A DNA stretch of 64,000 nucleotides from positions 25,131-89,130 of the IMG/VR virus record IMGVR_UViG_2788499831_000001, one strand, 5' to 3'. This DNA is from a virus (lineage: Duplodnaviria > Caudoviricetes). Both the position numbers and the translations under genes were made by a program. Numbering within the stretch: the stretch's first letter is position 1; each line of letters begins with the position of its first letter. Under the pieces are notes generated by a model, which was given only the letters and a program-made list of their open reading frames with translations, was not told where the DNA came from and did no database searches. Shown in pieces: positions 1 through 64,000 of this stretch.

Positions 1-333
1 CTATTCTTCGTTTTTTACATAAAACAATTTCATGTAGAAAAATGCCATTGCAAAAGTAACCAATTCTGCACCAACTTTATAATATTCAGCATGCATCATA
101 TAAATCGCAGCTGCTAACGCTGCAAATACAGGGCCTACTGTGAAAACCATTACTGCCAACCTATTTGTGCATCCATTACGAAGTACAATTGTTATTCCTA
201 CTACAATTAGTAGATTTCCTATATTTCCTATGATTCTAGGCGTGTTCAAGTCATAAATACTTATTCCTAATGATGTTATTGCGCTTGCCCACATTATTGC
301 TAAAATTGTATTCACTAACTTAGGTGAAAACAT
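1..333 (-). CDS. Hypothetical multi-pass membrane protein
   Basis: 110 aa, about 4 hydrophobic segments, RBS-like purines upstream. Confidence 0.7.
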   Translation of the reverse strand: MFSPKLVNTILAIMWASAITSLGISIYDLNTPRIIGNIGNLLIVVGITIVLRNGCTNRLAVMVFTVGPVFAALAAAIYMMHAEYYKVGAELVTFAMAFFYMKLFYVKNEE

Positions 334-361
334 ATTTCCACTTCACTTTCTATTAAAAGGA

Positions 362-712
362 TTATTTTGTTATGTTTTTACCTTCATGAATATTACCGAT
401 TATTTTAAAATTACGACTCAAGCTTTGATACCACTCTGAACCATCTTCATTTGTTGTCAACGCAATAAATTGACATCTCTTTTCATCCCAAACAATTTTA
501 TGTTCATCACCAAAAGGATTCTTAACGATGTCCCCTTCGTAAATTTCACTTCCATGAAAATCCTTTAATCCTGTGTATTGCTGTGGATTTAGACATGTAT
601 ACCAACTATCATCTTCACTATTTAATATCCACCAATTATCGCCATCTTTTGATACACATTCGCTATAAATCCAACTTGATCCATCCCAAGCACGGAATTT
701 AATTTTTCTCAT
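362..712 (-). CDS. YopX family protein
   Basis: IKFRAWD...QYTGLKD..G.EIYEGDIV...IIGNIHE signature. Confidence 0.9.
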   Translation of the reverse strand: MRKIKFRAWDGSSWIYSECVSKDGDNWWILNSEDDSWYTCLNPQQYTGLKDFHGSEIYEGDIVKNPFGDEHKIVWDEKRCQFIALTTNEDGSEWYQSLSRNFKIIGNIHEGKNITK

Positions 713-786
713 TTCCCTCTACCTCCCCTGAATAAAACTCAATATTCCGTCAATACTGTAGACAACCCATTTCTTAACCTGAGCAG

Positions 787-1185
787 TTAGCTTTTGCTAG
801 CTGCTCTTTTGTTTTCTGGATCTTCGAATTTCGCTTTTAATCGTTCGTAATCTCGTCTTTCTTGCTCTTCTTTTCTTTTTTTATATTCTTCTTGTTGTTT
901 CTGTTGTTGTAAGAGCCTTTGATTCTCATACTCTTGAATCTCTTCATGAGATATTATTCCTTTTTCATGCAATGTTTTTCTTAACCAATTATGATTTAAC
1001 ACATATGCTCTTGCGTTGCCTTTGCCGTATACACTGATTTCACTGCTGCCATCATCTTGGAATTGCTCAACTACTAAGATTCCCTTATCTTTTGTAACGA
1101 TTGTAATAGCTTTAGCAAATTGAGCCATGTGTGTAAAAGCTATTTCTTTCCCGTTTAAATCCTCTTCTTTTGAAATAAAGTACAT
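787..1185 (-). CDS. Hypothetical protein with Q/E-rich coiled-coil C-terminus
   Basis: ORF with RBS, phage-like composition. Confidence 0.7.
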   Translation of the reverse strand: MYFISKEEDLNGKEIAFTHMAQFAKAITIVTKDKGILVVEQFQDDGSSEISVYGKGNARAYVLNHNWLRKTLHEKGIISHEEIQEYENQRLLQQQKQQEEYKKRKEEQERRDYERLKAKFEDPENKRAASKS

Positions 1186-1222
1186 TTAGCATCTTCCTTT
1201 TCTACAAAATGAAATTTTTATA

Positions 1223-1417
1223 CTAATCTTCCTCAAGAACCGTAACAGTTAAGTAATTCCTAGCTCTCTTTCGCTTTGCTAACTTCCTCTGATAAGCTGG
1301 CGTTGTGTAATAACGAACTGTTGCAGGAAGTACGCCCATATGTTGAGCGCATTCCTTTGCAGTTCCAATACATACGAATGATTCACCTTTATAAACGACG
1401 TACTCCTTTAAGTTCAT
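1223..1417 (-). CDS. Small hypothetical protein, possible HTH/NUMOD1-like DNA binder
   Basis: GTAKECAQHMGV...TVRYY helix-turn-helix-like pattern. Confidence 0.6.
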   Translation of the reverse strand: MNLKEYVVYKGESFVCIGTAKECAQHMGVLPATVRYYTTPAYQRKLAKRKRARNYLTVTVLEED

Positions 1418-1458
1418 TTCTCATTCCCCTTGTCTACAAAATGAAGTTTTTGTTTGAA

Positions 1459-2175
1459 TTACCCTTGATACTTTTTAAATAACTCGGCCATTGACATATT
1501 GTTGTATTTCGCCAAGTCCTTCGTTACGGCACATACATTACGGAAAGCTGTACAACCCACTCCAACATCAAGGTATTCTAGTAGATCCACATACCAATCA
1601 TTTCGATATGTTTCTTCATCATCGTTTACTGTTTCTACCCAGCATACTAATTCTTGGTGGTTGACTTCAGCTTTGTCGGTAGGGATCGGTTGATTACTTC
1701 CTGTATCCCAGCGCCATCCACCATTTTTCCAATGACCATCATCTAAATCTCTGTTATCCGCATCATCACTTAGTTTTTTGAAATCATCATCTGAAACTTC
1801 ATATACCTGGTACGATGTAGTTTCATCACCATATGTTCTCGTTGCATAAACCCCTAATCTTTTTAAATCTTCAGTTATGTTCCCCTGCACTAAGATTTCT
1901 TCTACCTTAATAATTTCATAAGCTTTGCAAATCCAAGGATCTTCATCATCTTCCACATCATTTGCTAAGAATATTTCCACCTTTACTTCTAGACCGTTCT
2001 CCATAATTGCAATGCACTCATAATAATCATCTAAAAACTGTTCCTTCTCATCCCTTGTATCTACTAAAGACCCCCACTCATCCGGGAAACTATCAAAGAA
2101 ATGTTCTATAGCCCCTCCTAACTGTAAGTAATCACCATACGTATTTTCATAAACTAATTTTTCTTCCATTTTCAT
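1459..2175 (-). CDS. Acidic two-domain hypothetical protein
   Basis: N-terminal domain (YENTYGDYL..GAIEHFFDSFPDEWG) is paralogous to the ORF at 2555-2980. Confidence 0.75.
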   Translation of the reverse strand: MKMEEKLVYENTYGDYLQLGGAIEHFFDSFPDEWGSLVDTRDEKEQFLDDYYECIAIMENGLEVKVEIFLANDVEDDEDPWICKAYEIIKVEEILVQGNITEDLKRLGVYATRTYGDETTSYQVYEVSDDDFKKLSDDADNRDLDDGHWKNGGWRWDTGSNQPIPTDKAEVNHQELVCWVETVNDDEETYRNDWYVDLLEYLDVGVGCTAFRNVCAVTKDLAKYNNMSMAELFKKYQG

Positions 2176-2211
2176 TCTCCTTTTCTAATAAAATAGCGTT
2201 TTTATAACAAA

Positions 2212-2517
2212 TTACTTGTCTTTGTATTCCATCTCCACAAAATCAGCTAATTCAATTTTTTTCTGTACTTCTTCTTCCAAATAGTGAAATACCGCTTCTT
2301 CTCCACCTTGTTCTCTAACATAGGAAATCCATTGTTTCTGTGAATCATCTAATTCGAGTTTTATTGTTGCTTTAACAATCATTGTGTTTTCACTCCGATC
2401 CATAGATTTTGTTTGTTTTTTCGAATCACCTGTACCGTTGCAAAATAGACAAGGTAATTCGTTACCTTTGAAATCAATTGCATATCCTTCTCCGTTGCAT
2501 AATGAACATGCATCCAT
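2212..2517 (-). CDS. Hypothetical protein with DnaJ-type Zn-finger repeats
   Basis: CSLCNGEG and CLFCNGTG motifs; likely start MDACS at 2517 with RBS gaggtg. Confidence 0.7.
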   Translation of the reverse strand: MDACSLCNGEGYAIDFKGNELPCLFCNGTGDSKKQTKSMDRSENTMIVKATIKLELDDSQKQWISYVREQGGEEAVFHYLEEEVQKKIELADFVEMEYKDK

Positions 2518-2554
2518 AAAATTCACCTCACTTCCATACAAGATAACGATTTTG

Positions 2555-2980
2555 TTAAGAAATTTTATACGCCTTGCAAACCCATGATTCATCTTCTTTA
2601 TCCTCTGCATCATCATCAAAACTGATTTCTATTTTTAATTTCAGTCCATTTTCCATAACAATGATACTTTCATGCGACTTATCAAGATAACTAGTTTCTC
2701 CATCATAATCATCTATCATCTGTCCCCACTCCTCAGGGAAACTATCATAAAAATGTTCTACTGCACCTTCTATATTCAGATAATTACCAAAAGAATTTTC
2801 ATAAATCAAATTTTCTTCCTTTTTACGATTCTTATTCCCCGATAAAGCAAACGCATAACGTTCTATTGATAGAGTGCGAACAGCTCCTTCCTCCGTTAAA
2901 GAAATCTCAATTCTCTTTATACCTTCTTCCTTTTGTTTTTCCTTATTAACCTGTACATCTTGACCATTAAACTTAATCAT
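2555..2980 (-). CDS. Acidic hypothetical protein, paralog of the 1459-2175 N-domain
   Basis: YENSFGNYL..GAVEHFYDSFPEEWG...VMENGL...WVCKAY. Confidence 0.7.
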   Translation of the reverse strand: MIKFNGQDVQVNKEKQKEEGIKRIEISLTEEGAVRTLSIERYAFALSGNKNRKKEENLIYENSFGNYLNIEGAVEHFYDSFPEEWGQMIDDYDGETSYLDKSHESIIVMENGLKLKIEISFDDDAEDKEDESWVCKAYKIS

Positions 2981-3016
2981 TCTTCATTCTCCCTTTCTCC
3001 AAATAAAGATTTTGTT

Positions 3017-3202
3017 CTATTTCACTTCATGGATAATAACTAGTACTCTACCTTCCATGTTTTCGCTCCAAGAGTACACGCAACCCGTTTCCTCTAATAC
3101 CGCTTCTAAACGTGGCAATACTTCTTGTACATCCTCTTTCTCAATAATCGCTTTTCCTTTACCCTCTAGTAACTCATCTAAATATTTCTTTAATTTATTC
3201 AT
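3017..3202 (-). CDS. Small hypothetical protein
   Basis: RBS ggaggt; bounded by junction motifs. Confidence 0.7.
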   Translation of the reverse strand: MNKLKKYLDELLEGKGKAIIEKEDVQEVLPRLEAVLEETGCVYSWSENMEGRVLVIIHEVK

Positions 3203-3312
3203 GTTTACTTACCTCCATTTTTTAAAATAAGGATTTTTTTAAATTTATTCACACATAAGTATTAAACTGTTATACTTAACAAACCTGATTAGAAATGATA
3301 CATTCTATGGAA

Positions 3313-3340
3313 AGCCCTAGTCCTCTAGGGCTCTTTTTTT
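3313..3340 (+). terminator. Intrinsic terminator in a non-coding unit
   Basis: agccctag-tcct-ctagggct followed by a T tract. Confidence 0.75.
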
Positions 3341-3516
3341 ATTCAAATAAGAATTTTGTTTAAAAATTCATTAACCTTATTGATTTCTTTGCATACATTA
3401 CAATCACAAGGAATTCTACAGGTTTCCCTAGTCCAGTTACCTTGTATTCCTTGCACACCTTAAGGGAAGAATCAGTTTATAACAAACGGGTTCTATTATT
3501 TTGGGTTATAAAATAA

Positions 3517-4041
3517 CTATTTTGTACTAATTGACTCCCAATCAAATGTTTCTAATATATTCAACAATCGTTCCACTTTTGGTGCTCTCCATGCCGTCAT
3601 AGCGTATGTATGAGCTTTTGAAGTGTAATGATAATTATTTAGTTCAAGGTGACGTTTCGCTTCTTCTTTCGTTAGAAACATAGTGTCAGGCACAATAAAA
3701 TCCTCTTCTTTTACAAACACCGTGTCATAGTATCCACATTCGTTCATATTGTTCTCTACATACTCCCATAACTCATCGAAGTTCTCACTTTCATCATTGA
3801 TAAGATTTTGTAATTCTTCATCTTCTTCAATATCCTCTTCAAAATATTCTTCCAAGAACTCCTTTAAGTCACTAAATTTAGAGAATTTAACATGATCACC
3901 ATCGTTAAAGAAACGCTCCTCGTTTCCTGGAACAGATCGATAATCCTTGATTACCCAAAACCGTGGTGATGCGTTCCCATCAGTTTCTTGTGTTTTTAAC
4001 TCCTGCTGCAGTTCCTTTAAAAATTGAATATCCTTGTTCAT
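3517..4041 (-). CDS. Acidic hypothetical phage protein
   Basis: 174-aa ORF with RBS. Confidence 0.75.
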   Translation of the reverse strand: MNKDIQFLKELQQELKTQETDGNASPRFWVIKDYRSVPGNEERFFNDGDHVKFSKFSDLKEFLEEYFEEDIEEDEELQNLINDESENFDELWEYVENNMNECGYYDTVFVKEEDFIVPDTMFLTKEEAKRHLELNNYHYTSKAHTYAMTAWRAPKVERLLNILETFDWESISTK

Positions 4042-4080
4042 TTCCCATTTCCCCCTTTTGTAATCAAATAACGCTTTTGT

Positions 4081-4368
4081 TTAGTTTTCTATCAATCCAA
4101 CCACGATACACGGAATGCTCTTATCTTCTTTTTCCTCATAAATTTCTTCCAATGTTTTATAAACAGGAAACCCAATACATTCCCATTCAATTTCTTCCTT
4201 ACGATCTATTGTTTCAACACTAATTTCTTCTATTTCGTTACCTTCCTTCTGATAATCCATAACAAGATATCCAACCGCTTCATATTTACTATTGGCTGCA
4301 ATAACTTTCATAGTAGTCCAAATACCTTCTGAAGTTACTTTGTAAAATTCCATTTTCTTTTCCCTCAT
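4081..4368 (-). CDS. Hypothetical phage protein
   Basis: ORF bounded by junction motifs. Confidence 0.7.
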   Translation of the reverse strand: MREKKMEFYKVTSEGIWTTMKVIAANSKYEAVGYLVMDYQKEGNEIEEISVETIDRKEEIEWECIGFPVYKTLEEIYEEKEDKSIPCIVVGLIEN

Positions 4369-4393
4369 TTCTTTACAAAATTCAAATTAGGTC

Positions 4394-4726
4394 TTACTTC
4401 ACATCAACACGTTTCTTACTGTCTTCCTCACTAAATCCGTTCGGGAATCGCTTCATTAACTTATGAATGTTCTTCTCTGCAATCTCATTTAAATCAAGAT
4501 GGTGAGTTTCTGCTAATGCCGCCAAGTACCAAAGTACATCACCTAACTCCTTCTCAACCTCGTCCTCATTTAAATTGTGGCCATGATATACCGCCTTCTT
4601 AATATGGTCCGTAACTTCACCAGCTTCCCCACACAAACCCATAGCGTAGTTTGTAGCATCCTGCTCATACGTTCTTCCTGTTGCAAATGTTCTTGTAACT
4701 GCTGTTTGATATTCTTTAAAATTCAT
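4394..4726 (-). CDS. MazG-like NTP pyrophosphohydrolase
   Basis: GLCGEAGEV..HIKK...EKELGDVLWY signature. Confidence 0.9.
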   Translation of the reverse strand: MNFKEYQTAVTRTFATGRTYEQDATNYAMGLCGEAGEVTDHIKKAVYHGHNLNEDEVEKELGDVLWYLAALAETHHLDLNEIAEKNIHKLMKRFPNGFSEEDSKKRVDVK

Positions 4727-4739
4727 TCCATTCCGCTCC

Positions 4740-4949
4740 TTATAAGTAACTTTTCAATTTCTCTTTCTGTTTCTTCAACACTTCCAAGGAAAGCTTTGTC
4801 TTCCGCTTCTCGCTATCCAATCCAACCAAGTGGTATTCCATCTTACGAATCTCGCTTTCTACTACTGCGAGTTCACTATTCACCTGAATCTTAGTTGATT
4901 CTTTCATCTGAATTTCACCCTCCTTGGATGAATCCAAATTTCTTTCCAA
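4740..4949 (-). CDS. Small coiled-coil hypothetical protein
   Basis: Heptad pattern; likely start MKESTK. Confidence 0.6.
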   Translation of the reverse strand: MERNLDSSKEGEIQMKESTKIQVNSELAVVESEIRKMEYHLVGLDSEKRKTKLSLEVLKKQKEKLKSYL

Positions 4950-5161
4950 CCAGACTTACCGTACTCGCCAATTGTGATATACGACTCAATGTATTTTTCA
5001 TGTTCCCAAACGAAATCACGATGCCATTTGAACGTTTTATCTATGCACCCGAAATTCTTTTCGGCTTCAACGTATTGTTTAACTGTCATATTTTCTTCGT
5101 TTTTATATCCAGTTTCTAAACAATCTAATTTGAATAATTGTTTCCTTCTTGAATATCTCAT
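4904..5161 (-). CDS. Hypothetical protein
   Basis: ORF with RBS ggaggt. Confidence 0.6.
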   Translation of the reverse strand: MRYSRRKQLFKLDCLETGYKNEENMTVKQYVEAEKNFGCIDKTFKWHRDFVWEHEKYIESYITIGEYGKSGWKEIWIHPRRVKFR

Positions 5162-5173
5162 CCATAAAACCTC

Positions 5174-5431
5174 CTACAGTCCTAATTCCTCCATAATCTT
5201 GCCAATGTTCTCATCAAACCCTCGATAAATATTGCTGTTTATTACAAAAGTGGGTAATGTCGAACTAGCATATTTAAGTGTTAGTTCCTGACGCAAATCA
5301 TCGTCTTTATCAATATTTCTTTCTTCAATATCAACCTCAACTGGACAACTCTTTAACATCTCCTTAGCCCGTTTGCATCTCGAACAAGATGAACCCGTGT
5401 ACATAATGATCTTAGTTGCCATTCTCTTCAT
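5174..5431 (-). CDS. Glutaredoxin/NrdH-like redoxin
   Basis: CSRC (CxxC) active site; STLPTFV cis-Pro motif. Confidence 0.85.
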   Translation of the reverse strand: MKRMATKIIMYTGSSCSRCKRAKEMLKSCPVEVDIEERNIDKDDDLRQELTLKYASSTLPTFVINSNIYRGFDENIGKIMEELGL

Positions 5432-5503
5432 TCTCCTTTGATTCTGCTAATAATTGAGTTACTTCAAAAACTAAATTTTCTACCATTATTCGCATCCTCC
5501 TAA

Positions 5504-6061
5504 TTAAGAAATATGTTTCCATTTATATCCGTAAGCCGTCTTTCTTTTTCCGTTACAACAAGCTGATATGCTACTAGCTACATTCACTCCTCTTCCTAAC
5601 GACCTAGATGCTTCTCTAACTGATTCGAATGTATCTAACAGTATGTTGTCTAATGAATATTGAGCCACTTTTTTGTTGCAAGTATTTAACCCAGTTTCGA
5701 ATGCATGTTTAACATTTTCTGCTTGTGTTACCCATTCTAGATTTCTTACGTCATTATCATCTCGTACACCATTTTTATGGTTAACAAACGGTTTATTATC
5801 GGGGTTTTCGATAAACGCTTCTGCCACTAATCTGTGTATAGAAAATTTCTTAGATATTGTATCTATTGTAAAAACTGCGTAGGCGTAATGATTTTGCACC
5901 TGAATATGCGTTTTAAGTATCCTTTCTTTTATAATTTGCTTTCTACCGCATCTAACAATTGGTCTATCTAGGCTCAAAACCCGACCTTTATTCGATATTT
6001 TGTAATAACCTTCATATCCTTTTACATCCCTCCATTCTTCGCTATGCTGTGTGTTTTTCAT
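5504..6061 (-). CDS. NUMOD4-HNH homing endonuclease
   Basis: EEWRDVKGYEGYYKISNKGRV; HRLVAEAFI..VNHKNG..DN..NLEW; NUMOD1-like C-terminus. Confidence 0.9.
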   Translation of the reverse strand: MKNTQHSEEWRDVKGYEGYYKISNKGRVLSLDRPIVRCGRKQIIKERILKTHIQVQNHYAYAVFTIDTISKKFSIHRLVAEAFIENPDNKPFVNHKNGVRDDNDVRNLEWVTQAENVKHAFETGLNTCNKKVAQYSLDNILLDTFESVREASRSLGRGVNVASSISACCNGKRKTAYGYKWKHIS

Positions 6062-6252
6062 TGTTCTTCCTCCTTGTATTTAGATAAGATAGTTGTTAAT
6101 GCTATTGCTGTTCCTTCATTCGCAATCCATTGTCCTTTATAAAAACCGGATAACCCCAAATCTTCGTTATCATAAGCCTTGTCCGCTTTCTTTCTGTTTT
6201 CCACTGCTGACAACTGTAACTGTTCGATATACTCTTCAATCGCTTCTCTCAT
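6058..6252 (-). CDS. Hypothetical phage protein
   Basis: Translationally coupled ORF. Confidence 0.65.
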   Translation of the reverse strand: MREAIEEYIEQLQLSAVENRKKADKAYDNEDLGLSGFYKGQWIANEGTAIALTTILSKYKEEEQ

Positions 6253-6668
6253 TACTTCTTACCTCCCTGTAATAACTCTGGATTCTCAAACATATTTCCC
6301 TTTATATGGTTTAAATTCAATTCGCTCCATAATCGCACTGCATCATTTACCTCGTTATCAATCCACCAAACTCCCTCTTCTTGCTTAACTACACCAGTAA
6401 GTCCATGCGATGTTTCTACACGGTGGTCATAAAATTCTTGGTAAACGATGTCACCTTCGTAAATTTCATTTCCGTGTACGTCTTTTAAACCTGTGTATTG
6501 CAACAGTGCAACATCTTTTAATCTCCTTACATAAGTACCGTAACAAATTCCACCTTTAATCATCGCCACTTGTACAACTTCATTAGCAAAATCTATATAT
6601 CCAACGTCATATATTTTTTCTGATACCTTGTCGAAAGCTTTAAACTTAATCTCTCTCATTCTCCCCAT
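6252..6668 (-). CDS. YopX family protein
   Basis: REIKFKAFD...LLQYTGLKD..G.EIYEGDIV...GNMFENPELL. Confidence 0.9.
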   Translation of the reverse strand: MGRMREIKFKAFDKVSEKIYDVGYIDFANEVVQVAMIKGGICYGTYVRRLKDVALLQYTGLKDVHGNEIYEGDIVYQEFYDHRVETSHGLTGVVKQEEGVWWIDNEVNDAVRLWSELNLNHIKGNMFENPELLQGGKK

Positions 6669-6789
6669 CCCCTTTTATCAATTTGAATAACTCCTGCTCA
6701 CTCATTTCATACAACTGACGTCCTGTTTTTTCTTCCTTGTAGATTCCCTTATGTAATAAGACGTCGATGAAAACTTGTTTCCTGTCCAT
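6646..6789 (-). CDS. FbpA (Fur-regulated basic protein)-like small protein, absent from ORF track
   Basis: Manual translation MDRKQVFIDVLLHKGIYKEEKTGRQLYEMSEQEL...; 47 aa. Confidence 0.65.
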   Translation of the reverse strand: MDRKQVFIDVLLHKGIYKEEKTGRQLYEMSEQELFKLIKGDGENERD

Positions 6790-6798
6790 GTTGCCTCC

Positions 6799-7254
6799 CT
6801 AGCTGATTTGTTTCTTCTTTTTCTTCCTAACCGGTTTCGTAGCTGCTACATCCATATCCCACTTCATTACGAGTATTCTTGTTTGCAAAGTACTACCGCA
6901 AATCCCATTTTTTCTAGCCTTGTCAAAGATTTCTTTAGGAATGATACGTTTTTTAGAGTTCAATTTTTCTACAACTTCTTGATAAGTGAGGATTGGTGTC
7001 GTCGCCGCTTCTTCTGGGTCCCACTTATGAACATTTACGCGATTTCTAAAATTCCGATATGAAATCCCGTTTTTTTCCGCTATCTCTACAAACTTCTTAT
7101 ACTTCTTTCGGAATGAAACGTATATTGGCTTTGTAATTGCATCCTCAATCGACCAATTTAATTTATTTACACGTTGGTCTACATTGACCTTTGATATACC
7201 GTTTCTTTCTGCAACCTCGTAATCTTTTTCAGTAGGTACTGGTTTATACTGCAT
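6799..7254 (-). CDS. Repeat-containing putative DNA-binding phage protein
   Basis: Three repeats of A.KNGI....QR.....W..E.A.T.P. Confidence 0.75.
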   Translation of the reverse strand: MQYKPVPTEKDYEVAERNGISKVNVDQRVNKLNWSIEDAITKPIYVSFRKKYKKFVEIAEKNGISYRNFRNRVNVHKWDPEEAATTPILTYQEVVEKLNSKKRIIPKEIFDKARKNGICGSTLQTRILVMKWDMDVAATKPVRKKKKKQIS

Positions 7255-7574
7255 TGTTCTTCCTCCTTACTCTTGACGATATTTCTGCTGCTTCTTTTTT
7301 TGTTAACCGCGGAACAACTGCTGCCTCAAATGGATCCCGACCTTTAGACTGAACGCGTTGACGAAACAATTTATATCCAATCCCGTTTTTCTCCGCTATC
7401 TCTAATTCTTTCTTATACTTTTTTTGCAAATGATTCGTTCACTGGCCTTGTAATAGCTTTTAATATGTTCCAACCTCGTATAATCCGCTGATCTACATTA
7501 CATTTGCTAATACCATTCCTCTTAGCTATTTCATATTGTTCCCAAGTAGGAACTGGAAGGTAATTATTCTCCAT
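7244..7574 (-). pseudogene. Frameshifted paralog of 6799-7254
   Basis: MENNYLPVPTWEQYEIAKRNGIS... stops just after gcAAAAAAAg; the continuation KKYKKELEIAEKNGI is in another frame. Confidence 0.7.
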
Positions 7575-7584
7575 TTTCTCCCTC

Positions 7585-7851
7585 CTAATCTAGCTCCATG
7601 ATTTCTTTAAGCGTTCTATCAGATACATAAATTTTTACAATTTGTATTTTGTAACCGTGCTTACCTTTCGCGGCAGCCTCTGCTTCATTACGATTATTAG
7701 CCTCAAACCAATCAATGCTTTGTCTTTTATCTTTGTAAAAATCAACAGCGTATGTCGTTATGACTGGTGTCTTTGCTAGGAATCGCTCGGCCGTGCTCTT
7801 TGCTTTGTAATCGAAACTTCCCACAACATCCTCTAGTGTTAGTTGTTTCAT
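7585..7851 (-). CDS. Conserved Bacillus phage hypothetical protein
   Basis: MKQLTLEDVVGSFDY N-terminus; coupled ORF. Confidence 0.7.
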   Translation of the reverse strand: MKQLTLEDVVGSFDYKAKSTAERFLAKTPVITTYAVDFYKDKRQSIDWFEANNRNEAEAAAKGKHGYKIQIVKIYVSDRTLKEIMELD

Positions 7852-8135
7852 GCCCCTAACCCCATCGGACGCGACTTGATGATGTTTTTGTCTGCCTGAT
7901 CCATAATCAAAGCGGCAATTTCTAATTGATGTCTTCCCAACTCTTTTGCGATTTCAAGGATTCCTTTGTCTTCCTTCCACATTTCTTGGAATCGAATCAC
8001 TTCGCTTTCATCAAATACCAAGTCCAGTTCTTCTAAAGCGATATACAAATTACGACGCGATTTCTTCATGTACTTCCTCTGCTGCAACGCCATTGTGTAA
8101 TTTTCCTTTTCCAAATCCGTTCCAAGTCTTGGCAT
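7848..8135 (-). CDS. HTH domain protein
   Basis: WKEDKGILEIAKELGRHQLEI HTH pattern. Confidence 0.7.
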   Translation of the reverse strand: MPRLGTDLEKENYTMALQQRKYMKKSRRNLYIALEELDLVFDESEVIRFQEMWKEDKGILEIAKELGRHQLEIAALIMDQADKNIIKSRPMGLGA

Positions 8136-8313
8136 CCCATTTCCCCTCCAGTTGTAATTGATGAATCTCTCTTAGCTCCGCCATAACAGCATGACGCCTT
8201 CTATCCACTTCTTCAGGACTGCGCTTCCCTGCTTCGCAAACACATGACCCAAATTGATACATACCCGTTCCAATGTCGTTCTGAATTACTCCCGTTCCGT
8301 TACATGCACACAT
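8050..8313 (-). CDS. Small Cys-rich (CxCxGxG) phage protein
   Basis: CACNGTG...CVC; directly follows the DnaC gene. Confidence 0.65.
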   Translation of the reverse strand: MCACNGTGVIQNDIGTGMYQFGSCVCEAGKRSPEEVDRRRHAVMAELREIHQLQLEGKWDAKTWNGFGKGKLHNGVAAEEVHEEIAS

Positions 8314-8330
8314 TTCAATTTCCCCCTTAT

Positions 8331-9254
8331 TTATGCCGTTCTATAACTAACTCCCTTAACTTGGTACAAGTACTTTTTACTCATTCCGTACAAACGATCA
8401 GCTGCCGCAAATCCTATTTTGTCTTCCAATGTGTCTAAGTCTTCGTTGCTTGTGTACCAAATCGGTAAATTCCGTAAGTATCGCTCATTGATAATCTTGT
8501 AATACATGTCCTCTTTGAACTCGCTGTACTTCGATTTTGCTATGTCATCCCACACGAGAATGTCACAAGTGCATAAGTCATGTAGTAATTCATTTAATCG
8601 TTTTTTATTGTCATTTAGGAACGCTGCATTTTGTATTTCAGCCATGATATTTACATCCTGGACACATAGTACTCTAGCTCCACGTAAACGCCCTGTGCGC
8701 TCGTCTACGATCTTGAATTTATTCAATGCATATTTAGCTGCTGCTATTTGCAAATGAGTCTTCCCTAATCCGTACGAATTGTTTTCCTGACGCATTTTAT
8801 TTCGTTCTCCTGGAGGTAAACTTTTTAATCTTGTTTCACCCACTGATGCAATAAACCCGATACTATTCATCTTTGAATCTCTAATTTCGTTAAAGACTTT
8901 CAAATAATCGATCATAGCGTCATATAAAACTTTCTGCACTTCTGCCTCCCTTATGTAGTTATCAAATCGTGCATTTTCAAACTCAGATGGAATCATTGCG
9001 TACTTGAAACGAGCTTTTAGACTTTTCCTTTCTAAGCATTCACATTCGATAGCAACATCAACATATTTCCCTTTTAGAAATTCAGATGGCTCTTTAATGA
9101 ACGTATACCCTTTATCACCACATATTTCACAATCAACCGATGGTTTGAGCGAATCCTCTCCCGCTGGTCGGTTGGATTCCTCTGCCAGTGCCTTTTTGTG
9201 CATAACTTCCGCTCGCTTCATTAAATCCTTCATTATGTCCCCCAACTTTTCCAT
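8331..9254 (-). CDS. DnaC/IstB-like helicase loader ATPase
   Basis: CEICGD..CEC Zn site; GLGKTHL Walker A; LVWDDI Walker B. Confidence 0.9.
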   Translation of the reverse strand: MEKLGDIMKDLMKRAEVMHKKALAEESNRPAGEDSLKPSVDCEICGDKGYTFIKEPSEFLKGKYVDVAIECECLERKSLKARFKYAMIPSEFENARFDNYIREAEVQKVLYDAMIDYLKVFNEIRDSKMNSIGFIASVGETRLKSLPPGERNKMRQENNSYGLGKTHLQIAAAKYALNKFKIVDERTGRLRGARVLCVQDVNIMAEIQNAAFLNDNKKRLNELLHDLCTCDILVWDDIAKSKYSEFKEDMYYKIINERYLRNLPIWYTSNEDLDTLEDKIGFAAADRLYGMSKKYLYQVKGVSYRTA

Positions 9255-9933
9255 TACCTTTCACCCCTTTGTTTTTAAACTCTGTTTCTGATGCTTCAAC
9301 ATCTGCTAAAGTACGAATGTTATTGTTAGCCCACTGCTTCAAGATTCCCTCAGCATAGTTCCATTTAGCTTGCTTTTTTAATGCGCGTTCCATAGCTGCT
9401 ATAACCAATTCTTCGCTTGTATCTTTAATCCACTGATCTACGTTATCTGCCATGTACGGATTTAATATTCCAATGTTACTTTCATAGAATGAGAAGGGAT
9501 TCTTACTACTATTACTTATTGTTAAATTAGTATTGTTAAGATTAGTATTGTTAGTGTTTCCCTCAGACACTACCCCTAGTTTCTCTGGGACACTACCCTG
9601 GTTTCCCTCAGACACTACTAGTTTCTGTGAGACACTAGGGGTAGGTAGTACGTAATAGATATTTGATAAGTTATTTCCTTGTTCATCTTTCCTGTTAATT
9701 TTTTGGATGTACCCTTTTTCTTCTAATGACTTGATACATTGGACAATCTTCTTTCTTCCGCATCCAACTTTTTCAGTTAATGTCGTTAATGAAGGGAACG
9801 CTGATTGTGTATCTCGATTCGCATGTCTTACAATCACTGCGTAAGCTTTAAACTCGTAAACATCCAAATCACAGTTGTCTATTGCGTCATTCTCTATCAT
9901 GAAAAATCCGCGTCTTTTATCAATAAAATTCAT
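9133..9933 (-). CDS. Phage replication initiator, N-terminal HTH plus DnaD domain
   Basis: AFPSLTTL..KVGCGRK HTH; C-terminal FYESNIG..W..D...AMERA...WNYAEGILKQW. Confidence 0.9.
   Translation of the reverse strand: MNFIDKRRGFFMIENDAIDNCDLDVYEFKAYAVIVRHANRDTQSAFPSLTTLTEKVGCGRKKIVQCIKSLEEKGYIQKINRKDEQGNNLSNIYYVLPTPSVSQKLVVSEGNQGSVPEKLGVVSEGNTNNTNLNNTNLTISNSSKNPFSFYESNIGILNPYMADNVDQWIKDTSEELVIAAMERALKKQAKWNYAEGILKQWANNNIRTLADVEASETEFKNKGVKGNGKVGGHNEGFNEASGSYAQKGTGRGIQPTSGRGFAQTIG
9556..9638. repeat. Lytic-origin iterons inside the initiator gene
   Basis: Four copies of gtttcNNNNNgacacta at 9556, 9579, 9601 and 9621, next to an AT-rich tract. Confidence 0.8.
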
Positions 9934-10176
9934 TTAGTTCACCTTCTTCATTTCCGTTTCATAGAAGCAATCCGTTTCGTCAATTTCACCAGTTGTATGA
10001 ATTCTTTCCGTATTTACAACCTTTCGGACTGGATACACACATTCATAACCGTCTTTCGCCATTTTATATATCCGTTTGCCAATTTCCGTTTTGTCTGTAT
10101 CTCGTAAGTATTTGTTTTCGTTCTTTTTACTTGGAATTAAGAAACTATATCGTTTTGATCTGTATACCGTTTCCAT
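9934..10176 (-). CDS. Hypothetical protein
   Basis: Coupled ORF. Confidence 0.65.
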   Translation of the reverse strand: METVYRSKRYSFLIPSKKNENKYLRDTDKTEIGKRIYKMAKDGYECVYPVRKVVNTERIHTTGEIDETDCFYETEMKKVN

Positions 10177-10347
10177 TTACATCTCCCTCTCGCATATAGC
10201 AAATCCTTTCGATACTTTCAGGACCCTATAACCTGGGTAGCGTTTTGGATTTATATATTTCAGTTCGTTTTTCTTTGCTTCGTCTGTTGATTTGGCATCC
10301 TTCCAGCACCAAGCCGGAAGGAGTACCTTACTTTGTTTTTCAATCAT
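10177..10347 (-). CDS. Small hypothetical protein, absent from ORF track
   Basis: Manual translation MIEKQSKVLLPAWCWKDAK...RYPGYRVLKV; 56 aa. Confidence 0.6.
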   Translation of the reverse strand: MIEKQSKVLLPAWCWKDAKSTDEAKKNELKYINPKRYPGYRVLKVSKGFAICEREM

Positions 10348-11171
10348 TGTTCAAATACAATTTCTGATTGCCCGTTATTTGTTGTTTCTTCACTAGTTTC
10401 TTCTGCTTCAATAAATTCTGGTTCTGCTGTAATATCTTTTCGTACCACTTCGTCATGCTGCGCCTGCGTTTGGACTTCGATGCTGATTGGTAAGTATTTA
10501 AACATCGCTCTCACGACTGTTTTCTTCGCCATTTCTTCATAATCACTATCCCAAGGGCTGTAACTTTTTGATTTCGCTCTAGTGCGGCGTTTTTCAACTT
10601 CGCTTTTTGGCATAAATTCCATTTGGTAACCACCATCTTTAAAATGTGCAACTGCATAAGCTCCAATGAATGCCCCACGCTCTCCAAATGAAGGTTTGTG
10701 CTTTAATGTAGGTTGTAAGCCTAATTCGTATTCGAATTCATCGTTCTCGTACACAGCGTGAGCGTAAATACTTTGGATGTGACCGGAACGTCTAGCAAGA
10801 TCAATCATTCCTTTGTAGCCAATGATGAACTGTACTTCTTTTACCCATTGAGGATTTTGTTTCGTTCCAGCGTTCTTATTGAAGGGAATTAAGTAGCAAT
10901 GACCTAACAATCCTGGCTCGAGTCCAAGTTGCACAGCTTGCATAACCGCTCCCATAAGTGAAGGTACTGTACATTCAAGTAATGTTGGATTTGTTCGAAT
11001 GGTTGTAAGTGCGATACGACTCATACGGTCCATATCCATATGCTTAGGTAATGCTTCAGCCATTTTAGGGCCCATCTTTTTCATATAAGCTTCTACCGTT
11101 TGTTCCGGAGTGGTTGGTGCACTTCCCTTACGAGTTGCTAATTGAGTTTTAACATCTTGATTAGTTGCCAT
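10344..11171 (-). CDS. recT: RecT family ssDNA-annealing recombinase
   Basis: LGLEPGLLGHCYLIPF..QFIIGYKG...PW..DYEEMAKKTV. Confidence 0.95.
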   Translation of the reverse strand: MATNQDVKTQLATRKGSAPTTPEQTVEAYMKKMGPKMAEALPKHMDMDRMSRIALTTIRTNPTLLECTVPSLMGAVMQAVQLGLEPGLLGHCYLIPFNKNAGTKQNPQWVKEVQFIIGYKGMIDLARRSGHIQSIYAHAVYENDEFEYELGLQPTLKHKPSFGERGAFIGAYAVAHFKDGGYQMEFMPKSEVEKRRTRAKSKSYSPWDSDYEEMAKKTVVRAMFKYLPISIEVQTQAQHDEVVRKDITAEPEFIEAEETSEETTNNGQSEIVFEQ

Positions 11172-11185
11172 TTTTTATTTCCCCC

Positions 11186-12127
11186 TTATTTAATTGAAAA
11201 TCTTCTTGTATTAGATTCTTTCGTATATTGTTTATATAAATCTGGGTGTTCTTCCTTAAAACGTTTACTATCAAAGCGATTAGTAGAATAAGATTTCCAA
11301 AGAACTGTGTAATTCTCAGTAGCTCCTTTTGCTCTCTCTCCAAGCATTGCTTTCAATTTGTTTTCGTACTCTTTTTTCTGTGTATCTAACACTTTTAGTT
11401 CAGCTTCAATTTGATTACGAGCTTCTACTAATATCTCAGCTTCATTTGAGAGGCTTACAACGTTATCTTCAAATCCTTTTGGATACATTTGATTTAAGAG
11501 ATTTGTAGACGCATCACTTCCATCGAACATTGGTGGTTCTAACTTCTCGACATGATTTTGCCAAAAGTCTTTTTCAATATCGATTAAGTACTGAATAACC
11601 TCTTCATCACGTTCAATCTTTTTATAGATGAATTTATTCCCGCCAATTAATACTGCAATCCACCATGCTTCATAACCTGTTACAGCCATATAATGTTGGC
11701 ACTGAATGAGATAAGACGTTGGTACTTCTTCACCCTCCCATTCTTTCTTTAGATATTCAGATGCGGTTTTACACTCAAGCCCTACCTTTTCACTGATAAT
11801 GAGCCTGTCCACATTTGCGAGCATCCAAGGATAATCCGGATGTTGTAAGATTGCATTTCGTTTACGTACTTTCAATCCAGTTCGTGAACTAAATTCTTGT
11901 GCTACGACTTCCTCGAGAACATTTCCGAAGTGAGCTGCTTCACTTTGAATATCTTCTTCTGGCGATTCGCCAACTTTATCCATATAAACCGAAATTGGTG
12001 ATTTCCATTTGTTTAGACCTGCAATAGCAGATGCATCAGAACCTCCAATACCTGCCTTTCTTGCTTCTAACCATTGTTCATGAGCCATTTCTTTTGTTAT
12101 TGCTAATACGTTTGCATTCATTTCCAC
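11186..12127 (-). CDS. YqaJ-like viral recombinase exonuclease
   Basis: GIGGSDAS..ANVDR..LECKT..QCQHYMAV. Confidence 0.95.
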   Translation of the reverse strand: MEMNANVLAITKEMAHEQWLEARKAGIGGSDASAIAGLNKWKSPISVYMDKVGESPEEDIQSEAAHFGNVLEEVVAQEFSSRTGLKVRKRNAILQHPDYPWMLANVDRLIISEKVGLECKTASEYLKKEWEGEEVPTSYLIQCQHYMAVTGYEAWWIAVLIGGNKFIYKKIERDEEVIQYLIDIEKDFWQNHVEKLEPPMFDGSDASTNLLNQMYPKGFEDNVVSLSNEAEILVEARNQIEAELKVLDTQKKEYENKLKAMLGERAKGATENYTVLWKSYSTNRFDSKRFKEEHPDLYKQYTKESNTRRFSIK

Positions 12128-12198
12128 ATTCCTCCTTATTTACTTAGAAGAAACGACTATGTTATAATAGAGGTACAATTTATTGAGTCGTTTCCTGA

Positions 12199-12226
12199 AC
12201 CAGCCGATTACGCCAAATCGGCTGGT
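12199..12226. terminator. Bidirectional hairpin upstream of yqaJ
   Basis: accagccgatt/aatcggctggt stem followed by a T tract. Confidence 0.7.
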
Positions 12227-12254
12227 TTTATTTTGTTTTGATGCTTCGCTTGTC

Positions 12255-12536
12255 CTATTCACTTAACCACTCTGGGTCTTCATGCCAACCGCCTTCATCG
12301 TGATCGTAACGATAGTAATAAGCATCGCCATCTTCATTAACAATGGGATTTGTGTAGGTGTCATAAGGTCGAGTACCTTCCATGTAGTACGTCATTACGT
12401 ATTTACCTAACATAGGGCAATAAATTTCTCCCCACTCAACTCCATTACTCCAACTAATTTCTCTCATTTCCATTCCCCTTTCTGATGCTTTCACGCATCG
12501 GAATATCCAGGAACCTTTCGGTAAGGTGGGGACCAA
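12255..12536 (-). CDS. Acidic hypothetical protein; true start probably MREISWS
   Basis: Flanked by gcttgtcctatt repeats. Confidence 0.65.
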   Translation of the reverse strand: MVPTLPKGSWIFRCVKASERGMEMREISWSNGVEWGEIYCPMLGKYVMTYYMEGTRPYDTYTNPIVNEDGDAYYYRYDHDEGGWHEDPEWLSE

Positions 12537-12585
12537 TATTAGATTCCTGAATATTCCGACAAGCGAAGGCTTGTCCTATTTAGAA

Positions 12586-12888
12586 TCACCATTCATTCCG
12601 TTCACGAACGATTTTTAGCTGCTCTGGTGTTAATTCAACATCTACAGGTTCATAATTATTTTTAATAAACTCAATGTCGTTTGACATCGGTAAGCCTGCC
12701 ATGAATTTATAAAATTTATCAACGTCATCTTGGTTTGGTTTTTGTAAATCGTACCTTGTGATGAACAATGCATCTGTAAATACTTGTGTATCTAAATATT
12801 CATCTGACCAATCTCCACACTCAGGGCCATCACATAAATAGCGATTATCTTTATTTTTAGCTTTGAATGCTATTGCTGGTATTTTCAT
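12586..12888 (-). CDS. Hypothetical protein
   Basis: ORF with RBS. Confidence 0.7.
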   Translation of the reverse strand: MKIPAIAFKAKNKDNRYLCDGPECGDWSDEYLDTQVFTDALFITRYDLQKPNQDDVDKFYKFMAGLPMSNDIEFIKNNYEPVDVELTPEQLKIVRERNEW

Positions 12889-13058
12889 CTCTCATTTCCT
12901 CCTACTCTTTCTGCAACTCTTTGAGCGTATCGAACTTGCTGTTTGATATATGGATCTTCCCAACTACCTCCACTTGCGACCCAATCAGTTAAACGGCTTT
13001 TTATATCCGTCAATACCTCGAATGGTAGCAAATGAGCTATTTTGTTTAATTCCTCCAA
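12885..13058 (-). CDS. Small hypothetical protein, absent from ORF track
   Basis: TTG start with RBS; MEELNKIAHLLPFEVLTDIKSRLTDW...; 57 aa. Confidence 0.6.
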   Translation of the reverse strand: MEELNKIAHLLPFEVLTDIKSRLTDWVASGGSWEDPYIKQQVRYAQRVAERVGGNER

Positions 13059-13073
13059 TTACTATCCCCCTCT

Positions 13074-13211
13074 CTATTTAGCTAGAGTTATAAACTCGTA
13101 ATGTTGAATAGCAACGATTTCCGCACTGTTATGTACGTCTCTAGCTTTTAAATCATTTATGATCCACAAGATTTTCTTTCGTTCGTCTGCATCTCGCTGC
13201 TGTTTGTCCAT
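13074..13211 (-). CDS. Small hypothetical protein, absent from ORF track
   Basis: MDKQQRDADERKKILWIINDL...; 45 aa with RBS. Confidence 0.55.
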   Translation of the reverse strand: MDKQQRDADERKKILWIINDLKARDVHNSAEIVAIQHYEFITLAK

Positions 13212-13255
13212 CGCTTTACCACCTTATTTATCTATTGCTCTCCTAATTTGGTATA

Positions 13256-13816
13256 ATGTTCCTTGAAAGGGGAACTTACTATATGACAGCTAATATCATT
13301 CAAATTATTTCAATCATCTTAACTACAGTCATCTCAATTATTTCGGTAGTAATTGCAGTTAAATCTCTAAAAACTACCCAAAAATCGATTGAAGAAGCCA
13401 ATAGGCCATATGTTGTAGTTTATAAGGATTACGTCCATGTCTTGTCTAACATCACAGAGTATCTGGTTATTAAAAACTTTGGAAAAACTGGCGCTACTAT
13501 CGAATCTTTAATTTTTAATCCTGAGTATTATGACAAGAAAAACAATCCTTTATTCAAAAACTTAGAAAATACTTTTATTGCACCTGGTCAATCTATAAAG
13601 ACCGTAATTTCATCCAATGCTTTTGGGCAAAAAAGAGAAGGTATAACAACTTTAACTATTAGGTATAAAGATACTAATCGTTCTTATTACGAAGAAATCA
13701 ACCTAAATGAAGAACTAATTCGTGATCTTTCCTTTATGAAAACCGATCCCTCTGGATACACCATAGAATCAGTTATTACCAGAACTGCTCAAGAGTTCCT
13801 TAGAAGAAACCTTTAA
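13256..13816 (+). CDS. Membrane-anchored moron protein on the opposite strand
   Basis: Single N-terminal TM (likely start MTANIIQ); own TG-N-TATAAT at 13249-13257. Confidence 0.75.
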   Translation: MFLERGTYYMTANIIQIISIILTTVISIISVVIAVKSLKTTQKSIEEANRPYVVVYKDYVHVLSNITEYLVIKNFGKTGATIESLIFNPEYYDKKNNPLFKNLENTFIAPGQSIKTVISSNAFGQKREGITTLTIRYKDTNRSYYEEINLNEELIRDLSFMKTDPSGYTIESVITRTAQEFLRRNL

Positions 13817-13981
13817 AATTTTAGTTTGTTCCTCAAGAAATGACTCAAAGTTTTCTAATATCATTCGAGCTTCACCATAATTCAAATCATGTTCAGCAAG
13901 TATATTTATTATGTCTTCCCTCACTTGCTGAATTTTTTCTTGTTGTAATATACCTTTATACATCACGATGTCTGCTCTCAT
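13769..13981 (-). CDS. Small hypothetical protein
   Basis: Early-operon ORF. Confidence 0.55.
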   Translation of the reverse strand: MRADIVMYKGILQQEKIQQVREDIINILAEHDLNYGEARMILENFESFLEEQTKILKVSSKELLSSSGNN

Positions 13982-14168
13982 TTTGTTCCTCCTTCATATT
14001 TCTGTGTTTAATAAATTCACGAAGTTCTTTTAGGAAGGATGCTTGCGCTGACATGCATTCTTCTCTACTCCAGAAAGTTAACTCCAACTTAAGTTGGCTT
14101 TCTTTAACCTCCCCTTTTAAATTCATCGTCTTGGCATCATAGTTTGTAATAAACACCTTTGAGTTCAT
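13956..14168 (-). CDS. Small hypothetical protein
   Basis: RBS gaggga. Confidence 0.6.
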   Translation of the reverse strand: MNSKVFITNYDAKTMNLKGEVKESQLKLELTFWSREECMSAQASFLKELREFIKHRNMKEEQNESRHRDV

Positions 14169-14448
14169 TTCCCTCTCTCCTTCGGCTCTTAACTATTTAA
14201 AAGAATTTGTCTAGCTTCAGCTAAATTTTTAATCACTAGCGCTGTTTCTGCACTGTTACAAATCTTAGTCAATTCATTGATTCGCTCTAATAATTCTTGA
14301 GCTACCTTGCCTTTGTGTAATTGATTTGTCATTTTTGCTCCTCCTTCATAATCCGTTTGTTTATGCGTTCCATCAGATATATGAATCCAGCAAGGCCAAT
14401 GACTGCAACTAGTACCATTAAATGTGAGAATGTGCTTTCTTCCATTAT

Positions 14449-14631
14449 TCATTCCTCCTCTTGTTCCCAAAGAATGTTTAAAGCATTTTCGATTAACCCT
14501 TCTAAGTATTCAGTTCTATTCATGATGCTTGGGAATGAGCCATGTGAATTAGTAAGTGTTGCTGGGTAACGATCTCTAACATCTCTGAAAGCCGATTCTA
14601 AAATATCGATTGCTTCTTTTAACTCACTCAT
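14449..14631 (-). CDS. Small hypothetical protein
   Basis: Coupled to the antirepressor stop codon. Confidence 0.65.
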   Translation of the reverse strand: MSELKEAIDILESAFRDVRDRYPATLTNSHGSFPSIMNRTEYLEGLIENALNILWEQEEE

Positions 14632-15356
14632 GCTGTTGCACTTCCTTTGTTAAGAAGCTTGTCAGCTACTCGAACAGCATCTTCTAATTGATTTGTCATC
14701 GATAAGTACTGCGGTCTTGTTAAATCTTTAAGGCCGTGTTTCTCTTTATATTTTGTAATTCGTAATTTCAGGTTTGTTTTATACGCTGTGTTGAATGCAT
14801 CTGTGAAAGCTCTCCATGCATTTGGGATAGTCATTTTCTCTTGTTGTGCATGTCGTCTAATCATTTTGTTTAAGCGTTGCTGCAAGTCACCAATTGTATC
14901 GATTCTGTCAATATTATCTAATCGGTGATTCACTGTTGTTACTTGCTGTTCTAGCTGAACCATTCGTCTTTCGCTTTCCATATTTTGTTGAGCTAACATG
15001 TAGATCAACTCAGCTGGTGACTTTGCTTGTTGTTGACGGAATCGTTTTTCTACTTCAATGAAGTATTTTCTGATTACTCGTCCAGCTTCGTTATTTTGTA
15101 CCATCGCTACTTCTTTAGCTGTATCTATTGTGAGCCAATACTCCACTTTAGGTCGTCCGTTTGTTTTTTCCGAAACTGGAAAAAAGTCTTCTCTTTCGAT
15201 GAAACCGTATTTTTCGATACGTTCTTGTATCCATGCAGCGAAAACTTTACCGACCAACATCTGCTCATGTAACTCACGAGCATTTACGAACTTTTCACCA
15301 TTCTCATTTTGATAAACTGGAAGCATTTCATTTGCGATTACTTTTAATTGATTCAT
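14628..15356 (-). CDS. AntA/AntB antirepressor
   Basis: VNARELHEQM...F..WIQ.RI..YGF.E.EDF...EY.LTIDTAKEVAMV. Confidence 0.9.
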   Translation of the reverse strand: MNQLKVIANEMLPVYQNENGEKFVNARELHEQMLVGKVFAAWIQERIEKYGFIEREDFFPVSEKTNGRPKVEYWLTIDTAKEVAMVQNNEAGRVIRKYFIEVEKRFRQQQAKSPAELIYMLAQQNMESERRMVQLEQQVTTVNHRLDNIDRIDTIGDLQQRLNKMIRRHAQQEKMTIPNAWRAFTDAFNTAYKTNLKLRITKYKEKHGLKDLTRPQYLSMTNQLEDAVRVADKLLNKGSATA

Positions 15357-15368
15357 TTTCTTTCCTCC

Positions 15369-15611
15369 CTATCCGATAAGTTCCGTATCTTTGATACGTT
15401 TTGTATCATCAAAGTCATTAAAAATGTCTGGGAATAATTCTGTTACCCTGACACCGAAAAATCTTTGATATACCTTCATTGTCTTGACACTAGGGTTCCT
15501 TTCACCCTTTTCTACCTTGCGAACAAATACAGTTGATAAGTTTAAAGCTACAGCTAACTCTTTTTGTGTTAAACTCCTTGCTGTACGTTCATCTATAAGT
15601 CTTTTCCTCAT
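15369..15611 (-). CDS. Cro-like XRE regulator (phage B)
   Basis: HTH_XRE; divergent from the repressor. Confidence 0.85.
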   Translation of the reverse strand: MRKRLIDERTARSLTQKELAVALNLSTVFVRKVEKGERNPSVKTMKVYQRFFGVRVTELFPDIFNDFDDTKRIKDTELIG

Positions 15612-15743
15612 TTCATCACCTACCGTTTGATACGTTTTGTATCGTTAACTGTAGTATAGATGATACATTATGTATCGTCAACCCCTTTTGATACATTTTA
15701 TATCTTTTTTAATAAAACTCTTTAAAACGATACATTTTGTATC
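15393..15743. promoter_or_regulatory. Phage B operators GATAC-N5-GTATC
   Basis: Copies at 15393, 15629, 15662, 15690 (1 mismatch) and 15729. Confidence 0.85.
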
Positions 15744-15768
15744 TATAATGAGGGTATACTAATAATAA

Positions 15769-16149
15769 TTGATACGGTGCGAGAGGGGATTTATTAAAAT
15801 GACATTTGGAGAAAAGTTAAAAGAGTTGAGAGGTAGCAGGACCCAGGAAGAGGTTGCTAAAGGTATCGAAATATCTAGAGCTAGATATTCTCACTTCGAA
15901 AACGATCGTAACGAACCAGACTTACAACTAATACAGAAAATAGCTGATTATCATAAAGTAACTACAGATTACCTATTAGGACGCGTTGAAGATTCACGTT
16001 TAACAAAAGAAGATGACGAGAAAGCAACAGAAATGGCCAAGAGGCTTGAAAAGTTAATCGCCGAGCTAGAGGATTCAGAGCAAGATAAAGCATTAGAGCA
16101 CTTAGAAATGTTTGTTCAATACCAAAAAGCAAAAAATAATAGTAAATAA
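15769..16149 (+). CDS. Phage B repressor, ImmR-like XRE without peptidase domain
   Basis: [33 protein letters not shown]; likely start MTFGEK. Confidence 0.9.
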
Positions 16150-16150
16150 C

Positions 16151-16180
16151 AAAAAGACTATCCATATTGGTAGTCTTTTT
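16151..16180. terminator. Bidirectional terminator between repressor and aimX region
   Basis: aaaaagacta...tagtcttttt. Confidence 0.8.
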
Positions 16181-16190
16181 TCTTTGTGCT

Positions 16191-16307
16191 CTATTCTTCT
16201 TTATATGTACCTGATGTAACTGATTCTAGTAATTCACCTACATCCTCGCTTCCATTCTTTAATAACCATTCAATAGCTGCCTCTTTTAATAATTGCTCTT
16301 TTGTCAT
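16191..16307 (-). CDS. 38-aa ORF downstream of aimP, candidate AimX-like effector
   Basis: RBS caggggga; MTKEQLLKEAAIEWLLKNGSEDVGELLESVTSGTYKEE. Confidence 0.55.
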   Translation of the reverse strand: MTKEQLLKEAAIEWLLKNGSEDVGELLESVTSGTYKEE

Positions 16308-16481
16308 TTCAAATTCCCCCTGCATCCTCTTTATAGTTTGTGAATTTTTCACAATTGGTAAGTGTTTACCGAAATCGAAAAACACTTACCAATCTCCAGA
16401 AACAGCGAATGACATCGCCATTTTGACGATGTCATTCATATATAATATATTTAATTATTTATTCATCAAATTTGTTTTATA

Positions 16482-16628
16482 TCAACCGGAACCAGTTCCA
16501 GGATCAACCATCTTATATAGTACCGGAGCTGTTGAAGCTTCTTGTTTAGGCGCTTCCTTTACTGGTGGATTCAGTAAAATTGCTCCAACTAATAGTAAAG
16601 CTGGTACTACTTTAAGGATTTTACGCAT
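16482..16628 (-). CDS. aimP: Arbitrium pre-peptide AimP, absent from ORF track
   Basis: RBS aggaggt; MRKILKVVPALLLVGAILLNPPVKEAPKQEASTAPVLYKMVDPGTGSG, a signal peptide plus G/P-rich C-terminal peptide, directly after aimR. Confidence 0.85.
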   Translation of the reverse strand: MRKILKVVPALLLVGAILLNPPVKEAPKQEASTAPVLYKMVDPGTGSG

Positions 16629-16670
16629 AAAATACCTCCTTAATTTGCTAAGTATATTATACCATATTTA

Positions 16671-17813
16671 CTATATTATCCCTAGGTTTTTCTTCGGTAA
16701 TTGGGAGTAAAAAATATTGCCTAATTGCTCGAACTTATTTAAGGACTCTGCAAATAAGTTTTTATCATTTTTCGCTAAAGCTAGATAATATAATTGAAAT
16801 GCAGATAGCTCTCCATTTTCCTCTTTGAGACGTTCTAACATCCTGATAGCTTTTTCATTATCCCCTAATTGAATTTCTAAATAAGCTTTCTCAGCTATAT
16901 GGATCGGATGAACATTATTTAATCCAACTTTCCACATTATTTTCAAAAATTCAATCGTGTTTACCATCATATCGTTACGTAAACTCATACGAGCGTTAAG
17001 TTTCTTCTCTAATATTTCAATTGCTTGGTTAATATAATGCGTTGCTGTTTCAAAACTTTCAAAAGTGTACGATTCTCCTAAAGTTCCATATGCAGTAGCT
17101 ACGATCATCGGAAACCGTCGTCGTAACTCTTCCCTGTTTATAATTTCATGACATGTAGTTCTTGCTTTTTCTACTTCACCTGACATTAACAGTCCTTGAA
17201 TCATACATTCTTTAATTTTGTATTCAAAGGAGAGCTTTAAATAAGGATCCGAAATTGAATCCACCTCTTCCAATAAGATAGCAGCAGTATCATTCAGCAA
17301 TTTGAAATTCCTTCTATCAGCTGTTGCAAATAACGATAAGATTTCAAATAAAATTTGCATTTCGGTTGTAGATAACTTTATTTCCTTCTTTGCCTGATGT
17401 AGTCGTTTTTGCAATTTCTTCCCTGACAACTCGCCCTTATTACGTAAGTAAATTAGTTCATAAACATAAGCCCATTCACGATTATCTTTATCATGAGATG
17501 TTTTTTCAATGTCGACCAATTGTTTTAATAATTCCTGTTCACCATGCACAGCGAGATAATCCATCGCTAACCTCTTATTGATTGGTTTATCCGTCTGAGA
17601 AAAATATCTTTCGCAACACATTCTTCTTGTAGTTACATCGTTAGGGAAAACTTCTTTTAATAATTCACCATAAGTATTAGACCTCATTTGAGACTTCCCA
17701 TTAAGGAAATTAGAAATGGTAACATGTGTTGTGTTGATCTGTTTTCCAATTTTACGAGTGCTCATTCTGTGAAAATTGATTTGATTTGAAATCTTATTTA
17801 ATACCTCTTGCAC
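16671..17813 (-). CDS. aimR: Arbitrium receptor AimR (RRNPP family, HTH plus TPR)
   Basis: N-terminal HTH (STRKIGKQINTTHVTISNFLNGK); TPR-like helices; GTG start at 17813 with RBS aaggagga. Confidence 0.88.
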   Translation of the reverse strand: MQEVLNKISNQINFHRMSTRKIGKQINTTHVTISNFLNGKSQMRSNTYGELLKEVFPNDVTTRRMCCERYFSQTDKPINKRLAMDYLAVHGEQELLKQLVDIEKTSHDKDNREWAYVYELIYLRNKGELSGKKLQKRLHQAKKEIKLSTTEMQILFEILSLFATADRRNFKLLNDTAAILLEEVDSISDPYLKLSFEYKIKECMIQGLLMSGEVEKARTTCHEIINREELRRRFPMIVATAYGTLGESYTFESFETATHYINQAIEILEKKLNARMSLRNDMMVNTIEFLKIMWKVGLNNVHPIHIAEKAYLEIQLGDNEKAIRMLERLKEENGELSAFQLYYLALAKNDKNLFAESLNKFEQLGNIFYSQLPKKNLGII

Positions 17814-17914
17814 AGTGCTTGTCCTCCTTGTGGACAAAAGACACGTAAACCCCAATTTGTTACATATAAAGGAAAACGCGCCACTTTCAATCTAAGGTGT
17901 GTTATAATCAGTAT

Positions 17915-18000
17915 GTACAAGATCCGCGACAATGTTCCCTAGTCAGGTAGGGGGCAGTGTAAGTAGTGAGGCAAACACTCTTACACCGTGGGTCTTTTTT
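17915..18000 (+). ncRNA. Candidate structured sRNA divergent from aimR
   Basis: TG-T-TATAAT at 17900-17908; closing stem aagatccgcg/cgtgggtctt; inner stems; T tract. Confidence 0.55.
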
Positions 18001-18246
18001 ACGTCCGTTTTTTTATTGTATTAATAATACCACAAATTTCCCAATATTCTGTCGTATAGTTGTCTGAAAACTATTGAGAAAGTTGAAAAACAGCTTCACA
18101 TCAACGTTTTTAACCCATATGAATATTTTACCACAAATAAGAACTTTTGTTCTAGTTTTAGTCGTTTAACAACTTATATTTTCATTCAGTTAATAAAACG
18201 ACTTATTATAGTAGTATGATAGTGTAATATTTATACTTTAATTATT

Positions 18247-18591
18247 ATGATAATCTTTGGAAAAACTTTAAAACATTTAAGAAATTCGCGCGACTTAACG
18301 CAATTAGAACTAGCAGAGATTCTAAACTTAAGTCAAAGTCAGATTAAAAATTGGGAAACAGGTCGATTCCAACCGGATATCGAAACTTTAGCAAGTATCG
18401 CCTCCTTTTTTAATGTCTCTTTAGACGTTCTTGTGGGCTTCTCTAACAACTTTCAAGACGAACCAATACAACAAGTCATTTCTGAAGCTAGGTCAACGTA
18501 TGGGACGCTAGACGATGCTCAGAAAGAAAGGTTTTGTAATCAGTTGCTATTAATAATTCAGATGATTAGAGATAACCCCGAAACGTTCTAA
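18247..18591 (+). CDS. Second XRE HTH regulator
   Basis: FGKTLKHLR..LTQLELAE..SQSQIKNWETGRFQPD. Confidence 0.88.
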   Translation: MIIFGKTLKHLRNSRDLTQLELAEILNLSQSQIKNWETGRFQPDIETLASIASFFNVSLDVLVGFSNNFQDEPIQQVISEARSTYGTLDDAQKERFCNQLLLIIQMIRDNPETF

Positions 18592-18859
18592 TCAAGGGAG
18601 CTAATACAGCTCTCTTTTTTTATACAGAAAAACTGTAACTAAAACGCTTACTAGCTCCGTTTGACTATATTTTACATCCCGTCTTTTTCCAATAATAGCG
18701 GTAAAATATTCTTCTAAAGTCAGAAATTAGTGAAAAACAGACTATTTTTACTGTCATTACTGTGTTTATATCAAATATGCAATATTGCATATCCATTAAC
18801 TGTAATATAATCCATGTTTTGATTATATTATTCAGCACTTATTAGTGCTATAATCCGCT

Positions 18860-18986
18860 TTGACTAACTGCTATGAAAGCTCATGCCATTGCTAACGTGA
18901 GCAGTTAATCATCCACAGCTAGGGTAGACTCCCTAGATCGCGGTACTATTCCGCAGCCCTTAACAATTTGTTAGGGGCTTTTTTTA
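18860..18986 (+). ncRNA. Candidate multi-hairpin sRNA
   Basis: TG-C-TATAAT at 18846-18854; three hairpins plus terminator agcccttaac/gttaggggct and T7. Confidence 0.55.
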
Positions 18987-19082
18987 TTTCCTTTCGACAA
19001 AATATGACAAAATAGTTGTAACTGTTTCTGTTATTATGTTCTAGAAATCTTACATTTTATATTTTGGGGACGGAGTGAAAAA

Positions 19083-19418
19083 ATGAAATCTAAAGGTATT
19101 GCGTATTTATTACATATTTTCCTTGGATTCTTAGGTGCGGGAAGATTTTATGTAGGAGATATCGGCATGGGTATCTTAAATCTTTTAACATTCGGTGGAT
19201 TCGGTTTCTTATGGGTTATTGATCTATTCTTGCTTAGCGGACGTGTAGATTATAAGAATGCATTATTCGCTGCTCGTACTGCTGGAACTAACAATGTAAA
19301 TAATGTTAATACAGTTCAAGTTAATATTGATCCGAATATGTTAAAGGGACTGCAAGCTGAACCTGCCGCTACAACGCAAGGGGACAAAACTGACGGTGTA
19401 GATTTGTCTAAGAATTAA
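19083..19418 (+). CDS. TM2/NINE domain membrane protein
   Basis: KSKGIAYLLHIFLGFLGAGRFYVG...W.IDLF. Confidence 0.88.
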   Translation: MKSKGIAYLLHIFLGFLGAGRFYVGDIGMGILNLLTFGGFGFLWVIDLFLLSGRVDYKNALFAARTAGTNNVNNVNTVQVNIDPNMLKGLQAEPAATTQGDKTDGVDLSKN

Positions 19419-19489
19419 TAATGTGAGCACTCTTTTGAGTGCTTTTATTTTTTTCTCAATGACCAATATTAATTAACATGGTAAAATAT

Positions 19490-19572
19490 AATATGTATTG
19501 GCATCCAATACATATTATTAAAATTAAAGTGGTTCAAGTCGGAGGAAGGCACCTTAGGGTGTCTTTTCTTTT
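19490..19572 (+). ncRNA. Candidate short sRNA
   Basis: TG-G-TAAAAT upstream; 11-bp hairpin at 19491-19515; terminator aggcacc/ggtgtct plus T tract. Confidence 0.45.
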
Positions 19573-19654
19573 GTACATCAATAAATATTCTTTCTATTCT
19601 GTTTTCATAAAATTAATGGTATATTTTGTATATAAATATTAAGGGGGAATAGAA

Positions 19655-19915
19655 ATGCAGTTACAAAACATCGATCTAGAACTAAAAAAATTTCTTTACC
19701 AACAAATTTATGTACATAAAATCGGGTCAATCGATACTCTACTTGCAGAAGGATATATGTTTGATGCACAAGAGATACAACAAGCGCTAGAGGTATTTAT
19801 GAGAAATGAACTCATAATACCTACAGTATCTACAATGCAAATAGGACAGAAAAAAGTAGATTTTATGCGTAATGATGAAAAATTTAGGATTTTAAAAGAA
19901 AATGATCAATTATAA
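19655..19915 (+). CDS. Hypothetical protein, possible winged helix
   Basis: RBS aggggga; 86 aa. Confidence 0.7.
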   Translation: MQLQNIDLELKKFLYQQIYVHKIGSIDTLLAEGYMFDAQEIQQALEVFMRNELIIPTVSTMQIGQKKVDFMRNDEKFRILKENDQL

Positions 19916-20014
19916 AAACAAATATTAGATAAACATGATTCAAGTTAAAGGAAAACGCCTTAAAATGTCTTTTTTCTCAATATAAGAGTTCTAAATGCAT
20001 GCTATAATTTTAAT

Positions 20015-20095
20015 AGAAATTCCCTTTTGTGCAATGAGATAGAAATACCCAACCAACAACCCACTGTTACGGAAATTCAGTGGGCTTTTCTTTTG
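20015..20095 (+). ncRNA. Candidate short sRNA
   Basis: TG-C-TATAAT at 20000-20008; terminator cccactg/cagtggg plus T tract; no ORF. Confidence 0.45.
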
Positions 20096-20159
20096 TTTTT
20101 ACATTTGTTATAATTTCTTTAAAGGTATTGCGATGTTTCTGTACGTATATAATAAAAGA

Positions 20160-20290
20160 AGAGATGCTACTAACATCTCTTCAGGTAACTGCTACCGCAA
20201 GGTGAGTGGTTACAACTAAATACTACTTTTTAGATTTAGAAGACTTCCCACGCTTGCGAGGCTGACGGGTGGTCTTCTTCTTTTTGTTTT
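20160..20290 (+). ncRNA. Putative type I antitoxin RNA
   Basis: TATAAT at 20148-20153; hairpins; terminator gaagac...gtcttc plus T tract; antisense to the toxin 3' end. Confidence 0.65.
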
Positions 20291-20378
20291 TAGAAGTAAT
20301 CTTCTTAACTACGAAAACTACGAGTTCTCGTACAATCGTCTTAATTACCTCTAATACTATTTGAAGAAATAGATCCAT
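20223..20378 (-). CDS. Putative type I toxin (51 aa), absent from ORF track
   Basis: RBS aggaggtg; MDLFLQIVLEVIKTIVRELVVFVVKKITSKNKKKKTTRQPRKRGKSSKSKK, an amphipathic helix plus basic tail. Confidence 0.75.
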   Translation of the reverse strand: MDLFLQIVLEVIKTIVRELVVFVVKKITSKNKKKKTTRQPRKRGKSSKSKK

Positions 20379-20878
20379 TGGCTACACCTCCTTCCCTCAT
20401 CAAATGAGAAAAGGACAGTCGTAACCACCCACCCTACAATATACAGTTGTTCTTATTCTATCATACTTGTACAAGCTCACCAATATAAAAAAGCCCACCT
20501 ATTTCCGTAGGTGGGTTATATGTGATTTTGCACTTGTGCATTATTAAATAATACCAAGAATCCTTAATCCTCGTTCGGCTTCCCGATTTCTCTTCTTTTT
20601 TCGTCAAATCTCTGCTATGATTGAGGGTAGTTACATAGATTTTTAAACAATTAACTTTATATAAAATTAAAAAACCCCCGGCTTAGTTTTTAGATGGTTC
20701 AAGGTTGGTCGCCAGAACACCATTTAAAAACTCCAAAAGCAGAGGTTTTGTAAGTTACGTCATTTAGTTATTGCTGTCTATATTGATAGTATCATAACTT
20801 CAAAAAAACGTAAATACAATTCCTCTATTTTGACATACCCAATTTTAAGCCGGGGTGGAAAATGGAGGATTTTTTGTT

Positions 20879-21781
20879 ATGACTAACGATATTTTTAAAC
20901 ACGCTCGGAAACGAGGACATAGTGTAGTAGAGAACGCTTTACTAGATGATTGTAAACTCACAGGGATGGCTAAATACCTTTTAATTCAGTTCTGTTCGCA
21001 TAGGGATGGAGTTTGGAAGGTTAATATGCCCGATATTATTAAACGTTCTAAAAACGGACGTGACGCGCACTATAACGCACTTACAGAACTAATACATAAT
21101 AAGTACGCGGCACGTGTAAAAGTATTGGAAAAGGGTAAGTTCATAAAGCAAATCTACATCTACGGACAAGTAAAAGAAGATGTTGCCGAAATGTTAGAAG
21201 AAACAATCCAAGAACAAATTTCGGAAGGATATCTAGTTCGCGTAGAGTTCGGGAAGCCGATTCCTGAAAATCCGGAAATGGTTTCCGAAGGTTCGGAGAG
21301 CTCCGAAAACCCACTTCCTGAAAATCCGAATGTGGAAATCCCGAATCCGGAAAGTCAGTACATTATAAATAACCAAAGAAAAAATACCAAAAAAGAAAAT
21401 ACCAATATATATATAAATAATATAGCAAAAATTGATGATGATAAGCGAAGCTTCTCTTCTCCTTCCCTTACAGAAGAAGAATTAAATTTAATAATCAATT
21501 CTCTCCGGGAAGCTACAAAAGACGAATTAACAGATCGAAGCTTTAAATCTGTTTTACGAAAAGTAATGGATAAATACAATCAAGGTAAGATTACTAACTT
21601 TAGAGATTACTTAATCTCAGCTTTAGCGAATAAGATTGAAGACTTGGAGCTTCGAAGAATAAAAGAAAATGCTAAAAAGCAATTACACGAAGATAAAATT
21701 GATCGTGGTTTAATAGCGCAATCTTTATCAGAACATCAATATACAGGTAAAGTGCCTTTCTATGATTGGTTGGCGTCATAA
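20879..21781 (+). CDS. Putative plasmid-type replication initiator
   Basis: N-terminal wHTH, central PEN(P) repeats; directly upstream of the actin-like partition gene; ATG at 20879 after ggagga. Confidence 0.7.
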   Translation: MTNDIFKHARKRGHSVVENALLDDCKLTGMAKYLLIQFCSHRDGVWKVNMPDIIKRSKNGRDAHYNALTELIHNKYAARVKVLEKGKFIKQIYIYGQVKEDVAEMLEETIQEQISEGYLVRVEFGKPIPENPEMVSEGSESSENPLPENPNVEIPNPESQYIINNQRKNTKKENTNIYINNIAKIDDDKRSFSSPSLTEEELNLIINSLREATKDELTDRSFKSVLRKVMDKYNQGKITNFRDYLISALANKIEDLELRRIKENAKKQLHEDKIDRGLIAQSLSEHQYTGKVPFYDWLAS

Positions 21782-21970
21782 TCAATTTAGGAGGATAAAC
21801 ATATAAAAATTTCACATACCATATCTGTTGTGAAAAAGAGATTTTTCGGTTCGTAGGGGATTTTAACGAATCTTAGGGAGGACAAGCCTATGTCTTCCCT
21901 ACCTCGTAACATGCGTTTTTGTAGATATTGCGAAGTCTTTGCGATGCCCTACGACCTCGCAAACCAACAT

Positions 21971-22067
21971 TCAATGATTAACCAATGATAAATTTATCAT
22001 TTTTGGTATATTTCATTGAATTAAAACGTAAGTATCTGTTAGAATCAAAAATATCAATGATTAACCA
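21971..22067. promoter_or_regulatory. parC-like centromere/operator
   Basis: tcaatgattaacca at 21971 and 22054; perfect 18-bp palindrome at 21984-22001. Confidence 0.6.
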
Positions 22068-23123
22068 TTGGTTTTTGAAAGGGGAATATATATGTTATTA
22101 GGAAATCCGTATGCGATTGACTTAGGAAATGGCTTTACAAAGCGTGCTTCAAAGAAAAATAAATCACTAGAGGCAGATGTTATTACAGAATTATCGGTGT
22201 TAGCACCAGTTGATGATTACTACAACGAAGCTAGTTTCACAAAAATCGAACTAACAAACACTGACTTCCCTTACTACATAGGAGAAGAAGCTAGAAAATC
22301 AAAGCTTCCATTAATTCGTGCACTTGGCGAGAACAAAGCGAAACGTTATGAAGATCCAACGTTTAAGAAACAATTATTCGGATTCATTGCAAAAGACTTC
22401 AAAAAGAACGTTACTATTCCATTGCTTGTTACAGGCCTTCCGGTATCACACTTCGGTAATCAACGTGAATCGATTCAAAAAGTAGCTATGGAAGAAACAG
22501 CTGTTAAAGTGAATGGCGAACTAATCACAATTAAGGTAAAACAATGCCTAGTTATTCCGCAACCAGTAGGGACACAATATTACCTAGTTAAAAAAGAAAT
22601 CATTAATAAAGAAGATCGTATTCTTATTATCGATGGTGGATTTGGTACATTTGATGTTACTGATATGTCTGGTAACGCTGTTATCGACCGTTTAGGAACT
22701 GAATTAGGCTGTGAGAAAGCATTCATGACTATTGAACAAATCGTTCGCGATAACATTGGTGAAACACCTGATTTAAGCGTATCTAACATGCACTATATCC
22801 TTGAGAATGGCTATAAGTACAATGGCTCTCTATACGACTTATACACTCATAAAGATGTAGCTGAGAAGGTTGATGAAGAATTACAACGTCATTTCGATGC
22901 AGCACTACGTGAAGTGTCTCAAAAGTTCAACTTAGCTGTATACGATAAAATCGTGTGGACTGGTGGAATGGCTGCGCTTCATAAAAAACGTATCGAAAAG
23001 AAAAAAGAGCAATTCCCAACATTTGCGGTTCTAGAAAATGGTCAAGAAGCTAACCTATTAGGATACTACTATTTAGGATGTGACGTATTTGACAAACTTA
23101 CAAAAGAAAAAGCTTCAAATTGA
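22068..23123 (+). CDS. ParM/StbA-like actin ATPase (Alp)
   Basis: IDLGNGFTK; VTGLP; PQPVG; IIDGGFGTFD; TGG actin-fold motifs. Confidence 0.92.
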   Translation: MVFERGIYMLLGNPYAIDLGNGFTKRASKKNKSLEADVITELSVLAPVDDYYNEASFTKIELTNTDFPYYIGEEARKSKLPLIRALGENKAKRYEDPTFKKQLFGFIAKDFKKNVTIPLLVTGLPVSHFGNQRESIQKVAMEETAVKVNGELITIKVKQCLVIPQPVGTQYYLVKKEIINKEDRILIIDGGFGTFDVTDMSGNAVIDRLGTELGCEKAFMTIEQIVRDNIGETPDLSVSNMHYILENGYKYNGSLYDLYTHKDVAEKVDEELQRHFDAALREVSQKFNLAVYDKIVWTGGMAALHKKRIEKKKEQFPTFAVLENGQEANLLGYYYLGCDVFDKLTKEKASN

Positions 23124-23421
23124 GTTGAATCCTAAAAAGGATGAAAGACTGTATAACATGATTGTTAAACTAGAAGAAGAAGGCGAAGGAGAGAAAGGAT
23201 ACGTTAATGATCAAGTGAAAAAACGTTTAGAAATGTATCAAGTTCTTTCTGAAGTAGCTGGAGAAGATGACCCAATTGAAATAGTAAAGAAATTGTTAAT
23301 CAACGTTAGAACTAACGGTGTGCAAATTGAGGAAACAGCAGTCGATGAACCTACCGATGAAGTTGCTAATAATGCTATGGATTTAATTGATGGTCTTAAC
23401 AATTGGAATAACATGAATTAA
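23080..23421 (+). CDS. ParR-like adaptor
   Basis: Small acidic ORF overlapping the parM end; RHH-like N-terminus. Confidence 0.65.
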   Translation: MTYLTNLQKKKLQIELNPKKDERLYNMIVKLEEEGEGEKGYVNDQVKKRLEMYQVLSEVAGEDDPIEIVKKLLINVRTNGVQIEETAVDEPTDEVANNAMDLIDGLNNWNNMN

Positions 23422-23550
23422 TAGATATTTAAGTAAAATATAACCTCCTCCCTCTCTCTCACTGCTTTTTCATGGAATATTGGAATTATGGAAAAGTATC
23501 CCTGAGATAAACAAGAGAGAGGAGGCGATTTTTCGAAAGAGGGGAGCTTC

Positions 23551-23931
23551 ATGAGCGTAATCAACCCTATGTTTGAACCTCGAAAACAATCTACTACAAT
23601 AACAAACCAACAACCTCGTAAAACTCGTTCAGACAAAAAGAAAGACGTAAAAATCCCCGTAACTGAAATACAAAGACAACTAATAAGAACCTCAGCCTTC
23701 CGAGAAGGAATAACCACTACACAATATATGTCTAAATTAATTACAGAACATCTAAACCTATCTTATATTGCAGAGATACACAACTATGATTATATCGATA
23801 CGAAAAGATATATACACGCAAAGTTAGATCAAGAAGTTCATAAGAAACTTGTCCATCTCGCTATAGAATGGGGAGTATCACAAAGAGCTGCAGCAACACG
23901 TATTTTATGCTTTGCATTACGCACAATGTGA
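23551..23931 (+). CDS. Putative tandem ribbon-helix-helix DNA-binding protein
   Basis: Two strand-helix-helix units (KIPV.. and IHAKL..). Confidence 0.6.
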   Translation: MSVINPMFEPRKQSTTITNQQPRKTRSDKKKDVKIPVTEIQRQLIRTSAFREGITTTQYMSKLITEHLNLSYIAEIHNYDYIDTKRYIHAKLDQEVHKKLVHLAIEWGVSQRAAATRILCFALRTM

Positions 23932-23942
23932 GAGGTGACAAC

Positions 23943-24473
23943 ATGTATAGTAAATACGATGTGATGACGAAGGAAATACAACTTATGAGCGCTAGTAATT
24001 GGTGGGAACGGACTAAGATTGAATGGAAATTAAAAGAGAAGTACCGTTTTGAAGTGAAGATGCTCAAAATTTATTTATTCCGTATGAATATTATTATCGA
24101 AGATATGGAAGATGAAGATTACGAGTGTAACGCTAGTGATCTAGCTGAGATACTTGTTGAGGACTTTCTCGAACATATAAGGTCTAAAAACAGTATGGAA
24201 CAGCTGTATCAAATTTTAGAAAGTAAAAAGCACTATACAGATTATGAATTAGAATTTAATGAAAATGATGAACGATATGGAACAATTGAAGTGAAGATTG
24301 ATAGAAGAACCTTGAGACGTATTGAAGTGTTTTTCTCCGATATGGCCCATACTTTTCCTACGCATGGCTACACGGCGGATAAACTGATTAACATCTTAAT
24401 GTGTGACTACATGAAGTATTATGCTGAAGAACCTGGAAAGAAGCTATCTTTGTTAAAACGGAGATTTTCATAA
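23943..24473 (+). CDS. Conserved hypothetical protein
   Basis: Start MYSKYDV after RBS gaggtga. Confidence 0.7.
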   Translation: MYSKYDVMTKEIQLMSASNWWERTKIEWKLKEKYRFEVKMLKIYLFRMNIIIEDMEDEDYECNASDLAEILVEDFLEHIRSKNSMEQLYQILESKKHYTDYELEFNENDERYGTIEVKIDRRTLRRIEVFFSDMAHTFPTHGYTADKLINILMCDYMKYYAEEPGKKLSLLKRRFS

Positions 24474-24550
24474 TGTTCAAGATTCCTATTTTCGGGATGT
24501 TTAAAAAATGAAATCTTTGACCACTCTTGTACTAAGAACTTAAAACAGGA

Positions 24551-24793
24551 GTGATTAGAATGGGATGGCTTATTTCTGGTAAAGGGAGAAAGTCAAAGCT
24601 CTCCAATTTTCTGGAGAAAAACAAAATTACTCAGCAAGAATTAGCGGAAAGAAGTGGTGTAAGTAAATCTACAATCAGTCGTGTATGCCAAGGTGATAAA
24701 TTCTCTCCAACTATGAAGAATGCTCAAAAGATTATAAAGGCATTAAAAAAGTTAACAAATAAAGAGGTTCATTATGATGATTTTTGGATGTAG
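24551..24793 (+). CDS. Small XRE HTH regulator
   Basis: ITQQELAERSGVSKSTISRVC. Confidence 0.85.
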   Translation: MIRMGWLISGKGRKSKLSNFLEKNKITQQELAERSGVSKSTISRVCQGDKFSPTMKNAQKIIKALKKLTNKEVHYDDFWM

Positions 24794-24860
24794 CTGGCTA
24801 ATTGAGTCGGCTTTTTCTTTTGTCGAAACTTTGTCGAACGAAAAGAGACTAAAAACACCA

Positions 24861-24923
24861 AATAACCGTTGACGGTTATTTAAGGGAGTGATATATTATA
24901 ACTAACATAACCGATAACGGTTA
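24861..24923. promoter_or_regulatory. Promoter with two palindromic operators
   Basis: aataaccgt-tg-acggttatt overlapping TTGACG; taaccg-ataa-cggtta at 24908. Confidence 0.7.
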
Positions 24924-24942
24924 AACGAAGGAGGAAGTAGCG

Positions 24943-25326
24943 ATGAACGTTATGAAAAAAGCTTGGGAAATTGCTCGTAAAGGTCAAAAACAATTTGGTG
25001 GCAAAGTTAAAGAATATTTCGCTCAAGCTTTAAAGATAGCGTGGACAATCGTGAAAAAAGGGATGAAATATGTACAACTAACAAAAGAAGAATTTATGAA
25101 TGAAATTCGTAATACAGGGAAATTTGAGGGGTTCTTAACTTACAAAAATGATTTTAAGGATACTCAAAAAATCAAAGTTGTAGCTGATTTAGAGAAACAA
25201 GAAATCGCTGTTGATATGGGTTTAAAATCTTTATACAGTGACTTATCAGAAGCTATCAATAACTACAAACGACATAATCATTATGCAGGAAACGGTACAG
25301 AAGTTTATTTTTGGAGAGAAAACTAA
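24943..25326 (+). CDS. Hypothetical protein
   Basis: RBS ggagga. Confidence 0.75.
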   Translation: MNVMKKAWEIARKGQKQFGGKVKEYFAQALKIAWTIVKKGMKYVQLTKEEFMNEIRNTGKFEGFLTYKNDFKDTQKIKVVADLEKQEIAVDMGLKSLYSDLSEAINNYKRHNHYAGNGTEVYFWREN

Positions 25327-25730
25327 TGAATAATCCACTAGATAACATCATGGGCGTTAAAGAAGCTGGAGAAATGTGGGGATTATCAGCAGACCGCGTG
25401 AAAGGTTTGTGTCAGTCTGGGGAAGTAATCGCTAAGAAAATCGGGAATAGTTGGGTGCTTGATAAAAATCAACCGAACCCAAAGGGTGGAAGAAGAATGA
25501 GATTAGGAGGAGTGAAAATGAGAACATGGGAACGAGAAGGATATAAAGTGATGGAAGTAGAGCATAATTTCGATTTACATGCTTTTGATGTAATCAAGAA
25601 AGAGAAGGTTGTTGCTACAATTACACCTAACACGATTGAAGATATGAACCATATTATAGACGACCTAAACAACGGTGAAGATGTAGATGGTTGGGAAGAC
25701 GGCATGGGTAATACGATTTCAATAAATTAA
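25311..25730 (+). CDS. HTH_17-like DNA-binding protein fused to an acidic domain
   Basis: IMGVKEAGEMWGLSADRVKGLCQSGEVIAKKIGNSWV. Confidence 0.7.
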   Translation: MERKLMNNPLDNIMGVKEAGEMWGLSADRVKGLCQSGEVIAKKIGNSWVLDKNQPNPKGGRRMRLGGVKMRTWEREGYKVMEVEHNFDLHAFDVIKKEKVVATITPNTIEDMNHIIDDLNNGEDVDGWEDGMGNTISIN

Positions 25731-25760
25731 AAAAAGCCGTCAAATGACGGCCCTTATTTT
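25731..25760. terminator. Bidirectional terminator after the endolysin
   Basis: gccgtca-aa-tgacggc flanked by A and T tracts. Confidence 0.7.
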
Positions 25761-26560
25761 TATTTCACTTCATACCACCAACCTTTACGGTCAAGCCAAC
25801 CTTTCATGCCGTTTAATTGCGAATCCGATGTTGGATCAGTAACGAAATATGTTAATCCATTAGATTGTAATTTGAAGTCCGCTGTCATCTTCAAAGAATT
25901 TAAAGCGCCCATTACATCAGGAGTTTCGTATGGTGAAAAAGCACCTGTTTGGATGATGTTTTGTTTAGGTTCTTCCGCTTGTACTTGCTCCTGTGCTGCT
26001 CCAGTAAACCATGCTAAAGACTTATTTCCTATAAGTGAATTAAGATCACATTTACCGATACCAGGTACATTTCCTGTTTCAGTGTATTGCCAAATATCGC
26101 AAGGATATGCTGGTTTATTACCACCATAACGCGGAATCCAAACGAAATCACATTTCACATTTGCCATACCAAAAGGTGCGTACATATGATGACCGACATA
26201 TAAACCGACTTTCTTAGCTCCTAATCGGTATAACTCATCGATAAACGCCTGTGTACCTGCTCTCATATCATTCATTGTTTTTACTTCTACATCAGCCACC
26301 CATACAGTTGCGCTCTTATCACCACGGCTCCAGAAGTCTTGCGCTTCTTTCTTCGCATCATTAATCGATACAAATCTACAGAACGCATAATTGCCAAAAG
26401 GAATATTACGAATCTTCATAGCGGCTACATAAGATTTGTATACTGGATCGACGTAGTTAGAACCATCTTGTACACGAGCAATTACGAAATCTAAATGTTT
26501 TGCTGCCGTATCCCAATCAGGACTTCCATTCCATTTAGACATATCAACAATATATCCCAT
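25760..26560 (-). CDS. GH25 endolysin (PlyB-like)
   Basis: [24 protein letters not shown]; C-terminal cell-wall-binding domain. Confidence 0.92.
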
Positions 26561-26772
26561 TACTTATCCGCTCCTTCATTTCGTTTATCAGCAAACCATT
26601 TGCCAGCTGTAGGATTAGATACAACACCTGCAGCAATCAAAATGTATAGAATCATATCTACGTATTTTTGATATCTTCCTAAGTTAAAGTGAGGAACGGT
26701 ATCCATTAATACCATCCCTACCAACGCGAATAATGCTACCCATAATCCATAATTCTTGAATTTCTCTTGCAT
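26560..26772 (-). CDS. Small holin-like membrane protein
   Basis: Two TM segments; GVVSNPT motif; next to the endolysin. Confidence 0.7.
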
Positions 26773-26774
26773 CG

Positions 26775-27263
26775 TTATTTCCTCCGTTTCCTTGTATCAG
26801 AACGTTTTATTTTTGCTTCAATTTCACTCGCTACACTTTCTAATAACCATGTTGGAATCCATTTGTCCCAACCAACACGAACGCAATTAGCTGTGAAACT
26901 GTTGAAAATGTGATATGTTAAACCGCCAGTTACCATAAAGAAAAAGAAATCAGGTAATTTAAAAGCAATATCAAACATGTGAGCTAAACATGGCAATAAA
27001 AAAAGCACCACGGTACGCGCGATGCCTTCAACTCCATATGCCGATGAATACGATCCATCTAACTTTGACGCTTTGCTTCCGGTAATCCAATCGAGTGCAA
27101 CAACCATCATCAGAATGAATATCCAGATTAGATTAGTTTTTCCATAAACCAAACTTAAGAACGTCCCTACTCCACCGCTTACGAATGAAGCTGCTTTAAA
27201 TTGTGCTGTATTAAAAATATCGATTATATTAAGACTTCTGAAAATGTCATGAACTCGCTCCAA
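26775..27263 (-). CDS. Phage holin
   Basis: DWITG motif, TM helices, lysis cassette position. Confidence 0.85.
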   Translation of the reverse strand: MERVHDIFRSLNIIDIFNTAQFKAASFVSGGVGTFLSLVYGKTNLIWIFILMMVVALDWITGSKASKLDGSYSSAYGVEGIARTVVLFLLPCLAHMFDIAFKLPDFFFFMVTGGLTYHIFNSFTANCVRVGWDKWIPTWLLESVASEIEAKIKRSDTRKRRK

Positions 27264-27308
27264 TTGTTCACCTCCTTTTACATAATAAAAAAAGACACGC
27301 TTGTGTCA

Positions 27309-28265
27309 TTACTTAAAACAACTAACATCCATACCGAATATATCTGCAATATCACTCTCGCTACGATCAGATAAATAAGATTCTGTCGTTGACACATCGC
27401 TATGATTAGCAAGGGACTTTAATTTTTCGAGTGGTATACCTTGCTCACGAAGATTATCAAGCCTTGAATGACGGAAAGCATGGGGATTAATTGAAATTGT
27501 TTTACCTTCCTTATTACTCAACATGCTGGATAAAATCTCACACCAGTAATTAAAAGCGCTCTTATTAACTACTCTCTTTTGACCATTGCCATATGTCTTT
27601 ACAAATAGCTGATTAATATTATCTTCTCCTCTATCTTCAAGGTACTTCGAAATTAATAATCTGGTACGTTCGTTGTAATACAACCTAAATTTCTTGCTTC
27701 TTTTTCCAATAACAGTATTTGTATAATACCGTTCAGCCAGTCCATCTTTTAATACCTGGTGCACTTCATTCTTTCTTGCTGCACTGTAATAAGAAATACC
27801 AAGATATACAGCGATAAGTATCTGGTCCTTTTTATCCAGTTCATCTAGTAACCATTCAATCTGTTCCTCTTTTAAAAATGTGATTTCTCTAATTGGATTT
27901 TTCGGTAAACCTTTTACCCTAGAACCAATATTAAATTCATAATCATAATCGTCGTCATCTGCACAAAACTCAAGTGTGGACCGTAATGCACTCATTAATC
28001 CATTTACACGAGCATTAGACATGTCCATTTCTTGAAATACAATACAAAGATTACGAATATCTTTTCTTGTTAGTTCTGTGAATCTTTTGTTATCAAAATG
28101 CTGATAAATCAAATACATTATGATTCTTAGGTCCCACCGATATTGCTTTAAAGTACTCTTTGCTTTTCCTTGTGCCTTCTTTTCAATCAGGAAGTCCCTA
28201 ACTAGGTTCTTATTATCTGAACTAACGTGTTTATCGTAAATTATAGGATCTACAATTCGTTTCAA
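27309..28265 (-). CDS. Tyrosine recombinase (XerC/D-like)
   Basis: R (SAARKNE), HAFRHSR, NHS, TTESY; TTG start at 28265 after aggaggtg. Confidence 0.92.
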   Translation of the reverse strand: MKRIVDPIIYDKHVSSDNKNLVRDFLIEKKAQGKAKSTLKQYRWDLRIIMYLIYQHFDNKRFTELTRKDIRNLCIVFQEMDMSNARVNGLMSALRSTLEFCADDDDYDYEFNIGSRVKGLPKNPIREITFLKEEQIEWLLDELDKKDQILIAVYLGISYYSAARKNEVHQVLKDGLAERYYTNTVIGKRSKKFRLYYNERTRLLISKYLEDRGEDNINQLFVKTYGNGQKRVVNKSAFNYWCEILSSMLSNKEGKTISINPHAFRHSRLDNLREQGIPLEKLKSLANHSDVSTTESYLSDRSESDIADIFGMDVSCFK

Positions 28266-28302
28266 TATAATCAGCACCTCCTGATAAAATAAAAAGAACA
28301 GA

Positions 28303-28791
28303 TTATTTCTGTTCTGTAGGTTCCGTTTCTTCACCAGTTCCTTCTGATGGTTCAGTTGTTGGCGGTTCAACTGGGTTTGTCGGTTGCTCAGGTTCTGTTA
28401 CAGGCGGTTGTTCTGGCTCTTTTGATTCTTCTTTCACAGGAACAACTTGTTTCACGTCGATTCGAGAGAAGATGTAGTCACCAATTACGACTGTAATTGT
28501 ATTATTATTGTTTAATTGTTCATTTAAGTAGATTGGATCATAATCATTTGTTACAATCACCATAGGTTTTCCACTATTTGTGTGGACTTCTAATTTTGTA
28601 GTACCTTCTGTTACAGGTAAATTAACCGGAAGAATACGTTTCACATCAATTCGTTGAATAATAAAATCACCGATAAGCACGGTGATTAGGTCATTACTAT
28701 TTAATTGGTCGTTTAGCACCTGTGCATTGTAAGTTTCAGTTTGTACCTTATGTTTCAGTCCGCTTTGTGTATGGATTTCAATTGTTTGCAT
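28303..28791 (-). CDS. Hypothetical protein with duplicated domain and P/E/T-rich tail
   Basis: Two copies of ..IEIHT.SG......YD..LN.QLN.N..ITV.IGD.I..RIDVK. Confidence 0.75.
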   Translation of the reverse strand: MQTIEIHTQSGLKHKVQTETYNAQVLNDQLNSNDLITVLIGDFIIQRIDVKRILPVNLPVTEGTTKLEVHTNSGKPMVIVTNDYDPIYLNEQLNNNNTITVVIGDYIFSRIDVKQVVPVKEESKEPEQPPVTEPEQPTNPVEPPTTEPSEGTGEETEPTEQK

Positions 28792-28829
28792 ATGTTATCA
28801 ATCTCCTTCTCTATTTTTAATTATTCATC

Positions 28830-30797
28830 TCAATACGTGCCACCGCTCCTCGACTGGATAAACAAGCGTCCTGTAACAGTAGCGTTTATTCTAGCTAAAC
28901 TATTCGGCGTGATTTTAATCTCAACATAGCGGCCACGTTGAAGTTTTCCCTCATTGTCCTTCGCTAAATATGGAATCAAATTAATATCTTGTCCTCTTAT
29001 TGAGTCAAACGGTAATGTATTCCCATCCACTTCAATCGTTACTTTTGATGGAGTTTGATATAATTCGAAAATGCCGAACTCAATTTCATGCGTGTGGTCT
29101 GGCAATGTAATATCGTGTTTATGGTTAGGAATGCTGATGTCGTGCGTATGGTTTGGAATACTGATGTTATGGCTATGATTTGGGATACTTATACTATGAT
29201 TATGGTCTGGTAATGAAATATCATGTGTATGATCTCCACTAGAACCGTGTGTATAGAAACTAGATCCCGTTCCTTTTGCGTAAAATGAAGCCGCAGTATT
29301 TCTTCCAGGATCAGAAAAAGCTGTATACAATCCTATTGTTGTTGGTTCAGCAGGCATAATCCCACCACCATGAAACATCTTATGAACATGATCTCCGCCA
29401 CCACTTGATGTTTTAACCGTACCGCCACCAGAACCGGTTGAACTAACGTTTGCTCCTCCTGAACTTGTAGAACCTACATTAGCACCACCAGCTTGCGTTG
29501 AACCAACCGTTGCTCCACCGGATGAAGTAGAACCTACAACAGCCCCGCCGCCTTTGATAGCACGCTCGTATGCCCTAAATCTTAATATCTCAAATGTCAG
29601 TAACAGTTCATTCACATTCTTAACATCGTTAGGTATTTGAAACCTAATGATAGCTGGATGTTCAGGGTCACAATTATCTTGGAAGTCTCGACTATCGATA
29701 TTTGTTGTCCCTTGAGAATACACTTCGTTGACTCTCTGGCGTTTTTCGATATCGGCTTGTATTGTTCCTAAATCAGTTACCTTATTTTCTAATACAAGCT
29801 TTACATCAAGCGGATTACCTGTAACATCACCTTTAGGACGGTCCATTACTCGTAAATCAACCGATATATTAAAATCCTCATCATATAAGCGCACTAGCTT
29901 ACCAGTCTCATACTTTTCTATTTTGTATGGATCAATTAACTCATAATCAATCGCATCTATTTCATACGTAACTTTTGGCATACACGCTTTTAGTAACATT
30001 GCTTGTGCGGAAGCATAAAGGGTTTTCGGGTCCTCGAATTTTCTATCTACCCAAATGTAATCAAACCCATCGTGTAAATCTCTAACAAACTCAGGAGCAT
30101 CTATATAGGGAAGACCATTGTTAACGCTTTTTATCGTAAGCTGATTAACACCTTCGCCATAACCAAGTGGATAAATCCTTGTCATAACATCTTTAGCTTT
30201 TACTTTGCGCTTAATACCCTTCATATTCTTCCGGTATCGAAGTTCGCCCGTAATTTCTTCTGAGTATCGGACAATGTTTAAAGTCCAAGGATAAGACGAA
30301 TCATCCCAAGTCCATTGGAATTTTTCATCAAATGGCTTCGGAATGCTATATATTGGGCCTAATAACGTATCTTCATTTTCCCAACTGTATGAAAAATACT
30401 TTGTAAAATCACATTGACCAAGTTTCCAATGCTTTATTCTTTGTTTGCTAAGGAGATACTCAATGTTCTGTCTTGTGGTTAAATTAATTCTTTCGTGATA
30501 ACCAAAAAGCACGCTGTCCATCAGTGTGGATAAAACGTGCTCACAGTCATAAGTTATTATTTTTTCATGTACTTCTCTCTCTTCTTCACTGTCCATAATA
30601 CGGAACATTCCAATACGCTTACCGTTATCAAATATCTCAACATAATCAAACGTTTCAATTTCTTCTCTTTTCGGATCAGTAAACGGCAATGAAAAACCCG
30701 CCGTCCAAAGTTCATTGAGTGGCGGGTTGTATTTTATATTATATGCATTCTCAAGATATGCCTTGAGTTGCATTTGCTTATTATAGAGTTTTAGCAA
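28830..30797 (-). CDS. Phage B tail-tip/minor structural protein with fibre-like repeats
   Basis: TRIYPLG.GEGVNQLTI tail motif; GGA.VGST repeats; H-x-H repeats. Confidence 0.88.
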   Translation of the reverse strand: MLKLYNKQMQLKAYLENAYNIKYNPPLNELWTAGFSLPFTDPKREEIETFDYVEIFDNGKRIGMFRIMDSEEEREVHEKIITYDCEHVLSTLMDSVLFGYHERINLTTRQNIEYLLSKQRIKHWKLGQCDFTKYFSYSWENEDTLLGPIYSIPKPFDEKFQWTWDDSSYPWTLNIVRYSEEITGELRYRKNMKGIKRKVKAKDVMTRIYPLGYGEGVNQLTIKSVNNGLPYIDAPEFVRDLHDGFDYIWVDRKFEDPKTLYASAQAMLLKACMPKVTYEIDAIDYELIDPYKIEKYETGKLVRLYDEDFNISVDLRVMDRPKGDVTGNPLDVKLVLENKVTDLGTIQADIEKRQRVNEVYSQGTTNIDSRDFQDNCDPEHPAIIRFQIPNDVKNVNELLLTFEILRFRAYERAIKGGGAVVGSTSSGGATVGSTQAGGANVGSTSSGGANVSSTGSGGGTVKTSSGGGDHVHKMFHGGGIMPAEPTTIGLYTAFSDPGRNTAASFYAKGTGSSFYTHGSSGDHTHDISLPDHNHSISIPNHSHNISIPNHTHDISIPNHKHDITLPDHTHEIEFGIFELYQTPSKVTIEVDGNTLPFDSIRGQDINLIPYLAKDNEGKLQRGRYVEIKITPNSLARINATVTGRLFIQSRSGGTY

Positions 30798-30876
30798 TGT
30801 ATCACCTTCTTTGCAAAATAAAAAAGCCTGCTATAAGCACGCTTCATTTTGTTGTAAAATTCGTATTTTATTTAAT

Positions 30877-30987
30877 TTATTGTATTACCGCAAATACTGC
30901 GTCAATTATAATTATCCAAAGAACTGCCGATGCTATACCACCTAGAACTAAAGCTTTTCCAAACCTATTTTCATTAACCATATTCAT
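30877..30987 (-). CDS. 36-aa membrane peptide, absent from ORF track
   Basis: MNMVNENRFGKALVLGGIASAVLWIIIIDAVFAVIQ; RBS gaggt. Confidence 0.6.
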   Translation of the reverse strand: MNMVNENRFGKALVLGGIASAVLWIIIIDAVFAVIQ

Positions 30988-31143
30988 AATATCTACCTCG
31001 CTTAGATAAGTTTCGTATAGATTATATTAGTATTGTTAAATCTTAATGGTTTCTATGTGAATTTAATGTGTTCAATTTCTTGCAATATAAAAAGAGTAGC
31101 GATATCGCTGCTCTTGGTTATACAAACAGTATTTTGTTAAAAG

Positions 31144-31356
31144 TTATTCGTCATCATACATTGAGCATGATATATCTAATATCTCGAAAATTTCACCAAG
31201 TAACTCTAGGTTGTAGTCGTGTTTTATTTTGTCCCAGGCAACACCTTTAAATCCGAATGTATTTTCACAATACCTAAACATCTTCTCGAATTCTCCAAAT
31301 TCATCTAAGTCGAAATCTGTACTGTATATCTTTACACAATATATGATAATTAACAC
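31144..31356 (-). CDS. Small acidic hypothetical protein
   Basis: RBS ggagag; lies between the direct repeats. Confidence 0.55.
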   Translation of the reverse strand: MLIIIYCVKIYSTDFDLDEFGEFEKMFRYCENTFGFKGVAWDKIKHDYNLELLGEIFEILDISCSMYDDE

Positions 31357-31381
31357 TCTCCATTATATTTTTATTAAAGAT

Positions 31382-31546
31382 TTATTCAGTACTAGGAATT
31401 ACCCACCATTTACCCTTTAAATATATATAGCCAAGATGTCCTCCGGGTTTTCGATTCATATCTATGACACGATCGCATTCATGAGGTTCTTTAATAGTTT
31501 TTATAAATTCTTTTACATCTGTAATTCCATTTCCGTAATCATACAT
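31382..31546 (-). CDS. 54-aa hypothetical protein, absent from ORF track
   Basis: RBS aaggag; MYDYGNGITDVKEFIKTIKEPHECDRV... Confidence 0.5.
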   Translation of the reverse strand: MYDYGNGITDVKEFIKTIKEPHECDRVIDMNRKPGGHLGYIYLKGKWWVIPSTE

Positions 31547-31613
31547 GATGAAATCCAGCTCCTTTGCAAAATAAAAAAGCCTGTTGCTACACGCTTGAAT
31601 TTCGAATTTACAT

Positions 31614-31748
31614 TTATGACTTTAGTTGTGGAGTGATTAAGATTGCATCCATTTCTTGCTGTGTTAAATATCCTTTTGCGGCACAAGCTCTCACATATGT
31701 TTCATCGGCTTTTTTCATAAACCACATATTTAAAATAAATTGATACAT
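31614..31748 (-). CDS. XkdX family protein, absent from ORF track
   Basis: MYQFILNMWFMKKADETYVRACAAKGYLTQQEMDAILITPQLKS. Confidence 0.75.
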   Translation of the reverse strand: MYQFILNMWFMKKADETYVRACAAKGYLTQQEMDAILITPQLKS

Positions 31749-31750
31749 AA

Positions 31751-32086
31751 TTACTTACCTCCCATTATTAATTCCATTAATGCATTTTCTACGGCTTCTA
31801 AACGTTCAAGTGCCGTTGGTTTTGATTGTTTTTCTTTCCACTCATTCCCTGTCCATTCCCAAGTCTTCACGAAATCAGATGGAACGATTAATGTCGAGTT
31901 TGGAGGTGGCTCATAAGTTACTACCGTTTCTATATTGCCACTAGGATCATGTAACTGTGCTTCGATTAGGTCAATAAATAACTGACCATCACTTGTTCTA
32001 TATTGTGTAATTCCTTCTACATCAACAAATTTAATGTATATTTTGCTGTTATCCCATACATAATATCGTCGTTTCATAACATTCAC
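31751..32086 (-). CDS. Tail-fibre accessory/chaperone (XkdW-like position)
   Basis: Between RBP and xkdX; C-terminal LERLEAVENALMEL. Confidence 0.65.
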   Translation of the reverse strand: MNVMKRRYYVWDNSKIYIKFVDVEGITQYRTSDGQLFIDLIEAQLHDPSGNIETVVTYEPPPNSTLIVPSDFVKTWEWTGNEWKEKQSKPTALERLEAVENALMELIMGGK

Positions 32087-32087
32087 C

Positions 32088-33968
32088 TCAAATTTTAATC
32101 CAATATGTGTCTGTCTTTTTCAAGCGTACATATTGACTTTGGGTTAACTCAATTTTTGAACCAATGTTTAAGAGGTCAGGTCCTGTTCCTGTATTGTTTA
32201 AAGTAAGGTTAGCCGCCCCAGCAACGATGAGTGTGATTTCCTGCCCTAACTTAGCTCCAGTTATCTTATTAATGCTACCTTGTACATTTTTAAACATAAA
32301 TGGATACGCTTCGTTAAATGGATTCGTGTTTTTGTTTATTAAACTTGAAACATTAAACTCACCATTTATTGTCCGTGGAGTAACGTTTATATTTCCAAAT
32401 GTTCTTTGATTGTCAACATATGATAAAGGCATGTTGCCAATGGATACACCACGAATTTGGAAAAGAGCTCCATCGTAGGCATTTAGTGATGTACGTACGC
32501 GTTGCTTTCCTTCAAAGTCTTCTGTTAATTCAGCAATAAAAATAGAATAGGCATTCGGCAATGAATCTGTTCCATAATAAAATTTCGAGTTACCCGTTGC
32601 GGTAATGCTATTCGCATTGACTAGTGCATTGATTACTCGATACCCGATATTAATACCACATCGTGTTGGATAGGTAATTGGGTTGTTAGCAACAATAATG
32701 TTTGCTTCTGGATATGTTGATTTATCTATCGTTTCTATATAAATACCGTCTCCTGGAATTCGTTGCCCCGGCCACGCAATATTATTACCAGTTATAGTTA
32801 ATGTTCTCGGATCTTCAATATGAATCGAATTCCAGCCAGCTTCGAAACATTGATTATCTGATATAGTACCGAAATTGCTTTGTTTTACATAGATGTTATG
32901 GCATTTAGTAGCTGATTTCAAACGATATAATTGATGGAAAAAGAAATTGTCAGAGATGTTATATCCGTCTTGCCCTTCTAAATGGATATGAGTAATTCCC
33001 CTTGTTGTTAAATATCCATGACAGCCTGTAATTTGCCAGTCCCCATGTTGATTGTACCGCCAATTTTGTGAAACACCTTCATACCATGGCATCCAACTGG
33101 TTTTTATACAATAATCCACATTCACAAAAAAACAATCGGTAATTTGAACCCTAGCAGTTTGTTGGTAAGGAACATCTTCAAACAACGCTTCACCATGGAC
33201 GGCACGATGATAGTTTTCAAAATAACAATTTTCGACCGTTACACAACGTGTATTCTGAATTACAATTGCATCCGTTTTATTGTCTTTATCGTGTTTAAAT
33301 CTAAGCCCAACAATTTTAGTAAATAAGTCAACAATATTATTGTCATAACTAGGATTAGGCCGCTCTATTGATTTTATTTTAATTGTCCCTTGCAAAGTCC
33401 CAGGCCCTGTAACAGTTATATGTGGTGATGTGATTAAAACTTCATCATATTTATAAGTGCCCAAAGGGATATAAAGAAGACCTCCTGCAAAAGGAAAATT
33501 AGGTTGATTATTTTTTATATAATCAATAGTAGCTTGTATACTATCAGTATTATTAAAGTTTGGATCTTCTTGTTTACTTTTTGCTCCTGACCAAGTAATA
33601 CTAATTCCTTTCCCCAGAATATCTTTATCAGCCTTCGTTTGATCAGACACTACTTTTGCTAAAAGTGCATCGACTGCATCAGCTCTTTTTCCTGCTGTAT
33701 CAAATGTTTCACCTGTAACCATACTTGTTCTAAAATCGACCAATTCACTTATAGAAGGATTTTCATTAGTCATATTAGCAATTTGATTATCATATTTCTT
33801 TTCTAATGCGGTTTGTTTATGTTGTGTGTTCTTAGATAATGTTGTGGCTGACTCTGTTTCTTTATTAATAGCATCTACCGCATCGTGTATAGATCCACGA
33901 ACTTCTTTACCATAAATGGCAGTTTTGATTCCACGCAGAAAATTAATTATATTAGCCACATCATGCAC
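32088..33968 (-). CDS. Tail spike/RBP with right-handed beta-helix, putative depolymerase
   Basis: IYGKEVRGSIHDAV anchor; repeated I.I....N.I beta-helix rungs. Confidence 0.8.
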   Translation of the reverse strand: MHDVANIINFLRGIKTAIYGKEVRGSIHDAVDAINKETESATTLSKNTQHKQTALEKKYDNQIANMTNENPSISELVDFRTSMVTGETFDTAGKRADAVDALLAKVVSDQTKADKDILGKGISITWSGAKSKQEDPNFNNTDSIQATIDYIKNNQPNFPFAGGLLYIPLGTYKYDEVLITSPHITVTGPGTLQGTIKIKSIERPNPSYDNNIVDLFTKIVGLRFKHDKDNKTDAIVIQNTRCVTVENCYFENYHRAVHGEALFEDVPYQQTARVQITDCFFVNVDYCIKTSWMPWYEGVSQNWRYNQHGDWQITGCHGYLTTRGITHIHLEGQDGYNISDNFFFHQLYRLKSATKCHNIYVKQSNFGTISDNQCFEAGWNSIHIEDPRTLTITGNNIAWPGQRIPGDGIYIETIDKSTYPEANIIVANNPITYPTRCGINIGYRVINALVNANSITATGNSKFYYGTDSLPNAYSIFIAELTEDFEGKQRVRTSLNAYDGALFQIRGVSIGNMPLSYVDNQRTFGNINVTPRTINGEFNVSSLINKNTNPFNEAYPFMFKNVQGSINKITGAKLGQEITLIVAGAANLTLNNTGTGPDLLNIGSKIELTQSQYVRLKKTDTYWIKI

Positions 33969-35487
33969 CTCCTGTCCCTTCTAATGCAGTTACACGTTTA
34001 TCTACTGATTGTAGATCTGATTGTACCTTCTCAATACTTTTACTAATTGTTTCAATATTTTTTTCAACCATATCTACTTTTTCGCTAACAACTGTAATGT
34101 TTTGAGCATTCTTTTCTATATCTTTTTGAATTTGTAAAACACTTTCTGCCGTAGGTAGATTCTGTATTTCACCTTCAATTTGTTTTAATGTATTTTCTAA
34201 ATCAAATACAGATTTAATAATCAACTGTAAATCAACATTGCCAACAGATTCTTTTAAAGTTTGTAGTTCTTGCTTAGCTTCATCTAGGCTTGTTGATAAA
34301 GAACTAATTTTAGTAGTCTGTTTGAACACTGTATTTTGTAGCCCTTCGATATTTTGAGTTGATTTTTGCAAATCACTTTGATATTGGTTTAAAGTTTTAA
34401 ATTTATCACCAATTGTTAAACTCGCATTTTGCGGACTATTAATATCCAATGATTTACCTATAATCCTTAATCGTTCATCGATACCCATGATTGGATTTTT
34501 AACCTGATGAGAATTACCTATTTCAAAAGAATCCATATCAAGTCCAAGTAAAAATAAATCCAGCGCACTGATTTTATATTGAACATGAGTAACCTTTTGA
34601 TTTAAAAACCATTCTCGACCTTTAGATAGAAGGTTGCTAACAATCGTTACATCATCCCATGTTATCGACTTCCCTTGAATTCCAAAATCGTGTATTAATG
34701 CTTTATCATCAAGATAAGGTACGCCATTATTTACAGCTTCAATAGTTAATCTTGCTTCAGATGCATCAGTTGCCCCCTCTTCTTTAGATTCAACACGAGC
34801 CCCTAACGGAGTTAGCCTTGTAACAATTTGAGTAGGATCAATGTCACAAGACATACTGATTAAATTTTTCGCAATACGAATATCCGTACTCTTATCCTCA
34901 CCAATCCGATTTACCAAGTCTAAAAAGCGAACTCCGTTTACTTTACGTATTTGAAGTTCGCCATTCAATTTATCTATTAACTTTTCTTTTATTGTATCGA
35001 ACGTATCTTTTTCAGCTGATAAATAAAGATATAAATTGTTTGTGGAATTCGTTGCTGTTATATTTCCAATTCGAAACTGCTTATATGATTCCACTTGTAA
35101 ATTGTGATAGTTGATAATCTTCGTAAGAAGTTCGAACGGTGTACCGCGGAATTCCATATGTCGTTGCACAGAATCATGTAAATATCCAAGTTCTCCTTCA
35201 CATTCATATGAATCACTATGAAGGCCTGTATTGTCCATATTTTTACTTGGACCTAATACACGCCCTTCAAATTCATACTTACCTGTCTTTGTATTTAATA
35301 CATTAATAAGTGTTTTCAATGGCTTTATCTTATGAAAACCAGGATTGTTCATAAAAAAACTAAAATTAAAGGAATCTATCAAATTTATTTCCTTTTTTAT
35401 TACTCCAGATGCTAACTTCAGACCATCTGCATGCGAACTATGAATCATTGTTTCAATACCATCATTAATCATCGTAACTTTGTACAT
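33961..35487 (-). CDS. Tail-associated (Tal) endopeptidase-like protein
   Basis: TRLTPLGA motif; coiled-coil C-terminus; follows Dit. Confidence 0.85.
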   Translation of the reverse strand: MYKVTMINDGIETMIHSSHADGLKLASGVIKKEINLIDSFNFSFFMNNPGFHKIKPLKTLINVLNTKTGKYEFEGRVLGPSKNMDNTGLHSDSYECEGELGYLHDSVQRHMEFRGTPFELLTKIINYHNLQVESYKQFRIGNITATNSTNNLYLYLSAEKDTFDTIKEKLIDKLNGELQIRKVNGVRFLDLVNRIGEDKSTDIRIAKNLISMSCDIDPTQIVTRLTPLGARVESKEEGATDASEARLTIEAVNNGVPYLDDKALIHDFGIQGKSITWDDVTIVSNLLSKGREWFLNQKVTHVQYKISALDLFLLGLDMDSFEIGNSHQVKNPIMGIDERLRIIGKSLDINSPQNASLTIGDKFKTLNQYQSDLQKSTQNIEGLQNTVFKQTTKISSLSTSLDEAKQELQTLKESVGNVDLQLIIKSVFDLENTLKQIEGEIQNLPTAESVLQIQKDIEKNAQNITVVSEKVDMVEKNIETISKSIEKVQSDLQSVDKRVTALEGTGGA

Positions 35488-36200
35488 TAAATCAACTCCT
35501 TATAAAAGCGAAATGATATTGTGCCACTACCATTGATTCTAAGTACGTTTTCTCCTGATTTAAGTACAAAATTTTTATCTTTTGTAACACCTGCAGGTAC
35601 TGAGTATGTAACACCATCTTTAATAATTTTCATCGAATTAGAGGTTTTTATTTCAGGTACCGCGTCTGGAGTACCCACATTTAATAATGTAACTGTCAAT
35701 GCGCCCTTTACAATGAAATCAGTCGTTTGTGCCACATCTAAATCAAAGTTAAAACTATCCCATATGTCGTTACCCTCATGTAATTCAGCAATCATAAAAG
35801 GATACGCTCTGAAGGATACCGTCATTGTTCCAGTTTCCCAATCGTCTTGGAAATCTGCTGCACTTTCCACTTCAGCTAAGAAATAATAACCAGGTATCGT
35901 ATCATCATAAAGCTTTTTTCTCCCGTTAGTATTCATAAGCCAATTAATTAATTTTGTTTTTTCAATTTGCATTGCATGAGGTGTATAGTTTCCTCTTCTT
36001 AGAATATTAAATTGATATTTTAATTCTCTGGAACCGTATGTTTGCGACCCATATAGCTCACTGAAATCATACTCCACATTTGAAAAAGGAACTTGTACAA
36101 TTATCTTTTCTTTAGAAGGAAATCCAATATCCCTTTCAGCTGGCATAGTATAGCCCATGTCATTATATGAATGTTTTCCATCAAATTTAATACCGTACAT
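35487..36200 (-). CDS. Distal tail protein (Dit)
   Basis: YGIKFDGKHSY..DIGFPSK..YDFS..YG; follows TMP. Confidence 0.85.
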   Translation of the reverse strand: MYGIKFDGKHSYNDMGYTMPAERDIGFPSKEKIIVQVPFSNVEYDFSELYGSQTYGSRELKYQFNILRRGNYTPHAMQIEKTKLINWLMNTNGRKKLYDDTIPGYYFLAEVESAADFQDDWETGTMTVSFRAYPFMIAELHEGNDIWDSFNFDLDVAQTTDFIVKGALTVTLLNVGTPDAVPEIKTSNSMKIIKDGVTYSVPAGVTKDKNFVLKSGENVLRINGSGTISFRFYKELI

Positions 36201-39200
36201 CTATGCCAGCCCCCTTTCAATTCTTCTAATTCTTACGCCACCTTCATGATCTGTATAATCTCCGGTGATTTGAGCAAACGTTCTTCCATCCACTTGTAAA
36301 ATAATTGGACGGTCATTACTTTGCTGTGGCATCGTAGATGCAATTCCTTTTCCAATTGCACCAAGTGTTTTCTCATTTAAAGGTAAAACACCCTCTGGTC
36401 CAGCTTCACCTGCGCCTTGTAAATTGCCGCCGTTCATTCCAAAAATAGTTGGACGAGTGAATATACCACCTTTAGCACGCCATTCTATACCAATCCCTGA
36501 TGGATATTCAATATCTTTTCCCAAAACATTTTTATGACTAGTCTGCAGACTGAAGTGTGGCATTTTGGGCATTTCAGGTTTAGGAATTTTTAATTTGAGT
36601 CCATCAAAGAATCCCTTGATTTTATCAATAAATCCCTTCACCCCTTCAACCGCTTCCTTTATCGGATCCATAATAAATCGCTTTGCTGCATCGAATTTTT
36701 CCTTAGCTGCATTCTTAACAGCATCAAATTTTTCTTTGGCTGAATTATAGAGTTCATTGAATTTTTCTTTGGTCGAGTTATAAGCTGAAATAACCGGATC
36801 AATGATATATTTATAAACTGCCTGCCATGCCGCAAGTGTATAAGATTGGATTTTCGCCCAATTTGCTAATATCCAATTCGCTAAATCATTTAGTTTTTCT
36901 TTTGTTGCGCTCCACAATTCCTGAACTGGTTGAATGACATACTGTTTCACTAAACTCCACGCTGCAGACGTATACGACTTCACTGTTTCCCACTGTGAAT
37001 TTAACCAGGAAACTAGCTCACCAAGCTGAGATTTACACCAGTTATACGCTTCAACCATTGGATCAATAATATATTTACTAATGGCAGCCCAGGCAATTTG
37101 AGTTCCCGCTTGTATCAATAACCACCCTGCTTCTAAAACGACAGAAACCGCCGAAATAATTGGATCTAAAACTGTGAGTATTGTATTCCACGTATCTTGC
37201 CAAGCCTGAATCAATGACCCCCACAATTCAGATGCTGTTTCGACAAGTGACGACCACCAAGATGACGCTGTTTCGACAATTCCGGACCACAAATCACTAA
37301 AGAATTGACCTATTGGGTCAAAAAAGCTATGCATCATCTCAATAAATGAAGACCAGGCACCTGAGAAGTATTCAACTGTGGAAGACCATCCATCGCTACA
37401 AGCCTGAACTAAACCAGACCACAATTCACCAAACCAGGATGAGAATTGCGACCACTTTTCTGAAAGCCAATCGGTTATTTGTCCCCAGTTCTGTATTGCC
37501 CAAATAACGCCTGCTATTACAGCCGCTACTCCAGCGATAACAAGCATGACAACTCCAAGTGTTGTACCCAATACGCTAACCGACACTACAACTGCAGCAA
37601 TGATGGGTGCCAAAACACCTACTACAGCTATCAATCCAGCAAAAACATAAACAAAGTTTTGAATCGGTTCCGGTAGATTTGTAAACCACTCAATTACAGA
37701 TTTAATCCCTTCTACTAATGGCGGTAAAATATCTTTAGCTAATTCAGCGAGTTTTTTTCCAACTGGCTCTAAGGCTGCTTGTGTTTCTCTTAACGCCTTT
37801 TGAAATTGTTGACCAAGTGATTCTTCTTGAAGCTTCTTCATTTCTTCCATACGTCCGTTTACATCACCAAGACCACCATGAACATTATTTAAACTCAATA
37901 CTGCTTCTGCGCCCATGTCCTCCCATTTCGTGCCGAATAAAGCTACTCCAATTTGGTTTGCTGCTACTTTGTCATCCATCTTTTGAAGGTCACCTAACAC
38001 AGCGTTAAATACATCCGCTGCGGTTCCTTTTCCTTCGTTGAATGATTTCCATACTTTTTGTGTCTCTTCAGATAAATCACCGAATCCTTCTGACACACCT
38101 TTTGATCCATCTTGTACACGAATACCGAATTCTTTTACAAGGTCATTGATATAATCAAGATTGTACGAACCATTTTTAGTCCCATTCGCAAGGATAGTGA
38201 ACATTTCTTGAGCACTAAAACCACCTTGTTTAAATAATGGTGCATATTCCGAAAGATTATCAAATAGTTCATCAGAATAATTCAACCCTTCTTGAGCCCC
38301 TGCAGCGAGTAAATCAAATGTTTCCTGTGTTGATAAACCAAACTGCGACATTAACTGTCCTGCACCTCTCGTAGCCTCGTTTAAATCAACATCATAGACT
38401 TTAGCAAGTGTTAAAACATCTTCTGATGCCATTTGTAACTCATCGTATGGAACATCACGCATATTTTGAAAAACTTTTACAAGCGCGTTATCAACTTCCT
38501 CAAGACTTTCGCCAAATCCCTTTTTCCACACATCTTTCGAAATCTTACCGAGATTCTCTGCACCTTTTTGAGTCAATCCTAATGAAGCTTGAATCTTCCG
38601 TTGTGATCTATCAAAATCTATTGCTATACCTACGGTCGCTTTACCAAGTTCGATTAATTGTTGAGACATCCCCTGCAGCATTTGAGTGGCTTCCATCATG
38701 TTATGCAAATCTAACTTCTTACCAAGTTGCTCCATACCGTCTGCAGCTTGATCTCCACTTCTTCCTACACTTTGTAATGAATTCTCAAATTGTTTCAATG
38801 TAGTTTTAGCTTGATTTAATTTCGTTTCAAGTTGTTGCACTTCTGTGGAATTCTCGCCATACACACGCTTTGCCGCACTTAATTGTTGTTCTAAATTGTG
38901 GACAACTCTATCGGTCATTTCCATCTGCTGACGCAGTTGCTTTTGGGCTAATTCCAACTTATCCGCTTCACTGGCATTCTGCCCTAATTCAGCATTTTGA
39001 AGCTTGAATGAGCTTGTTAATCGCTTTTGTTCCGCTTCTAACTTCTTAGAATCCTCTTGCAAATCACCTAAAGTGCCACGCGCTTCTCTCGCTTCAATCG
39101 CTTGCTCTGAAAGACCTTCATTCACTCGTTTCATTGCGGTATTAAGAGTAGTTTCAGCACGCTCTGCATCAAGTAACTTACCGTACATTTTATTAAGTTG

Positions 39201-39482
39201 TTCCGCTGTCGTATTTGTATCTTTAGACATCGCTTGGTACTCGGAACGCAACATCGATGTACGCTTCTTAGCTGCTTCCATTTGAATTTCTAGCTTTTTC
39301 TTTTCAGCTGCTAATTTATCAGTTGCAGTTGCATCTTGACCCATTGCGGCAATGTGGTTCTTATATTCCTTCGCTGCATTGTTCATGACCATATTAATTT
39401 GCTTTAATGTCTGTGCATACTGAACTTGTCCATCCATCTTGAAATTAAGAACGACGTTTCTTTCTTTATTATTTCCTGCCAT
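36201..39482 (-). CDS. Tape measure protein
   Basis: 1093 aa; coiled-coil N-terminus; Trp-periodic repeats. Confidence 0.95.
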   Translation of the reverse strand: MAGNNKERNVVLNFKMDGQVQYAQTLKQINMVMNNAAKEYKNHIAAMGQDATATDKLAAEKKKLEIQMEAAKKRTSMLRSEYQAMSKDTNTTAEQLNKMYGKLLDAERAETTLNTAMKRVNEGLSEQAIEAREARGTLGDLQEDSKKLEAEQKRLTSSFKLQNAELGQNASEADKLELAQKQLRQQMEMTDRVVHNLEQQLSAAKRVYGENSTEVQQLETKLNQAKTTLKQFENSLQSVGRSGDQAADGMEQLGKKLDLHNMMEATQMLQGMSQQLIELGKATVGIAIDFDRSQRKIQASLGLTQKGAENLGKISKDVWKKGFGESLEEVDNALVKVFQNMRDVPYDELQMASEDVLTLAKVYDVDLNEATRGAGQLMSQFGLSTQETFDLLAAGAQEGLNYSDELFDNLSEYAPLFKQGGFSAQEMFTILANGTKNGSYNLDYINDLVKEFGIRVQDGSKGVSEGFGDLSEETQKVWKSFNEGKGTAADVFNAVLGDLQKMDDKVAANQIGVALFGTKWEDMGAEAVLSLNNVHGGLGDVNGRMEEMKKLQEESLGQQFQKALRETQAALEPVGKKLAELAKDILPPLVEGIKSVIEWFTNLPEPIQNFVYVFAGLIAVVGVLAPIIAAVVVSVSVLGTTLGVVMLVIAGVAAVIAGVIWAIQNWGQITDWLSEKWSQFSSWFGELWSGLVQACSDGWSSTVEYFSGAWSSFIEMMHSFFDPIGQFFSDLWSGIVETASSWWSSLVETASELWGSLIQAWQDTWNTILTVLDPIISAVSVVLEAGWLLIQAGTQIAWAAISKYIIDPMVEAYNWCKSQLGELVSWLNSQWETVKSYTSAAWSLVKQYVIQPVQELWSATKEKLNDLANWILANWAKIQSYTLAAWQAVYKYIIDPVISAYNSTKEKFNELYNSAKEKFDAVKNAAKEKFDAAKRFIMDPIKEAVEGVKGFIDKIKGFFDGLKLKIPKPEMPKMPHFSLQTSHKNVLGKDIEYPSGIGIEWRAKGGIFTRPTIFGMNGGNLQGAGEAGPEGVLPLNEKTLGAIGKGIASTMPQQSNDRPIILQVDGRTFAQITGDYTDHEGGVRIRRIERGLA

Positions 39483-39498
39483 TTTCTCACCTCATTTC

Positions 39499-40112
39499 TT
39501 AATAAAATGGAGTTTGATCTAACGTGTAGATTTGTTTTTGCTTCTTCTCAACTAACGAATCTGGACTGTTGTATCGGAGATGCATGATATATTGCTTTAG
39601 AAAATGATTAGGAGTGGTTTTCCAAAAATCATCCATGCTTAAACCAAGCAACGTATTACTGACATAAAAATAAAAATCCCAATCCAATTCGGACTGAGAT
39701 TCATTATTTTTATTCAGTATATTTTTCACTTTTTTTCTTGCTTCAGCTTCTCCATATCTTCAGCTTGAAAATCTTGATTATTAAAGATTTCAAACACCGA
39801 TTGGAATACACCAGGTAAGTCATTTAAAGGAATAGAACCTTTAACTTCCTCTAAAGTACACTCTGTTCCTCCAGTACGCATCATTGTGTAAATCAGTATA
39901 TACATCAATCGAATTTCTTTTTTCCCCATCGTAACAGTTCCCGTTTCTAACATATCATTCATTTCTTTTTGGAATTCATGATATGGTTTCCCAAATGCTT
40001 CTTCTAGATAAGGGAATGATTCAAATGTGAAAACAACTGGGATTTCTGCCTTTTGTATTTTAATTTTATTTCTATTTATATCAACGTTAACTAAATCACT
40101 TAAACGTGCCAT
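39499..40112 (-). CDS. Tail assembly chaperones gpG/gpGT with programmed -1 frameshift
   Basis: gpG 39726-40112 ends in A-AAA-AAG (39729-39735) before TGA; the -1 frame continues into 39499-39729. Confidence 0.85.
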
Positions 40113-40122
40113 AGTATCCCTC

Positions 40123-40761
40123 CTATTCTCCTGTACCTAACGTAGCTAATTGAGACTCATCGCAAATAACCTTTTTCAAGAAGTCTTCTACTTTAATACC
40201 TTTAGCATCAGCTGCACCAGTATCTAATTCAGCCATCGTAGTATCATTGAATAATAATGGATCGGCGGTAATTGTGTAAGCAATATCATCCACAGTCATC
40301 TCTTCATTTTGTGTTTTCCAAGATTCCTCTACTGGCGCCACTGTACATTTTGGATACCAACGTACAAGCTTTGTTCCATCATTTAGTGGAAATACAACGC
40401 CGACCGCAAATTTAGGATATTCTCTCGCTTTAGCTGTTTCGAAAGAAACACCTTTTGTTCTTTGTTTAGCAAAGATTTTATCCTTAACTTCGCGGTTTAA
40501 CCCAGCAAGGTTGAACGCCAATCCAAATGCTGTATTTTTTACGATGTTGATAATCTTTTTGTTAGAAGCCCATTTTGTAAAGTTTGTGGTTGTATTTGAA
40601 ATCGTTAAATCCGAAATATTTGTTTGCTTATAAATATCCTCTTCATAAGTAGGAAGTGCATCTACTGTTTCATCTCCAGCCATCATGCATAGATATAAAT
40701 CTTCAATACCAACGGTATATTGAATCTCTTTGTTTACAACTACCATTTCTATCATCCTCAC
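40123..40761 (-). CDS. Major tail protein
   Basis: Position; acidic ~210 aa; WYPKC motif. Confidence 0.85.
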   Translation of the reverse strand: MRMIEMVVVNKEIQYTVGIEDLYLCMMAGDETVDALPTYEEDIYKQTNISDLTISNTTTNFTKWASNKKIINIVKNTAFGLAFNLAGLNREVKDKIFAKQRTKGVSFETAKAREYPKFAVGVVFPLNDGTKLVRWYPKCTVAPVEESWKTQNEEMTVDDIAYTITADPLLFNDTTMAELDTGAADAKGIKVEDFLKKVICDESQLATLGTGE

Positions 40762-41147
40762 ATTCTATCTATTATTTTTTGTGCTAAGATTTCTGCTATC
40801 TTGTCACCTTCTGCATCGAAAGTATTCTGTACAAAGTGTTTTCCCTTCACACGACCTTTACCATTTACTTTTTTATGGCCATTTTCATATAGATACCAAT
40901 ACCAAGCTTCATTTTCGAATTCCACAGATACAAGATCATTTTTCACAACGACTTTCAAACTTTCTCTTAAATGTGTTTTCTTGTTCTTATTGGACAATTT
41001 AATTTTTGGTTTTAACTTGCTAATAAAGTATTCAGCTGCTTCTTCTAAAAACTGCATTTCTACTTGTTTATTAACCCTTAGCAATGTATTGATATCTTCC
41101 AAAGCATCTGCAAAACCATTATTATTAGATGCCATTATTGAATACAC
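40758..41147 (-). CDS. HK97 gp10-like tail component
   Basis: HLRESL..WYWYLYENGH..GKHFV. Confidence 0.8.
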   Translation of the reverse strand: MYSIMASNNNGFADALEDINTLLRVNKQVEMQFLEEAAEYFISKLKPKIKLSNKNKKTHLRESLKVVVKNDLVSVEFENEAWYWYLYENGHKKVNGKGRVKGKHFVQNTFDAEGDKIAEILAQKIIDRM

Positions 41148-41464
41148 CTCACATACGTTATAAACTGCGTTATGGTGTCATCATTCTCGTCATAACCCAT
41201 TCCATCAAATTGAGAATAAGAAACGCCTGCTTCGTTAAAAACAGCCTTTAACGGTTCGTAATCTTCCTCTGTACCTTTTGTGATTACTGCAATTTGATAA
41301 AGAGGCATCGATTTTAAAACTTTATTTGAAGCCCTCTTGTACTGCTCATTCACAAATTCATACACAATGTATGGATACTTAGCTTTTGAAGGAGCTTCAT
41401 CACGATATACTGGGATACCTGATTTCTTCATGATGTCTCTTAATTCTTGAAAGCTAATTTGCAT
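41135..41464 (-). CDS. Tail completion/terminator protein
   Basis: PVY..EAP...YPYIVY; position. Confidence 0.7.
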   Translation of the reverse strand: MQISFQELRDIMKKSGIPVYRDEAPSKAKYPYIVYEFVNEQYKRASNKVLKSMPLYQIAVITKGTEEDYEPLKAVFNEAGVSYSQFDGMGYDENDDTITQFITYVRCIQ

Positions 41465-41804
41465 AAGACAGTGACACCTCCATCAATCGGTCGTCTTCTT
41501 TTACATAAATTCGCTCAATGTCATAAATACGGCCAGAAACTTTTACACGATAATCTTTTTGATTGTTTTCAATCTCCCGATCAATACGAACTTCAATTTT
41601 CTTTACAATTTCATTCGTATCTTTCGTTGTAAATTTATCAGTGGCGGTAACCCCAATATTGTTATAACGAATCTTACGTTCTAATGGATACCCCATCACA
41701 ACACGATCTGTGTCTGGATCAATGGTCTCCCCTAATTTAAGTAGCTCACCCATCCATTTGAGTTTATTCGTCTGTCTCTTCAACGACATAAACCTCCTGG
41801 ACAA
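41454..41804 (-). CDS. Head-tail adaptor (head closure)
   Basis: Position; RVKVSGRIYDI. Confidence 0.75.
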   Translation of the reverse strand: MSRRFMSLKRQTNKLKWMGELLKLGETIDPDTDRVVMGYPLERKIRYNNIGVTATDKFTTKDTNEIVKKIEVRIDREIENNQKDYRVKVSGRIYDIERIYVKEDDRLMEVSLSYAN

Positions 41805-42024
41805 AGAACGGTGTTAAAGCATCAAGTGCTTGTTCTAATTCTTTTTCAGCGACCCTGTAATCATAGAAAATACCGGCTACCATAATAATTAAATACTCGG
41901 TCTGTTTGCCTGTCGCATTCTTTACGTAAGTCTTTGCTTGAGTAATATAAAAAGAGAGCATGGTTTCATCCATACCCTCTTCCCAATGAATATGAGATTT
42001 TAATTTCTCAATTAATTCATCCAT
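41764..42024 (-). CDS. Head-tail connector (gp6-like)
   Basis: LKSHIH...YITQAKTYV; follows the capsid gene. Confidence 0.8.
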   Translation of the reverse strand: MDELIEKLKSHIHWEEGMDETMLSFYITQAKTYVKNATGKQTEYLIIMVAGIFYDYRVAEKELEQALDALTPFFVQEVYVVEETDE

Positions 42025-42025
42025 A

Positions 42026-43396
42026 TTAAGCTCCAGTTGCTGCTTTTACTTCAAAACGATATACAGCTGGTTCAAATGGTGAATAGATTAATTGACCATC
42101 TAATAAGTTATAGATTTGGAAGCCAACTTTATTTGTACCAGCAAATTTTTCAATTAACTTTTGTAATTCCATCGCCCCAATAACATCTTGGATATGGAAC
42201 GCTGAAAAGTCACCAAAATATAAAACCGGAACATCTGGTTTTCCTTTTACATCAACTGCATCAGTAACTTCCACAGGATAGCTAACAAGTGTATTACCAA
42301 TACCACCCTCCACTTGTGTCATTGGACGTAGTAATGGGAAACCATCAGCTGTTTTCATTTTCTCAATTGCCGTTAAGGCTGCACGGTTAATAATAAATCG
42401 ACCTTTTTTCATTACTTCTGTAACTGGTGTATTTTTAAATTCAATTAAAGCATCATACATTTTTTGACCGGCATCAGTTGCCTTTAAATCTACAGGTACA
42501 GAAGGTGTAAACGCTACTGCTTTCTTTGCTAATGCACCAGGATTTTCATTTCCAGCATCATCGCCATTAAACATGAAATTAATTTCTTTACGTACATAAG
42601 CCTTTTTCAGCTCGTCCACAACGATTTGTTCAATTGGAGCACCTGTCATTTTTAATAATTTTTTAGTAACAGTAGCAAGTGCATCAAATTCAGCTGGATC
42701 AAGTAAAACTTCATCGAATTCAATATCTGTTGCTACAATCTCATCACTATCTCCACGTTCTTTCTTACGTACATTCGCATCTGCTTTCTTAACAAGAACA
42801 GGATATTTCATATCTCCAGCCGTTTTATGAACTGAACCGTATTTACGAAGTAAATTTTCTTCTTGAGCATAAGTAATAATTTCACTTGCAATGACTTCTG
42901 GAATAGTTACTGATCCATTCCCAGCTTCAATACCAAGTGAACGAGCTTCAGCTTCACTAATTCGACCAACTACAAAATTAGCAAACGCTGAACGAATTTC
43001 TTTTTCTTTCTTTTTAGTAGTTTTATGCCCTCGAGTAGAAAGACCTGTTGCAATAGCTGCCATTGCTGATTGACGTTGTTCTGCTGTTAAACCAGTTCTA
43101 TTTTCTCCGCCCTCAGGATTTCCAGTACGACCTTCTCCGCTTTCACCAGAACCTTCAGTACCAGATTCTCCAGCACCTTCTTCATCATCTTCGTTTCCTT
43201 CTTCACCTTCACCATCATCTTCAAGGTTTGCTAATTCATCAGCAACATCCTGTAATTGTTTATTAATTTCATCAATCTCTTCTTGAATTGCCGTTAGATC
43301 TTCAGCACGTAAGTCTGGACTTTCGATTTTTGTACGTAATTCTGTTAATCTTTCTTTATTTCGTTTTTGTAGTGCTAATAATAATTGTTTGTTCAT
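42026..43396 (-). CDS. Major capsid protein (HK97 fold)
   Basis: Delta coiled coil; G..IPE.I; YFGDFS. Confidence 0.93.
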   Translation of the reverse strand: MNKQLLLALQKRNKERLTELRTKIESPDLRAEDLTAIQEEIDEINKQLQDVADELANLEDDGEGEEGNEDDEEGAGESGTEGSGESGEGRTGNPEGGENRTGLTAEQRQSAMAAIATGLSTRGHKTTKKKEKEIRSAFANFVVGRISEAEARSLGIEAGNGSVTIPEVIASEIITYAQEENLLRKYGSVHKTAGDMKYPVLVKKADANVRKKERGDSDEIVATDIEFDEVLLDPAEFDALATVTKKLLKMTGAPIEQIVVDELKKAYVRKEINFMFNGDDAGNENPGALAKKAVAFTPSVPVDLKATDAGQKMYDALIEFKNTPVTEVMKKGRFIINRAALTAIEKMKTADGFPLLRPMTQVEGGIGNTLVSYPVEVTDAVDVKGKPDVPVLYFGDFSAFHIQDVIGAMELQKLIEKFAGTNKVGFQIYNLLDGQLIYSPFEPAVYRFEVKAATGA

Positions 43397-43397
43397 T

Positions 43398-43985
43398 TTA
43401 CTTTTCCCCCAAGATTTGATTTATTTGTTTAATCATTTTCATTCGTTGTTCTATTTCTTTGCCAATTTCTTTACTACGAACCAAAGATACTTCCGTATCG
43501 TCATAAGCTGGTATTGAAACGACCGATATTTCATAAAGTTCCACTTCTTTAATGGTCCTTAATGCTGGTTCAACATTGTAATCCCAATTTTCTTCTGTTA
43601 TCCAAAATCCAAATGAGCATTGGTTAATATCGCCTCTGGACATGCTTTCAGCTAAATCTCGACCAACAGATGTATTAGGTAATTCAATTTCGAATTTAAG
43701 CCCTTTTTCATCCTCTTCTAGTCTCAATGTACCGCTTTTTGTTCTACCCAGGACATTATCCCAGTTGTGATTGAATAACGCTCTAATATCACCATTCTCA
43801 GAAAGAGAACGAGCAAATGCACCAGGTTCAATAACCTCATCAAACCATCCACCAATAGTTGTTTTTGAATTAAACACAGCTGCATAACCAGTTATCTTCG
43901 AAGGTTGTTCTTCCGTAGCATCCCTGGTACTTAATTTAGTGATGTCAAATGTCCGTGTCTCCTTTGTCTTTGCCATCTCCATCAC
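43398..43985 (-). CDS. HK97-family prohead protease
   Basis: ITGYAAVFN..LFNH..SFGF..EISVVSIPAY. Confidence 0.93.
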   Translation of the reverse strand: MMEMAKTKETRTFDITKLSTRDATEEQPSKITGYAAVFNSKTTIGGWFDEVIEPGAFARSLSENGDIRALFNHNWDNVLGRTKSGTLRLEEDEKGLKFEIELPNTSVGRDLAESMSRGDINQCSFGFWITEENWDYNVEPALRTIKEVELYEISVVSIPAYDDTEVSLVRSKEIGKEIEQRMKMIKQINQILGEK

Positions 43986-45168
43986 CTCCCTTCAATGAAT
44001 CATCTGTAGCTTGTTTCTCACCAATTTTTGATAAGTCATTCGATATATAAATCGCTTGCGATTCAGGTGTATTTTGCATAGGGAATCCAAGCATATCCGC
44101 AACATTATCTGGCGATGTAATTCCTGTCCGGACAATGTTATAAGCAATGTTTGTTTTCATGCTATAAGTAACAAAATCAAGGATATTTATCTTGAATTTA
44201 ATACGTTTATCCGAATTTTTGCCGAAAAAAAGAAGACTCAAATGGTCTTCAAAGTTTTTCATTATTGGTCTAACTGCTTTGTTATGCAAATACATCATCG
44301 CTTGCTCAAGATCTTCCTTAATCAAAGCTGTATATGTGTCCACATTTACGCCTAAAAACTTACCTAAATCCTTTTTGTATACATTTAGATATGCTAAGGT
44401 CTTTTCATCGTCTAGCGGGCTTTTAAGCGTCTCTATTGAATATCCTTTTCCGAGTGGAATCATTTTAACTGACCTTGCATCATCGATGGATTCCAATTGA
44501 TCTAAAATCTTTTTAATTAATTTGGACTGTGCACCATTCTGTGGATTAATATGAGCATCTAACTTAAGTAAAAATGCTAGTAATCCACCTTTTTTATACT
44601 TGTCAGTTAGAGTTTTTTCAGCTGACATAACACCTTCAAGTGTATCCTTACCTAAATCAAGAATGCCTGTACCTTTTAGATGATCGGCACCAATATTCTT
44701 CACATGTCGAATCATAAACGATGGAATTTCTTCTCCATTCACTTTGAAATGTTCTATCAATTTATCATCCAATTCTGTATAAACATTAGATGCTAAATGT
44801 AACTGGTCACCATCCAACACTGGAAAGGCTTCACCTTGAAGTAAATAGGTATTAGTCATTAATTTAATGAATTCAGACTGTGTAAGATAATTGTTTGGAT
44901 TCTTTAAAACCTTAAGAACTGAATCATTTTTAATTTCCTTACCGTCTTTGTCTTCCACAATAATCTCAGCTAGCATCATTTGATTACTTATATCTTGTAG
45001 CAATTCATAAACATCACTAGATTCCAAGATATTATCATCGCCTGCATATCTACCACCATAACGAACAACGTTATTGAAAATATCTTCAAACAAACCACGC
45101 TTTTCAGCCTGTCTAATTAAAAAATTTGAAAACCTATCCCTTAAACCCAATTTCTCACCGCCTTTCAA
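43945..45168 (-). CDS. Portal protein (HK97 family)
   Basis: Between TerL and protease. Confidence 0.9.
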   Translation of the reverse strand: MKGGEKLGLRDRFSNFLIRQAEKRGLFEDIFNNVVRYGGRYAGDDNILESSDVYELLQDISNQMMLAEIIVEDKDGKEIKNDSVLKVLKNPNNYLTQSEFIKLMTNTYLLQGEAFPVLDGDQLHLASNVYTELDDKLIEHFKVNGEEIPSFMIRHVKNIGADHLKGTGILDLGKDTLEGVMSAEKTLTDKYKKGGLLAFLLKLDAHINPQNGAQSKLIKKILDQLESIDDARSVKMIPLGKGYSIETLKSPLDDEKTLAYLNVYKKDLGKFLGVNVDTYTALIKEDLEQAMMYLHNKAVRPIMKNFEDHLSLLFFGKNSDKRIKFKINILDFVTYSMKTNIAYNIVRTGITSPDNVADMLGFPMQNTPESQAIYISNDLSKIGEKQATDDSLKGGDGDGKDKGDTDI

Positions 45169-45254
45169 TTAACGAACGTTAAAAGGATCCTAAACAAGTT
45201 TTCGTTCGTATTTTAACTCCATTTTTTCTTTGGCCAAAAAATTATAGTTCGTTT

Positions 45255-46979
45255 TTATCTATAAATATCATCTAAATATTCATCGTAATCTTCATCCGGA
45301 ATAGCACCTTCCATCATATTCAATGTTTCTTTATGGCCAATTAACATGGCAACAAATCCATCGATGTGCTCTGGTGATTTACGTTTAGATGGTGTTTTTA
45401 AATTATTAATATTTGTAATTATTTTTGCGTTACTTGCACAGAAAATAAGTAAAGGATTGTCCGTTTTAATTCGGTCCTGAAGTAATAAAAGTTCAAAGTC
45501 ATCAAACGGTTCATTCATGTGAGTTGGGTACTGCGGAACTTCCACACATTGAATCCCGAGCATTTCCCACTTCTCAACAAGCTTTTCAGCAAGAGCTGGA
45601 TCATAGTTTATTTGACGTAAATCAAAATTCTCAAATACCCATTCCACATATTCATTTACCATTTCTTCATCGACTGTTTTTCCAGGGCAAATCCTCACAA
45701 ATCCCTTTTCAGCTAACGCCCGATAAGGAACATTTCGTTGCTGCTCTTTATCTTCAATTCCAAACTCCGGAATAAAGTACATTTGCTTAACGATTAATAT
45801 CGCATTTCCTTCATCATCGTATGTTGGAATATTTATTGATACACACGTTAAATCGGTACGCCGTGATAAATCTACACCAATAACACAAGTTAAACCTTCA
45901 ACCTCTTTTAAGTATTCCACAAGCATTTTATCCAATTGGTCTTTGTCAAAATACGTTTCAGCATAGTTAACGAATACATCTAAGTGCTTTGATAAGAACT
46001 CAGCCTTATTAAAGCTGTTATTTTGAGCTTCTTTAAAAGCATTTTCAAGAAACTCCATACTTACAGAAACACCCATGTTTGGATTGACCATCTTCCAAAC
46101 TTCACGGTCTGTCCAATCAAACTTTTTGTTTGGCTCATAGATCATTGCAAACCATGCATCATCATTATCATTCTTCAATACTTCTTTTGCATAAGCATAA
46201 ATTTGCGAACCAAGTGACCCACTTTGTTTACCAGCTGTGGAAGTAATAATGTTGAGCGGTTCTTCTTGAGCAATTTGCGCTGAACGTAAATTATCGTATT
46301 GTTCACGGTCCATTTGAGCATGAACTTCATCAAAATAATTGATATACGGATTTTTACCTTCGTTACCGGCGTTATCTTTTGTAAGGACTTTTACAGTATT
46401 GGCATATTTAATACCATCTTCTACAAATGTGTATTTAATAGAGCGAATGGTATCCTCTTTACCTTTATAAATACGAGTACCAGGGCGTAAATCAGGGCTA
46501 TTTTCAATGGTTAATCCAATTGGAATGGCTGCGTTTTGACATTGCTCAAATGTATTAGCTGAAATGTAAACATCTGCACCTTTTACACCTTCACCATATG
46601 TTCCATAAATAACAGGGCTTCCGCCCATAATCGTTTTTCCATTTTTCTTTGGAACCTGCAAATAAGCCGTACGAATTACTCGCACCGCTTTATCATCATC
46701 ATTATATTTTTGCCAACCATAAATATTAGCAAAGAAAAACTTCTGCCAAGTTTCCAGAATTAACGGTTCCCCTGCCCACTTACCTTTTGCATGTTTTAAG
46801 AAAGTTTCAGTGAAATACAACATGTAATTAGCTTTGTCATTATCCCAAAATATATCTTTTCGTTTTTTCCATCGTTTATAACGCTTCACCATTAAATGGA
46901 CAGTATCAGGATATGAATTTGGATTCGCTTCGCACTCTTTTACGAACTCATCTGCATAGTTTATATTAAAATCAATCAT
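45255..46979 (-). CDS. Terminase large subunit
   Basis: VPKKNGKT Walker A; YFDEVH; IGVDLS; IDGFVA. Confidence 0.95.
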   Translation of the reverse strand: MIDFNINYADEFVKECEANPNSYPDTVHLMVKRYKRWKKRKDIFWDNDKANYMLYFTETFLKHAKGKWAGEPLILETWQKFFFANIYGWQKYNDDDKAVRVIRTAYLQVPKKNGKTIMGGSPVIYGTYGEGVKGADVYISANTFEQCQNAAIPIGLTIENSPDLRPGTRIYKGKEDTIRSIKYTFVEDGIKYANTVKVLTKDNAGNEGKNPYINYFDEVHAQMDREQYDNLRSAQIAQEEPLNIITSTAGKQSGSLGSQIYAYAKEVLKNDNDDAWFAMIYEPNKKFDWTDREVWKMVNPNMGVSVSMEFLENAFKEAQNNSFNKAEFLSKHLDVFVNYAETYFDKDQLDKMLVEYLKEVEGLTCVIGVDLSRRTDLTCVSINIPTYDDEGNAILIVKQMYFIPEFGIEDKEQQRNVPYRALAEKGFVRICPGKTVDEEMVNEYVEWVFENFDLRQINYDPALAEKLVEKWEMLGIQCVEVPQYPTHMNEPFDDFELLLLQDRIKTDNPLLIFCASNAKIITNINNLKTPSKRKSPEHIDGFVAMLIGHKETLNMMEGAIPDEDYDEYLDDIYR

Positions 46980-46981
46980 AA

Positions 46982-47530
46982 CTAACCTCGCATTTGCCGT
47001 TTCCTAAATTGAACAAGCTTGCTGTCTTCAGGTTCAGGCTCTTTCTTTTTCTCTTTTCCTTCTTCTTCATCGCCTTTCGCAAGAAGTACTCCGGATTTTT
47101 TAATAAGTTCTTTGTTTTTTCCATCAAGTCCGAGCTGTCCAAGTAACTTAGCCAATTCTTTACGTAACTTCTCTGTACTTTCACCTGTATCTTTCATTTG
47201 CTGATATTCGTCGTAGCAATCCAAATAAACTTCAATAAGAAGGTCAAGCGCCGGTGAATAGGTGCCTGCTTCAACTAATGAATCGACAATTCGTTTTTGT
47301 TGCTCATCTCGCTTAGATGGTTTCTTTTTTGTTGTAGTAGTCTTTTTTGTTGTACAACATTCAATTTTACCTTCTAGCTGTTGAACCCACTTATCACGAC
47401 TTTTCCAAACAGCAATTTTCTTTTCATCAATTTCTAAAACCTTTGCAATTTCACGATTTGAAATACTTCCATCATGCGCTTTAAAGATTTTAAATGATTG
47501 GTCACGTTTTGGATCTCGTTTTCTGGCCAT
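46982..47530 (-). CDS. Terminase small subunit
   Basis: N-terminal HTH (ISNREIAKVL...WKSRDKW); precedes TerL. Confidence 0.85.
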   Translation of the reverse strand: MARKRDPKRDQSFKIFKAHDGSISNREIAKVLEIDEKKIAVWKSRDKWVQQLEGKIECCTTKKTTTTKKKPSKRDEQQKRIVDSLVEAGTYSPALDLLIEVYLDCYDEYQQMKDTGESTEKLRKELAKLLGQLGLDGKNKELIKKSGVLLAKGDEEEGKEKKKEPEPEDSKLVQFRKRQMRG

Positions 47531-47808
47531 ACCTATTCACCCCTTTCATTTGTTGTACTAAAAAATTTCAAAAAATCATTTTGAGGTGCACGTTTGCACC
47601 CCCACTCCCTATCCCCCCAGATGGGCAAAGTCAACTTTTTTGATAGGGGGGCTTATAATTTCTCTACTAAATTACAATTCGTTGGTCCATTACATTTTGG
47701 ACATTTCAATCCTTCACGTAACTTATGTGTTGCTTCTGTCCATCCACATGCTTTATCTAAACACCAATGGATTGTTCTTGGCCACTTTGCCATTGCTATC
47801 ACCTCGTA

Positions 47809-48186
47809 CTATAATTTCCAATCGAACTTTTTCTTTTGCTTATAATTCTTATCGTGCTTTTCATTACTTTCTCTTTCTAAGATTGGATGACACTTATCAC
47901 AAGATGTCACAACATTATTAGGATCTAACTTTAATAAAGGATTTACTTTGATTGGTACAACATGATGATGATGTGCTTGCTTACCAAACACAAACCTTCC
48001 ACATCGCTGACATAATCCTTTGTCTCGTTCATAACAGAACGCCTTTAAAGCTTCCCATGGTTTTGTACGATAGAATGATTTGTTCTTTGAATAGACAACT
48101 GTCTTCTTTTGTTTGCGTCTGTGATTCAAACAGTATCGTCCTTTATCGATTAATGTCTTGCAGCCTTGCTCAGCACAGTACTTCAT
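47809..48186 (-). CDS. Packaging-associated HNH endonuclease
   Basis: CQRC..HHHVVP..N...CDKCH; upstream of terS. Confidence 0.9.
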   Translation of the reverse strand: MKYCAEQGCKTLIDKGRYCLNHRRKQKKTVVYSKNKSFYRTKPWEALKAFCYERDKGLCQRCGRFVFGKQAHHHHVVPIKVNPLLKLDPNNVVTSCDKCHPILERESNEKHDKNYKQKKKFDWKL

Positions 48187-48476
48187 GATAATAATTCAAT
48201 GATGTCTTCTTTCTTTTTAACATCAGCTGGAATCTCAATGCCTAACTCATCAGCATACTCACGTAATTCTTTGACTGTCATGTTACTTAATACTGGTACT
48301 TCACTAACGACTGTCATATCCTTACCGTTTGTTAAGTCCACACCCATGATCATACTCTCAGGATTAACAGTTACTTCGAATCCTGGTTCTTCACCAGTTG
48401 GAACAAATAGACTCTTCTTCTGTTCGTTATCCCAATACTCTGTACCTGATATTGTTTTTCTAATTTCAGTAATCAT
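48183..48476 (-). CDS. Hypothetical protein with Rho-N/HeH-like C-terminus
   Basis: LSNMTVKELREYADELGI..KKEDII. Confidence 0.65.
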   Translation of the reverse strand: MITEIRKTISGTEYWDNEQKKSLFVPTGEEPGFEVTVNPESMIMGVDLTNGKDMTVVSEVPVLSNMTVKELREYADELGIEIPADVKKKEDIIELLS

Positions 48477-48694
48477 TTAAGCTCACTCTCCTTTTTCTTA
48501 TTAAGCCATGTAGCAATCTTCATTGTTAATAAAGCAGGCCAGAATATCGCTAGAAGAAAAACCAAAAATAAAGATGACATTAGAATTATATGTCCATGTT
48601 CTTTATCCTTTTTAACTGCTTCCCTTACGGCGGAATAAATATCTAATGATGCATAAACCATACCTACTATTAGATAAGCTAATAACCATAACAT
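48473..48694 (-). CDS. Small membrane protein
   Basis: Two TM segments. Confidence 0.65.
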   Translation of the reverse strand: MLWLLAYLIVGMVYASLDIYSAVREAVKKDKEHGHIILMSSLFLVFLLAIFWPALLTMKIATWLNKKKESELK

Positions 48695-48822
48695 TGTCGT
48701 TCACCACCTATGTAATTTTTACATAATAAAAGAGCAACCGTGCACCAGTTGCCCTTTCGTCAATCTCTTATGTTATTACTATAAATCATATTTACAATGG
48801 TTTCTATCGGTTCAATTTACAG

Positions 48823-49230
48823 TTAAAGAAGTGAAAGTTCTTCAGCAAACTTGATTCTTCTCATAATCTCAGCATGTTTTTGATATATGTAACTTCTACT
48901 GTATCCAAACTCAACCGCTAGATATTCCAACGTTTTTCCTTGCACATACTTCCCATAAAGAATTTGGTTTTCCAAACCTTTAAATGTACTAATCAAATCT
49001 TTCAAGTCACAGATATCGTTCATCTTATGCGCTAATTCATATTCAATTGCTTCAATACGTTCTTCTACTTTTGCACCTTCCGATTCAGCAGTTAAACGTA
49101 CCTCTCGCAAATCACCACTGACCCAGCGTTTTAATTCAGCTTTTGTTTTATCTAAGTTGTAATCTAAGTATGCGATTCGTTCCTCTAATTTCTGATAGTC
49201 TTTCAGCCAGTCAAACAAATGATGATTCAC
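48823..49230 (-). CDS. ArpU-like/sigma-region-4 late transcription regulator
   Basis: ILYGKYVQGKTLEYLAVEFGYSRSYI; at the end of the early region. Confidence 0.75.
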   Translation of the reverse strand: MNHHLFDWLKDYQKLEERIAYLDYNLDKTKAELKRWVSGDLREVRLTAESEGAKVEERIEAIEYELAHKMNDICDLKDLISTFKGLENQILYGKYVQGKTLEYLAVEFGYSRSYIYQKHAEIMRRIKFAEELSLL

Positions 49231-49398
49231 CTACTTTCTACTAATAAACTCTAAATCTCATAAAACACGTTTAATTCCATTTCTAAGACGTTTTAATACT
49301 TGTACACCTATTTGTATTAAGGAAGAAATACAAACTCAAATAACTATGATTCTGACGGTCATTCTTGTGTCGAAACGTGTCGACGGGATTATATTTAG

Positions 49399-50094
49399 TT
49401 ACCAACCAAAATTAGTAGGAACATACACTTGTTGTTGCGTTCTAATGATTTGTCGTAAATCAGTTTGCGGTGGCATATGATCTGTTTCTGTTACTCGAAT
49501 TAAATATCTCCATTCATGTTTAGTTGCTTCAATACCACGATGAATATCGAACCAATCAAACTCAATTGGTGTACATGTAGGAGCTGTAAACACTTCTAAT
49601 TCTCCTGATGCAACTTTTTCTCTCACTTGTTCATTTACCATGCCGTATAATTTTGCATTTGGTTCTTCAGGTACATCTAACTCCACAGGTTGTCCAATGA
49701 ATTCAGTTAAGCAGCCTTCACCTGTTACAAGTAGATGAAAACGGCTAGTACTCATTTTTTCTTGTGCGAATATATTTGGATTTGCTTTTGCCTCCGGTCG
49801 TAATTCCAACCCTCTTGGGACACCATCACTATGCCAATTAGGAATCGCTGGACACATACCAGGCATTAACATATGCACTTTTGTATCTACAACAATATAT
49901 TTGCGGTCATGTCGTAAATTCATAGCTCCAATGGCTGTCTTTGTAAGTTCACCGCCATATTTCAACGCATCGTCTAATGAAGCGTTCCAAAGTCCAGGTG
50001 TGTTCTTTAATATATCTAAGCTTGGTTGTTCAATAGTGTGAGCGTACCCTACGTGAATCGGATTTCTATTAAACTGAAATTTAGATGTTTTCAT
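49399..50094 (-). CDS. Putative 2OG-Fe(II) dioxygenase-like protein
   Basis: WHSDG (HxD), distal DIHRG His, and RYLIR. Confidence 0.6.
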   Translation of the reverse strand: MKTSKFQFNRNPIHVGYAHTIEQPSLDILKNTPGLWNASLDDALKYGGELTKTAIGAMNLRHDRKYIVVDTKVHMLMPGMCPAIPNWHSDGVPRGLELRPEAKANPNIFAQEKMSTSRFHLLVTGEGCLTEFIGQPVELDVPEEPNAKLYGMVNEQVREKVASGELEVFTAPTCTPIEFDWFDIHRGIEATKHEWRYLIRVTETDHMPPQTDLRQIIRTQQQVYVPTNFGW

Positions 50095-50162
50095 TTTGTA
50101 CTCTCCCTTTCTATAAAACTCAAATTGTATTAATATCCTGAGCCAAAGCCCAGGACAAAAAT

Positions 50163-50600
50163 TTATTCAGCAATCGTTTCTTCATCAACAATCTTTAATT
50201 GACCAGGAGCAACTTCCGTTGTTCCATCCTGTTTAACGTTGTATTCCATACCTTCATGTTTTTCTTCATAAAACTCATCAATCGACATTTGAGAAGGTTC
50301 TAGAGTAATAGAAACATTTTCACCAGCGAATGGATAAAGTTTATTAATCTTATCTTTCGTATCGCCTTTTACATTGAATTTAAGAACTGTTTTCTTGCTA
50401 TCACGTTGAATAGAAACAAATTCAGCACCGATTGGTTCAACTTCGCTTTTCTCCACAGTTAGATGAACAATCGTACCTGGCATTTTTAATAATTCATCAG
50501 CATGTGGTAGTTCATCACTTAATACATGGAACATTAAAACTTCCTTTTTATCATCCTTTTGCATTTTCTTGAATAATACGTTCAAATTTACTTTTGTCAT
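50163..50600 (-). CDS. Hypothetical phage protein
   Basis: 145-aa ORF with RBS. Confidence 0.7.
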   Translation of the reverse strand: MTKVNLNVLFKKMQKDDKKEVLMFHVLSDELPHADELLKMPGTIVHLTVEKSEVEPIGAEFVSIQRDSKKTVLKFNVKGDTKDKINKLYPFAGENVSITLEPSQMSIDEFYEEKHEGMEYNVKQDGTTEVAPGQLKIVDEETIAE

Positions 50601-50672
50601 GGTTCAGGCTCCTTTTGTATTAGATTGATATTGGAACTAAAGTTTTCCTGTTATTTCTGTACGTTTCTAAGC

Positions 50673-51212
50673 TTAAAAAGCTCCTGTTTTCAAATAGTGT
50701 TTAGCATGGTAATAAAGGACATGATATATCCAATTACCAACAAGCTTTTTATCTAAATAAACAATTTCAAAGTTATATTTCACCTTAAAAGTATTAAGTC
50801 TACCAAGTAATGCTTTCGGGTTATATCTTGAGCGATAATCACCTTTTAGTATTTTTTCGTAACCACGTGGATCTTCCACAATTAAAGTGAATGGAATGTC
50901 CTTTGAACGAATCAATTCATTTTCAAACGCTGTTTGAGTATCCTTTTGCAAGTTACCTGTTATTTCATCGATACTTGCTTTTCTTTCTATCCGACGATCT
51001 AAATAGATATCTCGTGGTATTCCTAATTCTTCATTTTTAGGAATCATGCAACCGTAATCGCCCGTATCTAATTTTTGTATCTTTACTGGTATATCTTTTT
51101 GATTTAAATAGTCAAGAATATGACCATTTACATTCTCACGAGTATCAATTACGATCGTTAGTGTTTTAAGGATTGTGTCTATTTCTTTATCTGTGTAATG
51201 GAAACGAATCAT
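50673..51212 (-). CDS. ERCC4-domain nuclease (resolvase-like)
   Basis: IVIDTRE..LDTGDY..IERKAS. Confidence 0.9.
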   Translation of the reverse strand: MIRFHYTDKEIDTILKTLTIVIDTRENVNGHILDYLNQKDIPVKIQKLDTGDYGCMIPKNEELGIPRDIYLDRRIERKASIDEITGNLQKDTQTAFENELIRSKDIPFTLIVEDPRGYEKILKGDYRSRYNPKALLGRLNTFKVKYNFEIVYLDKKLVGNWIYHVLYYHAKHYLKTGAF

Positions 51213-51667
51213 TTTGATTCCTCCAGTAACTCTGGATTTTCATAAATGTTCCCACAAATAACGCCAAACTTTATCGCTACTTCTAAACCTTTCCTTTTAG
51301 CGCCTTCAACGATATGTTTACTTTTTAGCACTCTATATCCCCACGAATCAGTTAACCAAATCACTTGTTTATATGTCGTTTCATATCTTCCTGTTTTAGT
51401 TTTCCCGAAATTCGTTAACAGTTCTGATGTACATTCAAGAATGTCCCCTTCATAAATCTCCTTACCGTTCTTGTCTTCTAAACCTGTAAATCTAACTATC
51501 TCTACTTTTTCAGTTATATATTCTTTATGCATATACGATTGATAAGCCCAAGTACGTTCTTCTATTAGGTAAGCTTCACCTTCTTGATTAAAGTAAATAT
51601 CTTCATCATCTAGCCATTTATTTGCAACTTTATCCCATATACGAAACTTAATTCCTTTCATCTTCAT
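51209..51667 (-). CDS. YopX family protein
   Basis: IKFRIWD..FTGLEDKNGKEIYEGDI..GNIYENPELL. Confidence 0.9.
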   Translation of the reverse strand: MKMKGIKFRIWDKVANKWLDDEDIYFNQEGEAYLIEERTWAYQSYMHKEYITEKVEIVRFTGLEDKNGKEIYEGDILECTSELLTNFGKTKTGRYETTYKQVIWLTDSWGYRVLKSKHIVEGAKRKGLEVAIKFGVICGNIYENPELLEESK

Positions 51668-52113
51668 GCCCCTTTCTTCGTATATAAAACCGCACGTTCA
51701 TATATCTTTCTTGCCATTGCATTTGATTCATCATTTTCAAATTGACGATGATCCTCATAAACATCTGTCCAACCGTTGTTAGCAAGGACAATCGTCCACT
51801 CATAAAACAGTTGCAATGAATCTTCTTCTTCAACTAACCAATTGTGTAATTTTTGATTATGTTTCCACCCACAAAAATGATGAAATATCTTCATTAACGT
51901 AATTTTCTCCGCACTCTCATCTTTCCAAGATTGAAACCAATCATAAATAGCTTGATAGTTTTGTTCAGCAGCTTTCATTACTTCCGTTGGAATTAAATTT
52001 TGTTTTTTTATTGCAACTTGATTGTCTTTTTCATCAAGATAGATATTTGCACCTGATTTCCAAATCGAACTTAAAATTAATAAAACTTGCAAATCTATCA
52101 CCTCTGTTATCAA
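51664..52113 (-). CDS. Hypothetical phage protein
   Basis: Follows the origin region. Confidence 0.7.
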   Translation of the reverse strand: MITEVIDLQVLLILSSIWKSGANIYLDEKDNQVAIKKQNLIPTEVMKAAEQNYQAIYDWFQSWKDESAEKITLMKIFHHFCGWKHNQKLHNWLVEEEDSLQLFYEWTIVLANNGWTDVYEDHRQFENDESNAMARKIYERAVLYTKKGA

Positions 52114-52400
52114 AAGTTACTTAGAAGTGTTACTAAAAAACACCGAAAATTAGCATGTGTTACTTTTCAGTAACCCCCTTGAGCCTTAGAGCCACAAAGG
52201 ATTAAGGGGGTTAGGTTACTTTTGTTACCTATTTTGAGCATTAAGCCCCCTAATAGAATACTTATATATATATTTATTTTTTGTTTATATATATTTTTAG
52301 TAACAAAAGTAACAAAAAGAGTATAAAAAGTACCTTGAGCCCTTATGTACCAAGGGTTTTAAGACATTTTAAATGGGTTACTTTTAGTAACACTTTTGCT
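52110..52400. repeat. Putative phage A replication origin
   Basis: Many gttact/agtaac hexamers in both orientations around a (TA)n tract, downstream of the primase gene. Confidence 0.7.
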
Positions 52401-54725
52401 ATTTTCATCGAAATTCAGTAACTTTTGCTGCTTAAAAGTATTTTTTCGGTCTGTTAAAGTAACACCTTTGATGTAATACTTATTTTTACTACCACGTTCT
52501 CTTTTGAATCCCTGGGATTCTAAAATTCGGTAAAATGCTCTATTTTTTAATTGATGCTCGCCATTTCTGAAACACCAATTGGAATAAACCTCATATAATT
52601 CTTTTGCTTCGATTTGAACATCTTCCCTTTTAAAACAACATTCGAACATGAATGGGCCGAGAATATCCATCTCCTCTTTGTAATCACCTGTTGCTTTCAT
52701 AACAATTGCTGGATCGTTCAGCCCCGACTTCTGCCACTTCAAGCAACCCTCAATCGCCCAATTCAGGATTCCTGGCATTTCAAGACTTATCTTCTCTGGT
52801 AATTTCTTATCGCGTTTTTCTTTCGGAAGCTGTAAGTTAAATGGAATTAAACGAATACGTCTCCAAATTCCTTCATCGACACCTTTAATTACTGGCTTAT
52901 GATTTGTAGTAAAGAAGACTTTAAACTCTGGTATGAATTCGAAATACTCTTGTCGAAGGAATCGTGCAAGCACTGGCTCACCGCCTGTTATTTGCTTTAC
53001 AAAAGCTTCTGAGAGTTGTTCACCCTCTTCACTCTCGATAGCCGATACAAAACGCGCTCCCACTAATCTAGCGATATCATTATTGGCTCCTGTTTCTTTT
53101 TTCTTGATGAAAGTATCTGATTTAGCTTGTTTACCGTATTCACCCAAAAGGTCCTTAATTGTATTAATAAAGGTCGATTTTCCGTTGGAACCCCCACCAA
53201 TTAGGAAGACCATAATTTGTTCCGTAATTTCTCCAGTGAGGGAATAACCGATTAATCGCTGCATATATTCAGTCAGTTCCTTATCACCTTGGAAAATTTG
53301 ATCTAAGAAATTAAGCCATTCAGGACATTTTGCATTTTCATCAAAAGCAATATTAGTGATTTTAGTTAAACCAAGTTCCCGATCATGCTGCTGCATCTTC
53401 CCTGTTTTTAAATCAACAATGCCGTTTTCAACATTGAATAAATATTTATACTTATCAAAGTCCTCACGCTCTCCTGGAACTAACGGCATAAGGTCCTTGA
53501 TGCTGTTCATTCTTATATTTCTGCGCTCACACATTCGGGCCCATTTCGTTTCTAATTCATCTTCTGATTTATAAAGGCTTCTAAGTACCTTTGCTGTAAT
53601 TCTTTCAATTTCTTTTTTCGTGTCCAACTTCCATCGTTTACCGTCCCATATGTACCAACCAATATCGCTAACATATTTAATTACATGCCCATATTCGTAT
53701 GCAATACGTTCAGCATTACCAAGTTCCGTTAAACGGAATTTCTTTTTCGGCTTCTCCTCCACAACTTCGACTGCATCACCAGCATGAAAATCAAAAGAAA
53801 ATTCTTCGAATTGTTGTTTGTTATCTAAGATAGTTGTGGAAGTAGATGAAATGGCCGTTGCAATCGTTCTTTCACCGTATGTTTCGTTTGTATCACTAAA
53901 ATGAATAACGTCCCATTTATCACGTATAAGGCTTGATTCACGGAACATTGAATCCATTCTAATTGCTGATTTTCCTGTCCAAAATGCTAAATGGTTACAT
54001 AGAGAAAGGTCACTCGCTGAATGATCCTCATTTATTAAGCTGCCATTGTATAATGAACGGATTTCATCACCATTCTTACTGCGAAACATTCTTTCCCATA
54101 AAGCATCGTTTGAAATTTTGATTTCATCTTTTTCAAATTCTGCTAAATTCACACGACCTTGAATGTCACTATCATCAAAATATTTTTCGAATACTTCAGC
54201 TAGTTCATCGGTTCGCTCATATACTTCATTGGAATTCTCACGATTTCCAGTGAAGGTAAAAAAGCGGCCGTATGAGTAAATTTCTAAACCATGCTTTGTA
54301 TTTTTCCTTCCAGTACCTAAAACAGATTGTGGAAGACCACCCCTGATAATGATGTGAATCCCATTTCCTGATGGCGAAAATTCTGTATAACTATCTAATG
54401 TATTAATAATCTCTGTTGCAAATGTATTTGTTTTTTCATCTACAACACACTTATCAATATCGATTCCAATATATTTATCTTGCTTACTGAATACAAAGCC
54501 GATTCCATCATAGTCACCTTCTAAGTAGAATTTGACTGCCGTTGCAAACGTTGACCAAGTACGTCTGTTATTTGCTTGGGCCATTTCCCCATCTACTTGA
54601 TACGGTACTTTTGTTTGTTTATTATTTCGTGTTTCAAACTTCCATAATATCCATTGAGGAAGGCCCTTTAACTCAGCAGGAATTTCATTAAAATTGTATG
54701 GATTTTCTTTCATTTCGCCCTCCAA
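52359..54725 (-). CDS. P4-family primase/helicase (prim-pol, D5_N, SF3)
   Basis: GIDIDKC; EFSPSG.GIH; GGGSNGKST. Confidence 0.93.
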   Translation of the reverse strand: MEGEMKENPYNFNEIPAELKGLPQWILWKFETRNNKQTKVPYQVDGEMAQANNRRTWSTFATAVKFYLEGDYDGIGFVFSKQDKYIGIDIDKCVVDEKTNTFATEIINTLDSYTEFSPSGNGIHIIIRGGLPQSVLGTGRKNTKHGLEIYSYGRFFTFTGNRENSNEVYERTDELAEVFEKYFDDSDIQGRVNLAEFEKDEIKISNDALWERMFRSKNGDEIRSLYNGSLINEDHSASDLSLCNHLAFWTGKSAIRMDSMFRESSLIRDKWDVIHFSDTNETYGERTIATAISSTSTTILDNKQQFEEFSFDFHAGDAVEVVEEKPKKKFRLTELGNAERIAYEYGHVIKYVSDIGWYIWDGKRWKLDTKKEIERITAKVLRSLYKSEDELETKWARMCERRNIRMNSIKDLMPLVPGEREDFDKYKYLFNVENGIVDLKTGKMQQHDRELGLTKITNIAFDENAKCPEWLNFLDQIFQGDKELTEYMQRLIGYSLTGEITEQIMVFLIGGGSNGKSTFINTIKDLLGEYGKQAKSDTFIKKKETGANNDIARLVGARFVSAIESEEGEQLSEAFVKQITGGEPVLARFLRQEYFEFIPEFKVFFTTNHKPVIKGVDEGIWRRIRLIPFNLQLPKEKRDKKLPEKISLEMPGILNWAIEGCLKWQKSGLNDPAIVMKATGDYKEEMDILGPFMFECCFKREDVQIEAKELYEVYSNWCFRNGEHQLKNRAFYRILESQGFKRERGSKNKYYIKGVTLTDRKNTFKQQKLLNFDENSKSVTKSNPFKMS

Positions 54726-54786
54726 TTAGCTTTTTAGGGTATAAAAAAGAGAAGTCGGCAAAACCAACCTCTCTATTTAGTTATTA

Positions 54787-55245
54787 TTAGAATGGTAAAT
54801 CATCATCACCGACAGTAACCGGTGCACTTGTTTGCATTGGTGGGTTTACCTTTGACGCGCTATAACTTGATACTTTCGGGAATACACGTCCATCATCTTT
54901 TTTATCGTGTGTTATATAAACATTTAAGTGTTTATTAAAAACATCTTTCGCCATTTGCGCTGGCCCTTGCGGGCTGTAACTTTCAGGCATACCACAAGCT
55001 AATAAGAATGATTTAGCAATACCTCTAGCTACTGGGTGTTCAAAAGTAAATGTTGTATATTGAACCTTTTGGCCCTGATGATCTTGTGGAACATCTGAAC
55101 GAATTTCAAAATCCACTGTTAATTTAGGTTTACTATTTTGCGTTAAGCCCTCGACAGCATTTAATACAACCACTTCATAATTTCCTACTTCGATTAATGA
55201 AAATCCTTTTACTTCTTCTACTTCATCCATTTTGAAAAATGACAT
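54787..55245 (-). CDS. DUF669-like phage SSB
   Basis: C-terminal DDDLPF; next to the AAA protein. Confidence 0.8.
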   Translation of the reverse strand: MSFFKMDEVEEVKGFSLIEVGNYEVVVLNAVEGLTQNSKPKLTVDFEIRSDVPQDHQGQKVQYTTFTFEHPVARGIAKSFLLACGMPESYSPQGPAQMAKDVFNKHLNVYITHDKKDDGRVFPKVSSYSASKVNPPMQTSAPVTVGDDDLPF

Positions 55246-55937
55246 TATTTATTCCCCTTTTCTTTTTCAGTTTTTGATAGCACTATTAATTCCTCTTGTA
55301 CGCAACCTTTACGCTGATCTAAATGATTTTTAGCAAAGATACTTTGATTACCCTCTAAAACAAATCCTCTTGTACCATCTGCTTTTTTAACTAATTGACC
55401 TACAACATGAACGATTCCCATGATATGATTTACGATTTTATCCCGAATATCTGGAATGAATTGCGTATATTGCTGACCATCATCGTGAGTAATGGTTCGT
55501 GTTGTCTCCCAGGCTGTGAAAATAATATTTGCATCTAATGAATTGAATGTTTCTACTAACTTTAAAAGATGGTTATCTAGCAAAGCATAATCCTTTAATT
55601 CTGGCATTCCACTTTTAGTATTTTCGCCCTTTTTAAGCAGCCATAACTTTTGATAATGCGTTAAGTTATCGATGAAGATGTTGTCATATTTAGTGATGTT
55701 TGTTTTCGCAATCCCAAAAAACTCTAAGATACTATCATGTGGGTTATTGCCATCAATTTTGGCTACATCTACATTTTCATAGCCCTCTAATACTTGGCTT
55801 GTCCCATCGATATCAAACACCAATGTTTTACCTGGTAATAATCCAGCAACCGTTGTTTTTCCGTTACCTGGTTTTGAATAGGCAATGATTTTCGCTTTTT
55901 TACTTTTTGTAATTTGAGAACCGTTTGTGATTTCCAC
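55245..55937 (-). CDS. AAA_24/Sak4-like NTPase
   Basis: YSKPGNGKTT; IFIDNLT. Confidence 0.88.
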   Translation of the reverse strand: MEITNGSQITKSKKAKIIAYSKPGNGKTTVAGLLPGKTLVFDIDGTSQVLEGYENVDVAKIDGNNPHDSILEFFGIAKTNITKYDNIFIDNLTHYQKLWLLKKGENTKSGMPELKDYALLDNHLLKLVETFNSLDANIIFTAWETTRTITHDDGQQYTQFIPDIRDKIVNHIMGIVHVVGQLVKKADGTRGFVLEGNQSIFAKNHLDQRKGCVQEELIVLSKTEKEKGNK

Positions 55938-55951
55938 TTAAAAACTCCTCC

Positions 55952-56548
55952 CTATTCTTTAGTATCTAATTCTGAAGCTTTATTTTGCAGACTCTCTAAC
56001 ATTTGTGGGATATTAAGCCTTTGAATAATATCAACGGATAACTGTTCTTTTAGATTGTTTTCAAGCGCCTTGACTATAGTTTCCTCTGCATCTTTTCTTG
56101 CAGTTTGAATCATCGTGCTAACTTTAGAAGTAAGCTCCTTAGCAAGATAATTTTTAATAAAATACTCGCTTATGGATAATTTTCTATCACTTGAGTACTT
56201 AGCTTCCCGACCATTTTCATCAAGTGTTTTTTCTGTTAAATACCGTTCATACCTCATTCCAATAAACTCACTAATCGGTATTAATTTCACTTCCGAACCC
56301 CAACTGCTTCCCTTATATGGTATTTTTAATTCATCGATTTTCTTTTCCAAGGCTCCATGAATAAAATTGTCTACAACCTCATTTGCTTTTTCTTCAACTT
56401 CACGTTCAATTTTTGCTAGAACCTTTTGTTCTGCTTTTTGAATCAATCTATCCTGTAAGCCACTGATAACTTGACTTTTGATTAAATCATCAAGATTTTC
56501 GCCTTCTTCTAACCAATCTACATCTACTTCAATTTTCACTTTAGCCAT
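55952..56548 (-). CDS. Hypothetical coiled-coil protein
   Basis: 198-aa ORF. Confidence 0.7.
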   Translation of the reverse strand: MAKVKIEVDVDWLEEGENLDDLIKSQVISGLQDRLIQKAEQKVLAKIEREVEEKANEVVDNFIHGALEKKIDELKIPYKGSSWGSEVKLIPISEFIGMRYERYLTEKTLDENGREAKYSSDRKLSISEYFIKNYLAKELTSKVSTMIQTARKDAEETIVKALENNLKEQLSVDIIQRLNIPQMLESLQNKASELDTKE

Positions 56549-56550
56549 CT

Positions 56551-56805
56551 TTATTCAACCTCCATTGAACGTCTTTTTATTCCGACAATCGGATCTGTAT
56601 ATCCAGCAAGCTCTAACTGCCTTTGAGCTTTTCTAAATACATAATCGATATTTTCATTTTCTTTTATAGATCCGTCAGGATTTAAATGTTTATTAGGAAT
56701 CCATACATTTTGATTTGTTCCACCTAATGTAAATCGCTTTGCTGAATAATTTTTGTAATTACGATTAATAAGCTTTAACCTTATTCCTTTGTAAAGCTGA
56801 ATCAT
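56551..56805 (-). CDS. Hypothetical protein
   Basis: NQNVWIPNKHL motif. Confidence 0.65.
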   Translation of the reverse strand: MIQLYKGIRLKLINRNYKNYSAKRFTLGGTNQNVWIPNKHLNPDGSIKENENIDYVFRKAQRQLELAGYTDPIVGIKRRSMEVE

Positions 56806-56807
56806 TT

Positions 56808-57464
56808 CTAGACTTCCACACTATAAGAAATAGATTCCGGTTTAACCGTAACCCCTGGAACAATTTGTCCATCCTCATCCACAATTACTTTTTCACCACC
56901 AATTTTCTCGATTTTGAATTTCTTCTTTAACTCTCCCCATTTAATTTCGGTTTTGATGCAATCATCGAGTTCGTTTTCAATGGCGTAATCTAATAGTTTT
57001 GCTTCATCAGCCTTTTCCGGTGCTTCACTACTCTTACGAGTTTTGGATTTACCGTAAGGCGTACTAATCGTTTTCTGTTTTGGATCCGCTGCAAGTTGTT
57101 CCGCATGATAACGTTGAACATGACTTTCAAAGAAACCAATGCTATCGTGGATGGGATTTAATTCATTTTTTTCCCAATTAGCAATACGATCACGTTCAAC
57201 ATTTGCTAGTGTTGTAACTTTCTTTTCTTCTGCTTTAAGTGCAGTTAATTTACGAAATGCCCAGTTAAGGCTTTCTAAATCATGAATTTCGAACCGTTGC
57301 TCCGCATCTTGTAATTCATCAACTTCCGCTAATTCAATTGCTTGTAATGAGTTCATCGATATTACCTCCAAATGTATTTTTGAATTTCTTTGCAGTATAA
57401 AGAGAAAAGTATGTAAAACCATTTTTCGTAAATTCAACTTGAAGAGGATATTCCAGATCATCAC
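56808..57464 (-). CDS. Gam-like host-nuclease inhibitor
   Basis: WAFRKL..KTISTPYG..KTEIKWGELKK; likely start MNSLQAI. Confidence 0.85.
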   Translation of the reverse strand: MMIWNILFKLNLRKMVLHTFLFILQRNSKIHLEVISMNSLQAIELAEVDELQDAEQRFEIHDLESLNWAFRKLTALKAEEKKVTTLANVERDRIANWEKNELNPIHDSIGFFESHVQRYHAEQLAADPKQKTISTPYGKSKTRKSSEAPEKADEAKLLDYAIENELDDCIKTEIKWGELKKKFKIEKIGGEKVIVDEDGQIVPGVTVKPESISYSVEV

Positions 57465-57618
57465 GTTTTACCACTTCTAAATTCCCTTCTTCATTTAAAA
57501 GTTCTTCTAATAATTGATGTTTCACATGAACCTTATTCACGAAATGAACACCCAGAATCCCTTGCTCCTCAGCTAAACGAATAGCTTGTACACTATTTTC
57601 AATCGCTTTAATATCCAT
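57334..57618 (-). CDS. Hypothetical protein
   Basis: Coupled ORF. Confidence 0.65.
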   Translation of the reverse strand: MDIKAIENSVQAIRLAEEQGILGVHFVNKVHVKHQLLEELLNEEGNLEVVKRDDLEYPLQVEFTKNGFTYFSLYTAKKFKNTFGGNIDELITSN

Positions 57619-57821
57619 TAGAATTCCGCCACCCTTTCATACTCCACAGTTTTGCGGATTACTTCTCCACCGACATCATTGGCTACTTGCTTTGATTTTT
57701 CATATTCAAATTCCATTGCACTTTTGGGTAACCTCGTTACCATTAGTGGTTGTGGATGGCTAACAAACAAATTACCTACACTTACTAGATATGTAGTTTT
57801 AGTTTTTAATTGTTTATCCAT
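57618..57821 (-). CDS. Hypothetical protein
   Basis: ORF with RBS. Confidence 0.6.
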   Translation of the reverse strand: MDKQLKTKTTYLVSVGNLFVSHPQPLMVTRLPKSAMEFEYEKSKQVANDVGGEVIRKTVEYERVAEF

Positions 57822-57836
57822 TACGTTTCTCCTAAT

Positions 57837-58019
57837 CTATGAATTTGGAATCATACGTGTTGCACCAGTAAAACGATGTACAAGGTGCAATTCCTCATTT
57901 ACCTTCTTAAAAATTAACCAATGTTCTGGATTTAATTTGTAGGACTGAATATGAATCTTTTCACGTTTATTTGGCTTCTTACCGTTCTTCACGCTTGTCC
58001 CTCCTTTACACGAAATCAA
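57837..58019 (-). CDS. Small basic protein; likely start MKNGKKP
   Basis: KKPNKREK..WLIFK motif. Confidence 0.6.
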   Translation of the reverse strand: MISCKGGTSVKNGKKPNKREKIHIQSYKLNPEHWLIFKKVNEELHLVHRFTGATRMIPNS

Positions 58020-58083
58020 TTCATGCTATAATGACTGTGAATATTTTTACTTAAATCACCTGTTGGCGCAGGTGGTTTTTCTT

Positions 58084-58437
58084 TTATACAGCTCGAAAGC
58101 ATTCAACATTTTGCTGAGCAATTAAGTAATTTGTCAGATTCCCTTCAAGTACAACATCCTGTCCAAACATAAAATACTTATCATCTTGCTTAATTTCACA
58201 ACCATAGTAATCTTCAATTGGATGATCAGGCTCCTTAATTGTGATTCTCTTTTCACCGATTTCTTTCACAAATATTGCATCGATATTGCTTACACTAATG
58301 TGGAATGGCACCTTCGTAGCTGCACCTGTATATTCAATTTTCGTCAAAGAACCAAATCCATTTGTAATTGTTTTAAATTGTTCAGCTGTAAAACTAACCT
58401 TTGCACCTGATTTAAAAACCAATGTTACTTCCTTCAA
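58084..58437 (-). CDS. Hypothetical protein with YqaI-like C-terminus
   Basis: HPIEDYYGCEI..DDKY. Confidence 0.65.
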   Translation of the reverse strand: MKEVTLVFKSGAKVSFTAEQFKTITNGFGSLTKIEYTGAATKVPFHISVSNIDAIFVKEIGEKRITIKEPDHPIEDYYGCEIKQDDKYFMFGQDVVLEGNLTNYLIAQQNVECFRAV

Positions 58438-59154
58438 TTAACTCACCTTTTCTTTCGGGAAATTTAATATTGCTTTGTCACCGTATAATTCAATTGCTTT
58501 TTTGTCGTATGCTTTAGCAGCTTCCTCTTCGGTTTCAAATAATCCCAAATAAATTTTTTTACCTTTTGTGCTTATAGAAGATTGGTATTTATTCCCGTGT
58601 TTGGTTGCACCTTTATATTTCTTACCTTTCCTCCTGATTTGGGGTGTGTATTTAAACTCCATTTCTTTTGCATTGTTATCTCTGCCAATAACATTTTGAA
58701 ATGCCCCCTCGCCAAAGAGTTCAACAGATTTAGCGTTATACGCCCTAGCTGCATCATCTTCATTTTTGTAGAGACCCAGTTCATGTATTTTCCCTTTACA
58801 CTTCAACCTAGTTCTCCATGAATTAGATTGTTTGTTCCAATAAACGCCTTTATATTTTGATGAACTACCCCTATGCCCTTTAGATTTTCTTAAAGCACCA
58901 ATCACATCTGAAAGAATTAAATTTTCTTTACGGAAATCTAGTCTATTTAGATTTTTAAACGTTACTTTGTTATCATTATTTTTATCCAAACCAAGTATGA
59001 ATCTTCCTAACAGACCTACATCATTGCTTTGCACAATATAATTAGTAGCTCCTTTATTAAGTCGTACATACCAATTGTGCTTTATACAACGTTCATAATC
59101 CTCATCATCCACAATTACTAACATGTCATTTTGCAACGGTATTTCCTTAACCAA
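58438..59154 (-). CDS. HNH/AP2-domain endonuclease-like protein
   Basis: Two AP2 repeats (SSKYKGV..LGLY..E.DAARAYN). Confidence 0.85.
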   Translation of the reverse strand: MVKEIPLQNDMLVIVDDEDYERCIKHNWYVRLNKGATNYIVQSNDVGLLGRFILGLDKNNDNKVTFKNLNRLDFRKENLILSDVIGALRKSKGHRGSSSKYKGVYWNKQSNSWRTRLKCKGKIHELGLYKNEDDAARAYNAKSVELFGEGAFQNVIGRDNNAKEMEFKYTPQIRRKGKKYKGATKHGNKYQSSISTKGKKIYLGLFETEEEAAKAYDKKAIELYGDKAILNFPKEKVS

Positions 59155-59322
59155 TTAACTCACCTCCCTTCGAACTGAAACCTTACGGTTCATTTCGTAT
59201 ATTCTACGCTTTGCTTCTAATTCAGTAATAAGCAATAACGCTGGACTCTTTCGCATCTCAGCACATTGCTGACGTACTTGAGATACTTTCATTAATTTAC
59301 TTGCAGATAATACTCCGTTCAT
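59155..59322 (-). CDS. Small hypothetical protein, absent from ORF track
   Basis: MNGVLSASKLMKVSQVRQQCAE...; 55 aa. Confidence 0.55.
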   Translation of the reverse strand: MNGVLSASKLMKVSQVRQQCAEMRKSPALLLITELEAKRRIYEMNRKVSVRREVS

Positions 59323-59403
59323 CTTTCTTCACCATCTTTCATCTTCTTTTGATAATTATCGACTTCATTTTTCGACATTTTTAAGACAAAAAAATAAAAT
59401 ACT

Positions 59404-59655
59404 CTAATCTGATTTTTGGGTTGTTTTTTTACAGGTTATCCTCGTGTGTAGCCTCCCGTCTTCCACAAAAACTTCTCTATCATATTTCGACAAAACTTCT
59501 TCACGATTAATCGTTTCTACCTCGCCCGATACCCAGTAACCGGATCGAAGTAGAAACTCAGAAAAACCTTCTGGAATTGGGAACTCATACCCATCTAAAG
59601 TAATGCTCGTTACTTCAATACCTTCTCTGATTATCAAAATGTATCCCCTCTTCAA
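59404..59655 (-). CDS. Hypothetical protein downstream of cro
   Basis: Overlaps the cro stop codon. Confidence 0.65.
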   Translation of the reverse strand: MKRGYILIIREGIEVTSITLDGYEFPIPEGFSEFLLRSGYWVSGEVETINREEVLSKYDREVFVEDGRLHTRITCKKTTQKSD

Positions 59656-59921
59656 GTAGATAATTGAAATTCGCTACTTCTACTTAAAGTAGAGTTAGTG
59701 TTAAAAAAAATTTGATCATAGCTGATTTCTAAAATCTCACATATTTTTTTCGCATTTCCTATAGTGACCTCGTCTGGATGTTCCTCCATTTTACGATAAG
59801 TTTGAACATGAACATCAAGACTTTTGGCCATATCACGTTGCGTGATTCCTCTTACTAATCTCGCTTGTTTCAAAGTGAAAATCATCACTTTCACCTCTTT
59901 TCTTTTCGCTTGTAAACTCAT
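59652..59921 (-). CDS. Cro-like XRE regulator (phage A)
   Basis: TLKQARLVRGITQRDMAKSLDVHVQTY. Confidence 0.88.
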   Translation of the reverse strand: MSLQAKRKEVKVMIFTLKQARLVRGITQRDMAKSLDVHVQTYRKMEEHPDEVTIGNAKKICEILEISYDQIFFNTNSTLSRSSEFQLST

Positions 59922-60047
59922 AATAATCTACCTAAAGTAGAATGTCAACAATGAAAAACCGCTAGAATTCTACTTATTCCATTTGTTTTTCGATTTAAAA
60001 GTAGAATTTTTTCGACATTATATTGTATAAAATCTACTTTTAGTATA
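59679..60047. promoter_or_regulatory. Phage A operators TCTAC-N5-GTAGA
   Basis: Perfect copies at 59679 and 59927; imperfect at 60033. Confidence 0.75.
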
Positions 60048-60082
60048 ATATTATATATATAAAGTGTACGGAGGTCGCTACA

Positions 60083-60739
60083 ATGAGCATAGGGAAAAAT
60101 ATTAAAAAACTAAGGGACAAGCATAATCTTAATCAAAAAGAAATGGGAGAAATCGCTGGTGTTTCAGATAAAGCTGTATCTACTTGGGAAAAAGGGTTAA
60201 AAGAACCAAGAATGGGTGCTATTCAAAAAATTGCTGATCATTTTGGAATTTTAAAAAGCGATATCATTGAGGATCAAGATGTTAAAGTCACTCACATTAG
60301 ACCTAATCAACCTGAAATTAAAAATAATTGTAAAGCTGTTCCATTGCTTGGAGCAATAGCAGCAGGCACTCCTCTTGAAATGGTTGCTGTGGAAGAATGG
60401 ATTAATGTTCCGGTTGAAATTACAGATTGTCATCCTCATGCTTTTTTATTACGAGTAGTTGGCGATAGCATGAGTAAAGTAATACCACCAAATATGTTAG
60501 CGTTGATAGATCCAGATGTTGAAATTAAAAATGGAGATATTGCTGCAGTTGCGGTTAATGGATTCGATGCGACTCTAAAAAGATTTTATAAGTTCCAAGA
60601 TGGAATTACTTTAGAACCTGAAAGTTATAATCCTGAATATAAAACACAATTTTTTGATTCTCAAACACAAGAACATACTCCTGTTGTAGTAAAAGGAAAA
60701 TTAGTTTGGTATATGGCACCACTTGACGTTAAATTCTAA
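60083..60739 (+). CDS. CI-like repressor with S24 (LexA-type) autopeptidase
   Basis: HTH; IAAG cleavage site; GDSM; TLKR. Confidence 0.93.
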   Translation: MSIGKNIKKLRDKHNLNQKEMGEIAGVSDKAVSTWEKGLKEPRMGAIQKIADHFGILKSDIIEDQDVKVTHIRPNQPEIKNNCKAVPLLGAIAAGTPLEMVAVEEWINVPVEITDCHPHAFLLRVVGDSMSKVIPPNMLALIDPDVEIKNGDIAAVAVNGFDATLKRFYKFQDGITLEPESYNPEYKTQFFDSQTQEHTPVVVKGKLVWYMAPLDVKF

Positions 60740-60748
60740 GTGTAAGAG

Positions 60749-62110
60749 GTGATTGTTTTGACTAAAGCTGCTATATACATTCGTGTTAGTACTCAAGATC
60801 AAGTAGAAAATTATAGTATAGAAGTTCAAAGAGAACGGATAAGAGCGTATTGTAAAGCAAAAGGTTGGGATATTTATGATGAATATATCGATGGCGGTTA
60901 TTCAGGTTCTAATCTAGATCGCCCAGACATTAAAAGGCTTTTAAATGATTTAAAAAAAATAGATGTTGTCGTTGTATATAAATTAGACAGGTTATCTCGT
61001 TCGCAGAGAGATACATTAGAATTAATTGAAGAACATTTCTTAAAAAATAATGTGGACTTTGTATCTATTACAGAAACATTAGATACATCTACACCGTTTG
61101 GAAAAGCAATGATTGGTATATTATCTGTATTTGCTCAATTAGAACGTGAGACAATTGCAGAGCGAATGAGAATGGGACATATTAAACGAGCAGAAAATGG
61201 TTTAAGAGGAAATGGCGGAGATTATGATCCATCTGGTTACACAAGAGTTGACGGACATTTAATATTAAATCCAAATGAAGCTAAGCATATTAAAAGAGCT
61301 TTTGATTTATATGAACAATACCATTCAATAACTAGAGTACAGGAAGTTTTAAAAGAAGAGGGATATACCATTTGGAGATTTCGAAGATATAGAGATGTTC
61401 TCTCTAATACTTTATATATAGGTCAAATAACCTTCGCTGGTAAAACATATAAGGGACAACATGAACCCATTGTTTCATTAGAGCAATTTAAACGTGTACA
61501 GGCGCTTTTAAAACGCCATAAAGGACATAATGCTCATAAAGCTAAACAAAGCCTATTATCAGGCTTAATAACATGTTCTTGTTGTGGTGAAAAGTTTGTG
61601 GCGTACAGTACTGGTAAATCCAAAGATATTGAATCCAAAAGATATTACTATTATATTTGTAGAGCTAAAAGATTCCCTTCCGAATACGATGAGAAATGCC
61701 TAAACAAAACATGGTCAAGAAAAAAACTTGAAGAAGTTATATTTGATGAATTAAAAAATCTAACTGTAAAAAAAAGCGCTTCTCAAAAAAAAGAGAAAAA
61801 AATCAATTATGAGAAGTTGATTAAAGATATTGATAAAAAAATGGAGCGTCTTCTTGATTTATTCACAAATACTACTAATATCAGTAGACAACTTTTAGAA
61901 ACAAAAATGGATAAATTAAATTTAGAGAAGGAGCATCTTATTCTAAAGCAACAGAGTTACGAACAAGAATTTTCAATCTCAAAAGATATGATTACAACAA
62001 TTAATGAATCATTAGAAACAATGGATTTTAAAGATAAACAAATTATAATTAATACTTTTATACAAGAAATTCACATTGATCATGATGTGGTTGATATAAT
62101 TTGGAGATGA
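60749..62110 (+). CDS. Large serine recombinase (integrase)
   Basis: YIRVST; KLDRLSR; recombinase domain; Zn ribbon CSCC..C..C. Confidence 0.95.
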   Translation: MIVLTKAAIYIRVSTQDQVENYSIEVQRERIRAYCKAKGWDIYDEYIDGGYSGSNLDRPDIKRLLNDLKKIDVVVVYKLDRLSRSQRDTLELIEEHFLKNNVDFVSITETLDTSTPFGKAMIGILSVFAQLERETIAERMRMGHIKRAENGLRGNGGDYDPSGYTRVDGHLILNPNEAKHIKRAFDLYEQYHSITRVQEVLKEEGYTIWRFRRYRDVLSNTLYIGQITFAGKTYKGQHEPIVSLEQFKRVQALLKRHKGHNAHKAKQSLLSGLITCSCCGEKFVAYSTGKSKDIESKRYYYYICRAKRFPSEYDEKCLNKTWSRKKLEEVIFDELKNLTVKKSASQKKEKKINYEKLIKDIDKKMERLLDLFTNTTNISRQLLETKMDKLNLEKEHLILKQQSYEQEFSISKDMITTINESLETMDFKDKQIIINTFIQEIHIDHDVVDIIWR

Positions 62111-62129
62111 CGTATTTGACGTTATCTTT

Positions 62130-62175
62130 TTATGTATTCATTTCGGGCTATTCACACAGCCCAAATAAAAAAAGA
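62130..62175. other. Prophage attachment junction
   Basis: comFA frame ends TGG GCT GTG TGA where WAVCGAGKT is expected; crossover near 62152-62156. Confidence 0.75.
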
Positions 62176-62559
62176 GTCTTTCTTCTTAATAGCTTCTATA
62201 ACACCTTGCGCCGCCAACTCCTGACCAGTAGACAAGGCCCCGTTCCACTGTAACGAATTTAAACCTTTTTCTCCTTTTCTTTCAGCGATCCCACGAACGA
62301 GTACAGCACATTCACTTACCCTCCCCATCGTTATACACTTCCGGCAATACGTACATACTTTACTACACCTTTTACATAAAAATGACGCAAATAGTCGCTG
62401 CTCTATATTTCCGCAGCGCTGACACATATATTTAGAAGCCTTCTTTATTACACCTTGTACACATACGACCTTCCGCTTCTTTTTCAAATCATGTAATGTA
62501 TCCCGTAAATCTGAAGAGAGTTCCTCTAATAGTAACTGTTTCCCTGTTAACATCAGCAA
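62152..62559 (-). pseudogene. comFA: comFA 5' fragment, interrupted by prophage
   Basis: CQRCGN..CKRC..YCRKCITMGRV Zn region, then FFIWAV-stop at Walker A. Confidence 0.9.
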
Positions 62560-62680
62560 CCACCTCCAGCACTACTATAAAACTTTCTCATAATCTCGTA
62601 AAAACTCAAAAAAGCCGATAACCTACTTATAAAATAGTAAGCTATCGACTTTATACACATGTTTTATTCGTTTATAAATC

Positions 62681-64000
62681 CTAGAATCTACCGTATCCTA
62701 AGAAATGTTTTTGGTTGTAGCTACTGCTTAAGCTAGCATAAGCAATCCCTTTATCACCAGCATGAATCATTTGGCCATTACCAACGTAAATACCGATGTG
62801 AGATGGACCTGGTTTATAAGTACCTTGGAAGAATACTAAATCTCCAGGTTGTGGGCTACTTACTTTAGAAACTGAGTTCCAGTAACCTGCAACGTCTTGA
62901 CGACCTACGCCGAATATGTAAGAAATGAATCCACTACAGTCAAAACCACCGTTTGATGGAGATGCACTTCCCCAAACATATGGTAAGCCTAAGTAACCTT
63001 GTGCTTTACCAATTACGCCACCCGCATTTGAAGCTGGTGCTGGTGCTGGCTCTGCTTGTTTCTTTTCTTGCTTAGGTGCTTCTTTTTTAGGCTCTTCTTT
63101 TTTAGGTTCCTCTTTTTGAGCTTGTCCACCATTGTTTGCTGGTACTGCAGGTGCAGCTTGCTCTGCTGGTGCTTGTGCTGTAGGCGCTTGTACTTCTTTA
63201 GCAGCTTGTTCTGCTTGTTTTTGAGCAGCAGCTTCTTGTGCAGCTTTTTCTTGTGCTTCTTGTTCAGCAATACGTTGTAATTGTAGTGCTTGTTTTTCAA
63301 GATCTTTCAATTGACTTTCCGTACTTGTCATTGAAGTTACAACTGTATCCATTTTACCGCTTAAATCATTTACTGCAGTTGCTTTTTTCGCTTTTTCAGC
63401 GTCAAGTTCTTTCTTAGCAGTTTCAATTTGAGCTTGTGCTTCTTTTAATTCTTTTTGCTTTGTTTTTACCGTTTCAACATCTTTTTTCACGTTCGCTTGA
63501 TCTTCTTGTTGTGTTTTCATGATATCTTCGTCAGACTCAAGAATTTTAGAAACAGAAGTTAAACGATCAACTAAATCTGCAACGTTTTTAGAGTTTACAA
63601 GAACTTCTGCTACAACGTTTGTGTTTGGTTGTTCTTGAAGTGCAACTAAACGTTTTCTTAATAACTCTTCACGTTTTGCAATTTTCGTTTGTAGTTCTGC
63701 AATATCTTTATTTTTATTTTCGATTAATTGCTCAGTATCAGCAACCTTTTTCGTTGTTTCATCAAGTTTTGAAGCATTCTCTTGAACAGATTTATCCAAA
63801 CCTTGAATTGTTTTGTTTAAGTCATTCATTTGTTTTTGTAATTCATCACGTTCTTGTTGTTGTTTATGTAAAGTGTCATTTTGTGTATTAATTTGTGATT
63901 TCACGTCAGAAATTTTATCTTCTGCAAATACATTTGGTGTTAGTCCTGAAAACATTAACCCTGCAACTAATGCGCAAGATGCCATTTTTAGCTTTTTCAT
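62681..64000 (-). CDS. Secreted NlpC/P60 peptidoglycan endopeptidase (CwlO-like), host gene
   Basis: Signal peptide; coiled coil; PYVWG..FDCSG..SHIGIY..H. Confidence 0.93.
   Translation of the reverse strand: MKKLKMASCALVAGLMFSGLTPNVFAEDKISDVKSQINTQNDTLHKQQQERDELQKQMNDLNKTIQGLDKSVQENASKLDETTKKVADTEQLIENKNKDIAELQTKIAKREELLRKRLVALQEQPNTNVVAEVLVNSKNVADLVDRLTSVSKILESDEDIMKTQQEDQANVKKDVETVKTKQKELKEAQAQIETAKKELDAEKAKKATAVNDLSGKMDTVVTSMTSTESQLKDLEKQALQLQRIAEQEAQEKAAQEAAAQKQAEQAAKEVQAPTAQAPAEQAAPAVPANNGGQAQKEEPKKEEPKKEAPKQEKKQAEPAPAPASNAGGVIGKAQGYLGLPYVWGSASPSNGGFDCSGFISYIFGVGRQDVAGYWNSVSKVSSPQPGDLVFFQGTYKPGPSHIGIYVGNGQMIHAGDKGIAYASLSSSYNQKHFLGYGRF

Follow-up and report, generated by a model that had tools for sequence, protein, structure and literature searches.

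Ordered, barcoded junction motifs separate exchangeable genes in an accessory region of Bacillus cereus-group siphophages

Near one end of the 64,000-nt window analyzed here (positions 25,131 to 89,130 of the viral record IMGVR_UViG_2788499831_000001), small genes follow one another on the minus strand, and the same short word recurs between them. This raises the question of what such a word does at gene boundaries. A first-pass annotation described it as AAAA-N6-TTTT and proposed integron-like capture of single-gene cassettes. All ten sites it listed were present. Six matched that word exactly (355, 1206, 1438, 2190, 3224, and 3510), and four carried one mismatch (2540, 3000, 3344, and 4065) yet scored 17 to 25 bits in a matrix built solely from copies in other phages, referred to below as the independent matrix. 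The coding strand is the minus strand, and there the motif reads AAAYAAAA-nnn-TTATTTK over 18 nt, followed by a purine at position 19. The ten copies, at 355-4082, were all minus oriented and all located between units, and nearly the whole intergenic spacer consisted of the motif. AAAA (positions 5 to 8), TTATTT (positions 12 to 17), and the purine were near-invariant in all ten motif classes and in all phages compared; TTA was replaced by TCA, TCC, or CTA in three classes.

The loose 14-mer occurred at chance level across the whole window, with 17 observed against 15.9 expected matches, 6 of them within the first 4 kb. This would suit a compositional artefact of AT-rich intergenic DNA. The real motif, however, is longer and asymmetric. 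With the independent matrix, 9 copies of at least 13 bits were found in 1-4400, whereas 300 dinucleotide shuffles gave a mean of 0.07. Outside the array, the same matrix found zero further copies of at least 12 bits in the 89-kb record, and a matrix trained on the window gave a single stray match, at 35564. All ten copies shared one orientation, and the motif recurred with ordered barcodes (see below) in more than 15 other phages. Among 120 genome loci with one exact copy, 111 lacked a second strong copy and only three held arrays of five to seven. The motif is real; enrichment with an independent matrix, single orientation, and ordered recurrence refute a chance origin, the probability of which we regard as negligible.

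Each joint carries its own central barcode of 3 to 6 nt. From the upstream end of the array, the minus-strand junctions are GCG (AAACAAAA-GCG-TTATTTG, 4065..4082, 25.4 bits in the independent matrix), which heads the conserved order, TAG (3510..3527), TTC (3344..3361), TCC (3224..3241), TCT (3000..3017), TCG (2540..2557), ACGC (2190..2207), ACTTC (1438..1455), ATTTC (1206..1223), and TAATCC (355..372), which ends the array. Between them lie nine minus-strand cargo units (373..4064), two of which contain no open reading frame (3242-3343 and 3362-3509). The remaining seven code for small proteins (362-712, YopX; 787-1185; 1223-1417; 1459-2175; 2212-2517; 2555-2980; 3017-3202; and 3517-4041). Upstream, the MazG pyrophosphohydrolase gene (4394..4726, minus strand; PF03819, 1.4e-13), which had been counted among the cargo, is a conserved flank. 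Of two proposed variant sites, at 734 and 4377, neither fitted the motif. The latter belongs to a separate joint after MazG (4369..4393, minus strand), a different conserved spacer (AATTTGAATTTTGT...) common to phages Gamma and Wbeta, which does not fit the 18-nt motif and stayed below threshold in both matrices.

Stop codons had been placed inside the cores. Because these are minus-strand genes, the plus-strand "taa" words concerned are not stops. Instead, the upstream stop usually overlaps bases 1 to 3 of the 18-mer: the stop of gene 4081-4368 covers the first bases of the GCG junction, that of gene 3517-4041 the first base of the TAG junction, and the TAA of gene 2555-2980 the first three bases of the TCG junction. 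Only at 355 does a stop, that of the YopX gene, fall within the core. The TTC junction is followed by a hairpin and has no ribosome-binding site (RBS).

Arrays of the same kind were found in Gamma, Wbeta, J5a, Athena, and about 14 further prophages of the B. cereus group (11 IMG/VR proviruses and three genome loci, two of them Bacillus). Where annotated, the arrays had MazG or dUTPase on one side, as in Gamma, J5a, Wbeta, and Athena, and an ArpU- or sigma70_r4-like regulator on the other. Compared with 14 other arrays, barcode order gave 232 concordant and 20 discordant pairs, and none of 5,000 permutations reached as high a value, the arrays compared being phylogenetically non-independent. 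The cargo behaved otherwise. The 95 cassettes fell into 66 families, and single slots held 6 to 8 unrelated families, reversed genes included; in one slot, seven cargo families were found among nine arrays. Motif orientation followed the operon and not the cargo. Adjacent joints never had identical barcodes, although neighboring barcodes were often one base apart (TTC/TCC/TCT/TCG and ACTTC/ATTTC), consistent with an array that grew by local duplication. Joint-specific barcodes in fixed order with unrelated cargo between them are newly recognized here, and no published description of such barcoded junction arrays was found in the literature. The joints therefore look like fixed sockets for gene swapping, unlike an integron.

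The first-pass annotation had called for a comparative test, and this came out in its favor: where related phages had gained, lost, or replaced genes, the breakpoints fell on the motif. In 16 arrays, 54 of 154 left ends of homology blocks lay at motif positions -8 to +4 and 51 of 144 right ends at 15 to 20, about 20 times the uniform expectation; since homology blocks necessarily span any conserved word, these pile-ups show independent assortment of the flanks and not the chemistry of exchange. Matches of the window to phage records likewise stopped at motif edges: at 1219 (right edge of a Waukesha92/phiS58/TP21T block, ATTTC junction), at 2188 and 2203 (a Gamma-family block, 2188-2404, and the end of a BceA1/SpaA1 block, both at the ACGC junction), and at 3345 and approximately 3532 (a J5a block, 3345-3532, with its left edge at the TTC junction). 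Between Gamma and Wbeta, one stretch was replaced from the joint after MazG, its upstream limit, to base 4 of the homologous TAG junction, with 100% identity on both sides. This replacement is the published difference between a fosfomycin gene and a spore antigen (PMC4113786). Breakpoints in the motif and in the spacer are inseparable by position alone, as the spacer is almost all motif.

The swappable units and the breakpoints at the motif thus uphold the cassette part of the earlier reading, whereas its integron-like mechanism, in which circular single-gene cassettes with their own site are moved by a tyrosine recombinase, did not hold. The array does resemble an integron in its same-orientation direct repeats, its mostly single-gene, promoterless units, and its highly variable cargo, and the record does encode a tyrosine recombinase. 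However, an attC site is an imperfect inverted repeat of 57 to 141 bp that folds into a hairpin as single-stranded DNA, and the joints have neither such length nor such a fold. The site does not move with the gene: the barcode is fixed to the array position, and site order is conserved. Adjacent joints lack the duplicated barcodes that insertion of a circle would produce, and cargo may be reversed or noncoding. An attI/Pc-like arrangement was absent, and no IntI-type recombinase was found flanking the array. The only PF00589 match in the 89-kb record (27309-28370 of the window) has a tail endopeptidase gene on one side and the holin/lysin genes on the other, in the late operon of a second, motif-free phage unit, and has no counterpart in the Wbeta annotation. 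The 4-nt inverted arms had also been taken for a crossover layout. Tyrosine-recombinase core sites consist of two inverted arms of about 9 to 13 bp around a 6- to 8-bp overlap, whereas the joints have only AAAA and TTATTT as invariant blocks, with flanks of 4 to 8 nt, poorly symmetric arms, and no stable hairpin. Missing fold, position-bound barcodes, absent adjacent duplicates, and a foreign recombinase largely refute integron-like capture, which we consider very improbable.

A related possibility is that the joints are site-specific recombination sites with heterospecific cores, at which a putative dedicated recombinase would bind the flanks and swap only matching barcodes. Heterospecific lox and FRT sites, which are used in recombinase-mediated cassette exchange, have common flanks and distinct spacers, and a similar design would confine exchange at the joints to like with like and preserve order. 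Conserved flanks around a slot-fixed center kept between genomes are what recombinases requiring matching overlaps would select, and breakpoints fell inside the 18-mer. Nevertheless, lox and FRT combine symmetric arms of 13 bp with a known recombinase, and the joints have neither; the flanks of the joints span 7 to 8 nt and show weak dyad symmetry, whereas known half-sites of tyrosine or serine recombinases are far longer. The motif-bearing phage unit contains no recombinase of either type, and the motif-bearing phages have no integrase set in common: their integrases differ or are absent. The Wbeta annotation lists one integrase, presumably a large serine recombinase, and that of Athena lists a putative site-specific integrase of unstated family as well as tyrosine-type fragments. 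Furthermore, strict core matching did not hold, as cassette families 0, 3, 6, 9, and 14 were each found between differing barcode pairs. Taken together, this reading appears improbable.

The motif could instead serve primarily to bind a sequence-specific protein, such as a phage or host regulator, a silencer, or a roadblock over the accessory region, or it could act as a signal in the operon transcript. Expression would then be what conserves it, with recombination as a by-product of a repeated, conserved word; the promoter-early stem-loops of T4 (see below) and the SPBRE boxes of SPbeta work in this manner. A variable center framed by near-invariant flanks and the position-19 purine is what a bipartite protein site would look like, the spacing between the starts of the A4 and T4 blocks is 10 bp, or one helical turn, and motif orientation goes with the operon. 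SPBRE is also a precedent. SPbeta, like the phage studied here a Bacillus temperate phage with an arbitrium system, has about ten intergenic copies of an AT-rich word, SPBRE, which are promoter-region operators bound by the tyrosine-recombinase-fold repressor MrpR/YopR (Kohm et al. 2023, PMC10516654). The joints, however, are operon internal and without promoters, and neither an MrpR-like (recombinase-fold) protein nor another candidate binding protein was found in the motif-bearing unit. No coding-strand sigma-70-type promoter or terminator was found at any of the ten copies. When eight junction RNAs/strands were folded against shuffles, z-scores lay between -1.5 and +0.5 and a shared structure was absent, and an Rfam covariance-model search of 1-6000 returned a lone sub-threshold chance match (snoRNA model, E 0.53).

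A same-strand open reading frame started within 45 nt of the joint at 37 of 100 junctions, leaving 63 without one, and no stop was present at 48 of 100; the motif is therefore not a translation signal. In this it differs from the SAS/ESAS words of Cluster K mycobacteriophages, conserved asymmetric words on the 13-nt scale just upstream of many genes, which are tied to start codons. In addition, replication-module genes on the same operon are expressed without the motif, and a protein site does not predict slot-specific barcodes kept across phages. The regulator-binding and RNA-processing alternatives raised earlier are thereby weakened, the latter by a sequence without fold, promoter, terminator, or tie to the ends of reading frames. 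A primary role in protein binding or transcript signaling is possible but, in our judgment, rather unlikely.

We place middling confidence in a different reading by analogy, namely, that the motifs serve as anchors of homology through which genes are exchanged slot by slot, like the promoter-early stem-loops (PeSLs) of T4-type phages. There, a repeated junction motif mediates modular shuffling by homologous recombination; each PeSL is a composite regulatory unit of a strong sigma-70 early promoter and a terminator stem-loop, and mini-circles, products of recombination between nearby copies, have been demonstrated (Arbiol et al. 2010, PMC2839356; Comeau et al. 2014, PMC4122927). Both systems have a short repeated motif bounding small nonessential genes in a plastic region, with indels and replacements between related phages that stop at the motif and exchange attributed to homologous recombination between copies. 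The joints differ in having no promoter and no stem-loop or terminator, in being just 18 to 30 nt long, and in occurring in temperate Gram-positive siphophages. Ordered, slot-specific barcodes, as in the joint arrays, are not mentioned in the abstracts on PeSLs.

The homology-anchor reading starts from about ten paralogous junction sequences that stand in order, each with the common flanks and its own 3- to 6-nt barcode; they occupy an accessory ("hyperplastic") stretch of B. cereus-group siphophage genomes bounded by MazG and the ArpU-like late regulator. If a cell comes to contain two such phages, through infection of a lysogen, through coinfection, or as two prophages, a crossover could take place inside an 18- to 30-nt joint common to both, and crossovers at two joints would replace the whole stretch between them. 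The full 18 nt is common only to joints with the same barcode, and therefore exchange would be mostly slot for slot, with order kept. Self-deletion may be limited, with neighboring copies in one genome sharing runs of just 7 to 8 nt, and rare crossovers between unlike joints would lead to duplications, losses, and changes of slot. The joint itself would be a neutral connector that lies outside reading frames and tolerates either cargo orientation, while each unit keeps its own RBS or terminator.

We infer both the dependence of exchange on homology and the identity of the catalyzing enzymes, candidates for which are phage annealases such as RecT/YqaJ, host RecA, or template switching. The array-bearing phage encodes a RecT annealase (10344-11171, minus strand; PF03837, 6e-60) and a YqaJ exonuclease (11186-12127, minus strand; PF09588, 1.2e-42), which may catalyze exchange over short homology, as well as a DUF1064 nuclease-like protein and the arbitrium protein AimR. 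No annealase annotation was found in Wbeta or Athena, and therefore no catalyst is common to all. Against homology anchors stands the length of the joint: 18 nt is a very short substrate for recombination of the RecA type and a borderline one for annealases.

Passive homology also leaves the near-invariant AAAA, TTATTT, and position-19 purine unexplained, and these bases point to an added sequence-specific function. As a more doubtful extension, the joints may be an evolved addressing system for ordered, slot-for-slot exchange among B. cereus-group phages, perhaps read by a putative dedicated protein at the AAAA...TTATTT-R flanks. If this is true, the addressing system would be a natural "cassette exchange" that operates without any known recombinase family.

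All genes of window positions 1 to 12900 lie on the minus strand, and the sites that the first-pass annotation had described as AAAA-N6-TTTT read on this coding strand as an asymmetric 18-nt word, AAAYAAAA-nnn-TTATTTK. Its ten copies (4065, 3510, 3344, 3224, 3000, 2540, 2190, 1438, 1206, and 355) share one orientation, and each is located between units. A purine follows directly 3′ of the motif in 97 of 100 junction contexts. The loose 14-mer occurs at chance level across the whole window (17 sites observed versus 15.9 expected). Recast as the 18-nt word, the sites are real: a matrix built only from sites of other phages, which had initially been chosen by a matrix trained on the window, detected nine copies of at least 13 bits in positions 1 to 4400, compared to 0.07 on average across 300 dinucleotide-shuffled sequences. 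Beyond the array, this independent matrix yielded no copy of 12 bits or more across the whole 89-kb record. A single strong match of the window-trained matrix (17.5 bits) at 35564 to 35581 on the plus strand, within the coding region of a second phage, was absent with the independent matrix and is therefore probably due to chance. The supposed variants at 734 and 4377 were discarded, as neither fits the motif; the latter represents another conserved spacer, which follows MazG.

The stop codon of a same-strand gene 5′ of the motif usually overlaps motif bases 1 to 3, and a same-strand gene on the 3′ side starts approximately 19 to 23 nt past the motif, with its own RBS in between. A translation signal tied to stop or start codons was nevertheless rejected as an obligatory role, since in 15 arrays 48 of 100 junctions lack an ORF that ends at the joint and 63 of 100 lack one that starts after it. 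The neighbors at such joints are reversed genes, hairpins, or ORF-less units, and the motif therefore tracks the direction of the array, not that of its cargo. The AAAA/TTTT "arms," previously regarded as inverted, form no hairpin; a hairpin or cruciform was rejected because no stable or common fold was obtained. No sigma-70-type promoter or intrinsic terminator coincides with the motif on the coding strand, and no Rfam family matches it. When the conserved positions were compared by eye with consensus sequences, none of those for sigma-H, sigma-E/K/F/G, ECF (AAC...CGT), the CodY box, cre, the DnaA box, or dif fitted.

The same oriented arrays, bounded by MazG/dUTPase on one side and by an ArpU- or sigma70_r4-like regulator on the other, were found in phages Gamma, Cherry, Fah, Wbeta, J5a, and Athena. 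Further arrays occur in at least 11 IMG/VR proviruses as well as in Bacillus genomes; pattern scans of viral and genome contigs returned mostly single chance matches, with at least approximately 14 further arrays among the matches listed. In whole-genome scans of Wbeta and Athena, strong copies were restricted to the array region. As a specificity control, 120 listed genome loci from many taxa, with one exact copy each, were considered. A second strong copy was lacking in 111 of them, and arrays of five to seven copies were present at only three, namely, L142 (Bacillus sp.), L198 (B. fungorum), and L245, the junction contexts of the last repeating those of provirus L085.

The central 3 to 6 nt of the motif, here termed the barcode, differ among the ten copies of the window, following the order GCG, TAG, TTC, TCC, TCT, TCG, ACGC, ACTTC, ATTTC, and TAATCC. 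In 14 other arrays, barcode variants recur in the same order (232 concordant versus 20 discordant pairs, the compared phages being related to one another and not independent), a concordance that was matched by 0 of 5,000 permutations. Three additional genome arrays keep this order. In many cases, adjacent barcodes are distinguished by one base only, a pattern consistent with growth of the array through local duplication.

The units between motifs are highly variable. Using blastn and tblastx (E < 1e-8, coverage of at least 40%), 95 units were assigned to 66 families, and cargo did not track barcode. The slot between GCG and TAG holds seven families in nine arrays, and that between TCG and ACGC holds eight families in nine arrays; examples of cargo include reversed fosB or cupin genes and hairpin units devoid of ORFs. 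Slot fidelity is incomplete, as several families occur between differing barcode pairs and some arrays contain duplicated stretches. The few data on association of a barcode with its upstream versus its downstream cassette family are mixed.

Several cargo units have features of their own. Two of them, 3242 to 3343 and 3362 to 3509, contain no ORF. The former carries a promoter-like sequence on the plus strand (TTCACA-17-TATACT with a TG extension, 3248 to 3276), antisense to the operon and followed by a terminator at 3313 to 3332, for a predicted RNA of approximately 45 to 60 nt; the latter has conserved counterparts in J5a, Wbeta, and provirus L112. Similar hairpin-only units, with the terminator facing backwards, are present in many arrays of other phages. 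The noncoding stretch 728 to 815, between gene 787-1185 and the YopX gene, is 83 to 96% conserved in many B. cereus-group phages with nothing annotated there, and it includes a plus-strand, antisense terminator with an 11-bp stem (781 to 806) that overlaps the 3′ end of gene 787-1185. Cargo genes 1459-2175 and 2555-2980, located in different slots, have an 88-amino-acid domain in common (49% identity, E of 1e-30). Its position is N-terminal in one gene product but C-terminal in the other, which indicates domain shuffling within the array.

If genes are gained and lost at the motif, as the first-pass annotation had proposed to check, breakpoints in related phages should map to it, and they do. 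Megablast matches of the window to phage records are gene sized, with their ends at the edges of the motif (1219, 2188, 2203, 3345, and approximately 3532). When 16 arrays were compared all against all, the left ends of homology blocks fell at positions −8 to +4 of the motif in 54 of 154 cases and the right ends at positions 15 to 20 in 51 of 144, a pile-up approximately 20-fold above uniform expectation. One replacement between Gamma and Wbeta is flanked by 100% identity on either side and extends from right after the post-MazG spacer to base 4 of the TAG junction (homologous to the copy at 3510); it corresponds to the known difference between a fosfomycin resistance gene and a spore antigen gene (PMC4113786). 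The spacer between units is nearly all motif, and blocks must traverse any conserved word; what the pile-ups show is therefore independent assortment of both flanks at the motif, not the exchange chemistry.

The IMG/VR "provirus" record comprises two phage units. The motif-bearing unit begins at the left contig end and continues to about 25.7 kb of the window, with its late genes to the left of the window. It encodes a DUF1064 nuclease-like protein and an ArpU-like (DUF1492) regulator, followed by the array and then MazG, as well as two YopX proteins, DnaC- and DnaD-like loaders, RecT with a YqaJ exonuclease, an antirepressor (14628 to 15356), the arbitrium regulator AimR (16671 to 17855), and an actin-like ALP partition protein (22068 to 23123). 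Its early operon also includes a free-standing HNH homing endonuclease (NUMOD4, HNH_3, I-HmuI-like NUMOD; 5504 to 6061), just upstream of the conserved flank of the array. Contig positions 22900 to 23790 (approximately 1.3 to 2.2 kb left of the window), which separate the ArpU-like gene from the small genes next to it, contain no ORF of 70 amino acids or more. This unit, in which no recombinase is present, may persist as a plasmid-prophage, although in the record it is joined to the second phage.

The second unit (25.76 to 62.1 kb) has no motif array and carries both the only serine recombinase of the record, a serine integrase (60749 to 62110), and its only tyrosine recombinase (27309 to 28370). 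The latter belongs to the late operon, between a tail endopeptidase (28830 to 30797) and a holin with a GH25 lysin (25760 to 27263). The earlier suggestion of integron-like cassette capture by a tyrosine recombinase failed every defining test run: barcode order is conserved, the motif has no fold, and the recombinase resides in the unit that lacks the array. A dedicated enzyme that matches barcodes at the joints is a long shot. Among annotated genes, no recombinase or annealase common to all motif-bearing phages was evident.

The reading that fits best, judged from sequence comparison, is that the motifs serve as short homology anchors for exchange of accessory units between coresident phages. 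Such phages would swap units at matching joints, slot for slot, and differences among barcodes would also guard a genome against deleting its own array. The near-invariant motif flanks in all barcode classes are left unexplained by anchoring and keep alive a possible protein-binding role, for which SPBRE/MrpR in SPbeta provides a precedent (PMC10516654). The closest known case is that of the promoter-early stem-loops of T4-type phages (PMC2839356, PMC4122927); the motif differs from these in lacking promoter and terminator character and in its ordered barcodes, which those elements are not known to have. No prior description of the motif in B. cereus-group phages was found in the literature searched.

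Phage genomes are mosaic, and the way in which modules are precisely exchanged at gene borders is seldom visible. Mosaicism is usually ascribed to illegitimate joining at random, with selection acting afterwards. In the present case, a family of temperate phages, with the anthrax typing phages Gamma, Wbeta, and Cherry among its members, has a defined, oriented, and barcoded joint where one gene is replaced by another, unrelated one. The joints suggest natural "sockets" for phage engineering and provide a search rule for accessory, host-interaction, and antidefense genes, namely, anything between two barcodes. The mechanism of mosaicism thereby becomes directly testable in a tractable system.
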